A stretch of 64,000 nt of DNA from Eledone cirrhosa. Its lineage: Eukaryota. The notes under the pieces are model-generated. The model did not search any database and was not told where the DNA came from. It worked only from the letters and a program-made list of their open reading frames with translations. Below are positions 1 to 64,000 of the stretch, piece by piece. A program made the position numbers and the translations under genes. The stretch covers positions 82,956,001 through 83,020,000 of the forward strand of contig OZ024742.1 of NCBI GenBank assembly GCA_964016885.1. The letters are read 5' to 3'. Numbering within the stretch: the stretch's first letter is position 1; each line of letters begins with the position of its first letter.

Positions 1-249
1 CAATACTATATAGGTAGCACAATCCGGCCGTTGCACATCTGGATCAAGGAACACACTAAAACCAGGGCGTCGTCTTTCCGGAAACACATAGCCAAATGCG
101 GAAACAAAGACGGAAGGCCCATTGTCACAATTGTAGCGACAGAAAGAAACGTCGGCACGTTACGTATCAAGGAAGCACTTTGTATCAAACGCCTAGGGCC
201 ACAATTAAACAACCGATCCGAGAGAAGCCAAATGAGGTGGTTGGTTTAA
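1..249 (+). pseudogene. GIY-YIG endonuclease C-terminal coding segment of a Penelope-like element
   Basis: YIGST-x-R-x-L..EH motif and E-A-L-x-I...P-x-L-N motif; stop at 247-249. Confidence 0.8.
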
Positions 250-300
250 GTTAATAAACGATTAAGCAACACGCGCACACACACACACAAGCGAGACAGC

Positions 301-337
<37 letters not shown>

Positions 338-668
338 GCACTCCACCATACGAACATACTACACTGCCAATACAGAGGAACAAGGCAACAACACACGCAC
401 ACACACACACACTCAAGCGAGACAACAACACACGCACACACACACACATAGTAACATTCAACAAACAGGGAGAGAATGGACTGACAGTTGGCGCCACCCC
501 ACTCCCACAAGTGAAAGAATTACTTCGGCCGCTGACCACTGCCTGACCGACCCCATTTCACGCGCACGCGCGCTCTGCTGAATACCTCAGTTATTCAAAA
601 AGACGAACAGCGGAGGACACGTTTCGCACCTTTCCGACAGACAAACTTTCCCCCATCCCGGAAAAAAA

Positions 669-704
669 CCCCAGTTGATAGATGTGAATCCGAAATATAT
701 AGGG
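669..704 (+). ncRNA. Minimal hammerhead-like motif with variant core in the PLE 3' region
   Basis: CCC-CAGTTGAT-(A/G)GAT gtga ATCC-GAAA-TATA-TA-GGG. Same motif at 10834-10869. The core is CAGTTGA rather than CTGANGA. Confidence 0.45.
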
Positions 705-956
705 ACAATTAAATCGCTCCCAAGGTAACTCTCTTTCGTGTTGTTATTTTTATTTTTATCCTTTACGCTCTTTCCTTCATTCCTCTACAAGTCATATACA
801 CGCCACGCATCTCAACGTACAGCCACTTACATCTCTCTCTCCACCACCGGATCTTGTTACCCGGAGATTTACCCATTTGCATTGTCGAGGCTTCCAAACG
901 AGTTGCAGAAATTTACCTTATTATTCCACAATGCTTCAAGCAAACTTCAATACCCT

Positions 957-958
<2 letters not shown>

Positions 959-1034
<76 letters not shown>
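959..1034. repeat. (TA)n microsatellite, representative of dozens of (TA)n, (CA)n and (GA)n tracts in the window
   Basis: Directly visible; these tracts produce most of the YI-, HT- and RE-repeat ORFs in the track. Confidence 0.99.
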
Positions 1035-1038
<4 letters not shown>

Positions 1039-1494
1039 GGAATACTGTTGGCTTTTTGCTACAAAGTTTTCTATACCTATTCGTTTATACATATGTATAT
1101 ATATATATCTGTGTGTGTATGTGTGTATATATATATAATATATATATATATTTGTAGTAAGATGGCTTGGACGCGTCCAAAGGCAGTATGCAGGTTGAGC
1201 GCGGCTCACCACGGTAAGTAAGGTACTCAATACAAAGCAGAGTGTAAATATTTAATATAGAAAAGGCTTCCACGGAACTAGAATGTTTCATTCGGGAGGA
1301 ATCATGAGGATATATATATATATATATACACACACACGCATGTGTGTGTGTGTGTGTGTGTGTGTGTTTCTCTGTGTGTGTATGTCGGTGTATATATATA
1401 TATATACATATCAATGACAAAGCGCACATCGCACTTCACCAATTGTAAATGTAATGAGAATGTTACACCTCCTCCATATTATTATTCTTGGTGT

Positions 1495-1684
1495 CCGTGT
1501 CGCTAGAGCGTCGGACAGAATTCTTTGCAGCATAGAGTTACGGCATTTAGGGTCCGAGGTTAACTTTGCCTTTCATCCTTACGGGGTCGATAAAATAAAG
1601 GACCAGTAACGTACTGCGGTCGATTTTATCGACTTTCCCCATCCCCCAAATTACTGGCCTTGTGCCTATACTAGAATTTATTGT
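1495..1684 (+). mobile_element. SINE copy (octopus-type family)
   Basis: Shares ccgaggttaactttgcctttcatccttacggggtcgataaaataaag...ggccttgtgcc with copies at 4071, 15150, 15270 and 36748. Confidence 0.75.
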
Positions 1685-1821
1685 TACACTCTGCTTGGTA
1701 CAACCCCAAAGTACATACTGGAGAATACTCGTCGAGTGGTCACTTTGGTGAATCTGCAGTAACTTGACTTTACAATCCCTATATACTGTATATATGTTTA
1801 TGTATGTATGTATGTCTATAT

Positions 1822-1950
<129 letters not shown>

Positions 1951-4070
1951 TATATAGAGAGAGAGAGGAGAGTGAGAGAGAGAGAGATACAATATAAGTC
2001 ATCTATATATCTAAGTCTATGCTAGCTCTTGTTCGTGTTTTATTATGTCTATGTGATTGAGTTTGCTAGCGAGAAACTGATATTTAACATGCCAATTCGT
2101 CTGCAATATATACGTACTACGAGACAATATCCAATAAGATATCTTATGTTTCGATGGCAGAGTTGAGGGCATGAACAATATTTCTGTTGGTATTTAATCA
2201 ATTTACTGTAGCTCCTACTACCATCTGAAGTTTCCCGTTCTATAACAGCTGAATATTAGGAATAAATCTCAAACGATTTGTAATAAACACAAAAAAAAAA
2301 AAAATCGTTTATTTATTTGGTGAGCCTAAATTACAACAGACGATCTTACTGTGTATATCAGACTGTAATTGTCGTTATTAAACACCTACATATTAAAAGA
2401 TGATTCAGCTAATATTTCTTTCTTTAAATCTTTGATCTCTCTTAGGAACAAGACCCGCAGTAAATTCATGTATTATGCGTAAATTTGTCGCATTTTCCGA
2501 TATTGGAAATTTATGAAAATTTCCAATCGAATATATTACATTTCTACATTTACAGAGCCACCTCAATAATATGGAAATAGAAAATCTGCAATATAATTCC
2601 ATTCTCAATCATACTAGCACGGGAAAGTAATATATTCTCTCATACAGACAGGCACCATGATAAGTAATATTAAAGTTTGTGAATCTGATGTAAATCATAA
2701 AGTTGCCAATATGTCTCAACATGATACATAAACAATTTATTCAGGTATAGATGGAAAGACCTATGGGACCGTAAGCATACTACTCACCATCTTATGAGAA
2801 ACTTTATTTCTAAAACACAAAAAAGCGAACTTAGAAAAAAATGTTGAACCGTTTACTGCATGTCTGTAAGTGTCTGGTATAGTAGAAATACTTGTTGGAT
2901 CGTTACTGCATGCTTGTAATCGGCTTTGAATGCTGTTAATCCATGTGCCTTTCCATAATTCGTTATTAGTGTTATATCGGAAAGTAATCAATAAAACGAA
3001 AGAATAACGACACGCTACATTCTGTGAGCATTGACCAATTTAATGCTGTGAAAATTGTTCACTTCTTAATATGTAAGATCTACATTAAAATACTATTGCA
3101 GTTGTACATGATACTCTATGGATTCTACGCGATTTGTATTCACTGTTGTATTAGAGTTTCATTCCATATACTCTTGATAAAACCATGAATGATATATTTT
3201 GGAATTTCGAACCATATGTGCTGCTTTATGAAAACCATTTGGAAACATAAATTATTTTCTGTTAATGCAGTAGCTACTGTATAATGCGGGACGATTGTTG
3301 GGCGCAGATTGGCAACTTTTAAATACATACCAATTCATTGGTGGTAGTCTTTTACAGGAAACTGCTGAGAAATAAAGAAGTGAAGAAAGGAGAAGAACAG
3401 TAATAATGAAAGAATTAAAAGAAAGACATTAGAGATAAAAGTGGAAGAGAAAGCGAATCATGAAGAAGTTGAGAAATAGAAAAAAGAGAGAGAAGGAAGT
3501 TTTCTGTTATCAATGTTGAAGGAGATTAAAGTGTAATATAGTTTATTTGTAAGATAGTATACATATTTGTATCATATCTGCAATTATGTACAATTTCCAA
3601 ATAATGCTCTTGACAGTTGTTTATTAGACGACTGGATCTATGTCTCAAAATTGATGGATCCTGTTTTAAGAAATCTATATTTATCAAATTAATTCCAAAG
3701 GCATATATATACCGTTAACTATATGCAGATGTACCTATACAACTATGCAGTTTATTGAATGTGAAATGTCTCTATAGAATATTTAACTCCTCTATAGGTG
3801 AACATTTGAAAATATAGATTCAGAACATAAGGAACATCGGTAATAATTAATTATATTATAAATTCGATTAAGCAATTATTTCACTGTGTTTTCATTGCTT
3901 TCACTAACAACATCTTCCATTGCACCCAATAATCGGATAGAGGTAACAATTAATATTAATGATTCAATTTATATTTACTCCGTTAAATATCTACAAATTC
4001 TTCTCAATTAATATATATCATGTAATGTACAAACTGTCACAATGTTGTTGTTATTATTATTATTATGAAT

Positions 4071-4258
4071 GAGGGTGGTGGATTGGCAGTATCGGTAGAG
4101 GGTCGGATACCATGCTTTCCAGCATAGTTACGTCCCTTTACGATCTGAGTTCAAATCCCGCCGAGGTTGACTTTGCCTTTCATCCTTACGGGGTCGATAA
4201 AATAAAGTACCAGTAATGAACTGGGTAATTGCTGGCCTTGTGCCTAAAGTAGAAACAA
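4071..4258 (+). mobile_element. tRNA-derived SINE
   Basis: A-box-like tggcagtatcgg, B-box gagttcaaatccc, conserved body and (tta)n tail. Confidence 0.8.
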
Positions 4259-4327
4259 TTATTATTATTATGAATTTAATATGTAAGTCATTAGTATTAT
4301 TTCACCGCAAATCTGCCCAATTGAACA

Positions 4328-4576
4328 TCAAGCTGATACCTGCAGCCTCAAATATTCACAATATATCGGAGGGTTCTTGATGGACCCAGTAGGTATGTCT
4401 TGTGTAGACTTCCAAAAAAGGATAATCGTCTGATGCGTTTTAGCCAACCTTGGAAACTTTACCGTGATGGTACCTATTGTTCTTATGACGATTGAGATGA
4501 CCTTGATCTCTGGACAGTCCCACGTCCTTTTCAGGTTCCACTTTAGCTCGTGGTATCTTCTCCTCTCTTTCTGCAC
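4328..4576 (-). pseudogene. C-terminal restriction-like endonuclease fragment of an R4/Dong-type LINE
   Basis: RYHELKWNLKRTWDCPEIKVISIVIRTIG resembles the RLE tail K-Y-x-x-L...W....V-I-P-I-V-I-G-x-x-G. Confidence 0.6.
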
Positions 4577-6109
4577 ACTTGTGTCAAAAAGAGAAGTACA
4601 ACTGTAACAAAAACATTGTTTTTCCTTCTTAAAACCACCAGGGCAGGCATATTGTGTTCTAATCCTTTATCATGTTATATACACCATCCTTACTCCTTAT
4701 CGTTTTGTAACCTTCATCCGTATTATTATTAGTATCATTATTTGCAATTGGTATGTACAGAGGTATTCTGGTATCGTCCCGTAAATGTGTTGCCTTCTCA
4801 TATTTAAATCATTGTATCTTAATATCTTTGCTACAAAATGGACATTTGGCTTTAATCTGTGTCCTGAAATAAAGTGACCCCAAAACATTTGCGACTTTGG
4901 CCTAAACATTTGAACCTTACACCTTAAATGTACGCCCTTAACTTTTTTATGGAGGTCACATCCACACCACATCCACTAGAGCAGCAAGAAGACCATGCTG
5001 AGCTACAGTTTTTGGTTGGCAATAGAATCACCATTCTAACCACCACCACCACTTATTTACATCAGCAAAAAAGGCGATAATCAACAGCAGCAACAGCAGC
5101 AACAACAACAACAGTAGCATCAACCACAGCAACGACAAAAAAAAACAAAAAACAACAGAAGCAGCAGCAAGGACAACAAGATCAATAACAACAACTAAAG
5201 TGTCAACAGCAGCAACAGTAGCAACAGCAACGGCAACAACAACGGCTGCGAAATTATAGAAAAGTTCCGTATACTATTGGAGCCGTATGCTTGGTCAGGC
5301 AGCCAATGAAACAAAATTTCCCCAACACATCATGATGTTAAGCGCTTCAGCTGGTTGGTTCAGGTCGCTGGTTATCTTAAAAAGATATGTGTTGGTGCAC
5401 GTGATGAGAGGATCTCAGTTCGCTTCTGTCAGATGCCAGGCGATATTATTTTGAGGTAAGCTAATAGGGTGCTACTAATTTTGCACGAAAAGTTTTGGTT
5501 GCGTGAAGTTTTTGTCTGTTACAACGTGCAAGGTTTGAAGCGATGCCATCTAAACAAAATTAGCCCCGGATATTTCGGATAATCGGCGTGTGTACGTTAA
5601 ACCATTAATCCACGGAATCCCTGGCAACGATATTCGGTATTTCAGAAGCTTTTAAGCCTTTAGCTAAAATAGTAAATATCCGGTTGACATTAAAAGCATT
5701 TAGATTAACTACGTATCTTATTTTACACGTAATTACAGGAACAATGAAAACAAATGAATATTTAATACGTATTTGTTAGTATTCTTTCATATTAGTATGA
5801 ACCTAAAACTATACTATCCGTTAAACTTCACGTTTCCGGGAGTGTGACTCTATGTTTGTGTAACTGGTTATGATTGATGGAAATGTATATGTGACTGCCA
5901 ACATATTTAAAGCATTGAACATTAAAATGATAATGAATGAAAAATGTATTTTGTTTCGTAAATAGTGAAGTGTAGTCATAGGAATCGGAGTGAAAGACAC
6001 TCATTCATATAGAATCAATTTTTGGTCCAAACGTTTACACAAGTCTATAATATTTTCTGAGTTGATAGATAGGTATTCCTCGATAGGTACATAGTTAGAT
6101 GAATCGATA

Positions 6110-6168
<59 letters not shown>

Positions 6169-6171
6169 GTG

Positions 6172-6445
<274 letters not shown>

Positions 6446-6452
6446 ATATATA

Positions 6453-6502
<50 letters not shown>

Positions 6503-6828
6503 TACATACATCTACCAAAATATACGGTAGTGTCCAATGCGTGGGAAGAACTCAATGTAATCCAAATATCATGAAAAGAGAAGATGCATTCAAAAATGTT
6601 CGATGAAAATCACAGGAAAACAGAGTCAAGATAAATTAATATAAACAATAAATAAAAACAAAGAACAAGTTCCTTATATTAAAAAAGTCATCATTGTACC
6701 ATCGTTTCTAGGATATATATGTGTGTTGGTATGTATATCATATAGATCTATGTAAAATATTACAAACTATCAGAAGAAATATACATACCTTCACATATAA
6801 ATGCTGTCTTCAGAAATAATATATATAT

Positions 6829-6862
<34 letters not shown>

Positions 6863-6937
6863 GAATATATATATACATACATATATCATACAAACCTACA
6901 CATACATACATATCGATTCACCTAACTATGTACCTAT

Positions 6938-7122
6938 CAGGTCGCTGAGTGCTACTGGTAACATGAAACCCAGTACAACCTGTCACATGGTTGGGTGGTC
7001 GGCGACTAAACCGAAACCCCACCAAGCTTATTTGGTGAGCTCAGTGATTTTGGAAACCGTGCAGGACGAAAAAGAAACCTGAAAAGGGGCGGAGTAACAC
7101 ATAAGAATCAATCGCCATCCAA
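6938..7122 (+). repeat. Structured dispersed repeat, probable LINE 5' UTR fragment
   Basis: Similar to 60608-60800 (gtgctactggtaacatg...ccagtacaacctgtc...ggcgactaaac...ccccaccaag). Confidence 0.55.
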
Positions 7123-7287
7123 TAGTGTGTAAATATGTATATCTTGTGGGTTGGGGTATTTATTGCGTACTTGCGCCCGAGTGTGAATATATATATATTT
7201 GATTAAATCTTAAAAATACATTTAAAAACATTTTATAACAAATAAAAAGAAAGGTTTAAATAAAGCTTTTAAATATTCCTTTCTAAA

Positions 7288-7371
7288 TATTGGGTCGTCA
7301 GGTATGAAATTCGTAGGAATATGTTTGTTTTGCTAGAAAAATCTACAAATTTCATACTTGACGACCCAATA
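7288..7371. mobile_element. Tiny Tc1/mariner-like MITE or foldback
   Basis: Terminal inverted repeats tattgggtcgtcaggtatgaaatt / aatttcatacttgacgacccaata with TA at both ends. Confidence 0.55.
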
Positions 7372-8039
7372 CATACCTTGTTTGCCATTTTAACTTTCAA
7401 ATGGATAGAATCCACGGTCTACGTTTATGAGGAAGTCATCGAATTATTTCACATCATTTGCAGGTGTGTTAGCCCATAGTTTGGCAGAAAGGAAATCCAC
7501 TGGGCCTAAAGGACCCCGACCTGTTGTTAGAGTATCTTTCTAAAATGGGCCATCTTTGAAAAAAAACGTGTTGTTGGTGTGATTATTGGTCATCTGGCTT
7601 AGGCTTGTCACCAGATATGAATCACTGAATCTTAGAAAGTGGTGCTCGTGTAGTACAAACTTTGTTCTCTATAATCCGATGATGTATAGATGTCTCTTTT
7701 TGTGATCTTTGCAACTGTTATTTTATCAGCTGAAAGTTCTCTAAAGATGGAAGAGTGGTGACGTGTGCAGACCTGACCAGATAGAAGCATATAGTTCCAA
7801 ATCTGCTCATAGTCGGCAGGGGTCTTATCAATCTCGAAAAAAGCATGCTTTTCACGAAGCGTTTTCGGGCGAGTGCCCTACAAATCTAACTGTTAGACAA
7901 ACAAAGAATATAAAGCCATCTTATATCGCAATGTAAAAGGGCTTAAAAATAAATGGTGCTTGAAGATCTCTGAATATATTCAAAATGCTTATAACGCAAA
8001 ACATTCACAAGTTTTATACACTTTTGCATGCAGTATATG

Positions 8040-9560
8040 GTTCAAAGATGACAGTGCCATCGTTAAGGAGTCAGTAGAAATCCTTAAGCGTTGGAAAGAA
8101 CTTTTCACTATTTGATAATCCATAATCATTTGATCATGATGTGCTAGATGGCATCAGCAGATGTGTTGTAAATTTTAAAATGGATCGATCATTATATTAT
8201 AATTAGGTTAAACTGGCCATCAACCAATTAAACACATGTAAGGAATCTGGATCAGATGGACTCCATGTAGAAGTGTTAAAGGTTGGTAATAAGAAGATAA
8301 CACAAACAATACTCCATCTCGTCACATAGTGCTCGGTTGGTGATCCTATACCACAAGATTGGATAAATGGTATCTTGGTGACCTTGTTTAAAGGTAAAGG
8401 GGACAACGGAATTTTCGACCACTACTGTGGCATCACACTGTTGGTATCTGTAGGCAGATTTCTGGCGAGATTATTGTTGAACAGGTTGCTGGAGAACATT
8501 AATCCTTGAATTACTAAGTGGAATTAGATCTTGCAGGGAGATGATTGATACGATTTACTCTGTAAGGCAGATAAGGGTGAAAAGTATTGAGCATAGGGTG
8601 CCTCTGTATTTCGTTCTTGTCGATCTGATAAAGGCCTGTGATATAGTGAGCAGGAGAGATGGACTGTGGAAAATACTGGGGACAATAGGGTGCCCAGCTA
8701 GGTATGTTGATGTGTTCGTCCACTGTATAGAAATATGAATGTTCTCGTTGTCTTGAATGGAGAATTTCCCAATGAAATCCCAGTCAATAATGACGTGGAC
8801 GAGGGAGATATCCCGACTACCACACTATTATCAATATTTTCTTCTCTGATACTGACTCATGCATTCCGGGACTGTGCAAAGGAATGCAAGTTAGAACTAA
8901 GGGTATAATCTTTCACCAAGAAGGTCCAATGTCAAGTCCAATGTGTTCCAAGTACTAATTAGGGAACTCCCGTATGCAGACAATATTGACTTTTGGCTCA
9001 ATCTCAAGATGACATGCAACACATCATAGATTGTTTTGCAGCATCTTGTAATGCGTTTGGCATGAACGTTAATCTGAAATAGACTAAGGTAATGTTCACC
9101 CATCACCAAGGGAAGCATATATTGCGCCAAATATAATTGCGCATGGAACTAGGTTTGGTGTACTTGTCACTTTTGTTTACCTGGGCAATGCATTGACGAG
9201 GGGTCGTTCCTTGAATGCAGAAATACACCTGCGTATTCAGAATGACTCCGTAGCCTTCGGAAAACGAAGGTGTGCGTTGATCATGGCATCAATATGAAGA
9301 CCAAAATTAACGTGTAAAAGGCCTGCATACTGAGTGTTGTGTTGTCCGATTTGAGGCGTGTACAGTATATTGTAGAAACCTGAATTTGCTTGAACACTTT
9401 AATCAAAAGTGTTTAAGATGAATCCTAAACATTAAGTGGTAACAACAAAAACAAAAACGAAAAAAAAACTGACACACATATCATTAGAGACGCTGGTTGC
9501 AAGATCATTGAATATACCATTATATACTCTTGGGTGGGCCATGCATTGGGTAGGCCATGT
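8040..9560 (+). mobile_element. Degraded RTE (BovB-like) LINE reverse transcriptase region
   Basis: Broken frames give GSDGLHVEVLK, IPQDWINGILVTLFKGKG, YCGITLL, MIDTIYSVRQIRVKSIEHRVPLYFVLVDLIKA, LWKILGTIGCP, RELPYADN and FVYLG. Confidence 0.85.
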
Positions 9561-9879
9561 TGTGCGCATGAATAAAGAAAGAATCGCAAAACAACTATTG
9601 TAAAATCAATTACACACAGGAAAAAGGCCATTGACTCATCCCACAGGATGTCGAAAATCAAACTCCTCACCGAGCAAGCTTGGTGGAGTTGCCGGTTCTT
9701 CGCCGACAACACGACCATGCACATTATAGAGGTTTACATCTTACCGGTAACACCTCAGAGCTATCTGACATAAACATAAATACACCAATACGCTCGGGTT
9801 CATATACCTTCCGTTACACCTACTCTGCTCATTCATTTACACACACCAGTATTCTATTTGTGGTTTTACACCGAAGTCT

Positions 9880-9951
<72 letters not shown>

Positions 9952-9954
<3 letters not shown>

Positions 9955-10192
9955 GAGGAGACTGAGGTTAGCTGAACATTCTCAACGACATCCAGAGTTG
10001 ACATTGCACTAAGTGCTCCTGTAGGAACGCCTACATGGACACACTGGAAGAGGAAGACCAAGGTTAACGTATGTCGATGCCCTAAGGACAAGCACTGGTC
10101 TGTTGGAGACGCAGGACATGGCAGCGATAATGAGGGACAGAGACCGTTGGAGAGAAGTCGTCCATGGATCTCGGGAATTTTACCCACACTAG
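9952..10192 (+). mobile_element. RTE LINE 3' terminal fragment, same family as 16029-17118 and 42069-45322
   Basis: QRRLRLAEHSQRHPELTLH...GRPRLTYVD; nucleotide match to the other copies; flanked by (TA)n. Confidence 0.85.
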
Positions 10193-10216
10193 AATATATA
10201 TATATATGTATATATG

Positions 10217-10271
<55 letters not shown>

Positions 10272-10382
10272 AGACTTGAAACCGGGCGGTAAGGGTAAAT
10301 ATAGTAGGTACAGTAAACTTTTTAAAATTTATTTTAAAACTTTTTCTCTATTTGCTAAACCTTGATTATATATATATATATA

Positions 10383-11134
10383 TAAGGAGCACACTAACAC
10401 CAGGGCCTCGTCTTTCCGGAAACACATAGCCAAATGCGGAAACAAGGACGGAAGGCCCATTGCCACAATTCTCGCGACAGAAAGAAACGTCGGCACATTA
10501 CGTATCAAGGAAGCACTTTGGATCAAACGCCTAGGGCCACAATTAAACAACCGATCCGAGAGAAGCGAAATAAGGTGCTTGGTTTAATTTAACAAACGAG
10601 ACACACACAGTAACATTCACCAAACAGGCAGAGAATACTATGGACTGACAGCTAGCGCCACCCCACTCCCACAATTGAAAGAACTACTTCGGCCGCTGAC
10701 CTCTGCTTGACCGACCCCATTTTACGCGCACGCGCATCTGCTGAATACCTCAGATATTCAAAACCACGAACAGCGGAGGACACGCTTCGCACCTTTCCGA
10801 CACACAACCTTTACCCCACGCCCCGAAAAAAAACCCCAGTTGATGGATGTGAATCCGAAATATATAGGGACAATTAAATCTCTCCCAAAGTAACTCTATC
10901 CTGTTGTTATTTTTATTTTTATTTTTATCCTTTACGGTCTTTCCTTCATTCCTCTACACGCTCCAGTCTTATACATGCCACGCATCTCAACGTACACCCA
11001 CTTACATGTCTCTCTCCACCAGTGGATCTTATTACCCGGAGATTTACCCATCTGCATTTTCGAGGCTTCTAAACGACTTAAAGTAATTTACCTTATTATT
11101 CCACAATGCTTCAAGCAAACTTCAATACTCACTT
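10383..11134 (+). mobile_element. Penelope-like element 3' end, 5'-truncated second copy
   Basis: Colinear and highly similar to 47-958; (TA)n on both sides. Confidence 0.85.
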
Positions 11135-11152
11135 ATATATATATATATATAT

Positions 11153-12202
<1,050 letters not shown>

Positions 12203-12507
12203 CTATTCCATTTCTTATGCCCGAAACGTCGTCCCCCACTTACCCCCCACTCTCCTGAGCGTGAAATTAATAAACATTTATTGTACTGCCTCTCTGTTTT
12301 GTCCCTGTTCAAATTTTTCCATTATATATATATATATATACAAATGAATATATGATAGGGATAAACACTAATACAAGTATATAAGTGTTTGTATTGCAAA
12401 TGACCAAGTTAGCTAGATTAAAAAATACTAATTAAATTAATACAGTTTGCCTGTCTCGATTTAAAATAATAAATCAATAAAAACAAACCTATATTGGCAA
12501 TAGCCGT

Positions 12508-12597
12508 GATACCCGGACAAATTTAAATTTCAAATCTTAAATTTGTTTCGCAACAATTAAGGGAAAATTCCCATTCCTGTGCTCTTCTGCAGGTATC
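12508..12597 (-). ncRNA. Type I hammerhead ribozyme, CAGAAGA core variant (504-bp family)
   Basis: Reverse complement: GATACCTG-CAGAAGA-GCA...TGC-GAAA-CAAATTTAA...TTAAATTTG-TC-CGGGTATC. Confidence 0.75.
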
Positions 12598-12831
12598 CAG
12601 AAATTGGTATGTTTCACTTCCAAATACTTAGGAAGACTGAGAGAAATGTGTTGTTGAACGCAAATGTGACCCAGCGTCTAGCTCGTCCTATACTCGTGCC
12701 GCTAGAAATAGCAGCCGGTTTTATGGGACTAAAATATTTAGCTCAACACATGGAGCCAAGAATATGTGCGTTCAACAACACATTTCTCTCAGTCTTCCTA
12801 AGTATTTTGAAGTGAAACATACCAATTTCTG

Positions 12832-12921
12832 GATACCTGCAGAAGAGCAGAGGAATGGCAATTTTCAATTAATTGTTGCGAAACAAATTTAAGATTTGAA
12901 ATTTATATTTGTCCGGGTATC
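12832..12921 (+). ncRNA. Type I hammerhead ribozyme, CAGAAGA core variant (504-bp family)
   Basis: 8-bp stem I GATACCTG/CGGGTATC, extended stem II, long stem III; GUC^ after 12913. Confidence 0.75.
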
Positions 12922-13335
12922 ACGGCTATTGCCAATATAGGTTTGTTTTTATTGATTTATTATTTTAAATCGAGACAGGCAAACTGTATTAATTTAATTA
13001 GTATTTTTCAATCTAGCTAACTTGGTCATTTGCAAGACAAACACTTATATAATTGTATTAGTGTTTATCCCTATGATATATTCATTTGTATTACACGGCT
13101 CAGAAATATCCCTTTCTTTGAGCTATTTAATTGTAAAAGACCATTTGAGTGTATAACTCTATATATAATATTCTCGGCTCCATGTGTTGAGCTAAATTTT
13201 TTAGTCCCATAAAACTGGCTGCTATTTCTAGCGACACGAGTATAAGACGGGCTAGACGCTGGGTCACATTTGCGTTCAACAACAGATTTCTCTCAGTCTT
13301 CCTAAGTATTTTGAACTGAAACATACCAATTTCTG

Positions 13336-13425
13336 GATACCTGCAGAAGATCACAGGAATGGGATTTTTGAATTAATTGTTGCGAAACAAATTTAAGATT
13401 TGAAATTTAAATTTGTCCGGGTATC
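13336..13425 (+). ncRNA. Type I hammerhead ribozyme, CAGAAGA core variant (504-bp family)
   Basis: Same fold 504 bp downstream; the first base of stem II is T instead of G. Confidence 0.65.
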
Positions 13426-13663
13426 ACGGCTATTGCCAATATAGGTTTGTTTTTATTGATCTATTATTTTAAATCGAGACAGGCAAACTGTATTAATGTA
13501 AATAGTATTTTTCAATCTAGCTAACTTGGTCATTTGCAATACAAACACTTATATACTTGTATTAGTGTTTATCCCTATCATATATTCATTTGTAATTTAC
13601 AGCTCAGAAATATCCCTTTCTTTGAGCTATTTAATTGTAAAAGACTGTTTCAGTTTATAACTC

Positions 13664-13723
<60 letters not shown>

Positions 13724-13769
13724 TTGTGTGTGTGTGTATAGTATATATATATATATGTATATATGTACG

Positions 13770-13867
<98 letters not shown>

Positions 13868-13893
13868 TGGATATATATATATATATATGTATG

Positions 13894-13932
<39 letters not shown>

Positions 13933-14003
13933 TGTTCTGCTTTGGGAAGGTCATGTTGCCAATAAGAAACACACAAGAATCTTGCTAAACAAATTCAGAA
14001 ACG

Positions 14004-14051
<48 letters not shown>

Positions 14052-15149
14052 ATATATATATATATATATATATATACATACATAGAGTAAGGGAGAAGAG
14101 AGAAGGGGAGAAAGCGAGAAAGATAAATAGTAGATAAATATGATAGAAAGATAGGCAAAGACAAATATTTCTATATAAAAAAAATATATATATATAAATA
14201 TAAAGAAACATCTGGAATTTCTTGAAACATGATGAACGTAGTAGATTTCGGTTAGAGTAAATGATTTCGAAGCTAATTATATTTATAAAAGCAACCCTGC
14301 TAAATCAAGTTAAAGCAAATTAGATAATAATATCGCTTAGTGTTCTTAAATGCAACATATCCTTCCTTCCACTTCGTATAATTTGTTCCTTTTGTCACTG
14401 AATATGCTCTTGCTTCTGTGTTTTCTTATTATTACCTTACTGTAGTAAAGTAAAACCAGCATTAGGAATCCAACAAAGAAAATAACTATGTACAAATTAT
14501 ACGTATGAATCTGCTGCATTGATTCCCAGAAATTCTTTATTTCATCTATAGTATATTATTTTATTCATCTTTGATACATACTCTCCCTGTATTTATTTCA
14601 TTTTTTTTTCTTTCCCTTCCATTTTTTTTTCAAATTGACAGCTCACATTGATGAAATATCTCTAGTTCTACAAGAACGGATACAGTTGGTTTGTAACCAC
14701 TTCCTGTAAAGTTATGGTTTTTCTCTTTTTTTTACATATATTTTAATTTGTTTAGCAGTTAACTTTCTTCTCAAAGTTTTTATTTCTGTTCTCTTTATAC
14801 TTTGGAATGTCATACTTCTCGAAATCCTGTTTTATTGATTTTCCTGAAATTTAGACTCATCTTATTGATCTTTTTCTTGCCTTTAAGCCGAAGGAGATTT
14901 CCAACAACATATCTACAGATAAATAATAGATATTTCAATAAATACCCGTTTCTTACCGTTCAATATTATTACTTAACTTGGTTAAACACAGCCAATGTTA
15001 ATATAATGCGAGAAATTGGTGCCTGAAGACTTTGGCAACATTCTTACATGATTCTGATACAGTTATCATACATTTGGAACACACCTGCACTAGGTTGGGT
15101 TTCTCAAAGTTATTTCATTATTATTCTTGGTGGTGCTGTTACTGTTATT

Positions 15150-15457
15150 GCCGAGGTTAAATTTGCCTTTCATCCTTACGGTGTCGATACAATAAAGCAG
15201 CAGTAATATACTTGTATAATTGCTGGCCTTGTGCCAGAAGTAGAAACATTTATTATTATGATTATTTAAGGCCGGTAGATTGGCAGTATTGGTAGAGGGT
15301 CGGACGCCATGCTTTGACGCATAGAGTTACGGCCCTTGCCATTCTGAGTTCAATTCCTGCCAAGGTTAACTTTCCCTTTTATCCTTAAGGGGTTCATAAA
15401 ATAAAGTACCAGTAATACACTGATTAATTGCTGGCCTTGTGCCAAAAGTAGAAACAA
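15150..15457 (+). mobile_element. Two tandem SINE copies (a 3' half, then a near full-length copy)
   Basis: Both match 4071-4258. Confidence 0.75.
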
Positions 15458-16028
15458 TTATTATTATTATTTATTATCTGACTGCGAAGACATGTTTTTG
15501 TGAGCTCCGCAAAGTAGTGCATTTTCATGACATTTCAATTGTATTAATTGATATATTTTTTTGCAAAACTGTCGTAAAATATCCGACGTTGGCCAGTGAA
15601 TATTATACTCCAATATTTAGACGTTTGAACTTTATATTTCATAATTCGTTGAAAAGAAACAGGAGCGAGACAAGTCTCACAATAGTGAGTCTGCTGTTTC
15701 GTGACAGTGACTTAAAGGTTGATATAAGAGATATTGCAAAAATAACAAGCAGCTTTGTGCACACAAAAGAAAAATATAATAATTACAAACACAACCTGCA
15801 ACAACAAAATTAGCAACACCACCAACAACAACATGAAAACAACATCATCAAATCCCACACTGATGAAAACATCGGCAACAACAACTCCAAGAGCAACCAT
15901 GTAATTAAAAACAACATCAACACCAACTTCAAGAACGAAAACAACAACTGCACCAAGAAAAACACCAATTGCAACAAAATAACAAAATCTTAAACACAGG
16001 AATAAAAACACAAACATCTATTATCTAT

Positions 16029-17118
16029 CTAAGGCGGGTAAAATTCCCGAGATCCATGGACGAGTTCTCTCCAGCGGTCTCTGCCCCTCATTATCGCTGC
16101 CATGTCCTGCGTCTCCAACAGACCAGTGTCTGTCCTTAGGGCATCAACATACGTTAACCTTGGTCTTCCTCTTCTAGTGTGTCCATGTAGTGCCTCCCAA
16201 AGAAGCACTGAGTGCAATGTCAGATCTGGATGTCGGTGAGCATGTCCAGCTAACCTCAGTCTCCTCTGTGTCACTTTTGAGCTGACTTTTGGGATACACC
16301 CATACAGCTCTGAGTTTTTCATCCTCAGTGTATATTGATTAATGTTCAGAGCCATCCTCAGCATTCTCGTGTAGCACCCATCCACCATCTGAGTGAGTTT
16401 CTTGGTCAGTGTCCAATCTCAGACCCATACAGCAGCACAGACTCCACTACAGCAATGAAGAGGCGGATTTTCAGGTCTCTACGAAGGTCCGACTTCCACA
16501 CCGATCTCATGCTGTGGCACGCCGCCCAGGCCTTGCTCTTCCTCTCAACCACATCATCTTCCGTATTCCCAATCTCTGCTCCCAAATACAGGAAGTCCTC
16601 AACCAATTCTAGCGGCTTCCCGCCTACATTAGTGATCCCCTCTGGCTTCTCAACATTCTCTACCAGATATTTTGTTTTAGTCTCATTCATTCTCATCCCC
16701 ACACTCATCGACACAGTCTCAACCTCCCGCATCAAATCCTCTGCCTCCTTCACTGTATTTGTCACCAAAACTATGTCGTCGGCAAATTCAGCATCCGATA
16801 CCTTTTTCGCCCTAACTCTCCTGCTCTGAGTCGGTGCTACAGTAAAGCCAGAGTCCTGGTGTTTCTCCAGTGCAAGGCGCATACAATAGTCCACTACGAT
16901 GATAAAAAGGTAGGGAGCCAATGTATCTCCCTGGAGCACTCCAGCCAGTATCTCAAAGAACTCTTTCATCCTATCAGGTGTAATGACTTGGGTTTTGGTG
17001 TTGGTGTAGAGCAGTGATATCAGGTCCACTATCTTCTTGGGGATTCCATAAGCCTGTAAGATCTTCATCAGGCAGTAACGGTCCACAGAATCAAAGGCCT
17101 TCCTAAAGTCAATGAAAA
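16029..17118 (-). mobile_element. 5'-truncated RTE LINE (RT domain to 3' end)
   Basis: GVLQGDTLAPYLFIIVVDY, EFADDI, FLYLG, ESVLLYGSE; frameshift near 16410; same family as 42069-45322. Confidence 0.95.
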
Positions 17119-18370
17119 CTGGGAGCTAACAAGACATTACGGAGAGCCTTCCATGTGACTCGGGAAACCCAAATGTAAAATCAAAGAGCAGTCTTTTAAA
17201 GCTGTTCCCAATAGAAATCCCATCAGCCATGGAGATGGAACCCTTTCACTTTCACTAACCCCCAGACGCTAAGTAAACATTTTGTCCGTTTATCAATCAT
17301 CAAAATGGCTATCTTAAGAGTTGATTTCATAAATATTCGTTACCTCTCGCTGTCCTTAAATCAGGGTCGCTAGCTGAACGTCATCAGGTCGCTAGATATG
17401 GATGAGACTACATCAGCGAGACCAATATTTCCAACACGCAAACAAACCCCCATTTTCGCCGACTATCAGATCTTCGCATTTATTAGTCCACCAGGAATGG
17501 TAGGTATGGTGGTAGTTTTAGGAAAGGGCGGGATATCGAGCGAGGGAAGGAAGAGCTTCCTTGACCCAGGCAGTACATTGATGGATTGGACGTGAGCATA
17601 TAGGGGACAGGGAGAGAGGGAGTTACAACAAAATCGAATAAAAATAAATTAACAAATAACAATATACAAAAATCAAAAAATGAAAATTCCCCAATAGGAG
17701 GAAAAGCCATCAGGGAACGACTCAGGTAGTCCACCAATTATAAACCACCCGACGCTTCACAGGAGAGCACCTTTCTCCTCCCTAAATCAGACAGCCTACG
17801 AGGAATGGTCAGAGTAGGCCCATTGATCGGGCCATCCATGCAACATTGCACTGAGTGGCAGCAATTCCCTCTTCACCCTCAGCTTCCTTTCCTAGTGAAG
17901 CTTGAAAAAGTTGATGAAGGATTATCCGAATGGAAAAGTGTCCTCTCTTCTGTTCTTTCAGCCTCATACACCACATAACCTCTTTTACTAGAGTCACCAG
18001 CCAGAGAACACTGCCTGCGCATCCCAGCCAAAATAAGGGGGTTGGGAGATCGTCATGATGAATCAGTCCAACCCACGATAAAATAAAAGGAGTTTGATAT
18101 AAAATCAACAAATGAGTAATGCACAGAGCCGTATGACCGAATTTCTGTGGCTCTAGCGTTTACCTCGGAACGGCACTGCCCTATTTATTCATGAATCTCG
18201 GATCAAACGTCCTCCTGAACAGATTGGTCCTTTCATAGGTTCCCGAACCTCCGCGAAGGCGACGTGGCACTTGCCCGTCATCTATTTATTGTTCTAAATT
18301 CCGAACATCTTTTCAGTATGTAAATTGAAATATGCAAATTATATACCTGTATATGTGTATCTATATATAA

Positions 18371-18481
<111 letters not shown>

Positions 18482-18494
18482 TATACTGTATATA

Positions 18495-18544
<50 letters not shown>

Positions 18545-18656
18545 ACGAAGGAGGTGTGGTAAGGAACCAGATGGACCATAACGCAGAGTACTCAATACTT
18601 ATGCTAGTAGAGTGGGTAATAGTAAAATGTATATACACTTTCCTATATATATATAC

Positions 18657-18700
<44 letters not shown>

Positions 18701-18731
18701 AGTGTAATTTTCTACACAAAACGAAGGTTAT

Positions 18732-18923
18732 AGAGAAAATTAAGGTTGGTAATGGCACATGGAATATATAAGAGACAGAATACTTTTTTGTGAAAAAACA
18801 TATAATTTTATAAGGTAAGGAAATAAATACCCTTTATTATTTCCTTACCTTATAAAATTATATGTTTTTTCACAAAAAAGTATTCTGTCTCTTATATATT
18901 CCATGTGCCATTACCAACCTCAA

Positions 18924-18931
<8 letters not shown>
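18732..18931. repeat. Near-perfect 200-bp palindrome
   Basis: Arms of ~95 bp around a short aatacccttta spacer. Confidence 0.9.
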
Positions 18932-19019
<88 letters not shown>

Positions 19020-20011
19020 ATATATATATATGTGGGGGGGGGGGGGTATGTGTGTGTATCGGCGTCCAGGCGTGCTAATATCCATCATATCAGCTCTAGA
19101 AGCTGTTATTAAACTATTTTCTGAAGTCAAAGATTCGGTGAAAACTACAATTTCAATTCAGTGTTTACACAGACGCACACACACACATACACACATGCGC
19201 GCGCACACAGATATATATTAATACGACTAATAAAAAGGATGATATGTTAAGTCTTCATTACTCTGGTGAAAGTACAGTAACTGGACGTTACAATCTATAA
19301 ATATATCTGTATATATACATATATATTCATACCCGTTTTTCTAGGTGTATATATACTAACATATATATACTTAATCACGTCCTTATGTCTGTCTTTCTAT
19401 CATCATATCTAACATTCTATCCGTCACTCGATAAATATCGGTGTGTATGTGTTTATATATCAATATTTTTCATTCATATGAAATAGAAAAAATATTTGAG
19501 ATATTTGTTCAAGAGAATTAGCTTGAAATAAAAAGAAAAAATTAACATTTCGCTAACTCAAAAGAAAACAATGAAAATATATATACAAAAGCCAAACAAC
19601 GTGATGAAATACCACGTAAAATGGTATTTATACCTTTTCTGGTGGTAGGAGAGGGTGGTGATTGGGAGGGATGGAGGTCATTGGTTGATGGATTTTAAAA
19701 AAGGGAATTCTTTAAAAACTATATTTAGAGTGACAAAGGCAGAAAATGTCTATAGACAGGTTCACACTGTGGGGTTGCACTTCTGATGTTTAAGGTTCAC
19801 CTAAGCTACATATGGCTATTCATTGGTAGCTCTGCTGAAATGGTCAGGGGCCTACACTCACACTCGCACACATACACATGCCTTCACCACACACGCACAC
19901 GCACAAACACACACTCATATACATATATGTATATACATATCTAAACACATACATACACATATATATACACATATACCCACACATACATACAAACGCACGC
20001 ACGCACACACA

Positions 20012-20088
<77 letters not shown>

Positions 20089-20124
20089 ATAAATATATAT
20101 ATATATATATAAAGTCTAAAGTCT

Positions 20125-20391
20125 TAAGCCAGAAGCCTCATTTGGCCGGTGTTTTTCCCGTTTTGATGGCGTGAAGCGACTGAGAGTACAAGACTCCCAC
20201 CTCGACAGGACGCCAGTCCATTGCTGGGCTTAAATCCCCAGCTATCGCTGGTACTCATTTTCAGCTGAGCATACTGGAGCAACATGAAATGAAGTGTTTT
20301 GCTCAAGAACACAACACGCAACCCAGGAATCGAACGCATGACATTGTGGTGAGAAGTCCAACACCCTTACCACTAGGCCACGAGCCTCCAC
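20125..20391 (-). mobile_element. tRNA-derived SINE (second family)
   Basis: Reverse strand tggaggctcgtggcctagtggtaagggtgttgg...gttcgattcctggg...tgttcttgagcaaaacacttcatttca; fragments at 28905-29003 and 30737-30840. Confidence 0.8.
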
Positions 20392-21086
20392 TTGTTACGG
20401 TCCTTCGTTATCTCCTCGGTGAGTTTCAGCGATCTGAGGTCTACTCTCACCACCTCCGCCCATGTTTTACGTGGTCTACCTCTACTGCGTCTTCATTCTA
20501 CTGGGATTTCTTGGCACTTCTGTACTCAGCGGTCATCCTCCATGCGCATGACCTGTCCATACCATCTATGCCTTCTCTCGTGCACACCACAACTTATCCC
20601 TCTTATACCCAGTTTCTTTCTCAACTCGTCGATGCTTGGTCGTTCACGCACATTGACATTGTACATTCCACGGAGTATACTTGCTTCATTTCTCTCCAGC
20701 CGTCGCGTATCCTCTGCAGTTGCTGCCCATGTCTCACTACCATGCAGCATCGCGTATCTCACACAGGCATCATATAACCGTCCTTTTGATAAACCCTTCT
20801 TTGTCAACAAAGGAAGCAGCTCCCTAAACTTCTTCCAACACGTCCTTATTCTAGATACTATGGCCTCGAAACACCCCCTCCCATGCTAATCTGATCACCT
20901 AGGTACCGAAAGCTATCAACCACTTCTATAGAACCCACCTGCATTTGAAAAATGTCTCCGTCACTGCAATTACCACTGCCAACTTTCCTTGTACATCTAG
21001 TGCATACGTAGTTTTCCCTACCTGTTAGTTTGCTTGCTATCCCACTACATGTCTTCTGTACCCAGGATCTGCATTGCGTACATTTT
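20392..21086 (-). mobile_element. RTE-type LINE 3' fragment with a PHD-like Cys cluster
   Basis: CTQCRSWVQKTCSGI...YVCTRC, then EVVDSFRYLGDQI, KGRLYDACVRYAMLHGSETW and RWYGQVMRM. Confidence 0.85.
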
Positions 21087-21091
21087 ATGTA

Positions 21092-21161
<70 letters not shown>

Positions 21162-21672
21162 ATGTGTGTGTGTGTGTGGCTATCTTCATATTTAATATAC
21201 AAATGGCTTCTACAGGACCATATATATGTTCACTACAAATACGAATAATACCATTACCACCACCCACAAACAACATCACACACACTTACACATCTCTAGA
21301 CATGCACAAACACACATGTTTACAAGCAAAATAAGTACCTTATACACACACATACGTACCCACACATGCTATCATACGCCTTTTGACTCCATATTACTGA
21401 AATTCATCTGAATTAATATATTAAAATTAAAATGTAATAATTAATACGCTGGTAGTGTAAATCATATAAAATATTTCGCGTAGCAACTAGTAACAGTACC
21501 AACTAGTAACTCTAATTAAACACACCTTAGCATCCATAGGTATTCATTACAGTCTTAGGTGAATTATATGTCAGAACACATAATGAACAATTCCAAAGCC
21601 TTATATGTACACCTGTAGGTCTGCAGACCCCCACATACATACAATTATAAGTGACATATATATATATATATA

Positions 21673-22412
21673 TATAAACGGAAAAAATGAAACGAAATTT
21701 CATTTCTCACTCTTAGTACAGCTGTTACTTAAATATAAGTATGTATACGTACATACATATATGTATACAGACGTACAGTAGTATGTATATATATATACAT
21801 ACATGCACACATATATATATGTACGTATGGATTCACCGAACATTTATTATAATACTCGGTGTGTTTGTAAACAAACATCCCGAATTAAGCCGTACAGTGT
21901 CTAGCAACCATCGTTACTCATTTGTTCAACACTAACAAAGGAACGCTGTACTAGTTTCAAGCTTATTAGCTATCGTCAACAACGTATACCTTCCTGCCAG
22001 ATGGTTGAACGTCTGAAAGTATATACTTTCCTTATGCATATTAACGGCTGAGCAGCCTAATTTGCATATCGAGTGTGTTAATCGGCCGGAGTACCGAAAA
22101 CGATAAACGGAAAAATGAAACGAAATTTCATTTCTCACTCTTAGTACAGCTGTTACTTAAATATAAGTATGTATACGGACATACATATATGTATACAGAC
22201 GTACAGTAGTATGTATATATATATACATACATGCACACATACATATATGTACGTATGGATTCACCGAACATTTATTATAATGCTCGGTGTGTTTGTAAAC
22301 AAACATCCCGAATTAAACTGTACAGTGTCTAGCAACCATCGTTGCTCATTTGTTCAACACTGACAAAGGAACGGTGTACTAGTTTGAAGCTTATTAGCTA
22401 CCGTCAGCAACG
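21673..22412 (-). repeat. 428-bp tandem repeat (~1.7 units) with one hammerhead per unit
   Basis: Near-identical blocks at 21741 and 22169; (TA)n flanks. Confidence 0.9.
21943..21985 (-). ncRNA. Minimal type I hammerhead ribozyme (428-bp family)
   Basis: Reverse complement ACGTTG-TTGACGA-T-AGCT aata AGCT-T-GAAA-CTAG-TA-CAGCGT. The second copy (22371-22412) has CTGACGG and CAAA, so the consensus is CTGACGA...GAAA. Confidence 0.65.
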
Positions 22413-22428
22413 ATATGTATATATATGA

Positions 22429-22473
<45 letters not shown>

Positions 22474-22690
22474 GTTAAAGATGTACATCCATATATGTAT
22501 ACTGAAATACTAGTATGTATATGAATACACACACGTATACATATGTAGATGTACCAAGTTTTTTTCACTGGTCACTTTACTGTGAGTGGCCAGCTATTCT
22601 GTATGTAAACACACCGACAAACCGGTTTTTAGAGTCATACGGGTTTTTGAGGAAACACCTTTCCTCTATTCTCCAAAAAGCCAGACAAGG

Positions 22691-22735
22691 AATATTGAAC
22701 TAGTTTCGTTGTTGTTACAACTCATCAGCAATATT
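22691..22735 (-). ncRNA. Minimal type I hammerhead ribozyme (468-bp family, inverted arm)
   Basis: Exact reverse complement of the plus-strand HHR. Confidence 0.9.
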
Positions 22736-22841
22736 TACCTATCTTCCGGCCTCTCTAGAGAATCGTAAAAGCACATATCGTTATATGCTTTTTCTATGAA
22801 AATTAGTAGTACGATTCTCTAGAGAGGCCGGAAGATAGGTA

Positions 22842-22886
22842 AATATTGCTGATGAGTTGTAACAACAACGAAACTAGTTCAATATT
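22842..22886 (+). ncRNA. Minimal type I hammerhead ribozyme (468-bp family, unit 1)
   Basis: AATATTG-CTGATGA-GTTG taacaa CAAC-GAAA-CTAG-TT-CAATATT. Canonical core, 7-bp stem I, palindromic ACTAGT stem III; GUU^ after 22879. Confidence 0.92.
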
Positions 22887-23309
22887 CCTTGTCTGGCTTT
22901 CTGGAGAATAGAGGAAAGGTGTTTCTTCAAAAACCAGTATGACTCTAAAAACCGGTTTGTCTGTGTGTTTACATACAGAATAGCTGGCCACTCACAGTAA
23001 AGTGACCAGTGGAAAAAACTTGGTACATCTACATATGTATACGTGTGTGTATTCATATACATACTAGTATTTCAGTATACATATATGGATGTACATCTTT
23101 AACTTAATTGTTTAAGCGTCAGTCATACAAAAGTGAGTTACAAACGAAACGAAATTTAATTTCGTTTCGTTATTTGTTTTTATCGTCTCCGTTGAACCGG
23201 TACTTACTCACACTCTATGCAAGTTAGTCTGCCCACTACTAATTTTCATAGAAAAAGCATATAACGATATGTGCTTTTACGATTCTCTAGAGAGGCCGGA
23301 AGATAGGTA

Positions 23310-23354
23310 AATATTGCTGATGAGTTGTAACAACAACGAAACTAGTTCAATATT
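23310..23354 (+). ncRNA. Minimal type I hammerhead ribozyme (468-bp family, unit 2)
   Basis: Identical to 22842-22886. Confidence 0.92.
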
Positions 23355-23777
23355 CCTTGTCTGGCTTTCTGAAGAATAGAGGAAAGGTGTTTCCTCAAAA
23401 ACCAGTATGACTCTAAAAACCGGTTTGTCTGTGTGTTTACATACAGAATAGCTGGCCACTCACAGGAAAATGACCAGTGAAAAAAACTTGGTACATCTAC
23501 ATATGTATACGTGTGTGTATTCATATACATACTAGTATTTCAGTATACATATATGGATGTACATCTTTAACCTAATTGTTTAAGCGGCAGTCATACAAAA
23601 GTGAGTTACAAACGAAACGAAATTTAATTTCGTTTCGTTATTTGTTTTTATCGTCTCCGTTGAACCGGTACTTACTCACACTCTATGCAAGTTAGTCTGC
23701 CCACTACTGATTTTCATAGAAAAAGCATATAACGATATGTGCTTTTACGATTCTCTAGAGAGGCCGGAAGATAGGTA

Positions 23778-23822
23778 AATATTGCTGATGAGTTGTAACA
23801 ACAACGAAACTAGTTCAATATT
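23778..23822 (+). ncRNA. Minimal type I hammerhead ribozyme (468-bp family, unit 3)
   Basis: Identical to 22842-22886. Confidence 0.92.
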
Positions 23823-24245
23823 CCTTGTCTGGCTTTCTGAAGAATAGAGGAAAGGTGTTTCCTCAAAAACCAGTATGACTCTAAAAACCGGTTTGTCTGT
23901 GTGTTTACATACATAATAGCTGGCCACTCACAGTAAAGTGACCAGTGAAAAAAACTTGGTACATCTACATATGTATACGTGTGTGTATTCATATACATAC
24001 TAGTATTTCAGTATACATATATGGATGTACATCTTTAACTTAATTGTTTAAGCGTCAGTCATACAAAAGTGAGTTACAAACGAAACGAAATTTAATTTCG
24101 TTTCGTTATTTGTTTTTATCGTCTCCGTTGAACCGGTACTTACTCACACTCTATGCAAGTTAGTCTGCCCACTACTAATTTTCATAGAAAAAGCATATAA
24201 CGATATGTGCTTTTACGATTCTCTAGAGAGGCCGGAAGATAGGTA

Positions 24246-24290
24246 AATATTGCTGATGAGTTGTAACAACAACGAAACTAGTTCAATATT
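24246..24290 (+). ncRNA. Minimal type I hammerhead ribozyme (468-bp family, unit 4)
   Basis: Identical to 22842-22886. Confidence 0.92.
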
Positions 24291-24713
24291 CCTTGTCTGG
24301 CTTTCTGGAGAATAGAGGAAAGGTGTTTCCTCAAAAACCAGTATGACTCTAAAAACCGGTTTGTCTGTGTGTTTACATACAGAATAGCTGGCCACTCACA
24401 GTAAAGTGACCAGTGAAAAAAACTTGGTACATCTACATATGTATACGTGTGTGTATTCATATACATACTAGTATTTCAGTATACATATATGGATGTACAT
24501 CTTTAACTTAATTGTTTAAGCGGCAGTCATACAAAAGTCAGTTACAAACGAAACGAAATTTAATTTCGTTTCGTTATTTGTTTTTATCGTCTCCGTTGAA
24601 CCGGTACTTACTCACACTCTATGCAAGTTAGTCTGCCCACTACTAATTTTCATAGAAAAAGCATATAACGATATGTGCTTTTACGATTCTCTAGAGAGGC
24701 CGGAAGATAGGTA

Positions 24714-24758
24714 AATATTGCTGATGAGTTGTAACAACAACGAAACTAGTTCAATATT
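24714..24758 (+). ncRNA. Minimal type I hammerhead ribozyme (468-bp family, unit 5)
   Basis: Identical to 22842-22886. Confidence 0.92.
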
Positions 24759-25052
24759 CCTTGTCTGGCTTTCTGGAGAATAGAGGAAAGGTGTTTCCTC
24801 AAAAACCAGTATGACTCTAAAAACCGGTTTGTCTGTGTGTTTACATACAGAATAGCTGGCCACTCACAGTAAAGGGACCAGTGAAAAAAACTTGGTACAT
24901 CTACATATGTATACGTGTGTGTATTCATATACATACTAGTATTTCAGTATACATATATGGATGTACATCTTTAACTTAATTGTTTAAGCGTCAGTCATAC
25001 AAAAGTCAGTTACAAACGAAACGAAATTTAATTTCGTTTCGTTATTTGTTTT

Positions 25053-25106
<54 letters not shown>

Positions 25107-25138
25107 TAACGAGAATGTATATATATATATATATATGA

Positions 25139-25220
<82 letters not shown>

Positions 25221-26330
25221 GAACATTCATATATATATACATTCTCACCCTCAATTACTCCGTATACACGCGTTTAACTCTGTAGTAATAGATCCCACTT
25301 AATTAAAATGTGCTTTATTTTTTAAAGATTAATTGTATACTTCTACCTCTAGTTTAAGGTAATTTACGTGTTATCTTAGCTACCAGTAACAAAAAAAAAA
25401 AGAAAAAATAGGTTCTCTAGTTTACAGATACACTTAATTTGTTAATGGTTTACTTGGCTACTCTTTGATCGGTAGAACTTACTGCTGGTCGTGATGCAAA
25501 TATGGCTCTGTGGTCTGAAAATGGCGGAGACATGCCTGGTGGCAGGCATACATACACACACACCCTCATATATCTTCGATCGATATAATTCTACCTCCTC
25601 TTAACAATTCTATCATAAGTATAACGCGGATGAACGCATGGTGACACACATACATAAACATACGGATGCACATACCGATGCGCACATAGCCACACACATC
25701 CATAGGCACACATACACAGGTACTTTCCCATTCATACAAATACTCCTTAAATATATATATAAAAATGTATAAAAATCCATGTATCTGTATCTGTATATGA
25801 GAAATGCAATCAAATCATTCTAAAACCCTTTGCAAGATCCCATAAGAAACACTTTATATCCTTATATGGACAAACTACGCCCCAATGATATGGACTAACC
25901 GAGATGATAACAGTATGGAACTAGCTGTTGAAATGATAAGAGCTGAGCCGTCGGGTCCCGATTCTTTATAATATAGGCATCCTCTACTACCTCAGTTATC
26001 AAGGACTCTATTGAGTAATAGTCTAACTAGTTTTAAACTGGTTCCATCTTAATATATGTATATATATATATATATGTGTGTGTGCATCTGTGCATGTGTG
26101 TGTGTGCGCGCGTCCCAGGTTCAATCGGGGTAACCACAGTAAGTAAGGTACTTAATACATTAGTAGTATGTAAACATCAAGTTTCATATAGAGAATGGCT
26201 TCTAAATTTCTAGTCTTGTAGAAGCCAATTCTATATCAAATTTGTTATACGTATATATACACAGTTTATACACATACTTTGACCCATACCCGTATCTCCG
26301 TCTCTATCTCTCTCCCCCTCTCTCTCTCTT

Positions 26331-26393
<63 letters not shown>

Positions 26394-26410
26394 TGAGAGA
26401 TAGAGAGAGA

Positions 26411-26451
<41 letters not shown>

Positions 26452-26823
26452 TTAGTGAAAGACAGAGAGTAGAGATAGTTTGTTATATCGAGGCAACAAT
26501 GAATATTGTGAAGAAATCGAGAAAAGAATTAATCAAACAAAGAAGGAATGAATAAATAAAGAACAAAGGGATGAAAAAATGGCGAATTCGTAATAAAGAA
26601 AGCCATGGTTGGTGTTTCAAAGAACATGTTTGAAAACGAAATCTGCTTGAAAGCGAGAAAATAATATTTGTTGATGTCAAAAACAATTACAATAAAAATA
26701 CTTCAAATAAGACAAAAAATGGAAGGATTGGTATTTGACAGGCAGCCAAGAGAGGAAGCATTATATTTGTTGTGAAGAAATGGTACATACATACATATAT
26801 ATATATATACATATATATATACA

Positions 26824-26905
<82 letters not shown>

Positions 26906-26906
26906 C

Positions 26907-26997
<91 letters not shown>

Positions 26998-28188
26998 TTC
27001 TTGACTATAATGCATTACTCACTTTCTAGTTTTCTTATTTTACTTTCAAAATGTCTCCTCTGTATCATAAAGGTGTGTAATTGCACATAAAAAGAAATAT
27101 TAATACATGCACGCACCCACACGCTCATACACACACCCACACTCACACACACACACACACACACTCACACACACGCGCTCTCAAACGCACACAAACTCAA
27201 ATAAAGATGCATGCATGTTTATAGATAATACTGTAGATTCACTGAATTCGATATTGTAGAATACTTCCAAAACATTTGCATAAATCGTTTCCTAAATGCT
27301 TTAGAAAATGGAACTCTATTCACTTCCATGAAAGCCACTGATAGTAGTATCAACTACTAAGTAAATAAATCGCTCGTATATATCAGGATCGATAAAATAT
27401 GTATCAGAATGAAATAATATGTTCGAGAGTGATATGAGCTACTGAAGTCCCTTGAAGCGTTTTCCTTAGCATGACTATATTTCATTGACAAATCCAGTAA
27501 ACTTATATATACGAATCCATTTACTTCACCTTCTGTATTGAATAGTTTGTGCTATAACTGACATTGATACCTTTGTAACATCTTTTACTTCAGATAAATT
27601 TAATATTCATGGATATCAGGAATTACTATTTTTCTGTAAATGAATAAGACCAACTTACTAATATTTATCTTATTCAATATGCTATACGCCGTTCCATTAT
27701 CGCTATCCATTTGTTTTCTGAAAGTTGTCATAATGCTGAAGGTCACTATCCCAACATGTACCCAAACGTCTTTGAAGGTCTAATGTGCTCTTTCTTGATC
27801 TTCTCACAATGGTGCTTTGGACCCATAGGACATAACAGATTTCAACAAGAGAGATGCCTGTGCCTACAATTCTTCTTTGGAATCTACTGAACGGGTTAAT
27901 CTATAAACATATTTTTAGTATACAAGTTTTCAAAATCTAATGGAGCATTACGTTTCAGTTTTCATAGTAGTTATTCCAAAAGGAAGCTAATTATTATTAT
28001 ATTAATTGACATCCGCTTTTATTTTAAGTTGCAATCATGTCACAGTGTAAGAACGAGAGAAACTCGGGTTTCAAGATTTCTTATGCCAACATAAATGACG
28101 CAACTCATCGACCGGATTCGAAAGCTTAGCATTATGTTAAATGTAATCGGAGTAAAAGAAATTGATCCTTTAGTAACAATAACTTATG

Positions 28189-28284
<96 letters not shown>

Positions 28285-28812
28285 TCTCTGCATTCTGATT
28301 GTGAGTGCTCATTTGAAACAGTTCTTCCTTATTTCTTTAGAAATGAAATCCAGTTCGTACGTGCATATCCCAACATTAGTAATTCTCTAACTCTCTGTTT
28401 CTTTTTCTCGAAGTTTCTGGTATTCCTATTCGCACTATTCTTATTACTTATTCTTGACATTTATTGTTATTGAATCTTGGTATTGTGGTTTTGTAAATGC
28501 TTCTGCAGATGCCTATGTTTGCCATATCACTAAAATCTGACACTCCAATGTCGATGTTTCATCGGCAAATGTTACCGTTTGTCGTTTACTATTGTTCACT
28601 ATTATTATTCCCTGTGGAATATTACATATACAGAAATATATATGTAGATAAACATCTCTGCTAATGTTTGATAACATTCCTGGAACTCTACCCAGAGACA
28701 CCTGCATATATACACACTTGCATATATGTAGATGGTTTCATATGTCGGTATGCATAGATCCCGCTAAGGGCGAAACCAGCGATTCTTTGCTTAAATATTA
28801 ATCTGCTATTTT

Positions 28813-28879
<67 letters not shown>

Positions 28880-29026
28880 CATAAATGTTATACACACACA
28901 CACAACATGAAATAAAGTGTTTGCTCAAGGACACAATGCATCACACGGTCCGAGATTCGAACTCACAAGCTCTCAATTGCGAGACCAACGTTCTAACTAC
29001 TGAAGCATATATATAACCCCTAAGCC

Positions 29027-29078
<52 letters not shown>

Positions 29079-29635
29079 TATTATACTTTGGGAGGGTCAT
29101 GTTGCCAATAAGAAACACATGCACCAAGTGTTTCACTTCAATTTATTATAAATTTCCGGTTGGTTGTTTGGGTCTATAACCGGATGGTTGTTCATATATT
29201 GTCAAAGTTTATTCTGGCACGCATTCTGTGACCTCTTCAGTGACTGGGGATTATTTTCTTTATTTTGTGCCTCTCCTTTGTTCTTTCCTACGCCATCTTG
29301 CTTTTGTGTGCGTTGTGTGCGCATGTCTTACATTTGGGTGTCTGTGTGTGTTTTTATTTGATTATTTATTTGTTTATTTAGATGTTACTAGTTAGTTGTT
29401 AGTTCTATGTGTGTGTTTTCATTTTGTCCTCAATTATAAGTTGTGATGTTGCTATTCCATTCATGTGTTCTAGGACAGAACAAAGGTGAGGCACAACATA
29501 AAGAAAAGAATCCCCAGTCACTGAAGAGATCACATAATGTGTGACGAAAGAACTTTGACAATATATGAACAACCATCCAGTTATAGATCCAACCAACCGG
29601 AAATTTATAAATTCCTAAATTCCTAAATTTATAAG
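29079..29635. mobile_element. Head-to-head foldback copy of hammerhead family B
   Basis: Minus copy 29079-~29450 with a degraded HHR (29201-29244) and plus copy ~29470-29635. Confidence 0.75.
29517..29559 (+). ncRNA. Minimal type I hammerhead ribozyme (family B)
   Basis: GTCA-CTGAAGA-GA-TCACAT a ATGTG TGAC-GAAA-GAAC-TT-TGAC. Confidence 0.65.
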
Positions 29636-30367
29636 TATCAGTTTATTTTTTGCACTGGGTGGTTGTTGGCCTTGTACCTAGGGTAGAAACAATTATTTCG
29701 TATTAGTCTCGGGACTCTGAATTATTATTTCGTGGTAGTTTCTTTAGCATTTTAGCCCCCACTTGTTGACCCGTCACCGTAAGATATACTCGGTTGATTA
29801 CTACTACCTCTTAAAAGGGTCTCATTATAATTCCGTCCCACCTAGTAAACTTTTCTATAGTCTAGCAGTACCAGTGAGAGACTTGATGGCTGTCGTTAGG
29901 GAATAGTAACCAGAAATTCTTTTTTTATATTTAATTGTTTTTTTAACATTTTCGGTATTCTTCTATATATTTACCCCATATTGTTTTACTTATTGTTTCG
30001 ACTCCCCCCCCCCCCTGCCCTTCCCTAGTATACTTGCTTGACCTCCTGCCCTGCTGTAGTTGGCACTATCAACCCACGACTTGGTTTCCTCCACCCCCTC
30101 TCCCTCTTTCTTCTACTGGCAGGTTCAGCTACCCCTTCCTTCCACAAATTGGCATGATAGAATTATGTGTCTCAACTACAGACTTTTGACCAATCCTTGT
30201 GACAATCACTTTTACCATATATGGATTTACTCCCTGAGAAGCTCGGCTATTCATATACCAGGATAAAAATGTTCATTTCGTCCAGAATTAGCCGTCGAAA
30301 CGGCTTGAGCTCAGCCGTCGGGGTCCTACTTGTTCCTATTACCCACTCTACTACCCTATGTCCTTCG

Positions 30368-30406
<39 letters not shown>

Positions 30407-30408
<2 letters not shown>

Positions 30409-30552
30409 AATAGTGAAGAATAACATGGTAGGCTGTACAAAAAGGGTTTTATTTACAGTATTAACAATTGTTTCATTGATCAATGAAACAATTGTTAATA
30501 CTGTAAATAAAACCCCTTTTGTACAGCCTACCATGTTATTCTACACTATTTC
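30407..30552. repeat. Near-perfect 146-bp spacerless palindrome
   Basis: Centred on attGATCaat (30479/30480). Confidence 0.9.
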
Positions 30553-31404
30553 TCTAGTATTACTCCTACAATAACCTACATGAGAATTCTCGTAAACTCG
30601 CTACCTAACTAAGGAAACTTCTTGTCGAGTCAAACAACGCCGTACGTTAAAACTATCCATAGTACAGAGAGAGTACTCTCAACCTCTAACTGGATTAACT
30701 AAAACGATAACTTGTTATCCCATATATATATATATATGGTTAGAGAATTGGACTCTCGATTGTGAGGTTGTGAGTACGATTCCCGGAGAGGGTGACGCAT
30801 TATGTCCTTGGGCAAGACAATTTATTTCACGTTGCTCCTTCAGCCTGGAGTTGCGACCGATAGAAAATATTTGCAATTGGAAAGACTAATGCAAACATGG
30901 ATTCCTCGGTCCGATTTAACAAAAACCTCCTCACCTACCCGAAAGAACATCAGCCATTACGGTGGTATATGGGAATAAATATGAACTTGTTGACCAGATT
31001 CCATTTGTTCAGATTTGCCCTCTTCCAAACCATCTTTGGGGTCACGGAATACGCAATCTTTGTCCTTCCATCATACCCACCCCAGGCTAGAGGTCCATCA
31101 CCAGCTTCTACGGCATGAAACAGTGACAGGCCACTCTACATAAAACATACAGGTTACCTCTCACCATAATGAACTTTTTTGTGGTCTTCTTTTTGCCACT
31201 CAGAGGTAGCCTACTTATCACTCGTCATAGCTAAATAATTGGATGCGAGAGTTTTCTTGGGAGACACTGATGTCACACATTGCTCCATCTCCCCGAATTG
31301 TGTACCTTTGTTGGTACGAGATTGCTCATTCTTCCGGCAGCTGCCCGCTTATATGGCAGCTAACCATCATATATGGTGGCTGTGTAGCCCCTCGCCACCT
31401 GCAA

Positions 31405-31740
31405 CCCGTTTTCTAGCAGAGGAAATTGGTGCTAAGTCGAAACCATTCAATGTAGGAGTCCGACTCAACCATGGATGCGTACCGTCCCCTCACATGTTCA
31501 TTATGTTCATGCACAAGATTGACATGCGCAGCTGGGTTATAATTGATATTACGACTAGAAGGTGTATAATAAGTAGACTAGAATTTTCAGACGACATACT
31601 ATTATTTAACTTGACGGAAAGTGTTCTCCGGCTTCCACTTGACAGGTTTGATGCTAAGTGATACATCGCTGGAATCCAAATCATTGCTGCGAAAACTAAG
31701 GTTCACGTTCTCTCAACGACACCTGCGCAGTGATCAACTG
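31405..31740 (+). pseudogene. LINE (RTE-like) RT fragment
   Basis: SKPFNVGVRLNHGCVPSPHMFIMFMHKI...ISRLEFSDDILL; related to 33840-35060. Confidence 0.7.
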
Positions 31741-33839
31741 AATTAAGTGAAATAATTGCAGGAAGTGGTGCAGTAATGTTCTTAATAGATCTAGGATGAT
31801 TAGAGTTAAAGCGTACGTAATTTAGATTCTCATTAAATTTATGGAATGGATAGTAGTGCCCTGTGCTAAGGTGTAATGTTACGTCTAAAGGTTAACGATT
31901 TTAACTATAAAATCGTTAACTTTTTAGACGTAAATGCGCTTCAAAGACGAGGAGTTTGCCACCGCTGAAGTATAAGTACCTCACCAATATAGCTGAAATG
32001 TCGTTATTTAAGAAAGCAGTACTTTAGTAGGATATCTCTTCTCCTATTCTATCGAACAACACACTTTTTTAGCACTCCTATGTTCAGAATTCCTGTTAAA
32101 TGTTTGGAAACCAATAGTCACGCTAAACGTTTGCTCTCAGCCCTCCGTCACTGGTTCCCAGATAGAGAGACCGGGATACAAAGTAAATTCACATGAAGTA
32201 TGTAAATTAATTTTTTAAAGTAAATGTCATTGATAGAAAAATGTAAAATTTGTGGCAGATGAAGTGTAGTGAAATCGGTGTATTAATACATTTTGAAACA
32301 TCCTGTCTCTCCTAAATTAATTTTTAACATTTTCTATTTAAACCTGTTTACCGTTTTAAATTGGTATAATGTTTTCTTAAAATTGAGTCCGGTACTATAT
32401 TGAACGCATTATGTTCTTTCGTTTCCAACATTATTCATGGCTTTCACGGGTATTAATTTTTAGGGGTGACGTATGAGCTCCTGCAACATTTTACTATTTC
32501 TCTGACTCGCATTAAATTTCTTCCTCCCAAAAAGGTTAATTAAGCAATAAATAAAATGTACAACACATTTCTATATTGCTTTTAGGTCTATCTATCGTTT
32601 AAGGCACCAAGTCGCTGTGTTACTCTCAGATGAATTGGTTAAACCATCGTATTTGTAGAAATAGGGCATAATTGGATCAGTAAATTCCCAAATGTTAAAC
32701 CCTTCAGAATTGATTTCATTTGGCGATAAACGAGACACGTATTCGAATTGTTTGACTCAGATTTAATCAACGCATTCAAACGTTTTGGTTTTAGATAAGG
32801 CTGTACATTTCACTATTTCACTCTAACTTGTATTGATTTGCAGCCAGTTAGACCTCCGATTGCTGGTTCAGATATATGATGAAATATAATTCATTTAGAT
32901 ATACTAGGATGCACAGAAAAGATATACATCATGGCATTTAGGATCACTCTGATAAATTTATTGATCAGAAAAGTAATGGTACAGAATCTCCTGTTTATAA
33001 AAACATTCATATTTTTCTATTAGTTCCTCAAATAAAGAGAAAGTGTACTCGAATCTTATAAGGTAAATGTGGTTGTTATGTTGAATTCTACATGTTGATG
33101 CTCCGAAGCAGATCGTTAGAACACAAAGAATTAGTATCGTGTGACTGTGTATGAAAATCCACAAAACTGCATAGATATTGGATAAATCGATATGTGGTAA
33201 AAATCATCCATATCCTAACAATTTAGTGTTCTTTTAATAACCTTATCTCAGAGTACATTATCAACAACAATAACATTTTCTAAAGAAGAGAGAATGTGTA
33301 TTCAGAGGTGAGTGGGTGAAAATATGATTCGACTGGTACATTTAGCATGTCTAGTAAATGGACCTTAAGAAGTGAAAATCGTATTTAATACGGTATTTGT
33401 GTAAAACGACGCTAGAGATTACAAGAAATATAGAAACGAGTGCATTGTGGCTTTCTATTTTAAAGATACAGGCAAATTCTAGTTGCGTATAAGAGACAGA
33501 GAGACAACGAACATTTCAGAATATATTGTAATACAAAATACAAAGGATAGGTAATATAATATAGTTATAGGTACACTTAATAAAAACATGAATGTGTTTT
33601 CATTTAAATTCAAAGTGTTCTGTTTTACCCCCGAGATAGAACGACGAACTAAGATCTCATAAGAGATTGTTACGCGGATTTATATACTTAATGCTGGAAC
33701 AGCGTGTGGACTCGCAGTTACATATTCGCTTACACACACACACACACAATATGCATATATACATATATAATTTTCTTCTTCTTCTTCTTCTTCTTCTTCT
33801 TCTTCTTCTTCTTCTTCTTCTTCTTCTTCTTCTTCTTCA

Positions 33840-35060
33840 TGCGGCCAGAGTACACACACACGCCTTCCAGTGGGTCCTGTCGGAAGCAACCGTCTCCAAC
33901 TGATCCAGCTGGGTCACCAAGTGAAACCAGCCAAGCTCCGGGATGATATCCAAACGTCTTATTTGGGCTCTTCCACTGGGTCACCTACCGATTGTTTTAC
34001 CCGCCAAATCAGACCAGCGATTCTCTACTGAGACATTGCTAATTGCATGCCCTTAGTATTGGAGCTGTGATATCTCAAATCGGAGAAGTTGCGGCTCTAC
34101 TTGGAATGACTCACTGATCTCTGCGCTTGCCACTCTATCGAGTAACGTTACGCCAAAGACCCTTCGGAGGAAACCCATTTCGGCCGCTTGCATGTGCAAT
34201 CGTATTATTTACACCTATCTCCCTTATCCTGATAAACAAATGCTGAAGCTGGCATTTTACTGCACCATCTCCTGAAATCCATGCACTTAATTCTGCCTTT
34301 CATCACTCTTCAATACGGCTGCCAGATACCTGAACTTCTCCAACTGCTTCAGTTTAACTCCATTCACATTTCGAGTGCACTCCGCGGGCTTCCTTGAGAG
34401 GGCATGTGTCTCAGTGTTCCATTCCACCCATGCAGCACTCGACATCAAACCTGTCAAGTGCATGTCGGAGATCAACGTCTGTCGAGTTATGTAACACCAT
34501 GACATCTTCAAACTTCAGCGGATGGATTTTATGTCTGCCAGTTCTGATAACATTTCCAACTCGGCTGCACATGTCAATACTGTCCATGAAAATATTTAAC
34601 AAGATATGTGTCAGTACGCAGCATTGGTGATGTCAGATTCCCACATTGAAGGGTTTTGGTTCGGCACAATTTATCCGGACACAAATACTAAGGCATTCGT
34701 ATTAAAACATCAGGGCAACAAGGAACTGACTATTGACCTCTATTATTTTACTGAACCTTGCACATCAGGTCTCGAGATACGAGATCATATGCCTTTTGGA
34801 GGTCATTAAAACAAGAATATACGTATTGGCAATACACCCAGGATTTTTTTGAAGACATGTCACAGTGTGAATATTTGGTCCACTGTGCTGCAACTGTGGC
34901 AAAAACCACACTGTTCTATAGCTAGCTTGTACTCGAAATATCATGTCATCTCTTTACCAGACACGGAGCATTTACATTACCGGCGAAGCTTAACAAGGAG
35001 ATCACAATGCAATTGAAACACTCTCTCTTATATGCCCTTTATAATTTGTGATCATCAATC
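33840..35060 (-). mobile_element. Degraded RTE-like LINE RT to 3' end with a (GAA)n tail
   Basis: LNIFMDSIDM, LDRFDVECCMGGM, NGVKLKQLEKFRYL; abuts the (CTT)n tract at 33773-33838. Confidence 0.75.
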
Positions 35061-35140
35061 CCGATTGCCATTGCTTAGTCTTTTCAAATCCAGCTATCTC
35101 TGTATATGCCTTCAATCAGACACTTGTATATGTATATATC

Positions 35141-35219
<79 letters not shown>

Positions 35220-35284
35220 AAATCTCGCTCTACGCGGCTGAATACAATAAAAGTTATCTGAGTTTTTCGAGCCATGTCAGTAGT

Positions 35285-35434
35285 ATGAACACTTCATTCT
35301 TGCTCTTATGTTGGCATGCGAACAGAACTGCAGATAATAATGTTTCTGGGTATCACCCTTCATCATTACAGCTCACTGTTCACCTGCCAAACTGTCATAG
35401 CTAGTGAACATATGAGCAAGAAAGGAGTGTTCAT
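35285..35434. repeat. Short inverted-repeat element enclosing a degenerate minus-strand hammerhead (35328-35371)
   Basis: 28-bp imperfect arms. Reverse complement CTGTA-ATGATGA-A-GGGT gat ACCC-A-GAAA-cattatta-TC-TGCAG. Confidence 0.5.
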
Positions 35435-35561
35435 TCTCTGACATGGCTATAAAATTGAGGCTTCTTTGCATAATTGCAAACGAATCGAATGTTATTATTA
35501 ATATTCAAATAACTCAGATTACATATATATATATATATATATATATATAAACGTATGCATA

Positions 35562-35660
<99 letters not shown>

Positions 35661-35676
35661 GTATGCATACGTACGT

Positions 35677-35737
<61 letters not shown>

Positions 35738-35747
35738 ATATTATATC

Positions 35748-36137
35748 AGTTTGAAGAGCAGTCAGACAAAATATATCCAACTTTTCTTCTCTTTAGGCCG
35801 CAGAAATTAACTAGATAAATAACCATGAATTCAAAAGGGGTCAGAAGCATCACGTAGCCAGCAGTCAAATTAGAAGGGTCTGAAGCGTAGGTCGGGTGGC
35901 AGGTAGGTTCACTGCTAGAAGGAACAGTTAGTTACAGCCTAAGGTTTACTCAACCGAATGGGAGTATAGAATAAATTCATAAGGATATCAGAGAGGGAAT
36001 TATGTGACATGTATCTGTTATTTATTCAAAGTTATATTTTAAACTTAGCTCCGTTTAAATGTTTATTTATCTAGGTAATTTCTGCGGACTAAGGAGAAGA
36101 AAAATTGGATATATTTTGTCTGACTGTTCTTCAAACT
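35748..36137. repeat. Element bounded by ~75-bp imperfect inverted repeats
   Basis: agtttgaagagcagtcagacaaaatatatccaa... / ...ttggatatattttgtctgactgttcttcaaact. Confidence 0.7.
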
Positions 36138-36335
36138 TATAATTTTATATAGATCTGATTAATAATTATTTGTTTAATTAATTGTTTTATGGAGCCACAC
36201 TCATATATGTATATGTGACTATATCCTTATGGATTTATATATATAGAGAGAGAGATATATAAACAATATGTAGAAAGGATAACACACTAGAGGGAGAGTG
36301 TGTGCCATCAATAAACAGGGAAACCGCCAGTTCTG

Positions 36336-36683
36336 TCTTACGTCATCTTGTTTCTGTGTGTCACACACAGAAACAAGATGGCGTAGGACAGAACAAAGGA
36401 GAGGCACAAAAACAGCGAAAATAATCCCCAGTCACTGAAGAGGTCACAGAATGTGTGACAAAAGAACTTTGACAATATATAAACAACCATCTGGTTGTGG
36501 AACCAACCAACCGGAAATTTATAAATTCCTAAATTTATAAATTTATTATAATAAATTGAAGTGAAAGCAACTGGTGCGTGTTTTTTCTTATTGACAACAT
36601 GACCCTCCCAAAGTATAACAATATCGGTTTCAACACACGTTTTCAGATAAAGAATCTTGCTAAACAAATCAAGAAACGAAATA
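36336..36683 (+). mobile_element. Hammerhead family B copy; HHR at 36431-36473 has GAAA changed to AAAA
   Basis: Colinear with 11550-11819 and extends to the same 3' end as 11153. Confidence 0.75.
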
Positions 36684-36747
36684 TATATATATACATATAG
36701 ATATATATGTTTATATATATATATATTTATATATATATATATATATT

Positions 36748-36924
36748 TAATTGTTTCTACTTTAGGGGAAGGCCAGCAATTACCCAGTACATTACTGGTA
36801 CTTTATTTTATCGACCCCGTAAGGATGAAAGGCAAAGTTAACCTCGGCGGGATTTGAACTCAGACTGTAAAGGGACGTAACTATGCTATAAAAGCAAGGC
36901 GTCCGACCCTCTACCGATACTGCC
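36748..36924 (-). mobile_element. SINE, same family as 4071-4258
   Basis: Reverse-complement match including the B-box. Confidence 0.8.
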
Positions 36925-36939
36925 TATATATATATATAT

Positions 36940-37256
36940 ATACAATATATTAACAAATGGAAACTATATTTATAAAACCATATTTATTTTATTCTACATA
37001 TTTCAAGGGCCACCAGGGCAAATTATGGAGCGTTTCATCAGATAAAATACAATACAGATTTGTTTTATAAATAAACATTGACATACACTGAAAAAAGACA
37101 ACCTTAACGGTTGGAGCTTTCTAGATATAAAACAAATCTGTATTGCATTTTATCTGATGAAAGCGCACCATAAGTTGCTTTGGTCGCCCTTGAAATATGT
37201 ATAATAAAATAAATATGGTTTTATAAATATAGTTTCCATTTGTTAATATATTGTAT
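36940..37256. repeat. Foldback with a hammerhead in each arm (family E)
   Basis: Arms 36940-37069 and 37125-37256; a related 3' fragment lies at 59710-59785. Confidence 0.8.
37147..37210 (+). ncRNA. Type I hammerhead ribozyme (family E)
   Basis: ATTTTAT-CTGATGA-AAG..ACCA...TGGT..CTT-GAAA-TATGTA-TA-ATAAAAT. The minus copy (36986-37048) has G at the U16.1 position. Confidence 0.65.
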
Positions 37257-37342
37257 ATTTACTCCACTACACTCTTGAGTGCTTTATATCAGTTATAAAA
37301 ATGTTTAAGCTTGTTGAATCCCATCAAATTAAATATAACCTC

Positions 37343-37485
<143 letters not shown>

Positions 37486-37608
37486 GAATGTCTGACTGTA
37501 GGCATATAGAGAGACAGCTGGATTTGAAAAAAACTAAGTAATGGCAATCGGGAGTGATGATCCTAAATTATAAAGGGCATATCAGAGAGATTGTTCCAAT
37601 TGCATATG

Positions 37609-37690
<82 letters not shown>

Positions 37691-37729
37691 CATACTTATA
37701 TATATTTGTTTTGCAAGGTTTTTGATATG

Positions 37730-37931
37730 AAATCGTGTGTTGAAACAAATATTTTTATTTTCGTCATCAAGGTGCAGCATAGCTATGTTGTATCTTGATG
37801 ATGAATCGTCATCCGTTTGCTCAATAATAGAACACATTCACTGCGAGTGTGTTCTATTATTATTTCTGCCAATATTATAACAATATGATCCTCCTCAAAT
37901 GTAACATAATATTTGTTTCAAAACACGATTT
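37730..37931. repeat. Nested multi-hairpin element
   Basis: Outer 24-bp inverted repeat enclosing hairpins at 37760-37805 and 37823-37861. Confidence 0.65.
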
Positions 37932-38237
37932 TTAATTTTTACTGGACCGGCAATAGCTCTGTATAATCAGTTCCTGATTATTACTGGAATTCTATAAGAA
38001 TCCAGCCCTTATAATTTTCGGCAGATGTCGGGGAGTACCTTGCACTGTGGGACACCAACAGTGTGAAACAGAATCTGTCGGCTTCTCTTCCTTCCTTTGC
38101 CGAAAAAAGTAAGTGACAAGTTTACAAGTTGTTCAAAATGTGTTTAATTAAACATTGCATATTACCAAATATACTATACATACATTCATGTATACATCGC
38201 TATTTCAGCGCACGAATCCTAATATATATAGATATAT

Positions 38238-38880
38238 ATGAAGTTAATATGCCCACGGGTACTAGGTACCACTGGAAATATATAGGTTGTCTATGATACA
38301 GGGTTGTTCAATGGTATTAATTTGACATACCAGAACTATAATATTGAGATAAGCAGAACAAGCAAAATTCAAACAACTTTTTTAAAATAAATTAAAAAAC
38401 ATAATTTAAAGATTTACCTACTCCAGTTGCTTTTACCGATCGGTTTCCCTTCACAAAACATTAGAAATCCATGGGGACCTCCAATGGAAAAGTCAAGTTC
38501 ATCAGAAAGCATTTTCCTTTCCTAGGACTAAAAGTCCCAGGAACGGCTAAATATATTGCCATCTGCCAGCTAGCACAGGACCGAATGAGGCCAAAATTTG
38601 ACCTGTACATGAACCAGTCCGTAGCAAAAGCGGAAGTAAACATAGACGTGTTGTTTACTCCACCACTAAAAATAGCAGCCAAAGAGAACAACAGATTTGT
38701 TCTCTACATAACGGAGAATATTAAATGAAGTTAATATGCCCACGGGTACTAGGTAACCCTGGAAATATATAGGTTGTCTATGATACAGGGTTGTTCAATG
38801 GTATTAATTTGACATACCAGAACTATAATATTGAGATAAGCAGAACAAGCAAAATTCAATACAATTTTTTAAATTAAATT
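38238..38880 (-). repeat. 487-bp-period partial tandem (~1.3 units) with a central hammerhead
   Basis: Direct repeat of ~150 bp at 38239 and 38726. Confidence 0.85.
38428..38511 (-). ncRNA. Type I hammerhead ribozyme with an expanded stem II (487-bp family)
   Basis: Reverse complement TGCTTT-CTGATGA-aCTT...TCCAT..ATGGA...AAGg-GAAA-CCGATCGG-TA-AAAGCA; palindromic ACCGATCGGT stem III, GUA^ site. Confidence 0.8.
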
Positions 38881-40842
38881 AATACCATTAAACATTCCAT
38901 ATTTAGGTATATGTGTTCTCACAAGTAGATGCACGTACTTCACCATAGTATTGTGTCCCTAAACGAAGTTTATTTCCTTTAATAGATACAATGTAATTTG
39001 TCTGCAGTATGTATACAATGAGATATGATTGTAATATATATTTTTTTTCTATTACAGAATGAGTTGATATTACATTCGGGGTGCACGTAAAAACACGCAA
39101 GAACAACATCAATAATATCTGTGAGGATATATTTAAATTAGCTTTCTTTTAATCTAGGCATTTGAGGTACCTTGGGATCAACCTATATTATAAATTAGGC
39201 ACCTCCTTCAAAAAGCTCTGTCTAAATTTTAGTTTTAAATATAACGTGAGATATAACAAATATCGTATTCTATGACCGCGTATCGTTTAAATAAAGTACG
39301 TAAATTGTTTTTGAAAATCCTCATTATTTTTTTTCAAGAATTAGTGGAATCAGTTTCTTAAGCCAGTCGGATGATGTAAACATTTGTGACTTCGTACATT
39401 TAATAATTACCTAGATTATAGTAATTATAAACTTTCTATGATGTGTCCATTTTCGAGTTCACTTGTGATGTCTACCTGTGGATATTCTAGATTTTTGTGA
39501 GTTATTAATTATTTTCGTTCTAAAAATATACGCTGTTTTACCTGTATTCAATATTGTGCTTTTCAACCATCTTATTGAACATGAAGCTTTGTATGAAGTT
39601 TGTTTCAATTACGTGTTTCCTCTCATTTATTCGAAACCCAATATAATATATTAAGTTGATATATTTTTTGTTTCTTTAGTATTATCAATTAGTATCGTCA
39701 ATCGCGACATTTTATTATGCGCTTCAATAATTTTATAACAATATCAACAGAAATATAAATTCAATAGACATATACGTATATCTAAGCGTGTATTTTGAAT
39801 ATATAGACACACTAAAACTGGTGATTGTTTATATGACCAATTGCAGAAAAGGCAATGCACAAATTGTATTTATATCATAAACCATAAATGATGAAGCACT
39901 CAATCGGGATTTAATGCCTGAGTGCTTTGGATCGAAACTAAATTCTACAATATATTTAATCAACTTCTCTTCTACGCTTTATGTCTGCAACCTTTATGTC
40001 TGCAAATATGTTTTATTGCTAAGGTGATCTGTATTAGCTTTCATCTTCTATTTGCATTACTTGAACAATCTGACTGATTTAAAGTAATTATTTCGTGATT
40101 GTTTTATTTAGTTTTGCTAGTCCTTATATTTCTTTTTTTTTTCTACTCGTGGTTTATGTTGCAGAAACTTGTTCTACAATTGCTTATATTTTACAAGCAA
40201 TTGTTTATTAAGCTAAGCTTGGTGTACTGCATATTTTTGTTGTTTGATTTTGTATAAAGTAAGGGAAATTGTGTTTAGTTGTTTTCCCTCCTCGTTATTG
40301 GAATATTTCTTGAGAATAACGTAAAGAGAAACACTACCACTTCAGTTAAAGATGGACGAAGACAAAGAATACAATTATTTAAGGAATATTATCATCATTT
40401 AGTTATTCTTAATTTTTCTACTTTGCTATACTTCTTGATGATATCATGAAAGGATATATGAATTGTGTCCAATCAAGTTATAGTTAAGAATAAGAAACAA
40501 TATGTCACCCTAATAGAAGAGGCAAATACAACATGTTCCTAACCTCGAAACTTTAAAATACATTACAAAAGGTAGCAGCAACTGAAGTTTTAAATCAACA
40601 TATAACTTCACTGCTCACAAGTGTTTTTTAAGCTTCATATCATGTCTCCCTATTTTATCTGATGAGAACGCAGATATCATCCCATGATGATATTTCTTTT
40701 TGAAATGCGCATAATAAAATATTTGGAACTCTTTTAACCATCTTTTGATCTTATATTATTTATACTCCAGTCCTACAAACCGTAGAGTGCCACTTAGCCG
40801 ATATTTGCATTGCTTTATTGTGCTACAATAAAACTCACCTCC

Positions 40843-40936
<94 letters not shown>

Positions 40937-42000
40937 TGTGTGTGTGTGTGTATGTGTGTGTATATATATATATATATATGTATATACACATATATATATA
41001 TATATGTGTGTGTATAAACATGCATATATTTATCTTGTGTCATTATTTGGAATTTCATAACGTTCTTGATCAGGCAGAGACCCGTTAGGGAGGTAAAAAG
41101 TACTCGGCAAATTTTTACTGGATCACAAACAATCCAAGTTGATCTTGATTTCATTTTAGACTGAAAATTACTGCCAATTTTTATACTCAAATATCTATAT
41201 GGTTATCATTGGCATTTTTTTTAAAGAATATATACACTTCTCTCATAGTTTGAATACAGGAGCAAGATATTTAGTACCACCCTTTGAAAATATTTTTTTT
41301 TTTTTATTTAAGGCAGAGTATAAAGTAATAATAATCGGGTCTTTTCAGCGACAGCGCTCAGAATTATTTACCTTCACCTTGGGTAACGAAAAAATAAGAT
41401 GATGACACTGCCTTATTATCTTATGAGATTTTTTAGAAAAACCTTTTTCTTTTCTTCTACTTTTGGACTATTGTCTAGGTAACATAAAAACGTCAAGCTT
41501 TCAAGTTTTCTTTTTAATCACAGACAGTCTGAATGTGCAGACAATAATTGTGTTTCTGAGAATATATTTTGATTTTTATATTTTTGTTTTTCATCTTCCC
41601 TGTAAATGGTTCAAGACGATAATTACGTCTTTGTGCGTTTGTCATAGATCACGTACATTTGTTAAACAATAAATATCAGATGGTGCAGCATAGTGGATTA
41701 AAGCAACATTCAATTAGTGACAACTGGACGTTTTTTATGAGTAACTTTAAATATTTTCCAGTATAAATGAATATCGTATACATAAACATATATATAAGTA
41801 TACAGACACCATGAAAGCACACACAAGAACGCCAGACATAAGCACATACCATAAAACAGACACATATATATGTATATATATTTATATACCCAGGACATAC
41901 ATATATATTTAAACAATAAATGGGGCCCTAACCGGCCAGATATGGTTTAAACTACTACTCCGGGCCGGATTTAGTTTAATGTCATACCCAGGACATATAT

Positions 42001-42041
<41 letters not shown>

Positions 42042-42309
42042 TATATGTATATGCATACATATATATATAACCCATAAATGGGGCCCTAACAGGTACTACT
42101 ACTCCGGGCCAGAGCAGACCTGGATGTACTTTAATGTCATACCCAGGACATTAAACTACATCCAGTGGCAACGCTCCAGTTGGGGAGTTCAGGAGCTGTG
42201 AGGGATGTGGAGTTACCCCTTAGTTGTCATAACTCCCAGGTCTGCTCTGGCCCGGAGTAGTAGTACCTGTTAGGGCCCAATTTATGGGTTAAATAACTAC
42301 CTTAGTCGA

Positions 42310-43188
42310 GTGGCGCCGGTAAGCTATTGTCAGCCATTGAAAAAAAATATGGAGACTCTATCTAACAGCACTAGGGTTAGAGCCCCTAATTACACTGTCA
42401 AGGAGAAGTCTGGTCGTTATGACTCTGCTGGCTTAGAGCCACAGGGGGTGGGGTCAGTTGATGATGGATCAGCTGTCTCTGAAACAAATATAAAGAATGC
42501 AGTTTTGTCCTACAGAAGAGCCATCAAAATGGGCAATTTGAATGTGAGGACTATTAGGACGCTGGAGAAGAGAGAGGATTTGGGACATCTGTTCGAGGAG
42601 AGTGGTATACAGATACTTGCGATCCATGAACACAGGATCCTACACGATCAGCCCGTGAGGGGTGTGATGATTGGGAAGATGAGCCAGCTCATCACCACAT
42701 CGGCAGTGAAGAACATGACCAATGCTGCTGTGGGAGGAGTGGGGTTTGTTTTCAGCACAAAAACCAGTCTATTGGTGAGGGAAATAATACCTGTCTCCCC
42801 GCGAGTGTTGGGGGTAACCTTCAATGGAAACCCAAGACTGACAGTCATCTCAGCCTATAGTCCAACCGACGGAGACAGTGACGTGAGTGCGGAAGAGTTC
42901 CATGACGAGGTGTGTAGAGCTGTCAACACCACACAAGCACACAACATCCTGCTTGTTTTGGGGGACTTCAATGCACATCTGAGTAAGGAGGGCAGTGAAG
43001 ATCCTTGCTGGTACTTCCATAACAACACCAACCGAAATGGAAGACTACTGAGAAACACCCAGCTGGAGGCGAACTTGATAGCAACCAACCTAAGGTTTAG
43101 GAAGAATCCGGGGAAGATGTGGACCTACATCTCAGATATGCACCTGTCCAAGTCCCAGATTGATTTCATTCTGGTGAGGAAAATGTAG
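42310..43188 (+). pseudogene. Apurinic-like endonuclease domain of the RTE ORF
   Basis: GNLNVRT, ILAIHEHR, GGVGF, ISAYSPT, LGDFNAH, NRNG, SQIDFIL. Confidence 0.92.
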
Positions 43189-43440
43189 CGGAATAGTATT
43201 CTGAGCACAGAACCATACAACTATTTCAGTACACTGGAGAGTGCCCACCGGCTTGTTATGAGTGAGGTCCGGGTGAGCTTAAGACAGAGCAAGGCTCAGC
43301 CCTGGAGAGTAATATATGACTGGGGAGCTTTCAAGGAAGATGATAAGCTACACGAGAGGTTCACAGTGGAAATGAGGAACAGGTTCAGTGCTCTGTGTGG
43401 GGAGACAGAGGAGAGAGAGATTGGATAGACTGAGGAGAGT

Positions 43441-45257
43441 GTGACGACGAGGTACGGGCACTTCACCAATACGGTGGCGGAAGCAAGTGAGACCCTGGTG
43501 CCGAGGAGAAAGAACAAAAGGAAGCACGTCAGCTCTGCAGACCCAAAAGTGTGTGCAGCCAGAGAACACCTGAAAGCTGCCAAGGACCAATTCTATGCTG
43601 ATCCTACGGAGGAGAGGATGGAGACTGTGGAGGTGATGAGGGAAGAATTCTGTACCGCTTACACTGAGGCCAGACAGGAGGTACTGATAGAGAAGATCAG
43701 AAATGTGGAGAGAGCGGTTGACAGGTCTGGATGTAAGGAGAGCTGGATGATCATCAACCAGATCACTGGGAGGAATAGAAGGTGTTCGAGTCAGATATCG
43801 GGACCAGGACACGAGGATAGGAAGAGGAAATGGCTAGACCATTTTAGGACCCTACTAGGAGAGCCGCCCTCCACAGCCCAGAGCACTGGGGAGATCAGGC
43901 AGCTGTTGGAAGAACAGGATATTGAGACAGAACCCTTCACCAGAGAGGAGCTTCAGAGAGCCAAGAAGACGATAAAGGAGGGCAAGGCGAGAGAAGAGGG
44001 AGTGGAATCAGAGGTGATGAAGAGGTGTGATTTTGATGATATCATCCTGAGATTCTGTAACCAGGCACTGGAGAAAGAAGTTGCCCCGAATCAGTGGAGG
44101 ATCAGTAACATCGTCCCAGTGCCAAAGAAGGGAGATCTCGCTAACACCAACAACTACAGGGGGATCTCACTGACGTCACTTGTGGCAAAGACCCTCAACA
44201 GGATGATTCTTAACAGGATCCAGCCTGAGATGGAGAAGACGCTCAGGGACAACCATAACGGTTTCAGAGAGGGAAGATCAACCGCCAGTCACATCCTGAT
44301 GCTGAGGAGGATATTAGAGGGAGCTAGAGCAAAGTGCCTTCCTGCTGTCATGGTTTTCATTGACTTTAGGAAGACCTTTGATTCTGTGGACCGTCACTGC
44401 CTGTTGAAGATCTTACAGGCTTATGGAATCCCCAAGAAGATAGTGGACCTGATATCACTGCTCTACACCAACACCAAAGCCCGAGTCGTTATACCTGATG
44501 GGAAGACAAAGTTATTTGAGATACTGGCTGGAGTGATCAAGGGAGATACATTGGCTCCCTACATTTTTATCATCGTAGTGGACTATTGTATGCGCCTTGC
44601 ACTGGAGAAACACGAGGACTCTGGTTTTACTGTAGCACCGGCTCAGGGCAGGAGAGTTAAGGCGAAAAAGATATCGGATGCTGAATTTGCCGACGACATA
44701 GTTTTGGTGACAAATACAGTGACTGAGGCAAGGGATTTGATGCAGGAGGTTGAGACTGTGTCGATGAGTGTGGGGCTGAGAATGAATGAGACTAAAACAA
44801 AATATCTGGTAGAGAATGTTGAGAATCCAGAGGGGATTACTAATGTAGGCAGGAAACCGGTAGAATTGGTGATGACTTCCTGTATTTGGGAGCAAAGATT
44901 GGGAATACAGAAGATGATGTGGTTGAGAGGAAGTGCAAAGCCTGGACAGCGTGCCACAGCTTGAGATCGGTGTGGAAGTCGGACCTTCCTAATGACCTGA
45001 AAATCCGCCTCTTCATTGTTGTAGTGGAGTCTGTGCCACTGTACGGGTCTGAGACTTGGACAGTGACCAAGAAACTCACTCAGATGATGGATGGGTGCTA
45101 CACGAGAATGCTGAGGATGGCTCTGAACATTAACCAGTATGCACTGAGGAGGAAAATCTCAAAGCTGTGTGGGAGCCTCCCAAAAGTCAGCTCAAAAGTG
45201 ACACAGAGGACACTGGGATTAGCTGGACATCCTCACCGACATCCAGAGTTGACATAG
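43441..45257 (+). pseudogene. Reverse transcriptase domain of the RTE ORF (frameshifted)
   Basis: PVPKKGDL..NYRGISL, GFREGRST, FIDFRKTFDSV, GDTLAP, EFADDI, LYGSETW. Confidence 0.93.
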
Positions 45258-45478
45258 CACTCAGTGCTCCTGTGGGAACCCCCACCCCTCTACATGATTC
45301 TCTGAAATTTTACCCGCCCTAGAATACATTTATATATAATAGTCCAGAAATAGCCGTCGAAACGGCTTGAGCTCTGCCGTCGGGGTCATACTTGTTCCTA
45401 TTACCTACTCTACTACCCTAAGTATTGAGTACTTTGGTACGTTATGGTCCATCTGGTTCCTTACCACAATTCCTGCGT

Positions 45479-45510
<32 letters not shown>

Positions 45511-45756
45511 CTCCTGGTTTTATAATTTCACAATTTTTTTCCGGTACTGAGAGAGTCGGTTTCTAACATAGACACACGACTCTCTCATTGAAATTTACAC
45601 AACATCAACTAGCTAGATATGTATGCATGTGTAGATATGGATGTGTAGATATGCATGTCTAGATATGGATGTTATTGTATGTGTAGATGTGTATGTTTGG
45701 GGTTGTATCTGTGCATGCGTATATGCTTTGCATCTGTACATGTGTATATGCAGTTA

Positions 45757-47400
45757 TTAGATGCAAAATATTTGGAATGTTTTACTTATTTTTACTGTTC
45801 CATTAATGGATTGTACTTGTAATTTCATAACTAGTTGTGTTCTTTCTGTTCCTGTGAAGCCCAGGTTCTCAAGATTTGTATTGAGGCAGTTACTAACACA
45901 TCCCAGTGCCCCAATAATCACAGGTATAATCAGGGTGGAGTATCTGCAGATTTCTCATCATTTCTGCATGAATATTTTCTTTTTCGCTAATCGTTGATAT
46001 TATATTGGCATTTGCTTCCACTACTGTGCATGCCTTCTTTTCCCTGTCCCATATCATAATATCTGCTCACTTATTTCGTATGTTTTTGTTGTAGTGTAGG
46101 AGAAATATTTATTTTCGATTTCTTTTAGCCACACTGCATCTTGGCTGAAATTCTTCATTTCACCTCATATTTTTCCCAAAAAGGAATCTATGTCTTTCTG
46201 GGATGGGGCCTCAGTGACACTTATTATTTTGCCCTTCATATCTTTTATTAAGCACTTTTCTTTCCTCTACCTTCTGAAGGTATCGGCGTTTTTCGCTAAC
46301 AGCTCTCAATTCTTGTTTGAGGGTGATCAGCTTATAGTGGAGAGTTCTGTTTCTACTGTTACCAAACATCGTCTCTATTTTATTTTTCACTCTTTGTTGG
46401 TTGAGGAGTGAAGTTATTTTGTGTGTGTTTGAATGTAAAGAGCATTGTCACATATCCTATGGTTTTTCGTAGGTCAGCAAACTTTTTTTCTATTTTAGTT
46501 ATATATGATGGTATTATTGGTGGTGTTTTGTCCTTGTTAATATCTCTGATATCACCAAGATAATGCTTCACTGTAGTTGCTAAGGTATATAAACAAGCGT
46601 TGATTTGCCAAAATGTTGGGGTTCTTATCCGTCGTAAATATTCATTCCCTATTTCGTCAATAACACGTAATATTTCATTATTTGTTTTTTTATTAAATAT
46701 TGTTGTTTTTATACGTTCAGAAAGAGAAATGTTTATACATGAATTAATTTCTCTCTTGAAGATTTCGTTGAGGGAAATGTTCAATTGTTTATACTTTTGA
46801 TTATTATTATTATCGATAGTATTTTCCACAACAATCGAGGTAGACTCAGATGGGACACGTGGTGTCAAATTTCTTCGATTATTATTATTATCGATAGTAT
46901 TTTCCCCAGCATTCGAGGTAGACTTAGATGGTACACGTGGTGTCTGATTTCTTACAGGCATAGTTGTTTGAAGGCACTGTTCGGCCTGATTGGTAGGAAG
47001 TTTAGTAGCATGGCGACGTGTTGTTGATTCCATGTTTGTTGTGGGAGACTTACAATTAATAATATTTATCTTATTTTTACGTTCAACAAACGTAGCTTGT
47101 TGGCGTAATTGTTTCGCTGTGAAATGATTTAGGCACTGGATGTATTTCGTCCCAGTGTAGCTTCATTCTGTACATATAGCCAATGGAGGGATTGTTTTTT
47201 GGCCATGTTATAACAATTAAATAAATCATCATTAAGTTCGCAACTCCAAGGGAAATGCAATTTATAATTTCGGTTTCTTCTGTAGCTACAACTGAAAAAA
47301 TTTTGTTTACCATTCTCGTTTTTCTTCGGTATTCCACTGATGTTGTTGTTGCTGATGTTGTGTTCAGCCATGCCGTTTGTATCAAATCCTTGTAAAATAA
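45757..47400 (-). mobile_element. Internally deleted R4/Dong-like LINE (N-terminal region joined to the RLE C-terminus)
   Basis: YMYRMKLHWDEIHP N-terminal block; 217-aa ORF; IIPVIIGALG tail at ~45930; 46065-46243 duplicates 48790-48968. Confidence 0.7.
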
Positions 47401-47479
47401 ATAATGTATTTAGTCGGATGTCTCTGCGAATTCGAAAAAAAGGTGTCTTCAGTTGATATAGTTAGAAGACTATCCAGTT

Positions 47480-48968
47480 ATTCAACATCACTGGTAGTTG
47501 TGGCATTACTGTCGGAGATAGTATTCATCTTAAATTTAATGAATTTGCCTCCTTGCTTACGTTTCAAGTAAAGGCGGTCTATGTCACTGTTGATGTAGAA
47601 GTTTCTGATGTTGTTTATAATTTCTCGAGTTCCAACATCAACTGCTCGGATTTCGTCTATCGTCCAATTGAGTATTCCAAACGTTGGTGTTAGGACAGGC
47701 ACAGCAAACACGTTGTGAGCCACTGTTTTATTTTGCGCAGAGAGTTCCGATGATCAGATCTGTCTTAATCGGGTATAGTATTCCCTGGTTACGCGTTCTT
47801 TATTACAGATACCATTATAGGATATGTTCACATCTATCCCCAGGTATCTGTAGCAGTCATCATCAGATGTCTGTGAAACAGTTATGCCATTGATGACAAT
47901 GTTGCTAGATTGGGTTGTTGTTTTCCCCCGCTTTACAGTCATGTATGAGCATTTATCTTGGCCAAACTCCATTCTTATATCCTTTGAGAACGTTGTAACC
48001 AGGTCAAGATTTTTCGTCATCCCATCCATGTTCTTGGCATAGAGTTTCAGTCGTCTACAAAGAGATTATGGCTTTGGTTCGTATTTCTGTCCTCCTGTGT
48101 GCCAATGATTTATCCCTCATATTTCTTGAGCAGAAATGACAAGACTTTTAATGACAAGATGAATAATATCACAGAGAGGCTGCCCCCTTGAAATATACCT
48201 CTGCAATATTTTATTTTATCAGTGAAAATAGAGTCGTCCCTCTTTGTCTTTAAGTTTAGGATAGTAGCCCAAGAAGAAGACAGCCACTATATGGCTCTGA
48301 CAATAATGCCTGGGACTTTAGCAAGTTGGAGGTCCTCTATCATCCAAGAGTGGGGAACATATTCTAAAGCTTTCCTGTAGTCCACCGACATCGCAGCCGA
48401 CATCGCAGTTTTGTTGATTAGGAGTTGTTCAGCACATCACCAAACCCCTTTCTTTCCAGCTGCTTGTTCATTTGTGATGATGTTGTTATTTTCACAGTTA
48501 TCTTGGAGCAATAGGTACAGGCAGGCTGTATACATCTTATACATCAGGTTCTGGCATGCAATGGGTCGTTAGTTTTTTGCCAAATGGGTGTCTTTGTTCT
48601 TGGGGACCAATAATGTTTGTGTTAATGTCAACCATTCTGGTATAAGTGTATTTTCTTAAGAACATGTTGGTAGAGGTCAGTAAGATACATCCAATAGAAT
48701 ATCAGTTTTTTGTACCAGTAGCCGACAATCATGTCTCTTCCTGGTGTTTTGTCATCTTGGAGTTTTCCTATCACAGTCTCAAGGGTACCTTCACTTATTT
48801 CGTATGTTTTTGTTGTAGTGTAGGAGCAATAGTTCTTTCGGATTTTTCCTTAGCCACACTGAATCTTGGTTGAAATTCTTCTTTTCACCCCATATTTTGC
48901 TCCAAAAGGAATCTATGTCTTTCTGGGATGGGGCCTCAGTGACACTTATTATTTTGACCTTCATATCT
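47480..48968 (-). mobile_element. R4/Dong-like LINE reverse transcriptase region, degraded
   Basis: RPIACQNLMYKMYTACL, DYRKA..VPHSWM, RGIFQGGSLS..LF, FVDD, MEFGQDKC, YRYLGI, AVPVLT, IDRLYLKRKQGG. Confidence 0.85.
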
Positions 48969-49037
48969 CTATAGACTGATGTTTGATTTTATGTATGTAT
49001 GTATGTATGTATGTATGTATGTATGTATGCATGTATG

Positions 49038-49141
<104 letters not shown>

Positions 49142-49297
49142 GAGAGTGGGGGAGAGAAATGGTGTGGTTGGAAATAGCACTGAAAATATATTTAAGGATC
49201 TGTTTTTCTTTTTTTTTCCTTTTCTTTGATTCGTCAAAACTGCATTATTGAAAAGTATTTAATCACAAATTATTTAAACAAAAGAGTTTTATAATGT

Positions 49298-50902
49298 ACT
49301 AGCAGTAAAGCCCGGCGTTGCTCGGGGTCGCTCAGTAGCTGTGTTAAAGTTACAATGTTAAGTTTCTTTTTTGGCTTAAAGTCTGTCTGCACGACTGTCT
49401 GTCTGCACGCCTAACGAAATTTACAGATACATATATTTTAAATAAACTTATATAATTTTTGCTTTTTTTTTACAAAATATTTGCTTGTTTTACGTAGTCT
49501 TTAAATAGACTTGTTTTCAAGTAAAAATATTGTTTTAAAAGGCTTTTAAATGGAAATGAAGCAAAACGGAAGCTTAGTGTTCGAACTGATGAATTTTGCA
49601 GGTCAAAATTTTGCTGGCTCGACAACTATTCGTGTATTGTGTTAATGTCATTTTAAACGCTGAGAAAGCCAGCGTAATTTTTTTAATTTTTGCACGCAGA
49701 AAATGTAAACAGAACGTAAGACGCTCAATGTAAACAGAACAAAGGGAAATAACTCGTCACTTACGCTCAAAAATCGATACATTAGATTCGATTTCGTCAC
49801 ATAGGGTGGGTCAATTTGAAATATTTTTTTCCGATGTCTTCGCTAGGGCTCAATGTACAAGTATAGCAATTTCGGTGCAATTCCGTCAGAGATTCTGAGA
49901 GGAGATGTGTGCCAAAAATCGATAGACAGACAACCACGGCTTTATATATATAGACTAGCAGTAAAGCCCGGCGTTGCTCGGGGTCGCTCAGTAACTGTGT
50001 TAAAGTTACAATGTTAAGTTTCTTTCTTGGCTTAAAAACTGTAGTGTCTACTGTGCAGACTTGCATGTGGTGTTTTTGATTAATATTCCCTCAACCAACA
50101 ATATGCCTTATGAAGTTAAGAAAACATAACGATAACCCGAATGTTATAACAAAAGAGGATGCTGGGGATAGAAACTGCACTGGTTATTTATTAACAAAGA
50201 TCGAAAATGTAAACACTGCAACGCAGAGAAAAACATTAGCGTAACCAAATTATCAGTTATGTCTGTCTGCACGCCTATATCACCTCTCTGCACGACTGTC
50301 TGTCTGTCTGCACGCCTATATCACCTCTCTGCACGACTGTCTGTCTGCACGCCTATATCACCTCTCTGCACGACTGTCTGTCTGCACGCCTATATCACCT
50401 CTCTGCACGACCGACTGTCTGCACGCGTATATCACCTCTCTGCACGACTGTCTGTCTGCACGACTGTCTGTCTGCACGCCTAACGACGAAATATTTGCTT
50501 GTTTTACGTAGTCTTTAAATAGACTTGTTTTCAAGTAAAAATATTGTTTTAAAATGCTTTTAAATGGAAATGAAGCAAAACGGAAGCTTAGTGTTCAACT
50601 GTTCGTGTATTGTGTTAATGTCATTTTAAACGCTGAGAAAGCCAGCGTAATTTTTTACGTAAGACGCTCAATGTAAACAGAACAAAGGGAAATAACTGAT
50701 AACTTACGCTCAAAAATCGATACATTATATTCGATTTCGTCACATAGGGTGGGTCAATTTGAAATTTTTTTTTGCGATGTCTTCGCTAGGGCTCAATGTA
50801 CAAGTATAGCAATTTCGGTGCAATTCCGTGATAGATTCTAAGAGGAGATGTGTGCCAAAAATCGATAGACAGACAGACAACCACAGTTTTATATATATAG
50901 AT
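49298..50902. mobile_element. Two head-to-tail non-autonomous Helentron/DINE-1-like elements (49298-49953 and 49954-50902)
   Basis: Each starts actagcagtaaagcccggcgttgctcggg (short hairpin) and ends gacagaca...tatatatatagA; internal tandem repeat present. Confidence 0.7.
50260..50482. repeat. ~37-41-bp minisatellite inside the DINE-like element
   Basis: About five copies of ctgcacgcctatatcacctctctgcacgactgtctgt; collapsed to a short version at 49381-49412. Confidence 0.9.
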
Positions 50903-52061
50903 TAGTTGAGGGATTTAAATCGATCGAATGTAAGACCACATGTTGGGTGTCGCCTGATTGGGATGACTGTGCGCCATCTATTCTTGCCTCACCTGAAGCT
51001 TGTGAGAATGATCTGAATACAGGTCAAAATGTTACAATCTTCTAATTCGTACTTTTTTCCAGATGTAGCCAGCAGGATTGGTTCCATAACAGAAACTGCA
51101 GGAGTGGGGCTAAGGAACGCGATTGGTAATACTGTTTTCACTGTTACAATTGCTGCGACTCAACGACACTTCAAAGAGGGAAGCCGTACTGATGATCTCC
51201 TCTGCAAGATAGAACGTCTGCAGTCCGTCTAAGGAACGAGCCCCGCGAGGTGCAGTGGCTGTTGTAGTGGCTGTCGCTCGTCATTGTCCGCAGGAATGCT
51301 TCTGCTTCCGCGTGGCATAGCCCCAACAGAACCACATCATATTCCTAGAGAACATAAACCTCTAACGCCCCCCCCCCCCTCCAATTCTTCTGTGATCCTA
51401 GAGCCTTTTCCTTCCTTTTCCGTTTTCATAACCTTAAAAACACTTGCATCTTTTACAATAACACCTTTATCGTATAATGTAGGCTGGAAAGTAAAGAAAT
51501 ACATTAATGCATGGCCAACGACTAGAAGGCATTTCTCGCGTTCGTGACCAAAGAAAGCAAGAAAGGTGAAAAAGCAAGACGAGAGAAGGAACGTGAGAGT
51601 GAGAGATATTTTAAAAAATTGTCAAGAAATGTCGTTAGCCGATTAACCTCTACAGTTAATAAAAGGTGAGCACGTAACAGGTAAAAATATATAAAATATC
51701 ATACAATACACACATACGCGCGATAGAGTGAAAGAGTGTATGTATTTGTGCAAGAATGTTCTTGATTTATAGATAAAATGATTGTTATATTCTCAGCAAC
51801 ATTTAATAAAAAATATATATCAAAAAATTATTGGAGAAATTTTGTGAGCCTATTTTGCCAATAAAATCATCTTTCGTCCAGCCGTTTCTTTTTAACTGTA
51901 AACAAAATTAAAAGAAAAATAATATTAACAACAAAACGAGACATGAACCGATTTTCAGTTTTTATATCGTGTGGCAAACTTAAAGTAAAACAAAACAAAA
52001 ACGAATAAGAGACATTAATACAATTTGCTCTGAAAACAAAGGTAGTGAGTGTGTTATGTGT

Positions 52062-52127
<66 letters not shown>

Positions 52128-52874
52128 TGATGATGATGATGATGATGATAATGGTGGTGGTAGTGTGGTCTGTGTGTGTGGGGAGGATACTATGAAAAAG
52201 ACAAAGTAAAGGTGATTCTGAGTTAGAAAATGATGAGGAAGAAAATGAAATAGTGTTAAGGATAAGTAGAGGAAACCTACTTATAGAAATTATACAGTTA
52301 ATTCTTCTTTTATGGTAATTCTCTCAACAGGACATGTCTTGATTTCTGATAACTGTAAGTATTTGTGAAATATCTAATTCTGGAACATACATTAATTACA
52401 ACGACAACCAGAGGTGGTTTTTGTCATTTACATTACACAGGAACATTTCAGAGACAACGGGCTTTTGAATTGGCTTGAAACCATGCATAATTTGAATGAA
52501 CAGGACGTAAATGAGAGACGTTTGTAGATTTTTACGACCGTCTGCTTGTATGTATTACAATGAATTGTTTTATTGCTTGCTGCAAACCAGTCGGTAATAT
52601 GTCGGAGTAAATTGAAGATTTGTGCGTATAGGTTTCTAAAAATATCCATTTGTATTTCTATTTTGAAACTAGTAACATATGCTCGAGGATAGTTACCATA
52701 TCTGTGAGAAAAATGACACCATTACCACCTATATGACCACACCTACCTGAACCATATCAGCAACAATATCTGTAATAAAAATTACCCTGACAACTCAGAT
52801 GACAATATCAACTAACTTGTAAAATCAACAAAAGTAAATATTGTAAGTCTGTTTTCTCTCTCTCATCTCTCTCA

Positions 52875-52941
<67 letters not shown>

Positions 52942-52947
52942 CTCTCT

Positions 52948-52992
<45 letters not shown>

Positions 52993-53876
52993 CGTATAAG
53001 GTTCGACATAAAAAGTGAAGAAGTTTTAATATCAAATTAATCCATGGGAAGAAATTCATAACATTTATTTTGCGTATAATATTTCTGTCAGAATAGTATA
53101 ATTCTAAATATAATCTATGTAGAATACAACCTATTTTGTGTAGAAATCACATGATATATATGAAATGTTACACGGGGACGTCTTACTTCCATTACGTGTT
53201 ATTTTGTTTAATCTATTGAGACAGAAGATCCGATGGGCCAGTGAGTGTCATCCAGTATTCATAAATTCGATCCAATCAATATTTTGTAATATTGGGTCGA
53301 CAGGAACTGTGAGGAATCATGTTGAACTGAATATTATTTCCTTTTATGTACTAAACACTTCCACAGTTTAAGGATCTCTGGTATTCATTTGAATAGGTGA
53401 ATCCTAGTACAGCTCAAATGTACTGCGCAACAACAAAAATCATGTTTTCGTATACTTTGACTTGTCCGCCCATTAGTAACAAAAGCCCTTTAAAGATACA
53501 ATCAAGGTTTGAGGCCCGTTGCGTTATCAACATCTCATCATATATGCGAGCTTATGTGTACAAAAACACATTTAAATTGTGGGCAGAAGTGCGGAAATCG
53601 GTTTATATTATTGATTGGTGTGGTTGCAGGGGACGGGATATAAGCGCAAAAGATAAGAAGATGAAAACATAAACTATAAATGATGTTCGGTAAAAATGTA
53701 TTAGGAATATATATAAAAAGCTGAAATAAAATGGTAAAAAAGGAAGGGGATAGGAAGGGTGAAAAGGTTGACAAATTAATAACGACAAAAATTATAATAA
53801 ATAAACGGATAATATTAATAATATTAAATATTCGAGTGAGAAAGGAAAGTGGGAGATGAATTAGAGCAAAATAAAA

Positions 53877-54043
53877 TAAATGTACTGGTAAGAATGAAGA
53901 TGAAAAGAAAAAGAAAAATAATAATGGTAATAATAATGGTAATAATAATTATATATATATATATTACACACACACGCACATTTATATATTACATACATAC
54001 ATACATACACATATATATATATATATATGTGTATATATGTATG

Positions 54044-54109
<66 letters not shown>

Positions 54110-54118
54110 TACATATAT

Positions 54119-54190
<72 letters not shown>

Positions 54191-54295
54191 ATGTTTGTAT
54201 GTAATATATAAATATGCGTGTGTGTGTAATATATATATAATTATTATTACCATTATTATTTTTATTTTTATTTTCATCTTCATCCTTACCAGTAC

Positions 54296-54300
<5 letters not shown>
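53877..54300. repeat. Foldback duplication centred on a (TA)n tract
   Basis: taaatgtactggtaag...tattacatac / gtatgtaata...cttaccagtacattta. Confidence 0.75.
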
Positions 54301-54362
<62 letters not shown>

Positions 54363-55474
54363 CATGTACGTGTTTATGCATGTATATATTTGTGTCTCTG
54401 CTGATGTGATACACACATACATATGAATGCACTTCAAACAAACATTAAACGACTTATATTAAAATTATTCCTAAAATTACTTCAATTGCTGAATTTAATT
54501 TTAGACGAGTGACTGAGATGAATGAAAAAAAAATGTATTCTATTCTATTATTTATTATATCGATTTCGCTTTGCTGATCTGCTAAAATGAATGAGACTGA
54601 ATGAAAGAGAGAAAGTGAGAGAAGGAAAAGAAGAATAACAAGAGGAAAACTAGAGAGAGATCATGTGAGAGAAAATAAGATTGAAAGAAAAAGAGAGATG
54701 CTGAGAGAGACAAAAGAGATGAGGTGTAAGAAACATGGAAGCGAGAAACTACGATGAATTCGAATAGTGACAGAGTGAGAGCATGTACCAAGAGAAACAG
54801 CGAGAAAAAGAAGGAAAAATAGAAAAAGCAGGGAAAGAGAAATAGATTGGATACAATGAGTTGAGAGTGGTTTATTTAAAATTTGAATTAGATGTGTTAT
54901 TCTGAAAACCCGTTATACATTAGGCATTATAGACTTTCTACTGTCTATGAACGAGATGTTAATTCACAAAAACAGATCGTTGAGAAAAAACTTATGTAGT
55001 AAATATCTTCGGTGACTTATGCAATTGCAGGGAAAGATACACAGTGGTTCAATTTCATGCGTCCAATGTTTCATAATGTATGTAAAAATATATTGTTCCT
55101 TCCAGGAAATACGCCACGTGCTTCAGCTAGACGATATAATTTCTGTTGGCAACGAAATATGAGAAAAGTATTTTGAGGATATTTCTTCCAGCCAGCTTCC
55201 TTTTGATATCAAATCCCACAGGTATCTGTTTCTCTGTTCGAGATAATGGGTGGCATCGTTTAGCAAACCTTCATGGCCACTGGGGACATCATCTAAGAAC
55301 ATTCAGCTGCAAACATTTGAGCAAGGTGTTCGATTTTAAGACACTTTCTTCCCTTCCTCCCACCCTGTAGGTACCCTCACAATAAATTACGGAAATGCTG
55401 GTAAACAATAATTACAAAAATCAGAATTCTAACCGAACAAAAATGCATAATTTATATATATATATATACATATA

Positions 55475-55558
<84 letters not shown>

Positions 55559-55960
55559 TGTATGTGTGTGTGTGTGTTGGAAGAAGACTGGTGGGTAATA
55601 TATCCGGAGAAGTGAAGCATTCAATCCATGGGATGAGTTCGGTAGAAGTTGTTCCACAATAGGTAATTCATCGTTTCCAAGAACAACTTGTTTCATCTAA
55701 GGCCGATTATCGGCTCATTATATCATTTAATCCGAACTGATGATCCGTCTGAGACGAAACAAATTATTCTCGGAAAAATGGTGAATTAACTCTTGTGTAA
55801 ATACTTATATATATATATATATATATATTATTGCTTAATACGACATATAGTATATATAAGAAAAGAGTCAGGACCGCAACAGCTGAGCTCCGGTCGTTTC
55901 GACAGCCATTACCCACTCTACTACCCTAAGTATCGAGTAATCTGGTACGTTATATATATA

Positions 55961-56179
55961 TAGGAACGAGTAGGACCCCGACGCCTGAGCTCAAGCCGTT
56001 TCGACGGCTAATTCTGGAGTAAACAAATTTTTTTTTTTTTTTAGTCCAGAATTAGCCGTCGAAACGGCTTTAGCTCAGCCGTCAGTGTCCTACTCGTTCC
56101 TATTACCCACTCTACTACCCTAAGTATTGAGTACTTTGGTGCGTTATGGTCCATCTGGTTCCTTACCACATTTCCTTCG

Positions 56180-56181
<2 letters not shown>
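55961..56181. repeat. Foldback copy of the agccgtcgaaacggct family
   Basis: Arms 55961-56017 and 56045-56102 around a poly-T spacer, followed by the family 3' tail. Confidence 0.75.
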
Positions 56182-56230
<49 letters not shown>

Positions 56231-56735
56231 CAACCAATTTATAAAATATTATCATAATTAATAACTTCTTGTAGAATGTGTGATATACAATAACCCAGTC
56301 ACAAATTTCAATTAGACTTGTATGTTTGTTTAAAGAAATTATTCATATATGAACTATTATGTTAATGCGTTATGAGGGAAGTTAAAAATTGGCTCAGTAT
56401 GTGTGTTTATATGTGAAATGTATATGTATATGAACGTATATGTATGTTGTCCGCAATTGTATATTATGCATATGTATTTTGTCTGCGCATATTCTCTGGC
56501 TGATGTTCATATGTCTCGTAAGGTGTGTAGAATGTAAGTACTTTTCTTCCATTCAAACCTTGATTTATCTATTAAAATTATATAATTTACACACTAAATG
56601 TTTATCGACCATATATAATTTAATAGCATTATATTTCGAGATCACTTGCGCTATGCACACACGCACCTGCACACACACACATGCACATACACACACACAC
56701 ACATATATATATATGTATATGTATATATATCTATC

Positions 56736-56776
<41 letters not shown>

Positions 56777-57504
56777 ATTCGTTATACATGTGTATATAAA
56801 TATAAATACATGTTATATAGACACATACATATACGCCTGCATATATCCATTCATATAATCTTACATTATATATATATGTATGTACATATATATATAAATA
56901 TGTGTGTGTGTGTGTGTGTGTATGTGCGCACGTAAGTGCGTGCCTATTACTGTTTCTAAACATCTGTGCGTATGTACGAAATTAGTGCGTATGTACGAAA
57001 GAAGTGGTGGAGAGATATTTCAGTAACGGAATGCGAAATGGGCGGTGATAGATGGATATCGGAATTCTTTATTGCTCCTTTTAAAGACACATCAAAGTAG
57101 TTATGAGAAAAGCCAAGCGGAGATTAAGATAGTCATGAAAGAGAGAGCAAAAACCAATCAAATCTAACGCATCTTTTTCCAATTGTCCTGTAAGTAAGGT
57201 TCAATTAGTCTCTCGGAGCGCTTTCTTTGATTTTATCAGCTTGGTCTGACGTATTCGTTAGAAGCCACAGAAAAAGATTTAGTCAAGCATAGAAAGAATA
57301 AAAGCTAGTTGTAATCTGTAAAATCATTATTTCTCCTGACTTATCAGAAAATACAGTTAAGCAAGTTAAGAAAAGAAAAAGAAAAAAAATTTTTCCAACA
57401 ACACGAAATCATCACAGAGAAGAAAAAACCTGACGATTATATTGAAATTAATGGAAAGAAAACTTGGGAACTTTCCGTTAACACATTCATTACATAAAAT
57501 TTCA

Positions 57505-57567
<63 letters not shown>

Positions 57568-59778
57568 TCTCTTGCTCTCTCCATCTCTCTGTTTCTTTCT
57601 TTCTCGCTCTCTTCACTCTCACTATTTACACACGCACACACACACATACACACACATATATATATATATACGCTGACAGACTCACACTCACACACACATA
57701 CACACACACACATATATATATAGCCAGCTGATGCCTCTTTACATGAACGACACAGTCATTTTCCGTTTCTTTCATATATATGATTTCCAATGCTGAAAAG
57801 ATAATTTCACCTATAATCAATGGTATAAATGCCACATCTATCTTCGTACTTTATAGCAATTAAAAATGTGATTATAACGAATAACTGATTCTAACGAGGA
57901 TATTTTAAATTTTGTTATATACATATTTCCTCGTACTATTGTATCATATACATCTTTTTTTAAATTGACAACTATGTTTCACCACAACATAATCACAGTC
58001 CATGGTAAAAAGGTAAAAGAATAAATGTAAGATATAACCCCATTTTTTTTTCTTTATTTCTGAGGAGGAATCTCAGCACATATGTGATCTGTGGAATGAA
58101 TATGGTATCTTCAAAACAAAATTCTAGTCCTACGACAGTGTGGACTTTGCAGAAAGCACTAACCGGAATGCAAAAGGCTATTACTAAAGAACAGCAACGA
58201 TCCATCAGAGTGACTCCCACATATTTACCGTCCATTTACAATATATATCGTATATCAAGAGGAGTCAGCTAAACTCTCATAATTTGCATGTTTTTCTACA
58301 TATAATTAAAAGTCATTGGATATACATTGGCTTTATACAAAATAGTCGAATGGATCATATTTTTAGTAACTACGATTTTAAAATATTTATTTCTTTGTGA
58401 ATTTTACACCCGGAAATCTGTTGCTATATATAGCGTATGTTTATACAAACTAAAGATCATAATAATATATCAAGCTCATTTAATTGGTCGCATATATGTA
58501 TGTAGTGAAGTCCTTCGGTTTTCAAGTCTGTGTTTTCCGATTCGAAAATACATGTTGCACGCGTGAAAGGATACAGTAGAGATGATCGGCTCTAGGTTTA
58601 TCTCGACTTGATAGACGTGTATATAAATAAGTATAATTATGGTTCCAGGAAAAAAAAGGAAAAACTATGCAGGAAGAAGTGAACAGAAGGATAAATGTAT
58701 TGTGTGTACAATCTTTTACATATGTTTCAGTACAATTACGTAATGTTCTACATGTGCTGACTACATTATACAATGTTTATTCGTGTACATGTTATGTCTA
58801 TGATTGAACTTCATCTGAAAGAAGTTAATAGAGAGGAGGGGGTGAGTATTTCAAGTAGAGTGGATACAGAGAAACAGGATCCAATCTTATGCCAGACAGG
58901 CCGATATTTAGTGAAAATCTTTAATACCTTATCTTGGCAGTTAAATATTCTATCGTGTCGCGAGTTCAACAGATCTGATCCAGATATACTTTCGAACTCT
59001 TCTATCACACTAAGATTACAGGAGCGTCATTCATTTTGGTATGGGCGGGGTATCTTAACACTGAGCAAGAAAGTCCAGAATCCATATTCCGTTTTAAATC
59101 ACAGATTTGTTTGCTAGGGTAGTTGAATTACGGATTCTTGAATGAATAGGTGTATACGTGTCATCGTTTTTTTTTTTAAATTAGATGTGGAACACACATA
59201 TCTATATGTCCCGTGTTTGGTTTTGGCCACATATATATCTATATACATACATTTTCCTTCTAGATGTCAATGATTAGGTTGTTTAATTTTGCAATGTGTA
59301 TCTGCGAAATGTATGGGGTCATCATTTGTTTTTATCCTTTGGGGAGGTACTCGACATAGAGGCGGGTAGATTAGCACTTACATTGTACGATCCAACAAAA
59401 TGTTTAGCCGTATCCCTGCCCAAGGTGAAAGATTGGGAATATGGTCGGTTAGTTGTTTTGATAGTGGAGTTAGATACTTCGTCTTGTTTAAGTTGGTTGT
59501 TTCTGTCTAAATAATGGAGGTACTTATATTTAACATTGAAGCATCTAAGATTGTCCGTGTTATAGTAGGACAACCGGGCTGTTCTTCTATTCAAGATACT
59601 ATGATACCTGTATGCGAGAGGAAAACTTTCTTGTTATTGTATATATATATATATGTATAAATAAATTATATATGGACCCCGGGTTCAATTAGGGATAACT
59701 ACAGTTTTTTGGTACCCTTGAAATATATATAATAGATTAAAGATGATTTTATAAATATAGTTTCCATTTATTTAATAT

Positions 59779-59811
<33 letters not shown>

Positions 59812-59818
<7 letters not shown>

Positions 59819-60531
59819 AATGCGAAAACATGGCGTGCTGCGTGGTTGCAAATGGGTTACATATCAATAAATTTAGTCCTTCATCAGTGATCTTCCAGTC
59901 TTCATTGGTATTTCATCGCTTTAAAGACCATATACCTCTGGTTGGTGCGAGCAACGGCTAAAGAAAGTCATTGGGACACGTAAATAGGGGGAACGAGCGA
60001 GACAGTAAACAAACAAAGATGGTAATGCAACGAAAAGTGAGGAAGAAGGAGTCAGTCCCTGAAATCGATGAACATAAGTTCTGTGAAATCGTGGACGAGA
60101 GAGAATAAAGACCATCCAACCTGGTTGAAATGTGAGTAAGGAAAGAATTTCGCACAGGTCAAACGGGAGGAAGAGGAGTCAAGTCCTTGAAATCGATGAA
60201 CATAAGTTCTGTGAAATCGTAGACGAGAGAGAATAATGACCATCCGGCCTGGTCGAAGTGTGAGTGAGAAAGGAATCTCGCACAGGTCAAACGTGATGAA
60301 GTAGGGGAGGGAGTAGCAGAGAGTGAGTGAGTGAAAGTGTGAGGAAGAGGCTAACAAAGAGAGTGACTGGTAGAGGGGGTAAACAGAAATCAGAGATACA
60401 GAGAAAGGGGAAGCAGTAAGAAAGAAACAGACGGGTCACAGGAAATATATATGAAGAATATGAAAACATGGCGTGGTGCGTGGTTACAAATGGGTTACAT
60501 ATGAATAAATTTAGTCGTTCATCAGTGATCT

Positions 60532-60536
<5 letters not shown>
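59812..60536. repeat. Element with ~80-bp terminal direct repeats (period ~638) and an internal 129-bp duplication
   Basis: aaaacatggcgtg...ttcatcagtgatcttcca at 59825 and 60463; gaaatcgatgaacataagttctgtg at 60061 and 60190. Confidence 0.75.
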
Positions 60537-60610
<74 letters not shown>

Positions 60611-61450
60611 AGGTCACCAGTTGGTGCTACTGGTAACATGTATTCCAGTACAACCTGTCCCATGGTCGGGTCGTTGGCGACTAAACTGGCAACCCCACCA
60701 AGGTTTCTTGGTGAGGAGGGTGACTTTGGACATCCTGCAGGACTAAAAACAAAACCTGTCAAAAGGCAAAGGAGCTCTTAAGAGTCAATGGCCATCCAAA
60801 ATCACCGGGAGAGATCACCCCTTAGCCTTTGTCAAGGCAGAATTCTAGGAGAAGGAAAACTCTGATATAACACCTGCAACCCTGATGGTATCCAATGATG
60901 TTGACTTGTTCTTCTTTTTGGTAAATATCATCTTGGTTAAGAGAGTGGGACTGGCTTTGTGCAGTGCCTTTGCTCACTATAAAAGCTTCACGGCACAGGC
61001 ATTGCTTTATATCTGGAGATCTCTCTGCATTTGTCGTCACATGGTACCATGGGCCCAGCACTATGTGTCAATAATTGTCACAAGTGTAGTGTTTGTACCA
61101 GAGCTTTCAAGTCGCTGGCTGGACTAAAAAGTCACACTCGTTCAGCGCATCAGTAGGGGTTCTCCTACATGGATATAAAGTAGTGGCCGTACTCGAAAAC
61201 GAGTTGGCAGCCACCATATATATATATATATATAAATTTTAGTACAGCATTGACGAAGCTTTAGTATACGGCCAAGCTAGCGTATATGCATAATCGGTCT
61301 GTAGCTTTAGCACTCGGATGAGGTAAGACCCCAGAGTAATAACATTACGTTCAGACAGCTTAGCAATTCAGATATAGCGGTCGGCAGTCCAGCCGCATTA
61401 CGAGAGCAACGAAAATACAGGACCCAGGAAAAGATTTTATACTGACCCGG

Positions 61451-61538
<88 letters not shown>

Positions 61539-62045
61539 AGAAAATGATGGGAAGAGGCAGATTGAGAGAGTATCTGGAGGTAGCAGTAGGGTCATATCAG
61601 AAAAATGAGATGTATTTAGAAGGCAGAATATAGTTTGGTTTATGAAAAGAAAAACTATAATAGGGAAAAATATATCGACATTGTTTTACTTAATCTAACA
61701 ATAAACAATGTTTATTTACGACATTGAATAATGGTTTAGGATTACGGGTAAATAATACATACCATTAATTCTAAACCAAAGAATATTTATTCAGCGTTTG
61801 ATTGAGAAAACTGTTATGTGTTAATCAGCTGAAGCAAAACAAAACAAAACTGAATGGTTAAGTATAATTAACCATGTAGAATGTTCCTGCATTACAGTAT
61901 ATTTACTATGTTATATAGATATATAATTAACAATAAAGGATATATACGTCATAGATACGTAGTTATATAAACACACACACACATACGCATACATACACAC
62001 ACACATGCACACGCACGCACACACACACACACACATATATATATA

Positions 62046-62558
62046 TGTACAGCCACCGGAAATAACAGCTGTGAAATATACAGCGCCATCTACCTGTTAG
62101 CTAGCTACTTCAATGTGAAACAAAAGAACCCTTATAACCTACCAGAATAAGGACCTACCAGAATAAACGCCTACACATCGACTAAACAACAAAGGATTGT
62201 TCCTGTATAAATAGAGTGGTTCCTAACACTTCAGCAGTCGACTTTTGGCAGAGTCAGCTAGCGCATCGCTGTTCCTTTACTCTGCCACGCTTTGTCACTC
62301 ACATGCCTTGTATCTCGTATCGTCGCTTCATGTGAAAATAAATAGCCGATGGAATTTACATCTCGCCTTGCTTCGTCCTTTCAACTTGTGCTTTCGTCTG
62401 TCCATCCTCAACAGTTCTTTTAAGGGCTATATGTGACAACAGTCCTTTTAAGGGCTATCTTCATATCTGATCAGACCGTGTGCGATAACAGTCCTTCTAA
62501 GGACTATTCTCGGATCTGATTAGAAGTAGTGACTAGACTGACTAACCACGTCGCTACA
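62046..62558 (+). mobile_element. 5' LTR of a Gypsy (CsRn1-clade) retrotransposon
   Basis: TGTA...TACA ends, tataaata box at ~62206, immediately followed by a PBS. The 5' boundary is inferred because the 3' LTR is outside the window. Confidence 0.75.
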
Positions 62559-62560
62559 AT

Positions 62561-62578
62561 TGGTGACCCTGACGTGAT
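62561..62578 (+). promoter_or_regulatory. Primer binding site complementary to tRNA-Trp
   Basis: TGGTGACCCTGACGTGAT versus the tRNA-Trp 3' end ATCACGTCGGGGTCACCA (one G-T pair). Confidence 0.85.
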
Positions 62579-62624
62579 GTCGAACGCGCAACCAGACAGC
62601 ACCTAAGAAAATATCAACATAGAT

Positions 62625-64000
62625 ATGTCACAAACGACAGAGGCCGAGATTTCAGAGCTGCGGGCTATGATCAGAGAGCGAGCTGGTCAAATTAAAGCCC
62701 TCTCGAATCAAGTAGAGAACTTGACCTTTCAAACACACCGGCGACGCAGCAACAATCGATCCAGGCCTTTTCACAGTCGAAGATCCAGTAGTCCCAGTCA
62801 AAATCGTGTGCCTGGCAACCTCTGCTGGTATCACACAAATTTTGGCGCACAGGCATCTAAGTGCAAAGCCCCGTGCTCTTTCCGGAATGCCATCCAGGGC
62901 CTAGCGACGACGTTCACCCCTAACACTGAAAAGAAAAGTCGTCTATTTTTTATTAACGACCAGGAGACAGGCATTCGTTACCTCGTGGATACAAGAGCTC
63001 AGGTTAGTGTTATTCCAGTTTCACTAATCTCGGGCAAAAGACACCCAACCCCGTCCTTTCTGCAGGCAGTGAAACAATCGTCAATTCCGACTTTCGGGGA
63101 GAAGTCTTTGACCCTCAATTTAGGCCTGAGGCGGCGTTTTCAATGGGTGTTCGTCGTGGCAGACCTGTCAACCCCAATCCTAGGAGCGAGATTTTCTCCA
63201 CCACTTCAACCGTCTGGTGGATATGAAGAACCGGAGGCTCATTGACACCACCACAAATCTCACTGTGAGAGGTATATTTACGACGCAATCCACAGTGAGC
63301 GCTGTAATGTGCCAGTCAGAGCCTTCGCGGTACAACGGCATTCTCCAGAAATACCCAGACATCACTAGCCCGGTATTTAAGGATGGTCCCATGAAGCATA
63401 GTGTCACGCACCACATCGAGACAAAGGGACCACCCACAGCTGCCCGACCAAGGAGACTGCCTCCAGACCGATTGAGAATCGCCAAGCAGGAGTTCCAACA
63501 CATGCTAGACCTCGGAATCATTCGCCCTTCCTCCAGCAACTGGTCTGCACCCCTACACCTTGTTCCAAAAAAAATCGAGAATGATTGGCAACCCCAGCAA
63601 GTGCCTTCTCGGCGTTCCTTCACTGTCCTTTCTCGGGCACATCATCGATAAAGACGACATTCGTCCACCTCCCGAGAAAGTAGAAGCTATCTGCAGTTTT
63701 CCCGCACCTACATCACTTCGGAAACTGCGTGAATTCCTCGGTCTGGTGAATTTTTATAGGCGGTTCATCCCTCATTGTTCCGACGCAGCCAGACTCCTCA
63801 CGGACCTTCTTCGTAACCGGACTCGCAAAAACGAAGAGATCACTCTAGACGAGGAAGAATTAACATCTTTTAACCGCCTAAAGGAAATGTTGGCAAACGC
63901 TTCCATGCTCGTTTTCCCCAGGACTGGCGCTCCTCTTTCCCTGCTAGTGGACGCATCAGACACGGGGGTTGGAGGCGTTCTACAACAACATGTCGACGGC
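62625..64000 (+). pseudogene. Gypsy gag-pol remnant: CHCC gag knuckle, protease, RT with core deletion, start of RNase H
   Basis: CWYHTNFGAQASKCKAPC (C-X2-H-X9-C-X3-C), LVDTRAQVS, GIIRPSSSNWSAPLHLVPKK; from 63590 NPSKC..FLGH, FLGLVNFYRRFIP, LLVDASDTGVGGVLQQ. Confidence 0.92.

Follow-up and report, generated by a model that had tools for sequence, protein, structure and literature searches.

A predicted hammerhead ribozyme with a majority U4A core in a non-coding Penelope-like family of Eledone cirrhosa

The 64,000-nt window analyzed here (Eledone cirrhosa, contig OZ024742.1, positions 82,956,001 to 83,020,000) carries, at 12339..13668, a single insertion of a non-coding 504-nt repeat with Penelope-like anatomy. 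On the plus strand, 1.8 head-to-tail 504-nt units (12765..13668) stop at the second of two fixed 3′ ends, with a tail, against a (TA)n tract. On the minus strand, an inverted, 5′-truncated arm of 427 nt (12339..12765) stops at the first 3′ end, without the tail, also against (TA)n; self-BLAST showed it to be 95.8% identical to 13168-13594. The (TA)n target tract spans 13664..13932 on the right, and a shorter one lies on the left at about 12322-12339. The locus had been described as a 504-bp array: the self-BLAST comparison confirmed the unit length, but the arrangement is not a simple array, since the inverted arm is joined head to head to the direct units.

The two fixed 3′ ends correspond to unit positions 178 and 258 and delimit the 80-nt tail (13092..13171, plus strand). 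Just 3′ of the first insertion end lies a GCTC..GAGC hairpin (13098..13123, plus strand; repeated at 13602-13627), and a second such hairpin (13177..13192, plus strand) lies just 3′ of the second. We infer that the hairpin at 13098..13123 may be the signal that starts reverse transcription. Across all six frames of the circular unit there is no long ORF, the longest ATG-initiated frame being 65 aa, and we therefore regard the 504-nt unit as a passenger.

Three copies of a type I hammerhead fold lie within the insertion. One is on the minus strand at 12508..12597 (core CAGAAGA, A4 at 12588, predicted cut after C at 12516), and two are on the plus strand, at 12832..12921 (core 12840-12846, A4 at 12841, predicted cut after C17 at 12913) and at 13336..13425 (A4 at 13345, C17 at 13417). 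As the original prediction held, all three (3/3) read GATACCTG-CAGAAGA-33 nt-GAAA-stem III-TC-CGGGTATC at the predicted places. Each combines an 8-bp stem I, the letters C3 A4 G5 A6 A7 G8 A9, a 33-nt stem II region, GAAA, a long stem III and a GUC site, so that three helices surround the core with stem I open, as in type I hammerheads. The copies differ from one another at 8/90 columns, and a descriptor scan found the helix demands of this hammerhead in 0/20,000 mononucleotide shuffles of the unit.

The copies are unequal in their folding. Only the minus copy has the hammerhead as its lowest-energy fold (z −3.14; 0/200 shuffles as good), and the plus copies prefer other folds (z −1.66 and −1.99); in a 160-nt context, the probability of the hammerhead fold was 0.65 for the minus copy and 0.003 for each plus copy. 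In the copy at 13336, T replaces G10.1 (13351) and breaks the closing pair of stem II, and in the copy at 12832-12921 stem II is weakened by private mutations. The expectation that the ribozyme folds as a monomer holds insofar as stem III is long enough within one molecule; it is weaker than implied: in four further copies of subfamilies A and B, an upstream hairpin competes (fold probability 0.004-0.05). The GGGAA/TTCCC tip of stem II noted earlier is present in the minus copy and private to it, not a family trait. Constrained folds, examined for a contact between loops I and II, revealed no single distal stem I common to the copies. Rfam returned no hammerhead match, either at the gathering score over the whole window or at E<=10 over 11000-14000; searches requiring CTGA and Rfam are thus both blind to the window copies, as had been anticipated for the former.

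The window holds two other hammerheads. A canonical minimal hammerhead (CUGAAGA, 4-nt stem III loop) lies at about 11605-11655 on the plus strand, at the 3′ end of another Penelope-like family that has a GIY-YIG domain, is very abundant (59,326 first-look candidates) and is represented by fragments at about 11,246-11,815. A 468-bp array of 4.8 units (22810-25055) has a canonical minimal hammerhead, CUGAUGA, closed by a CTAG loop. The array also has an inverted arm, at about 22,470-22,810, and lacks GCTC..GAGC hairpins. Elsewhere in the genome, two small further families have U3-A8 cores and a stable stem III (L188:397; L268:1834 and L360:6877, both minus strand), and small minimal-hammerhead clusters with CCGA (U4C) or CUGU cores represent candidate family states (L327:210 and L300:38, plus strand; L346:9271, minus strand).

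To place the variant core in its genomic context, we searched 3.0 Gb of genome. A pattern with the same flanks gave 405 matches with A4 versus 3 with U4; it missed a sister subfamily, B, which is about 77% alike. A wider pattern gave 759 matches, and the first 100 listed of these comprised 92 with A4, 6 with C4 and 2 with U4. In 130 aligned copies of A and B, a set that includes loci fetched for having U4, position 4 was A in 119, U in 10 and C in 1, and position 6 was A in 116 and C in 14; at these two positions the core departs from CUGANGA. The remaining invariant core letters (GAAA, A15.1-U16.1, the NUH site and C3-G8) were kept in 122-129 of the 130. CAGAAGA is accordingly the genome-wide consensus, and the proposal that A4 is a family trait rather than decay is borne out by the 405 versus 3 matches and by the aligned copies. 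The stronger wording, a fixed U4A, survives only as a majority state, the core being looser than supposed: the C6 copies represent A6C added on U4A in the youngest subfamily, a small U4C subfamily reads CCGAAGA in 5/5 fetched copies and has a duplicated stem III segment (loci L302-L306, L051, L052), and a U4 subset exists. On these counts, position 4 looks to be under relaxed constraint and not under selection for A.

Subfamilies B, INT, A1, Awin and A2 form a series in which the spread of copies around the majority sequence is 5.2, 5.3, 3.5, 2.7 and 2.6%, respectively. Along this path 0.24 substitutions per site have accumulated, with A4 throughout. The subfamily majorities from B to A2 differ by up to 19-20%, and the copy spread by only about 2.6 points; this disparity suggests fast change of a master lineage through many rounds of RNA copying.

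A more distant sister family, C, is 70-76% alike in local matches. Its core is fixed as UUGAUAA, in which U4 accompanies the already known U3-A8 swap, and its stems II and III are much longer; its copies are mostly 91-97% alike (L064:2020-2900, minus strand; L130-L159). An approximately unbiased (AU) test rejected C plus the U4 rows of B as a single clade (p 0.0105, 44 rows). The U4 rows of B may therefore be reversions, although U4 may equally be ancestral there. An alternative register, with CUGCAGA as an A6C core, was rejected because it requires insertions of 3 nt to either side and does not hold in B or C.

Covariation within the helices was assessed in 36 A/B copies, excluding family C and one INT copy and counting stem III only to two pairs, beyond which it aligned badly. 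Of 455 cells, 95.2% were paired and 15 showed two-sided change, and 2/8 stem I pairs changed on both sides. None of 500 shuffles (0/500) reached this pairing count, although related sequences can beat such a shuffle without selection; slid controls gave 2-43%. On the A4 path from B to A2, 7/7 changes in core-proximal pairs keep pairing. Further compensating swaps were found in stem III and against family C, which exchanges C3-G8 for U3-A8 plus two stem I pairs. This pattern indicates that the stems are kept by compensating changes. Conservation of the core on the A4 path alone was not significant (1 change seen versus 2.5 expected, P 0.28), nor was conservation over 17 positions (P 0.10).

Insertion ends place the family within a known class. 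Among 163 segments, exact 3′ ends fell at unit position 258 in 53 and at 178 in 47; TA repeats adjoin 123/138 segments with a fixed end, and 30/42 inverted head-to-head pairs join one end of each class. The 5′ ends are scattered (the first bin of their histogram, an alignment artefact, was excluded), and runs extend to at most 1,657 nt. Penelope-like elements are described as marked by (TA)n targets, partial tandem copies, a truncated copy in inverted orientation and a tail confined to one end (PMC8557442); all are present in the 504 family, as is 5′ truncation. Two internal starts of reverse transcription are reported to account for this anatomy (PMC11167929). The family also resembles non-LTR retrozymes in its short non-coding units, arranged in tandem and each carrying a type I hammerhead, here with a variant core. 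Judged from these sequence features, the 504 family is a non-autonomous Penelope-like passenger with a hammerhead-variant fold, a predicted ribozyme.

Adjacency did not yield an autonomous partner: neighboring Penelope-like ORFs proved to be separate insertions, with TA tracts between them or fused at the truncation point. The abundant L069-type element was likewise rejected as a partner, its 3′ end being unrelated and its hammerhead canonical and minimal. A large inverted duplication (L064-L066; G000:C3:329340001-329370000) carries three tandem 504 units and nested Penelope-like ORFs in each arm.

A second family, D, found outside the window, carries a CAGAAGA hammerhead at the 3′ end of an ORF-bearing element unrelated to the 504 family (L298:521-600; L067:900-1250, G000:C1:18180900-18185400), with a U.U closure of stem II and a CUU site. 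Its pattern gave 19,464 matches, all of the first 100 listed having A4; a looser pattern with another base at position 4 gave 312 matches of mixed G, T and C, as expected from drift. The best 40 copies are 99-100% alike, marking a very young family, and the two U4A families together number about 20,000 copies. The remaining core letters are canonical in the majorities of both. A near-full copy (L298) contains a 645-aa frame with RWR at 41, DKT at 119, YRDD at 350 and CNCRNRVDC (CxCx5C) at 568. An RWK-like motif, DKT and a CxCx5C linker are listed as features of the Hydra clade (PMC8557442), and D has these together with a C-terminal GIY-YIG domain and (TA)n targets. Pfam returned no match for the D protein, and its Atlas neighbors were eukaryotic RT/GIY-YIG clusters at 0.95-0.96. 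By motifs and neighbor clusters, D is assigned to the Hydra clade of Penelope-like elements.

BLAST revealed no sequence likeness between the ribozymes of D and the 504 family, and the best match between the two families was 37 nt at 81% (E 0.024), with no long shared sequence. What the two have in common is a GCTC..GAGC hairpin within a few bases 3′ of each end; the spacing between the hairpins, 79 nt in A and 87 nt in D, agrees with the tail lengths. The paired hairpins are found in A, C and D, and B has variant forms of them. Because these hairpin pairs beside both 3′ ends are common to the 504 family and D, a D-type enzyme is the likely mobilizer of the 504 family, a proposal resting on short hairpin motifs. 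We estimate the chance that random decay would produce the same U4A twice, of about 33 core changes, at near 0.03.

Insertion starts bear on whether the RNAs are cut. In D, the first end is 29 nt downstream of the predicted cut site, and 30/31 segments, taken from loci that had not been fetched for D, cross that site. Eight of the 31 5′ ends fall at −50..−36, the first bases of stem I, and 1 in the next 100 nt. An extra G precedes the AGTTTC start in 6/11 truncated D loci (P 0.007), one of them possibly templated by the inverted arm; 8 rows continuing upstream had been excluded and the remaining rows merged by locus. An extra 5′ G is a known trace of a copied cap, and the pattern suggests a capped transcription start at the first base of D stem I. 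Since segments cross the site and begin at stem I, often after an extra G, a capped, uncut RNA would be a main template in D. In A, 46/119 segments run at least 310 nt upstream of the cut site; the 119 segments show neither a sharp 5′ pile-up nor an extra G, and a capped start site was rejected for A. The probability that D folds as a hammerhead in a 120-nt context is 2e-5. Contigs of three runs from one sample contained copy variants only.

These observations can be brought together in a model, somewhat favored among those considered here, in which the U4A hammerhead is slowed: fold and catalytic letters are kept, and the cut would be delayed so that the RNA can serve as template, with rare cutting and rejoining possibly making circles. 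The enzyme would bind the GCTC..GAGC hairpins and nick (TA)n, and copying would begin a few bases 5′ of each hairpin, giving two arms whose ends lie 80 nt apart. The predicted cut sits in the enzyme's path, 178 nt upstream of the first start in the 504 family and 29 nt upstream in D. A fast one-molecule hammerhead would therefore destroy the template, the RNA being cut before copying, or in D would cost it the cap. Families with almost no stem III would need dimers to cut, and the 504 family and D, with a stable stem III, would be braked by a detuned core. Circles formed by occasional cutting and rejoining may account for seamless insertions of up to 3.3 units.

Published biochemistry predicts a slow ribozyme. 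U4 is reported to contact the A6-N7 phosphate, A6C to cleave at less than 0.1 per minute, and U4C, though slow in vitro, to sustain a viroid (PMC3088659); Mn2+ partly rescues A6C (PMC7151607). A full double-mutant scan found low activity for every CUGA change other than the C3G/G8C swap (PMC9901934); the low activity this predicts for U4A counts against the model. Minimal Penelope hammerheads without stem III are described as needing dimers (PMC4209133), and the hammerhead families sampled here mostly have almost no stem III. Hammerhead clusters of at least 3 copies were collected from 1.9 Mb, of which 0.8 Mb was sampled at even spacing and the remainder came from loci with their flanks; one of 21 clusters, an antisense artefact, was excluded. 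Among the 20 others, variant cores occurred in 5/7 families with a stem III of at least 3 bp versus 3/13 without, a weak association (P 0.06; 0.13 with A/B and C merged). We tentatively extend the model, with less confidence than we place in the slowed cut itself: U4A may be a working natural core reached twice, Penelope-borne hammerheads may be braked either by loss of stem III or by a detuned core (U4A, U3-A8, A6C, U4C), tens of thousands of them may be invisible to CUGA descriptors and Rfam, and the repeated GCTC..GAGC hairpin may set both tail starts.

A rather less probable reading, though one with substantial evidence behind it, is that the fold is a relic that no longer cuts, its structure kept because the Penelope-like protein or the promoter requires it, with U4A, A6C and U4C as steps of decay passed on through master copies. 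The low activity of CUGA mutants (PMC9901934), the stacking of A6C on U4A in the youngest subfamily, the uncut templates at insertion ends and the non-significant core conservation all agree with it, as does the block 3′ of the ribozyme, which is as well conserved as the ribozyme itself; in the in vitro system of PMC11167929, moreover, the hammerhead of a Penelope-like element was dispensable, and ribozyme mutants left insertion undiminished. Decay does not readily explain, however, why two families share the same change while keeping G8, G12, A13, A14, A15.1-U16.1 and an NUH site, and the U3-A8 tertiary swap of family C would be purposeless unless an active fold matters. At the opposite extreme, U4A could be fully compensated, by distal contacts between stem I and loop II or by the element's own protein, so that an efficient and timely cut releases 504-nt monomers that circularize as in animal retrozymes. 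Such circles would fit the seamless insertions of up to 3.3 units (5/163 segments span 2 units or more) and the fold of the circular monomer (z −3.2 versus 40 shuffles), and the Poseidon hammerhead is reported to be protein-assisted (PMC11167929). Rare variants are common to tandem copies of one locus in 9/20 pairs, versus 3% of 1,879 control pairs. A circular template would account for this excess, as would local duplication or conversion. Three A loci start exactly at the cut site, among 18 pattern matches (one further match duplicates a counted locus); about 1 is expected by chance (P 0.10, rough). As D copies with the extra 5′ G run across the cut site, we consider full compensation improbable.

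Most improbable of all is that A4 was fixed for splicing, with C3-A4-G5 serving as a CAG 3′ splice site through which the 5′ half of the ribozyme is removed from the message. Both families do have pyrimidines directly before the CAG of the core, position 6, with which the exon would open, is variable although CAG is mostly retained, and an intron is described as ending at helix I in the Penelope of Drosophila virilis (PMC4209133). The 504 unit, however, has no GT(A/G)AG donor, no copy among the loci examined has a deletion ending at the core CAG, and the start inferred for D precedes the core by just 5 nt, too little for an intron to fit there. The slowed hammerhead thus remains our preferred reading.

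U4 is counted among the invariant letters of the hammerhead and is hard-coded in the published search descriptors compared here. That U4A dominates a very young retrotransposon of ~19,500 copies and its likely passenger implies either that the consensus is too strict or that the fold can be kept without the cut, and either answer bears on the role of the hammerhead for Penelope-like elements. The natural series U4, A4, C4, A4+C6 and U3-A8 within one scaffold is directly assayable. Literature on hammerhead ribozymes and octopus contained nothing on the 504-family or D elements, and U4A as the majority core of animal retroelements was not found in the literature consulted, which took in work on Penelope hammerhead variants in part.

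Among known systems, animal non-LTR retrozymes are described as consisting, like the 504 family, of AT-rich, non-coding units in tandem, every one with a type I hammerhead, and as non-autonomous and tied to Penelope-like elements (PMC7229834; bioRxiv 10.64898/2026.07.22.740005). Their reported units of about 170-400 nt have a CUGA core, whereas the 504 family combines a 504-nt unit with CAGA, a long stem III, an inverted arm and two fixed ends; retrozymes accumulate as circular RNA, whereas the 504 family is known here from DNA alone. Hydra-clade elements, as described in PMC8557442, have the same (TA)n targets, an inverted truncated 5′ copy, a tail at one end and a type I hammerhead near the 3′ end, with a tail of 30-40 nt versus 80-86 here; the 504 family, in addition, has no ORF. 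Family D has the protein motifs of that clade and the U.U closure of stem II common in its File S2, where the Hydra and Chlamys hammerheads are built as in D and frequently have U at the cut site. All of these read ctga, having been found with a CUGA-type descriptor (PMC8557442). Poseidon of Anolis likewise has two internal reverse transcription starts that define the tail, with uncut RNA as template; the core of its hammerhead is canonical and a stable stem III is lacking, whereas here a repeated GCTC..GAGC hairpin lies beside each end (PMC11167929).

The reported natural variants U4C (a viroid), A6C (phage Bcep176) and U3-A8 each change one core letter in an otherwise canonical fold (PMC3088659; PMC7151607). 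All three occur among relatives of the 504 family, and U4A together with A6C in one core is a feature of the 504 family itself. U4A is not among the natural variants named in the available text of these sources (PMC3088659; PMC7151607), whereas here it is the majority state in two families, in thousands of copies. The class of element and the anatomy of its insertions are known, as are rare core variants; what appears to be new is U4A as the majority state in animal retroelement families.

Follow-up and report, generated by a model that had tools for sequence, protein, structure and literature searches.

The window, a stretch of 64,000 nucleotides of the Eledone cirrhosa genome, contains two adjoining types of repeat unit, A (428 bp) and B (468 bp), which are almost certainly homologous subfamilies of one metazoan non-LTR retrozyme family. 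We consider it probable (roughly 0.7) that these hammerhead retrozymes are mobilized in trans by a PLE RT/GIY-YIG protein that primes twice on one, probably circular, RNA. A and B appear to be old sister subfamilies of a single abundant non-coding mobile element, in which about a third of the letters have changed while the predicted self-cutting fold has been kept. Their loci carry the PLE footprint: two head-to-head, 5′-truncated arms lie in (TA)n, one with a long and the other with a short 3′ end.

The original prediction had described two arrays about 60 bp apart, divided by a TA-rich tract. B does form a multi-unit array, whereas A comprises only 1.7 units and no long array. The TA gap exists (Table 1), but it separates A from an inverted B arm that had been missed; this arm lies on the same strand as A and is joined head-to-head to the plus-strand arm. 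The two A copies are 96.1% alike and the units of the direct B arm 98.7–98.9% alike. Because the divergence between copies is greater in A, we infer that A, the older insertion, came first and that B entered the adjoining TA tract later. The A–B adjacency is real but calls for no particular connection: (TA)n is the target of both subfamilies and also flanks their insertions. One further A–B neighbour pair is present in 29 A stretches. B has six intact cores in the window, and the predicted cuts in the direct arm, at a GUU triplet, fall after positions 22879, 23347, 23815, 24283 and 24751. The claim that both units keep GAAA–CTAG holds for B, but both A cores in the window are mutated and the partial A unit lacks GAAA. 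In 27 other stretches, 54 of 71 A cores are intact. The octamer-like motif of A is, by analogy, what we take to be a candidate promoter element; a search of the newt promoter literature found none holding the motif, and an octamer variant is carried by the youngest B copies.

Table 1. Features of the A and B insertions in the window (positions counted from its first letter)
Feature	Position	Strand	Remarks
Separate older A-family insertion	11914..12213		Two short head-to-head arms; short end left, long end right
(TA)n tract, long 3′ end of A element	21656..21673		
Single-armed A insertion (1.7 repeats of the 428-bp unit)	21674..22412	-	Long 3′ end at 21674; 5′-truncated at unit position 119
Hammerhead core, full A unit	21949..21979	-	C3>U, predicted inactive
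Octamer-like motif	22060..22067	-	Lies in the best-conserved A/B block apart from the hammerhead
Hammerhead core, partial A unit	22377..22407	-	A9>G and G12>C, predicted inactive
TA-rich tract of 56 bp separating A from B	22413..22468		Inferred to have been the target when B inserted later
B inverted arm, 0.7 unit	22469..22810	-	3′ end short, within (TA)n, at about unit position 393; 5′ end at unit position 52
Intact hammerhead of B inverted arm	22675..22746	-	
B direct arm (4.8 repeats of the 468-bp unit)	22810..25055	+	From unit position 95 at the 5′ end, head-to-head with inverted arm, to unit position 468 at the long 3′ end
Type I hammerhead, first of the five intact ones in the B direct arm	22831..22902	+	Core starts 22849, 23317, 23785, 24253, 24721
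Small predicted stem-loop holding the short 3′-end site	24972..24987	+	Last unit shown; recurs every 468 bp
‘Tail’ between short and long 3′-end sites, about 70 nt	24988..25055	+	Strong predicted hairpin; 58 nt in A
TA-rich tract, long 3′ end of B	25056..25239		

When set in register at their common 3′ end, an A unit (reverse complement of 21675–22104) and a B unit (23184–23651) align along their full length; 286 of the 477 columns are identical, which is 68% when gapped columns are left out. The score of 247 compares with 30.7 ± 12.1 for dinucleotide shuffles, none of 500 being as high (z about 18), and the wrong-strand control gives z −0.6. Homology extends outside the hammerhead and the TA-rich parts, where the decisive test of the original prediction lay: z is 7.3 for the segment 5′ of the hammerhead (0 of 1000 shuffles as high), 4.8 between the hammerhead and the TA hairpin (0 of 1000 by global and 11 of 1000 by local alignment) and 5.2 for the 3′ segment (0 of 1000). 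The shared blocks named beforehand are all present and keep their order in A and B. The pairing of segments first proposed (reverse complement of 21673–22100 against 22810–23277) also aligns, but with z only 5.7 and with the units out of phase. The description of an old, diversified family also holds.

Intact type I hammerhead cores number 40,079 in the genome, against three control hits, and 9,305 of these are of the B type. An Rfam search of the window returned nothing at gathering score; against HH9, whose cut-off is 52, the B hammerheads reach 37.7–37.9 bits, and those of A have no listing. Rfam miRNA and sRNA matches were rejected as AT-rich hairpins far below cut-off. The hammerhead stems pair in both units, as had been claimed, although the stem II comparison was one base out of register; stem II is closed by G–C in B and by a U·U mismatch in A. 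Sixteen subfamily haplotypes were picked by hand; 93% of their stem cells pair, and both sides have changed in 9 of 22 pairs. The percentage paired, the number of cells changed and the covariation score all exceed the shuffle control for these haplotypes, whereas the count of pairs with double changes does not (195/500). When pairs are predicted from B by itself, 44 have changed in A and 26 of these still pair, compared with 30% under a substitution null. The compensatory changes originally proposed are thereby supported, as is selection on RNA structure, though acting on source lineages and not on the copies in the window, in which both A cores have decayed. Covariation outside the hammerhead and TA hairpin is mixed (p 0.0005–0.18). 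Most double changes trace to one deep split, and so reflect few independent events.

Helix III of the B hammerhead is a 2-bp palindrome that is invariant in all 16 haplotypes; co-folding of two copies, using an energy model that omits tertiary terms, gave no helix III duplex. Three B and three A units are predicted to adopt the same branched circular fold, with 66–71% of the sequence paired, and fold z-scores for six units (25 shuffles each) range from −7.9 to −12.9 on the hammerhead strand versus −4.5 to −7.3 on the other strand. The B unit has a GC content of 35%. The longest ORF inside the repeats is 68 aa and none contains RT and GIY-YIG; because no such ORF lies in the element, A and B are not autonomous EN+ PLEs. 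A tRNA search of the repeats found none. Their traits are those of retrozymes: tandem units of 428 and 468 bp, many dispersed loci, a hammerhead in each unit and no coding sequence.

The two-arm organization of B recurs at 28 of 35 stretches in a first set (three more ran past the stretch) and at 29 of 40 in an independent set, the loci having been drawn by similarity search, which over-represents young multi-unit copies. Among the 28 two-armed loci of the first set, all with readable ends, 27 combine a long with a short end, one has two short ends and none has two long ends. The 29 independent loci comprise 23 long–short pairs, three with one end off-site and three that were unreadable, with no like pairs. 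Pooled B loci with both ends at fixed sites are therefore long–short in 50 of 51 cases (p 2e-14 versus independent choice), and the same holds for 12 of 12 A loci read by eye. Both end sites are homologous in A and B and have been kept across the deep subfamily split; the short site of A sits in a stem-loop homologous to that of B. The single short–short locus (L076) is the only one in the first set with arms from different templates (10 differences in 208 nt). Under a strict pattern, an A/T run of at least 8 nt flanks the left side of 25 and the right side of 27 of 28 loci. A search for target-site duplications found similar flanks at 13 of 28 loci, compared with 27.5% for mismatched flanks, a difference that locally periodic microsatellites could also give.

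The arms contain up to 13–14 units, and arrays of more than 20 units exist. Their 5′ ends show little relation to the hammerhead cut site, with 4 of 52 lying within 8 nt where 1.9 are expected (KS test against uniformity, p 0.28). Arm 5′ ends placed half a unit apart (9 of 27 first-set loci, p 4e-5, post hoc) were dismissed as chance after only 1 of 29 independent loci showed the spacing; coinciding 5′ ends were given no weight (3 of 27 in the first set; the 2 of 29 in the second are tail-palindrome artefacts).

Units differ by 0.09% within an arm, 0.11% between arms and 1.16% between loci (26 loci); the second set gives 0.55, 0.66 and 3.9% (25 loci). Variants that are private to a locus and fixed throughout both of its arms include 15 A>G and 5 T>C changes (p 0.018), a modest bias whose polarity is set against the majority sequence and not an ancestor; single-unit variants include 30 and 34, respectively (Fisher p 0.025 for the comparison). 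A>G changes in locus-wide variants are expected if an edited monomer is copied into every unit, and the sharing of locus-specific, A>G-biased variants by the two arms suggests that one RNA, probably a circle, was copied from both DNA ends. Of 141 variable sites in the first set, 70 are fixed in both arms, 63 are single and none is common to only some units across arms. At one locus (L322), six A/G sites vary among units in both arms, and 16 such sites are present in the second set; the L322 sites require a template with unlike units. This locus resembles a mosaic of two haplotypes. Whole haplotypes are common to several loci, and periodic variants inside single arms (L069, L092, L301 and L321) indicate that arrays also grow after insertion.

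An alternative that we regard as unlikely retains the same family and PLE two-site priming, but has the enzyme copy a long linear transcript that was never cut and came from a parent array of uniform units; the hammerhead would be kept for processing or stability and no circle would be copied. Variants common to both arms would result from such a transcript too, and the L322 pattern, the 16 similar sites and the haplotypes found at several loci agree with it. Two arms alone need no circle, because autonomous PLEs also make overlapping two-arm insertions, and an uncut transcript is described as the dominant substrate of the anole PLE in vitro (PMC11167929). It accounts less well for the 0 of 141 first-set sites common to only some units across arms and for an editing-like bias that is confined to locus-wide variants, and arms of 13–14 units would shrink in each generation without a re-expansion step. 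Copying of hammerhead-cut linear monomers in succession by template jumping is considerably less probable: PLE-type RTs are related to telomerase (PMC8557442) and L322 is mosaic-like, with two haplotypes, but 5′ ends do not clearly pile up at the cut site, single-unit variants have no A>G bias, and units are nearly identical within a locus while loci differ. DNA-level satellite growth of a dead PLE remnant, by unequal exchange and inverted duplication without an RNA step, fits the periodic variants of older arms and the arrays of more than 20 units, but it deserves very little credence, since it can explain neither the fixed long and short (TA)n ends of 50 of 51 dispersed loci nor the strand bias of the A>G changes nor the compensatory stems.

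For trans-mobilization by a PLE protein, we envisage the following course. Arrays would be transcribed and the hammerheads would cut the RNA to monomers, probably acting as dimers via the palindromic helix III, after which the monomers would be ligated to circles; this step is modelled on newt, axolotl, coral and mussel retrozymes. A PLE protein would then cut (TA)n on both strands, and cDNA would start at two sites 58–75 nt apart, one for each DNA end. The fixed ends are observed directly, and we consider two-site priming by a PLE enzyme very likely. Each RT would round the template a variable number of times, writing multi-unit arms whose 5′ ends fall at random and which are subsequently joined. 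The arm structure and the common variants are seen in the loci, and we lean slightly towards the view that the template was usually a circular monomer. Copying would be restricted to RNAs with the fold intact, so that source lineages gain compensatory changes while inserted copies decay; both the covariation and the copy decay are observed. A more specific model, which we advance tentatively and at somewhat less than even odds, is that a Penelope RT dimer primes both (TA)n break ends on a single circular RNA that carries the ribozyme. The two sites would be set by structure and would have remained fixed although the family diverged by a third, and each event would roll out two multi-unit arms. 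If so, the conserved 60–75-nt tail and its stem-loop would be the minimal cis signal by which a circle of any kind could hijack a PLE. Contigs of two sequencing runs close on themselves at 468 nt, as tandem DNA would also give.

PLE reverse transcription of a circle has been proposed, but not shown, for metazoan non-LTR retrozymes, whose expression and cleavage have been demonstrated (Cervera and de la Pena 2020, PMC7229834); A and B are known here from sequence alone. They resemble the elements of that report in their tandem units (non-coding, low in GC, each with a single type I hammerhead), their highly paired predicted circle, their thousands of copies and the presence of two related families in one genome, and resemble axolotl retrozymes in a weak helix III and, in one family, a U·U mismatch at the base of helix II. 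The units are at or above the upper size quoted there (150–450 bp), and the text of that paper does not use the words ‘inverted’, ‘microsatellite’, ‘octopus’ or ‘cephalopod’. The short helix III also recalls the dimeric hammerheads of newt satellite 2 and ASBVd, where a longer helix is formed jointly by two hammerheads in tandem (PMC6155905). Autonomous PLEs co-occur as well with Xenopus retrozymes, which have been interpreted as non-autonomous PLE derivatives, and families there likewise range from monomers to long multimers (Li, Clavereau, Pollet 2026, 10.64898/2026.07.22.740005). The evidence in Xenopus is pLTR similarity and post-insertion local amplification is favoured, whereas A and B have no pLTR match, are linked to PLEs by their insertion footprint and form young arrays that appear born multi-unit. 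Eight of nine Xenopus dimers did not cleave in vitro, and the text of that report does not use the words ‘tail’, ‘covariation’ or ‘compensatory’.

PLEs are known to leave an inverted 5′-truncated copy, a tail at one end and a TA bias (Craig et al. 2021, PMC8557442), and during insertion both strands are cut and extended, and the tail lies between two RT start sites (Frangieh et al. 2024, PMC11167929). A and B share with these EN+ PLEs the inverted 5′-truncated copy, the one-end tail, the AT-rich or (TA)n targets and two putative RT start sites, of which the short one lies in a small stem-loop; they differ in having no ORF, a tail of 58–75 nt rather than 30–40 nt, and multi-unit arrays in both arms. 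Non-autonomous Chlamys elements also make multicopy head-to-tail insertions, but belong to PLE groups without canonical hammerheads (PMC8557442). Our literature search found no description of two-armed retrozyme loci or of the A/B family, although subscription papers, Repbase/Dfam or bioRxiv supplements may hold one. The present analysis adds an end pairing of two arms that is replicated in independent loci, and a fold and two end sites conserved across a deep subfamily split. Hammerhead covariation by itself is expected for any ribozyme-bearing mobile element; the two-arm footprint says more about mechanism. Ribozyme-bearing tandem repeats have been known since newt satellite 2, and a PLE route for their return to genomes is directly testable with the existing in vitro PLE assay. 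For this the A/B family offers a defined substrate, two mapped candidate priming sites and thousands of natural products, and its genome also contains young PLE candidates.

BLAST found no homology between A or B and a PLE pLTR in a small sample of 50 GIY-YIG stretches drawn from 10,596 candidates. No homologous pLTR turned up next to hammerhead loci either, including those with other stem II lengths, or in the 5′ flanks of 28 loci that were single-armed or incompletely mapped. Autonomous RT + GIY-YIG elements are present in the genome, and one young autonomous PLE family (L172 and L260) has short and long inverted arms in (TA)n and a tail of roughly 60 nt. A head-to-head junction between a PLE and B occurs in a single case (L108).

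The genome is a (TA)n-rich animal genome of 3.0 Gb, and the window holds elements of two retrozyme subfamilies, A (428-bp units) and B (468-bp units). From left to right the order is (TA)n, A, a TA-rich spacer, the B minus-strand arm, the B plus-strand arm and a TA tract, with the two B arms joined 5′ to 5′. The repeats contain no ORF longer than 68 aa, and no tRNA was found in them. We infer that A arrived first, as a single arm that has since decayed, and that B subsequently entered the TA tract at the 5′ end of A. Their adjacency reflects a shared target preference; one more A–B neighbour pair (L034, another stretch of this genome) occurs among 29 A stretches. The two short sequences beside TA tracts, at the foot of the table, may be ends of other TA-targeting elements.

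Features of the A and B elements and neighbouring sequences in the window (PLE, Penelope-like element; short and long, the two fixed 3′ outer-end sites of arms)
Feature	Position	Strand	Description
A element	21674-22412	-	1.7 units of 428 bp; copies 96.1% alike
Spacer A/B	between 22412 and 22469		56 bp, TA-rich
B minus-strand arm	22469-22810	-	0.7 unit
B plus-strand arm	22810-25055	+	4.8 units of 468 bp; about 99% alike
Older, second A-family insertion	11914-12213		two short head-to-head arms; left end short, right end long
PLE remnants	4-222 and 10384-10560		GIY-YIG ends, L167-type
Inverted motif	25105-25252		small, around a TA run
Repeat end	18540-18620		recurs in L104 and L105

Aligned in register, A and B match end to end: 68% of the ungapped columns are identical (z 17.9; none of 500 shuffles scores as high), and a wrong-strand control gives z -0.6. 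Tested one by one, the segments that exclude the hammerhead and the TA-rich hairpin give z values of 7.3, 4.8 and 5.2. Every segment aligns beyond the controls on its own, and the similarity is therefore not confined to those two parts; the arrays are diverged homologues, as the original prediction proposed.

In the window, six type I hammerhead cores of B are intact; they score E about 2e-7 with Rfam HH9, yet fall under the HH9 cut-off. Both A cores there carry catalytic-core changes; elsewhere, 27 stretches contain 71 A cores, 54 of them intact. The expectation that the core is kept in both arrays holds for B but not for A at this locus. A genome-wide pattern search for the shared core returns 40,079 sites (9,305 of them B-type), compared with 3 for the reversed control pattern. 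Distinct hammerheads are also present in at least three autonomous PLE families (L160, L161, L163, L172, L166, L175, L169), and in one of these, likewise, helix III is palindromic and helix II has U.U at its base.

Compensatory change was assessed in 16 haplotypes, hand-picked from the listed core haplotypes to span subfamilies. The core and palindromic helix III are invariant, 93% of stem cells pair (81% in shuffles, 32–49% with slid partners) and 9 of 22 pairs are altered on both sides; one pair in stem I occurs as U-A, U.G, G.U and A-U. Because the haplotype rows are related by descent, most double changes amount to one event on the A/B split. When that split is counted as a single comparison and pairs are predicted from B alone, 26 of the 44 pairs that differ in A still pair (null 30%), and double changes preserve the pair in 12 of 22 cases (null 5.1, p 0.0005). 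Four A/B comparisons that leave out the hammerhead and TA hairpin give a mixed outcome, with p ranging from 0.0005 to 0.18. Circular folding of three B and three A units predicts a common branched layout, with the hammerhead strand more stable. Selection on the RNA structure of the ribozyme is well supported, and selection on that of the whole unit is likely, if less firmly shown. The predicted homology and compensatory changes hold up, as one would expect in a family of this kind; what makes it interesting is a testable copying mechanism. An octamer-like motif (22060-22067, minus strand; 23217-23224, plus strand) lies in the most conserved non-hammerhead block and is present in 13 of 16 aligned units, the youngest B copies having a variant. 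Newt satellite 2 has an snRNA-type internal promoter, and by analogy the motif could possibly be one.

The insertions leave a distinctive footprint. Among 35 B stretches mapped in a first set, 28 are two-armed and head-to-head with both outer ends readable, 4 are one-armed and 3 extend past the stretch. Outer ends adjoin (TA)n and fall at unit position 468 (long) or about 385–400 (short), and 27 of the 28 two-armed loci pair long with short. The sole short+short locus (L076 3255-4388) has arms from two different templates, of different B subfamilies. The footprint is replicated in 40 further B stretches, none used before: the 29 two-armed loci comprise 23 long+short, 3 with one off-site end and 3 unreadable, with no like-like pair among them. 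A ends lie at 428 and 370. On reading by eye, 12 A loci have each outer end at a fixed site, and all 12 are long+short; about five more, where an end is off-site or was not read, are left out of this count. The end sites of A and B are homologous in the alignment; both these sites and the fold are conserved across the A/B split. The short site is predicted to lie inside a small stem-loop and the long site after a hairpin. The 5′ ends are spread evenly over the unit, with no pile-up at the ribozyme cut; a half-unit spacing of arm 5′ ends, seen in the first set, failed in the second and is rejected. We found no description of two-armed retrozyme loci in the literature accessible to search.

Units differ far less within a locus than between loci: 0.09% within arms, 0.11% between arms and 1.16% between loci in the first set (26 loci), and 0.55%, 0.66% and 3.9% in the second (25 loci). 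First-set variants include 70 that are fixed across the two arms, of which 15 are each private to a single locus, and 63 confined to one unit; none is common to only some units across both arms. In a strand-bias test, private fixed variants include 15 A>G versus 5 T>C, and single-unit variants 30 versus 34. This bias is consistent with an edited monomer having been the template for all units in the two arms, as a circle would give. Against such copying stand six A/G sites that vary among units of both arms in L322 (2374-5744), where the template may have been dimeric, or mixed and unequally edited, 16 such varying sites in the second set, and periodic duplication after insertion in older arms. 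Very long arrays, of about 25 A units or with B arms of >13 to 21 units, occur in L095-L096, L310, L313 and L323.

At the sequence level the A/B element shows the features of metazoan non-LTR retrozymes (PMC7229834), and would be assigned to that class on those features. It works like a PLE insertion, yet is not an autonomous PLE. A retrozyme–PLE link is proposed in PMC7229834 and is argued from similarity of PLE terminal repeats (pLTRs) in 10.64898/2026.07.22.740005. The genome has 10,596 candidate GIY-YIG elements, with reverse transcriptase (RT) in the same frame and their own hammerheads. One young PLE family (97–99% alike; L172, L260) has inverted arms in (TA)n and a tail of roughly 60 nt, the segment between the short and long sites, on one arm only, the same layout as the A/B loci. 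This layout matches the PLE insertion features given in PMC8557442 and the in vitro result of PMC11167929, in which both strands are cut and RT starts at two sites. No pLTR homologous to A or B is present in 50 PLE stretches. In L108 (800-1834), a B arm lies head-to-head with the 3′ portion of a PLE ORF, which matches the L159 family at 82% and is cut off exactly at the junction, possibly a mixed insertion event, in a single case among 28 flanks tested. B-like sequence (window 23184-23700) also occurs in sequencing runs X1, X4, X5 and X6, which carry four organism labels from four studies and differ greatly in depth.

Follow-up and report, generated by a model that had tools for sequence, protein, structure and literature searches.

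A mirror-image hammerhead ribozyme repeat in Eledone cirrhosa, probably copied from a single RNA by a Penelope-like enzyme

The hammerhead ribozyme (HHR) array that we analysed, located in a window of 64,000 nucleotides of the Eledone cirrhosa genome, is one among thousands of insertions of a 468-base repeat that are built as mirror images with two arms. The best reading of these insertions is twin priming on a single, probably circular, RNA. For the locus itself we put the probability at about 0.65 that it is the insertion of a young non-coding retrozyme, in which the enzyme of a Penelope-like element (PLE) opened a TA repeat and, starting simultaneously from both DNA ends, copied a single 468-nt RNA that was probably circular. 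Hammerhead retrozymes are already known, and this family shows unusually clear mechanistic footprints.

Results

Anatomy of the locus

A 45-nt hammerhead motif recurs letter for letter at 22842, 23310, 23778, 24246 and 24714 on the plus strand, and once on the minus strand at 22691-22735. This bears out the five direct copies and one inverted copy at a period of 468 bp that an earlier sequence-only reading had described, as well as its (TA)n on both flanks (22413-22470 and 25053-25239) and its lack of a real ORF: within 22470-24987 there is none of at least 100 aa, and the nearest one (24988-25302) is mostly TA run. The inverted copy, however, is not an oddity of the array as that reading had treated it, but follows a family rule. 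Unit positions are counted below in nt after the predicted cleavage site, with a unit of 468 nt. The left, inverted arm (22469-22809, minus strand, 341 nt) has its outer 3' end at unit 229-230, the 'short' end, and its inner 5' truncation at unit 357; cleavage of its single hammerhead is predicted after 22698 on the minus strand. The right arm (22810-25055, plus strand, 4.8 units) is truncated on its inner 5' side at unit 399, and runs to an outer 3' end at unit 304, the 'long' end. As read from the sequence, unit 357 meets unit 399 in a head-to-head junction at 22810, one base that is common to both arms. The (TA)n target occupies 22413-22468 on the left, where it divides the insertion from a neighbouring one, and 25056-25239 on the right. 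TRF reports 22810-25055 as a tandem array with a period of 468, 4.8 copies and 98% matches, and complementarity of the inverted arm (22469-22810) to the direct copies is 98-99%. A one-sided 'tail' (unit 231-304; 24982-25055, plus strand), which contains a 13-bp hairpin at unit 264-292, separates the two fixed ends. Several units of this array share alleles at columns 25, 240 and 256. The LINE-type RT ORFs at 16409-17125 and 42274-44964 lie at least 5 kb from the array and are unrelated to it.

Directly upstream sits an insertion of a sister family, B, which is homologous to that of the array (family A), has a 428-bp unit and counts 4,370 exact HHRs. This insertion (21674-22412, minus strand) is a single arm of 1.7 copies with its long end in (TA)n at ~21674, and both of its hammerheads (~21943-21985 and ~22371-22412) are core-mutated at this locus. 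Family B has the same two-end anatomy, with fixed ends at 216-219 and 274. The sequence-only reading had overlooked this sister family, along with the PLE-type anatomy, the two fixed ends, the recent activity throughout the genome and the U6-like element described below.

The hammerhead ribozyme and its monomer

The unit motif contains the core CUGANGA / GAAA / NUH together with stems I and II, and cleavage is predicted after 22879 (GUU^C), in agreement with the sequence-only reading. With the other predicted direct-arm sites (after 23347, 23815, 24283 and 24751), this would give four complete 468-nt monomers from cleavage site to cleavage site, the first at 22880-23347 on the plus strand. The label canonical holds for the type I core of this hammerhead (22842-22886 for the first of the five), but not for the whole: stem III is a stub of 1-2 bp with a palindromic loop, which makes the ribozyme minimal and newt-like, and the triplet is GUU. 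Its invariance over the six copies is seen, but carries little weight because the five direct units differ at just 11 columns. A comparison over ~104 loci is stronger evidence. Here, core columns vary in at most 2 loci, and a T-A/A-T swap in stem II (59/45 loci) is compensatory, which suggests that the ribozyme is under selection. The cleavage triplet is GUU or GUC (66/39 loci). Outside the ribozyme, the tail is the best-conserved part of the unit, varying by 1.1% versus 4.5% for unit 8-229.

In Rfam, Hammerhead_HH9 (RF02275) matches all four copies scanned, at 37.7-37.9 bits (E ~2e-7), although the gathering score of 52 is missed, and the whole window has no Rfam match at gathering score. This reduces membership of the family RF02275 only. 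Matches to miRNA and sRNA families are under threshold and were dismissed as hairpin or TA noise. The proposed double hammerhead holds as a prediction, as a natural stretch with two HHRs is predicted to fold in crosswise register, with P ~0.76 for the stem I pairs and ~0.48 for a 6-bp ACUAGU stem III, against ~0.01 for a single HHR in cis. The second monomer (23348-23815) is highly self-paired (folding z = -8.35; 0/100 shuffles as low). Tandem non-coding HHR units, their many dispersed loci and the self-paired monomer support a retrozyme-like reading, and the array would be predicted to yield a 468-nt monomer RNA, possibly circular. We do not follow the suggestion that this unit is unusually long for animal retrozymes, since 468 bp falls inside the reported range of 51-972 bp (bioRxiv 10.64898/2026.07.22.740005). 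In that same study, 8/9 Xenopus retrozyme dimers did not cleave in vitro.

Two fixed ends throughout the genome

A genome-wide search returned 4,843 exact HHR copies of family A versus 0 for a control pattern, 2,222 exact junctions of the long end with (TA)n, and 756 short-end junctions on the plus strand, the minus-strand count being inflated by overlapping matches. The units are dispersed at many loci and show no LTR-type structure. Among loci chosen by HHR or similarity, the outer ends lie at 302-305 or 229-235 in 57/58. When stretches were chosen by their long end instead, 54/80 had an adjacent opposite arm (two of the 54 being one duplicated locus), with a stub arm, judged by eye, in ~9 further end-anchored stretches. 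The end of that opposite arm falls at 225-235 in 48 of the 54 loci, at 304 in none, elsewhere in 3 and off the stretch in 3. Exceptions to this one-long-one-short rule are L067, with two long ends, and L059, with two short ones. The two fixed ends are 70-75 nt apart; a target-site duplication is not readable inside (TA)n.

A candidate internal promoter

Each unit carries a 12-mer at unit 337-348 (23216-23227, plus strand, and every 468 from there) that resembles a U6 promoter element, followed after 43-44 nt by a TATA-like box at unit 378-387 (23257-23266, plus strand). This 12-mer is present in 79/96 loci, is retained in family B, and has its counterpart at -77 to -79 in three host U6 loci that are unrelated to one another (12/12, 11/12 and 11/12 bases matching), while 5/500 shuffled units have a comparable match. 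The family's common form is the element found 78 nt upstream of a host U6 gene; the window locus deviates from it by one mismatch, and loci with the same mismatch still spread (10/97). The 12-mer is absent from host U1 promoters (0/12 distinct), and host U2 genes gave no match in a sequence search. Spacing to the TATA box is 4-5 nt shorter than the 47-49 nt of U6, and host U6 terminators are T7-T10, where the longest sense T run in the unit is T5. On balance we lean slightly towards a functional internal U6-like promoter, for which transcription would be predicted to start at ~unit 410-415.

One template for both arms

Divergence within an arm (0.0082) equals that between the arms of a locus (0.0079; 39 loci, p = 0.66), against a median of 0.048 between loci. 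Furthermore, when sampled arms are ranked by closeness, the partner arm comes within the first 5% at 55/64 loci and never beyond 25%. Within-locus variants (n=247) comprise 208 singletons and 16 that are common to both arms, a rare allele is fixed in every pass of both arms at 14/39 loci, and at L042+43 the 20 passes over both arms show zero differences. We are therefore rather confident that both arms were copied from one RNA molecule. That this template was a circular monomer is also probable, albeit with somewhat less certainty. The inner ends are scattered over the unit, and the cleavage site was read through 444 times. Genomic arms are mostly short, with a median of 499 nt and more than 3 units in 10/129, so long linear templates should be scarce.

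The most serious alternative, unlikely as we think it is, has the same PLE machinery copy a linear multimer, left uncleaved after read-through of a small number of long homogeneous arrays, with DNA duplication renewing array length and any circles as a by-product. A purified PLE favoured uncleaved RNA as its main substrate and did not need its own HHR (PMC11167929), long homogeneous arrays do exist, and a few variants are common to the first passes of both arms (L096, L139). Moreover, the 26-nt bin that follows the cleavage site contains 19 stops (10.3 expected, P = 0.01), and the preceding 26 nt contain 4. This small excess implies that some templates had a real 5' end, but it is a modest statistic with a bin width picked post hoc, and RNA structure could also cause it.

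DNA-level expansion, on which a linear template would rely, is real and can build kilobases of identical units. At two family-B loci, units that are 3% apart were duplicated recently and independently in ABAB order, a further locus is a higher-order array of 21 kb, and in the family A arms L056, L060, L072 and L076 alleles recur within one arm. We rejected dimer circles as the source of the ABAB arrays: the dimers of the two loci are unrelated and 12 differences separate them from the opposite arm, which makes these arrays later DNA duplications. As such, unit number is not a pure count of reverse transcription passes. Most array structure nevertheless looks coeval with insertion. Arm-wise expansion after insertion predicts less divergence within than between arms, contrary to the equality found, and length does not rise with age in the end-anchored set (rho -0.14, p = 0.38, n = 44); a negative trend in another set was discarded, as its long loci were partly hand-picked. 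The rare alleles fixed across both arms would need frequent single-unit bottlenecks. Lastly, inner ends show no excess at the predicted transcription start (6 vs 9.8 expected) and thus no run-off there.

The Penelope-like machinery and its partner

PLEs of the same genome that encode RT and GIY-YIG domains show the same anatomy as the retrozyme, namely an inverted copy, a one-sided tail of ~40-65 nt and (TA)n, in line with published PLE anatomy (PMC8557442, PMC3846280). Likewise, a purified PLE has two internal RT start sites, and cuts and extends both strands (PMC11167929). It is thus very probable that the family is moved by PLE machinery. Which PLE this would be is a separate matter. Several PLE families have palindromic-stem HHRs of their own (ACCGGT with a U3-A8 core; AGTACT), and the ACTAGT type occurs in none of those obtained from the GIY-YIG search, for which 50 of 10,597 candidates were inspected. 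Whole-unit alignments of family A with five PLE terminal regions scored no higher than shuffles; two family B scores above shuffles were rejected as driven by TA-rich sequence. The L181 family shows an end-anchored likeness (p = 0.05 for A, 0.001 for B), noticed post hoc among 40 comparisons. A tblastn search of 17 PLE proteins against the family loci gave one direct join, L085, a chimeric insertion whose opposite arm is a PLE of the L157/L187 family, although a deletion between neighbours could also explain it. These two weak leads indicate different partners.

Could the units then be stumps of the terminal repeat of a not-yet-found autonomous PLE, expanded as a satellite and not self-moving? 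Autonomous PLEs have commonly left short palindromic stumps with this two-end anatomy in the stretches retrieved, the PLE survey is partial, as given above, and in Xenopus the terminal repeats of known elements, almost all of them PLEs, are matched by 24/57 retrozyme families (bioRxiv 10.64898/2026.07.22.740005). However, apart from the join at L085, the arms continue through the unit junction into more units and not into an ORF. Young loci have long identical arms on either side, several haplotypes are active, the promoter-like block is conserved and a second family is homologous, all of which favours a self-moving unit and makes this an improbable origin.

Junctions between the arms

Still less likely is that the inverted arm arose without a second priming event, by fold-back or self-priming of one cDNA, or of an antisense template, copying itself. 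This was proposed for rotifer PLEs from palindromic junctions (PMC3846280) and would give identical haplotypes in both arms as well; moreover, the junctions of L095 and L123 overlap by 25 and 37 nt inside the tail hairpin. But the two inner ends lie 0-225 nt apart in unit phase, arm lengths vary freely, and the outer end is fixed separately for each arm. Palindromic junctions are the minority; microhomology of at least 2 nt occurs in 24/44 direct joins versus 17% by chance, and inserted bases at 18/62.

Palindromic tandem arrays are hard to assemble and some very long arms are perhaps mis-sized, yet an assembly artefact can practically be dismissed, as the same rule holds at dozens of loci with locus-specific alleles and contigs of run X1 have loose ends that pass into (TA)n at units 235 and 304, even if these are not independent of the assembly because X1 may be its own sample. 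Runs X4-X6 (organisms B-D) gave 1-3 contigs each, at low depth.

Discussion

Twin priming on one RNA could proceed as follows. An snRNA-type promoter inside every unit would drive its transcription from ~55 nt ahead of the ribozyme. Adjacent hammerheads are predicted to pair via the palindromic ACUAGU and excise the 468-nt monomer, which a host ligase would close; a monomeric circle would be stable, as it lacks a partner. A PLE protein with RT and GIY-YIG would then cut (TA)n in trans. We infer this enzyme from the sequence pattern that the insertions display. Each of the two DNA ends would prime at a fixed internal site of its own, with 70-75 nt between the two sites, as the observed end pairs suggest, and each cDNA may circle the template ~1 to 25 times before halting at a near-random place. 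The inner ends are seen to be joined head to head, often at microhomology, and later DNA-level duplication has lengthened the arms at some loci. More tentatively, and at somewhat less than even odds, the loci may be records of twin-primed rolling-circle reverse transcription in full, in which a dimeric Penelope enzyme would engage one viroid-like circle at two fixed sites on either side of a hairpin, both cut DNA ends would roll round it into a palindrome as long as ~17 kb, and a circle-borne U6-type promoter would let every copy begin the cycle again.

A first comparison is with the animal non-LTR retrozymes (Cervera & de la Pena 2020), namely newt satellite 2, axolotl HHR_Amex1 and the mussel repeats of 350-390 bp, for which we rely on the part of PMC7229834 available to us. 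They share with family A a non-coding, highly self-paired tandem unit with a type I HHR, below 50% GC and in thousands of copies, a weak palindromic helix III of the dimer-acting type, and co-occurrence with PLEs. Their units are ~170-400 nt, versus 468 bp here, and their circles and cleavage have been demonstrated, whereas both are predicted in family A. Mobilisation by PLEs or LINEs is proposed there, and the circle as template is stated as a hypothesis; two-armed insertions, fixed paired ends and single-haplotype arms do not feature in that part of the text. Newt satellite 2 also has a candidate snRNA-type promoter inside its hammerhead repeat (Coats 1994 as cited in PMC2220036), which is cited there as Pol II, whereas the element here matches host U6, and not U1, promoters.

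Li, Clavereau & Pollet 2026 (10.64898/2026.07.22.740005) regard animal retrozymes as non-autonomous PLE derivatives, on the basis of vertebrate data on co-occurrence and on pLTR homology, with unequal crossover as their preferred route of local amplification. Unit size and PLE link agree with family A, but our link is insertion anatomy, while pLTR homology was not found among five PLE ends. With endonuclease-bearing PLEs (PMC8557442, PMC3846280, PMC11167929), the family has in common the inverted 5'-truncated copy, one-sided tail, (TA)n targeting, two internal start sites and minimal HHR. Unlike these, it has no ORF, a tail of 70-75 nt instead of the usual 30-40, and arms many units long. Moreover, PAc shows no strand difference in its choice of start site (PMC11167929), where the pairing of one long with one short end is near-strict here. 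Non-autonomous Chlamys PLEs such as MRC1 are likewise non-coding, multicopy head-to-tail and PLE-moved; as a rule, however, their 3' sequence is also found in an autonomous family, and canonical HHRs are absent from most Chlamys (PMC8557442).

The family thereby bears on two linked questions: which enzyme moves retrozymes and whether the circle is its template, and where the tandem and inverted structures of PLEs come from. For the former, the 'precise mechanisms remain to be elucidated' (10.64898/2026.07.22.740005), and for the latter, how PLEs form these structures was named as a next task (PMC8557442). Exact coordinates are now on offer for two proposed priming sites, a conserved 70-nt segment for putative recognition, the predicted cleavage site and a candidate promoter, and the same genome also offers very young copies and candidate PLE proteins. 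The loci further display the birth of satellite arrays from such insertions. If true, the twin-primed geometry would explain why all Penelope elements pair an inverted copy with a one-sided tail and, if right, the model would be the long-proposed route by which such elements spread.

Results

The observation of the sequence-only reading held: the six identical hammerhead ribozymes (HHRs), five direct and one inverted, were recovered in the window (G000:C3:82956001-83020000, contig C3 of this 3.0-Gb genome) as exact copies of a 45-nt motif, five in plus and one in minus orientation, and the tandem array has a period of 468 with 4.8 copies. The stretch at 22469-22810 is an inverted copy of the array. 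We number units of this family, family A, from the first base past the predicted cut (22880, 23348, and so on). Rfam hammerhead models, proposed as a check, recognised the motif, but only with scores below threshold. The 468-nt monomer has a folding z of -8.35, far beyond shuffles. As for the suggested double hammerhead, the predicted fold of a natural two-HHR stretch pairs stems I crosswise and forms a stem III of 6 bp through the palindrome. This is the arrangement of axolotl dimers, where it is reported to increase cleavage (PMC7229834, available text). For Xenopus, the accessible part of a preprint (10.64898/2026.07.22.740005) gives eight of nine dimers as inactive.

Across the genome the exact HHR has 4,843 matches and a control pattern none, a lower bound because about 44% of the sampled loci carry a variant HHR. 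For our first set we took 27 loci out of the initial 100 HHR matches and seven out of the best similarity matches; the long-end set draws 80 stretches out of the initial 100 matches to a long-end pattern, omitting those already fetched and the last match. Apart from the seven similarity matches, every sampled locus lies on contig C1, within its first 122 Mb. Over about 104 loci the HHR core is near-invariant, the cleavage triplet is GUU or GUC, and stem II carries a T-A to A-T exchange, which probably happened once, in the ancestor of a subfamily. Family A is a real and young retrozyme family.

Its insertions consist of head-to-head arms, both 3' ends of which face outward into (TA)n. In the first set, 57 of 58 outer ends fall at unit 302-305 (the long end) or 229-235 (the short end, with the tail between them), and neither position coincides with the ribozyme site. 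The window locus fits this rule, ending at 229 on the left and 304 on the right. Fifteen of the 17 two-armed C1 loci of the first set pair one long with one short end (one other has two short ends, one a broken end), as do five of the six two-armed similarity matches, the sixth having two long ends. An opposite arm was present in 54 of the 80 long-end stretches; its outer end falls at 225-235 in 48 of them and never at 304. The rest comprises 22 apparently single loci (in about nine of which a stub of the opposite arm is visible by eye), two that ran off and two in which the anchor arm was too short for mapping. Loose ends occur at the same unit places in sequencing run X1, which may be the assembly's own sample.

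While the median difference between loci is 4.8%, the arms of one locus are alike: unit divergence is 0.0082 within an arm versus 0.0079 across arms (39 loci), the partner arm is one of the nearest 5% of sampled arms at 55 of 64 loci, and HHR subtype is concordant in 49 of 50. Within loci we counted 247 variants, namely 208 singletons, 23 recurring inside a single arm and 16 across arms, about half of the latter adjoining indels. Judging from these comparisons, both arms of each insertion probably derive from one template. Microhomology is enriched at the centre junctions (62 scorable), as expected for two cDNAs primed separately. Furthermore, three loci of different haplotypes show no internal differences (L042+43 over 9.3 kb, L132 over 3.7 kb, L054 over 3.3 kb), which indicates that several lineages were mobile very recently.

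Of 96 family A loci, 79 retain an octamer-containing 12-mer at unit 337-348, which has one mismatch in the window locus and is also conserved in family B, a sister family with a 428-bp unit. Three unrelated host U6 loci have this element at -77 to -79 and a TATA at -30. The six other distinct U6 upstream sequences among those listed lack it (one is a cluster variant in which it is displaced by an insertion, five are retrocopy-like), as do 12 distinct U1 upstream sequences. In family A, a TATA-like box follows 43-44 nt past the 12-mer, versus 47-49 in U6. Together, the positions of 12-mer and box predict a transcription start about 55 nt before the cut, such that every monomer would bear its own promoter; a promoter within a hammerhead repeat has a newt precedent, as cited in the accessible text of PMC2220036. 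In the upstream regions from L221-L223 and L233-L252, host U6 genes have in common the octamer-containing element at -78 and no recognisable proximal element, and U1 genes a different common motif near -60, also with a TATA-like box near -30.

A separate family B insertion occupies 21674-22412 (minus strand), both its HHR copies mutated. The family B unit is homologous to that of family A along its full length (score 325, against at most 163 in 100 shuffles), has two fixed ends about 55 nt apart and shares the ACTAGT palindrome, through which A and B could conceivably pair in a mixed stem III despite their different stems I. Elsewhere in the genome it has 4,370 exact intact HHRs. A 21-kb family B array of 50 units (L204-L206, G000:C1:51772395-51793780), one end of which forms a higher-order repeat of four units, is a satellite growing out of a retrozyme insertion, and in L201 and L202-L203 old family B insertions have undergone independent ABAB (420/422-bp) duplications. 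The window also contains a decayed copy of a third hammerhead-bearing repeat (about 35330-35375, minus strand; intact in L161, L191 and L196), a fragment of a small repeat (26114-26245) that in L186, L189 and L190 has a hammerhead-like motif within a palindromic centre, a direct duplication of about 487 bp (38251-38900), and LINE-type reverse transcriptase (RT) and endonuclease fragments (16409-17125, minus; 42274-44964, plus).

Discussion

A 5'-truncated copy in inverted orientation, a tail restricted to one end and a (TA)n bias are described as the signature of Penelope-like elements (PLEs) in the consulted portions of PMC8557442 and PMC3846280. Family A insertions share all three with endonuclease PLEs; their anatomy is the PLE signature. 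A purified PLE is reported to cut and extend both strands, starting at two internal sites that bound the tail (PMC11167929, accessible part). Elements with RT and GIY-YIG domains are present in this genome, among them the near full-length L181 (2809-5622, minus strand), in which two repeats, each with an HHR (near 6436 and 1457), enclose an open frame of 938 codons. Its hammerheads have a U3-A8 core variant, and its protein is 97% identical among family copies. A second PLE family (L184, L185, L188, L194) has a minimal HHR with an AGTACT palindrome. These PLE insertions too pair long with short ends, as in the two-armed L188; their tails measure about 65 nt in the L181 family, 55 nt in L188 and 40 nt in L189. 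A chimera at L085 308-4045 joins a family A arm, long end on the left, and a 40-nt family A piece to the ORF and 3' end of a PLE of the L157/L187 family, with the short end at the right. An autonomous partner of family A was not found among the PLE loci of this genome that we compared. PLE endonuclease remnants lie in the window at 4-222 and 10384-10560, and a palindrome at 18697-18931 (arms of 95 nt that are 99% complementary, flanked by TA and TC/TA runs) is possibly another PLE-type stump.

What, then, is the template? Inner arm ends are scattered over the whole unit, and we put the probability of a circular template at roughly 0.7. The RT of PLEs, being without RNase H, would require strand displacement. 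A linear multimer could serve instead, given that uncleaved RNA sufficed for a purified PLE in vitro (PMC11167929, accessible part) and that DNA-level expansion is evident in family B and some long family A arms. However, genomic arms are mostly short, no run-off is seen at the predicted transcription start, and a rare allele is fixed across both arms in 14 of 39 loci. The main template cannot be a cleaved, linear monomer; the cleavage site has 444 read-throughs, against 19 stops immediately downstream (10.3 expected) and four immediately upstream.

A literature search that covered few subscription papers found no account of family A or of two-armed, paired-end retrozyme insertions; supplementary material to PMC7229834, including its model figure S9, and to the preprint 10.64898/2026.07.22.740005 may affect this novelty. 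The available text of PMC6962438 gives a count of 235 hammerhead matches for a squid genome but does not analyse them, and the PLE hypothesis is restated in the accessible parts of PMC11722881 and PMC7761336. The chief value of family A lies in the clarity with which it records the mechanism of its mobilisation.

Follow-up and report, generated by a model that had tools for sequence, protein, structure and literature searches.

Fixed internal end sites in hammerhead retrozymes of Eledone cirrhosa and their probable mobilisation in trans by a (TA)n-targeting PLE

Families A and B and the related copy C lie in a 64-kb window of the Eledone cirrhosa genome (the window being the whole stretch of DNA analysed), where their 3' ends fall at or near two homologous positions, site A and site B, downstream of a hammerhead ribozyme. 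They are probably non-autonomous, hammerhead-carrying PLE-type (non-LTR) retrozymes, which is mostly a known phenomenon. The favoured reading of their ends, with a probability of roughly 0.7, is that a (TA)n-targeting PLE mobilises them in trans, reverse transcription starting internally at sites A and B on RNA left uncut by the ribozyme, one site per target strand. This reading builds on the architecture of the copies, two classes of end, hairpin conservation, TA flanks and TA overlap observed in the window; internal two-site initiation and (TA)n targeting are carried over, as probable features, from published work on PLEs.

In such a model, an RT/GIY-YIG protein, presumably encoded outside the window, would move A, B and C in trans. 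The template would be an RNA running through the unit, either an uncleaved multimer or a circle, rather than a monomer ending at the ribozyme cut. The protein would nick both strands of a (TA)n tract, and reverse transcription would begin internally, both in the loop of a small hairpin (site A) and at the base of a long hairpin 58-75 nt downstream (site B). With each site extending one target strand, the product would be head-to-head arms with a tail at one end only, and UA/TA pairing over 2-5 nt probably decides the exact start nucleotide.

Layout of array A

Family A consists of a tandem direct arm and a shorter inverted arm, laid out as follows.

22413..22468: (TA)n tract flanking both the inverted arm of A (at its 3' end) and family B (at its 5' end)
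22469..22810, minus strand: inverted arm, 5'-truncated, head to head with the direct arm; its 3' end is site A at 22469, 229 nt past the cleavage point, abutting (TA)n
22810..25055, plus strand: direct arm, 4.8 copies of a 468-nt unit, 98% matches, 35.5% GC, non-coding
24703..24774, plus strand: type I hammerhead of the last unit (motif scan), with a short palindromic helix III and predicted cleavage after 24751
After 22879, 23347, 23815 and 24283 (plus strand) and 22698 (minus strand): the other predicted cleavage points
24975..24988, plus strand: small conserved hairpin with site A at its loop edge (internal copy, site A at 24980)
24981..25055, plus strand: tail from site A to site B, 75 nt, direct arm only
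25015..25043, plus strand: tail hairpin, 13 bp with a 3-nt loop
25044..25055, plus strand: 12-nt linker with TTTAT at its end
25055: site B, the direct-arm 3' end, 304 nt past the cleavage site
25056..25248: right flank, interrupted (TA)n and a degenerate motif

The units carry distinct SNPs at 14 positions, which rules out an assembly artefact. Units 2-5 have three SNPs in common (positions 95, 310 and 326) in mutually incompatible patterns, a misfit with a single round of copying from one circle, barring later mixing of the units by exchange.

The degenerate motif of the right flank is also found in the left flank. It is a TA motif with GAATG, present at 22413-22430 and 25113-25145 and inverted at about 25225-25248. 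A target-site duplication at this array would be hidden by (TA)n, and what the flanks carry is a displaced repeat plus an inverted repeat. The GAATG-motif copies suggest duplication or snap-back copying of target DNA at integration.

Family B and copy C

Family B adjoins array A on its left, and copy C lies about the 12-kb position.

21656..21673: (TA)n flank at the 3' end of family B
21674..22412, minus strand: family B, 1.7 copies of a 428-nt unit; its 5' end is the start of hammerhead helix I
21682-21708, minus strand: family B hairpin, 12 bp, with site B at 21674
11909..12048, minus strand: copy C inverted arm, whose 3' end at site A is joined to the (TA)n of 11816-11910
12054..12211, plus strand: copy C direct arm, 87% identical to B, ending at or just past the hairpin, outside (TA)n
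12212..12322, plus strand: unrelated fragment fused to copy C, which by eye reads as the 3' half of another hammerhead and enters (TA)n

Family B has no inverted arm. On the minus strand its end reads CCGTTTAT at 21674, followed by 18 nt of alternating TA, and this site B lies 274 nt past the hammerhead cleavage site. The 5' end at 22412 falls exactly at the helix I start, 36 nt ahead of the cleavage site, and runs straight into (TA)n.

The arms of copy C are 87-90% identical to B. Its hairpin is weaker (10/12 pairs; z -0.2), and the direct-arm end is ambiguous over 16 nt (12202-12218). A sequence-only reading of the same DNA had described one fragment at 11911-12202 stopping at the hairpin. 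A direct arm does end near the hairpin, but the locus comprises two head-to-head arms, and the direct one joins foreign sequence, not (TA)n. Continuation of the family through 12203-12322 was dismissed (p 0.83 against the downstream part of A and 0.53 against that of B). The orphan half-hammerhead fragment at 12212-12322 may record a template jump between two PLE RNAs. An nhmmer search of the 64-kb window with an A/B/C profile found no further copies beyond low-complexity matches, and two exact-pattern scans of bacterial and archaeal genomes for stray copies gave no matches.

Hammerheads and classification

The hammerhead core is intact in all six family A copies (motif scan). The A hammerhead matches Rfam Hammerhead_HH9 at 37.7 bits (E 3.6e-7), below the gathering score of 52, and a 61-nt window around it folds at -9.4 kcal/mol. 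At the gathering threshold Rfam returned no match, and the microRNA matches obtained at the E-value threshold stem from AT-rich palindromes and lie far under gathering, leaving Hammerhead_HH9 as the only meaningful one. Both family B cores are substituted, each differently, and B alone would fail the requirement of hammerheads in two consecutive units; helix I is retained in A and B with differing sequence. Elsewhere, hammerhead-like motifs were noted at 55737-55770 and 40659-40720, with no other copy recognised in the window.

Families A and B are non-coding, with 35.5% and 36.2% GC and longest ATG ORFs of 62 and 64 aa. A tandem of few-hundred-nt units, a type I hammerhead in at least two consecutive A units, GC below 50% and absence of coding capacity are the marks of a retrozyme, and no LTR layout is seen in the A and B units. 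Three structural marks of PLEs are also present: a head-to-head, inverted, 5'-truncated copy (A and C), a tail at one end only, and a hammerhead within the terminal repeat.

The units contain no ORF, and Pfam searches of 93 of the 124 filtered ORFs of the window found no GIY-YIG or other PLE protein (the other 31 being mostly overlapping frames or inside repeats). An autonomous PLE label for A, B and C was therefore dropped. As the elements have no ORF, the driving PLE clade cannot be assigned, and three short motifs had no informative match in the part of the PMC8557442 supplement available. Neptune or Hydra would be a likelier driver than Naiad, as Naiads lack canonical hammerheads. An RTE-like LINE in the window (42274-45330) was set aside as the mobiliser because the element layout is PLE-like.

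Two homologous end sites

The sequence-only reading had placed the ends of both subfamilies at one homologous point, just after a conserved hairpin and running into (AT)n, about 270-300 nt past the ribozyme. Much of this holds. The 468-nt array ends at 25055, with TTTAT followed by interrupted (TA)n, and the 428-nt array ends on its sense strand at 21674 and passes into alternating TA for 18 nt. Where the arrays end, the interior units of both have TTTAT|CGT, so the two stop at exactly the same homologous position, 304 and 274 nt past cleavage. Whole-unit alignment of A with B gives 70% ungapped identity (score 252, against a maximum of 79 in 200 shuffles). By our own arithmetic, such a coincidence would have a chance of about 1/450 at any position, or about 1/22 if an alternating TA run of 3 nt is required, there being 22 such runs per unit.

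Where that reading falls short is in taking the hairpin point as the 3' end, since two of five ends lie at a second site upstream of the hairpin. This is site A, a conserved CTTA in a small hairpin, where two inverted arms end in (TA)n, that of A at 22469 and that of C at 11909. It precedes site B by 75 nt in A and 58 nt in B and C. The five A/B/C 3' ends, a small sample in which A and B are moreover adjacent, comprise two at site B, one near it and two at site A; none is at the ribozyme cleavage site, which rules out ends set there. Four of the five adjoin (TA)n, the background rate being 0.56% per position (binomial P 5e-9). The DNA is AT-rich, and its 84 arrays of (TA)6+ cover 5.3% of the 64-kb window.

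Overlap of the junctions with (TA)n

At all seven independent sites where the continuation of the unit is known, the junction overlaps (TA)n by 2-5 nt. Random cuts reach an overlap of at least 2 nt with a probability of 0.16-0.24, giving a joint probability of about 2e-5. The overlap is real but small, and is by itself compatible with pairing and with later extension of a TA seed alike. The proposal that TTTAT anneals to a nicked (TA)n target has to be reduced accordingly in length: only TAT (3 nt) fits pure (TA)n, and possible pairing spans 2-5 nt.

Growth of (TA)n at the ends during or after insertion (by slippage, RT stuttering or snap-back), or trimming of ends by recombination at TA-rich points of the satellite, would also place TA at the junctions. 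A TA seed is present at every measured site, and (TA)6+ arrays are as numerous as just described, yet each unit offers 22 equally good seeds and the ends still coincide across subfamilies. The direct and inverted repeats of the degenerate TA motif in the A flanks fit such growth, and SNPs common to several units indicate some local exchange; against this, (TA)n borders family B on both sides, and published PLE clades target (TA)n (PMC8557442). We regard this account as highly improbable.

The tail hairpin

A conserved hairpin does precede the end, as had been claimed, with 13 bp in A and 12 bp in B. It is present in all five direct-arm units of family A, with no match in 100 shuffles. Aligned loop to loop, the A and B hairpins keep 12 of 12 pairs through eight substitutions, with three two-sided and two one-sided changes, a covariation count that is valid only in the structure register and compares two lineages, as alignment by sequence places the stem 5 nt out of that register.

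The units as a whole fold strongly (z -9.0 for A and -8.0 for B), and the ribozyme strand folds better than its antisense (-151.7 vs -130.8 kcal/mol for A and -140.1 vs -114.9 kcal/mol for B). Each unit has about ten conserved hairpins, in similar order in A and B, and for 11-14% of unit positions a stem of 10 bp or more ends no further than 15 nt upstream. Tail folds reach z -2.9 in A, -2.5 in B and -2.1 in family D (described below), and z of -2.5 or lower is found in 31% of tail-sized windows of A and 17% of those of B. The tails of three further families, E, G and H, show no significant fold (z -0.6, -0.5 and -0.75). Across families, tail similarity is confined to A and B (p 0.003); the other 14 tail pairs, at uncorrected p of 0.017 to 0.99, are taken as showing none.

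The sequence-only reading saw the hairpin as an RT recognition or priming site. Internal, hairpin-linked starts match those of the anole PLE PAc in vitro (PMC11167929), which makes a recognition role plausible by analogy, with the mobilising protein perhaps binding the tail hairpin. Less favourable to that role are the presence of two start sites flanking the hairpin, the ten or so hairpins of each unit, and the unfolded tails of E, G and H.

A simpler use of the same structure would be an RNA that ends at site B, through termination at a U-rich stretch or nuclease trimming to the stem, and then undergoes ordinary target-primed reverse transcription. The 13-bp stem and T-rich run form the sole terminator-like match in 24682-25100 (a bacterial-type scan, descriptive only), but the array reads through four internal copies of the site. 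A T5-T6 run is present at site B of family B too, and in PAc the RNA-seq read ends coincide with start sites (PMC11167929); site A, though, lacks a U-run, and the ends of E, G and H lack a stem plus U-run. RNA ending at site B is very unlikely on this evidence.

The same layout in four unrelated families

Four further repeat families in the window, D, E, G and H, are unrelated and have the same layout, with tails of 72, 58, 80 and 89 nt.

12339..13671: family D, whose inverted arm ends at its own site A and whose direct 504-nt tandem ends 72 nt beyond, both in (TA)n
11154..11820: family E, with a hammerhead at 11614, one arm at site A and the other 58 nt beyond
13929/14006, 29075 and 36682: recurrences of the family E sites
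55961..56183: family G, with arms at site A and at site B 80 nt beyond, and likewise at 6352/6445
45480, 18543 and 30371: solo site-B ends of family G
36937..37349: family H, with a hammerhead-like core at 37154 and arms at site A and about 89 nt beyond; site A again at 59787

No hammerhead was found in families D and G by motif scan. The family D inverted arm (12764-12768, 13168) stops at the site B of the preceding unit, giving a unit minus its tail.

Across the five families (A/B/C, D, E, G and H), 28 ends were classified by us as 12 at site B, ten at site A and six elsewhere. The junctions of the B direct arm, the D inverted arm (against u1), most E rows and the plus arm of G at 55 kb were read from alignments. 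Alternating TA, in places short or interrupted, follows 25 of the 28 ends, a count that is favoured by the choice of D-H by eye near (TA)n. Site B in E, G and H is set by the start of (TA)n. As a rough control, two of six ends of SINE-like and RTE-like families enter (TA)n, one of them owing to adjoining family H. Among ten two-armed loci, seven pair site A exactly with site B, copy C pairs A with a position near B, and two have one off-site end.

Fixed ends of this kind could also be inherited, if donor copies already stop at one of the two sites, with (TA)n next to it, and their read-through transcripts, ending in (UA)n, anneal to nicked (TA)n in the manner of LINEs or SINEs, the hairpin being incidental. 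Such inheritance needs no internal recognition to account for the (TA)n flanks and the fixed ends; taken alone, it makes no prediction that each arm uses one site. In its favour, the site-B junctions are almost letter-identical among G and E copies, but some ends deviate to other AT motifs inside the unit: E 37702 stops about 12 nt short, while G 55953 falls short by 36 nt and E 11154 by 2 nt. The unstructured tails of E, G and H also suit it. Arms of one locus, in contrast, are each other's nearest relatives in three of five testable loci (E at 11 kb, 99.4%; C, 96%; H, 94%; not G at 56 kb or E at 29 kb), and internal initiation by a PLE on RNA running past the site has been demonstrated (PMC11167929). 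Inherited ends are an unlikely explanation, and internal initiation at sites A and B is preferred.

A more specific form of internal initiation is twin priming at fixed sites by (TA)n-targeting PLEs, in which a dimer of the protein, bound to the tail of one RNA, would set the nicked strands at sites A and B. Each strand would be held by 2-5 nt of UA pairing, and reverse transcription from B would either stop short of A or displace the cDNA begun at A. A single event would thus give two head-to-head arms, always with the tail on one of them and not the other. None of the ten two-armed loci has both arms at one site (neither A+A nor B+B), which has a probability of about 0.03 by coin toss over the five loci for which both sites are defined by other loci too. 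At two loci, 13929-14006 and 6352-6445, the site-B arm stops before site A, so that the arms do not overlap, and the mutual closeness of arms at three of five testable loci points the same way. Twin priming is a tentative proposal, possible rather than probable.

In L1 twin priming, both target strands prime on one RNA, which yields an inversion with a deletion, a random second site and non-overlapping arms. The loci at 13929-14006 and 6352-6445 resemble this outcome, whereas the families of the window have a fixed second site and, in most cases, overlapping arms.

Other repeats in the window

Further inverted repeats, head to head and flanked by (TA)n on one side only, lie at 30403-30556, 35744-36141 and 42064-42295, and are possibly older PLE-type insertions. 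RTE-like LINE copies at 42274-45330, 16014-17125 and 9953-10209 have endonuclease and RT domains (Pfam) with several broken frames; the named match of highest identity to the RTE-like ORF, at 69% across 45% of the query, comes from Octopus bimaculoides. A repeat family with (TAA)n-type flanks, which we take to be SINE-like, occurs at 4051-4279, 15150-15470, 36748-36930 and 1495-1635. The start of a gypsy-like LTR retrotransposon polyprotein at 62607-64000 has an RNase H-like domain (Pfam) across several frames. Direct repeats 46067-46243 and 48791-48968, 2.7 kb apart, surround a 260-aa ORF, and a 487-nt partial tandem lies at 38235-38882.

Relation to known elements

PLEs are laid out as tandem copies with an inverted arm and a one-sided tail of 30-40 nt, and insert at (TA)n targets (PMC8557442; PMC3846280). 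(TA)n is a preferred target of Naiad and Hydra PLEs and is listed for Octopus Naiads, and Neptune is biased towards microsatellites (PMC8557442). Naiad, Hydra and Neptune share with A, B and C the partial tandems, an inverted 5'-truncated copy, the tail at one end and (TA)n that masks target-site duplications (PMC8557442).

The closest parallel in initiation is PAc, a Poseidon PLE of Anolis carolinensis, which cuts AT-rich DNA on both strands in vitro and starts reverse transcription internally at two adjacent, stem-loop-linked sites; the tail of its genomic copies corresponds to the interval between these sites, and the process does not depend on ribozyme cleavage (PMC11167929). It resembles the pattern proposed for A, B and C in two starts downstream of the hammerhead, a tail between them, cutting and extension of both target strands, and AT-rich targets, and differs in being autonomous with a tail of 30-40 nt, against 58-75 nt in the non-autonomous A, B and C. 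The PAc stem-loop is AC-rich and lies about 85-92 nt past cleavage (our own subtraction), whereas site B of A and B lies at 274-304 nt and the stem is AU-rich (A+C 43-45%). PAc initiation is described as target-non-homologous (PMC11167929), in contrast to the 2-5 nt by which A/B/C-type junctions overlap (TA)n.

Animal retrozymes have been defined and tied to PLEs (PMC7229834; PMC4209133; bioRxiv 10.64898/2026.07.22.740005), and the non-LTR group has been proposed as non-autonomous PLE derivatives (PMC7229834; bioRxiv 10.64898/2026.07.22.740005). Families A and B share with these retrozymes the non-coding tandems, GC below 50% and a type I hammerhead with short palindromic helix III (same sources). 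Their units of 468 and 428 nt lie at or just over the range of 150-450 nt in PMC7229834 and within the 51-972 nt of bioRxiv 10.64898/2026.07.22.740005. In the available portions of these two sources, array ends, inverted arms and tails are unmapped. Terminons, or Athena PLEs, resemble A and B in a 3' RNA fold beside a short stretch with pairing potential for a repetitive target; in terminons the hammerhead itself forms the fold and a telomeric overhang is the target, whereas A and B have a separate hairpin about 300 nt downstream and pairing of a few bases at most (PMC6431247).

Significance

A literature search, with subscription papers mostly outside its coverage, returned no paper that maps retrozyme array ends, cephalopod retrozymes or PLE twin priming, and families A-H may already be catalogued in repeat databases. 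The tail, internal starts at a stem-loop and (TA)n targets are already published, so the gain is incremental unless twin priming holds genome-wide; longer tails, TA microhomology and the pairing of one site with each arm are modest additions.

The insertion footprint ties animal retrozymes to PLE machinery beyond ribozyme type or repeat similarity, and the inserted ends are not defined by the ribozyme cut. Short, young copies of this kind are handy substrates for studying how PLEs acquire inverted repeats and a one-sided tail, and how the first nucleotide is chosen at a microsatellite. If twin priming is true, it would explain the structure of PLEs as an inverted repeat plus one tail, and a cis element of about 100 nt, comprising the small hairpin, the long hairpin and UA, would suffice for mobilisation in trans.
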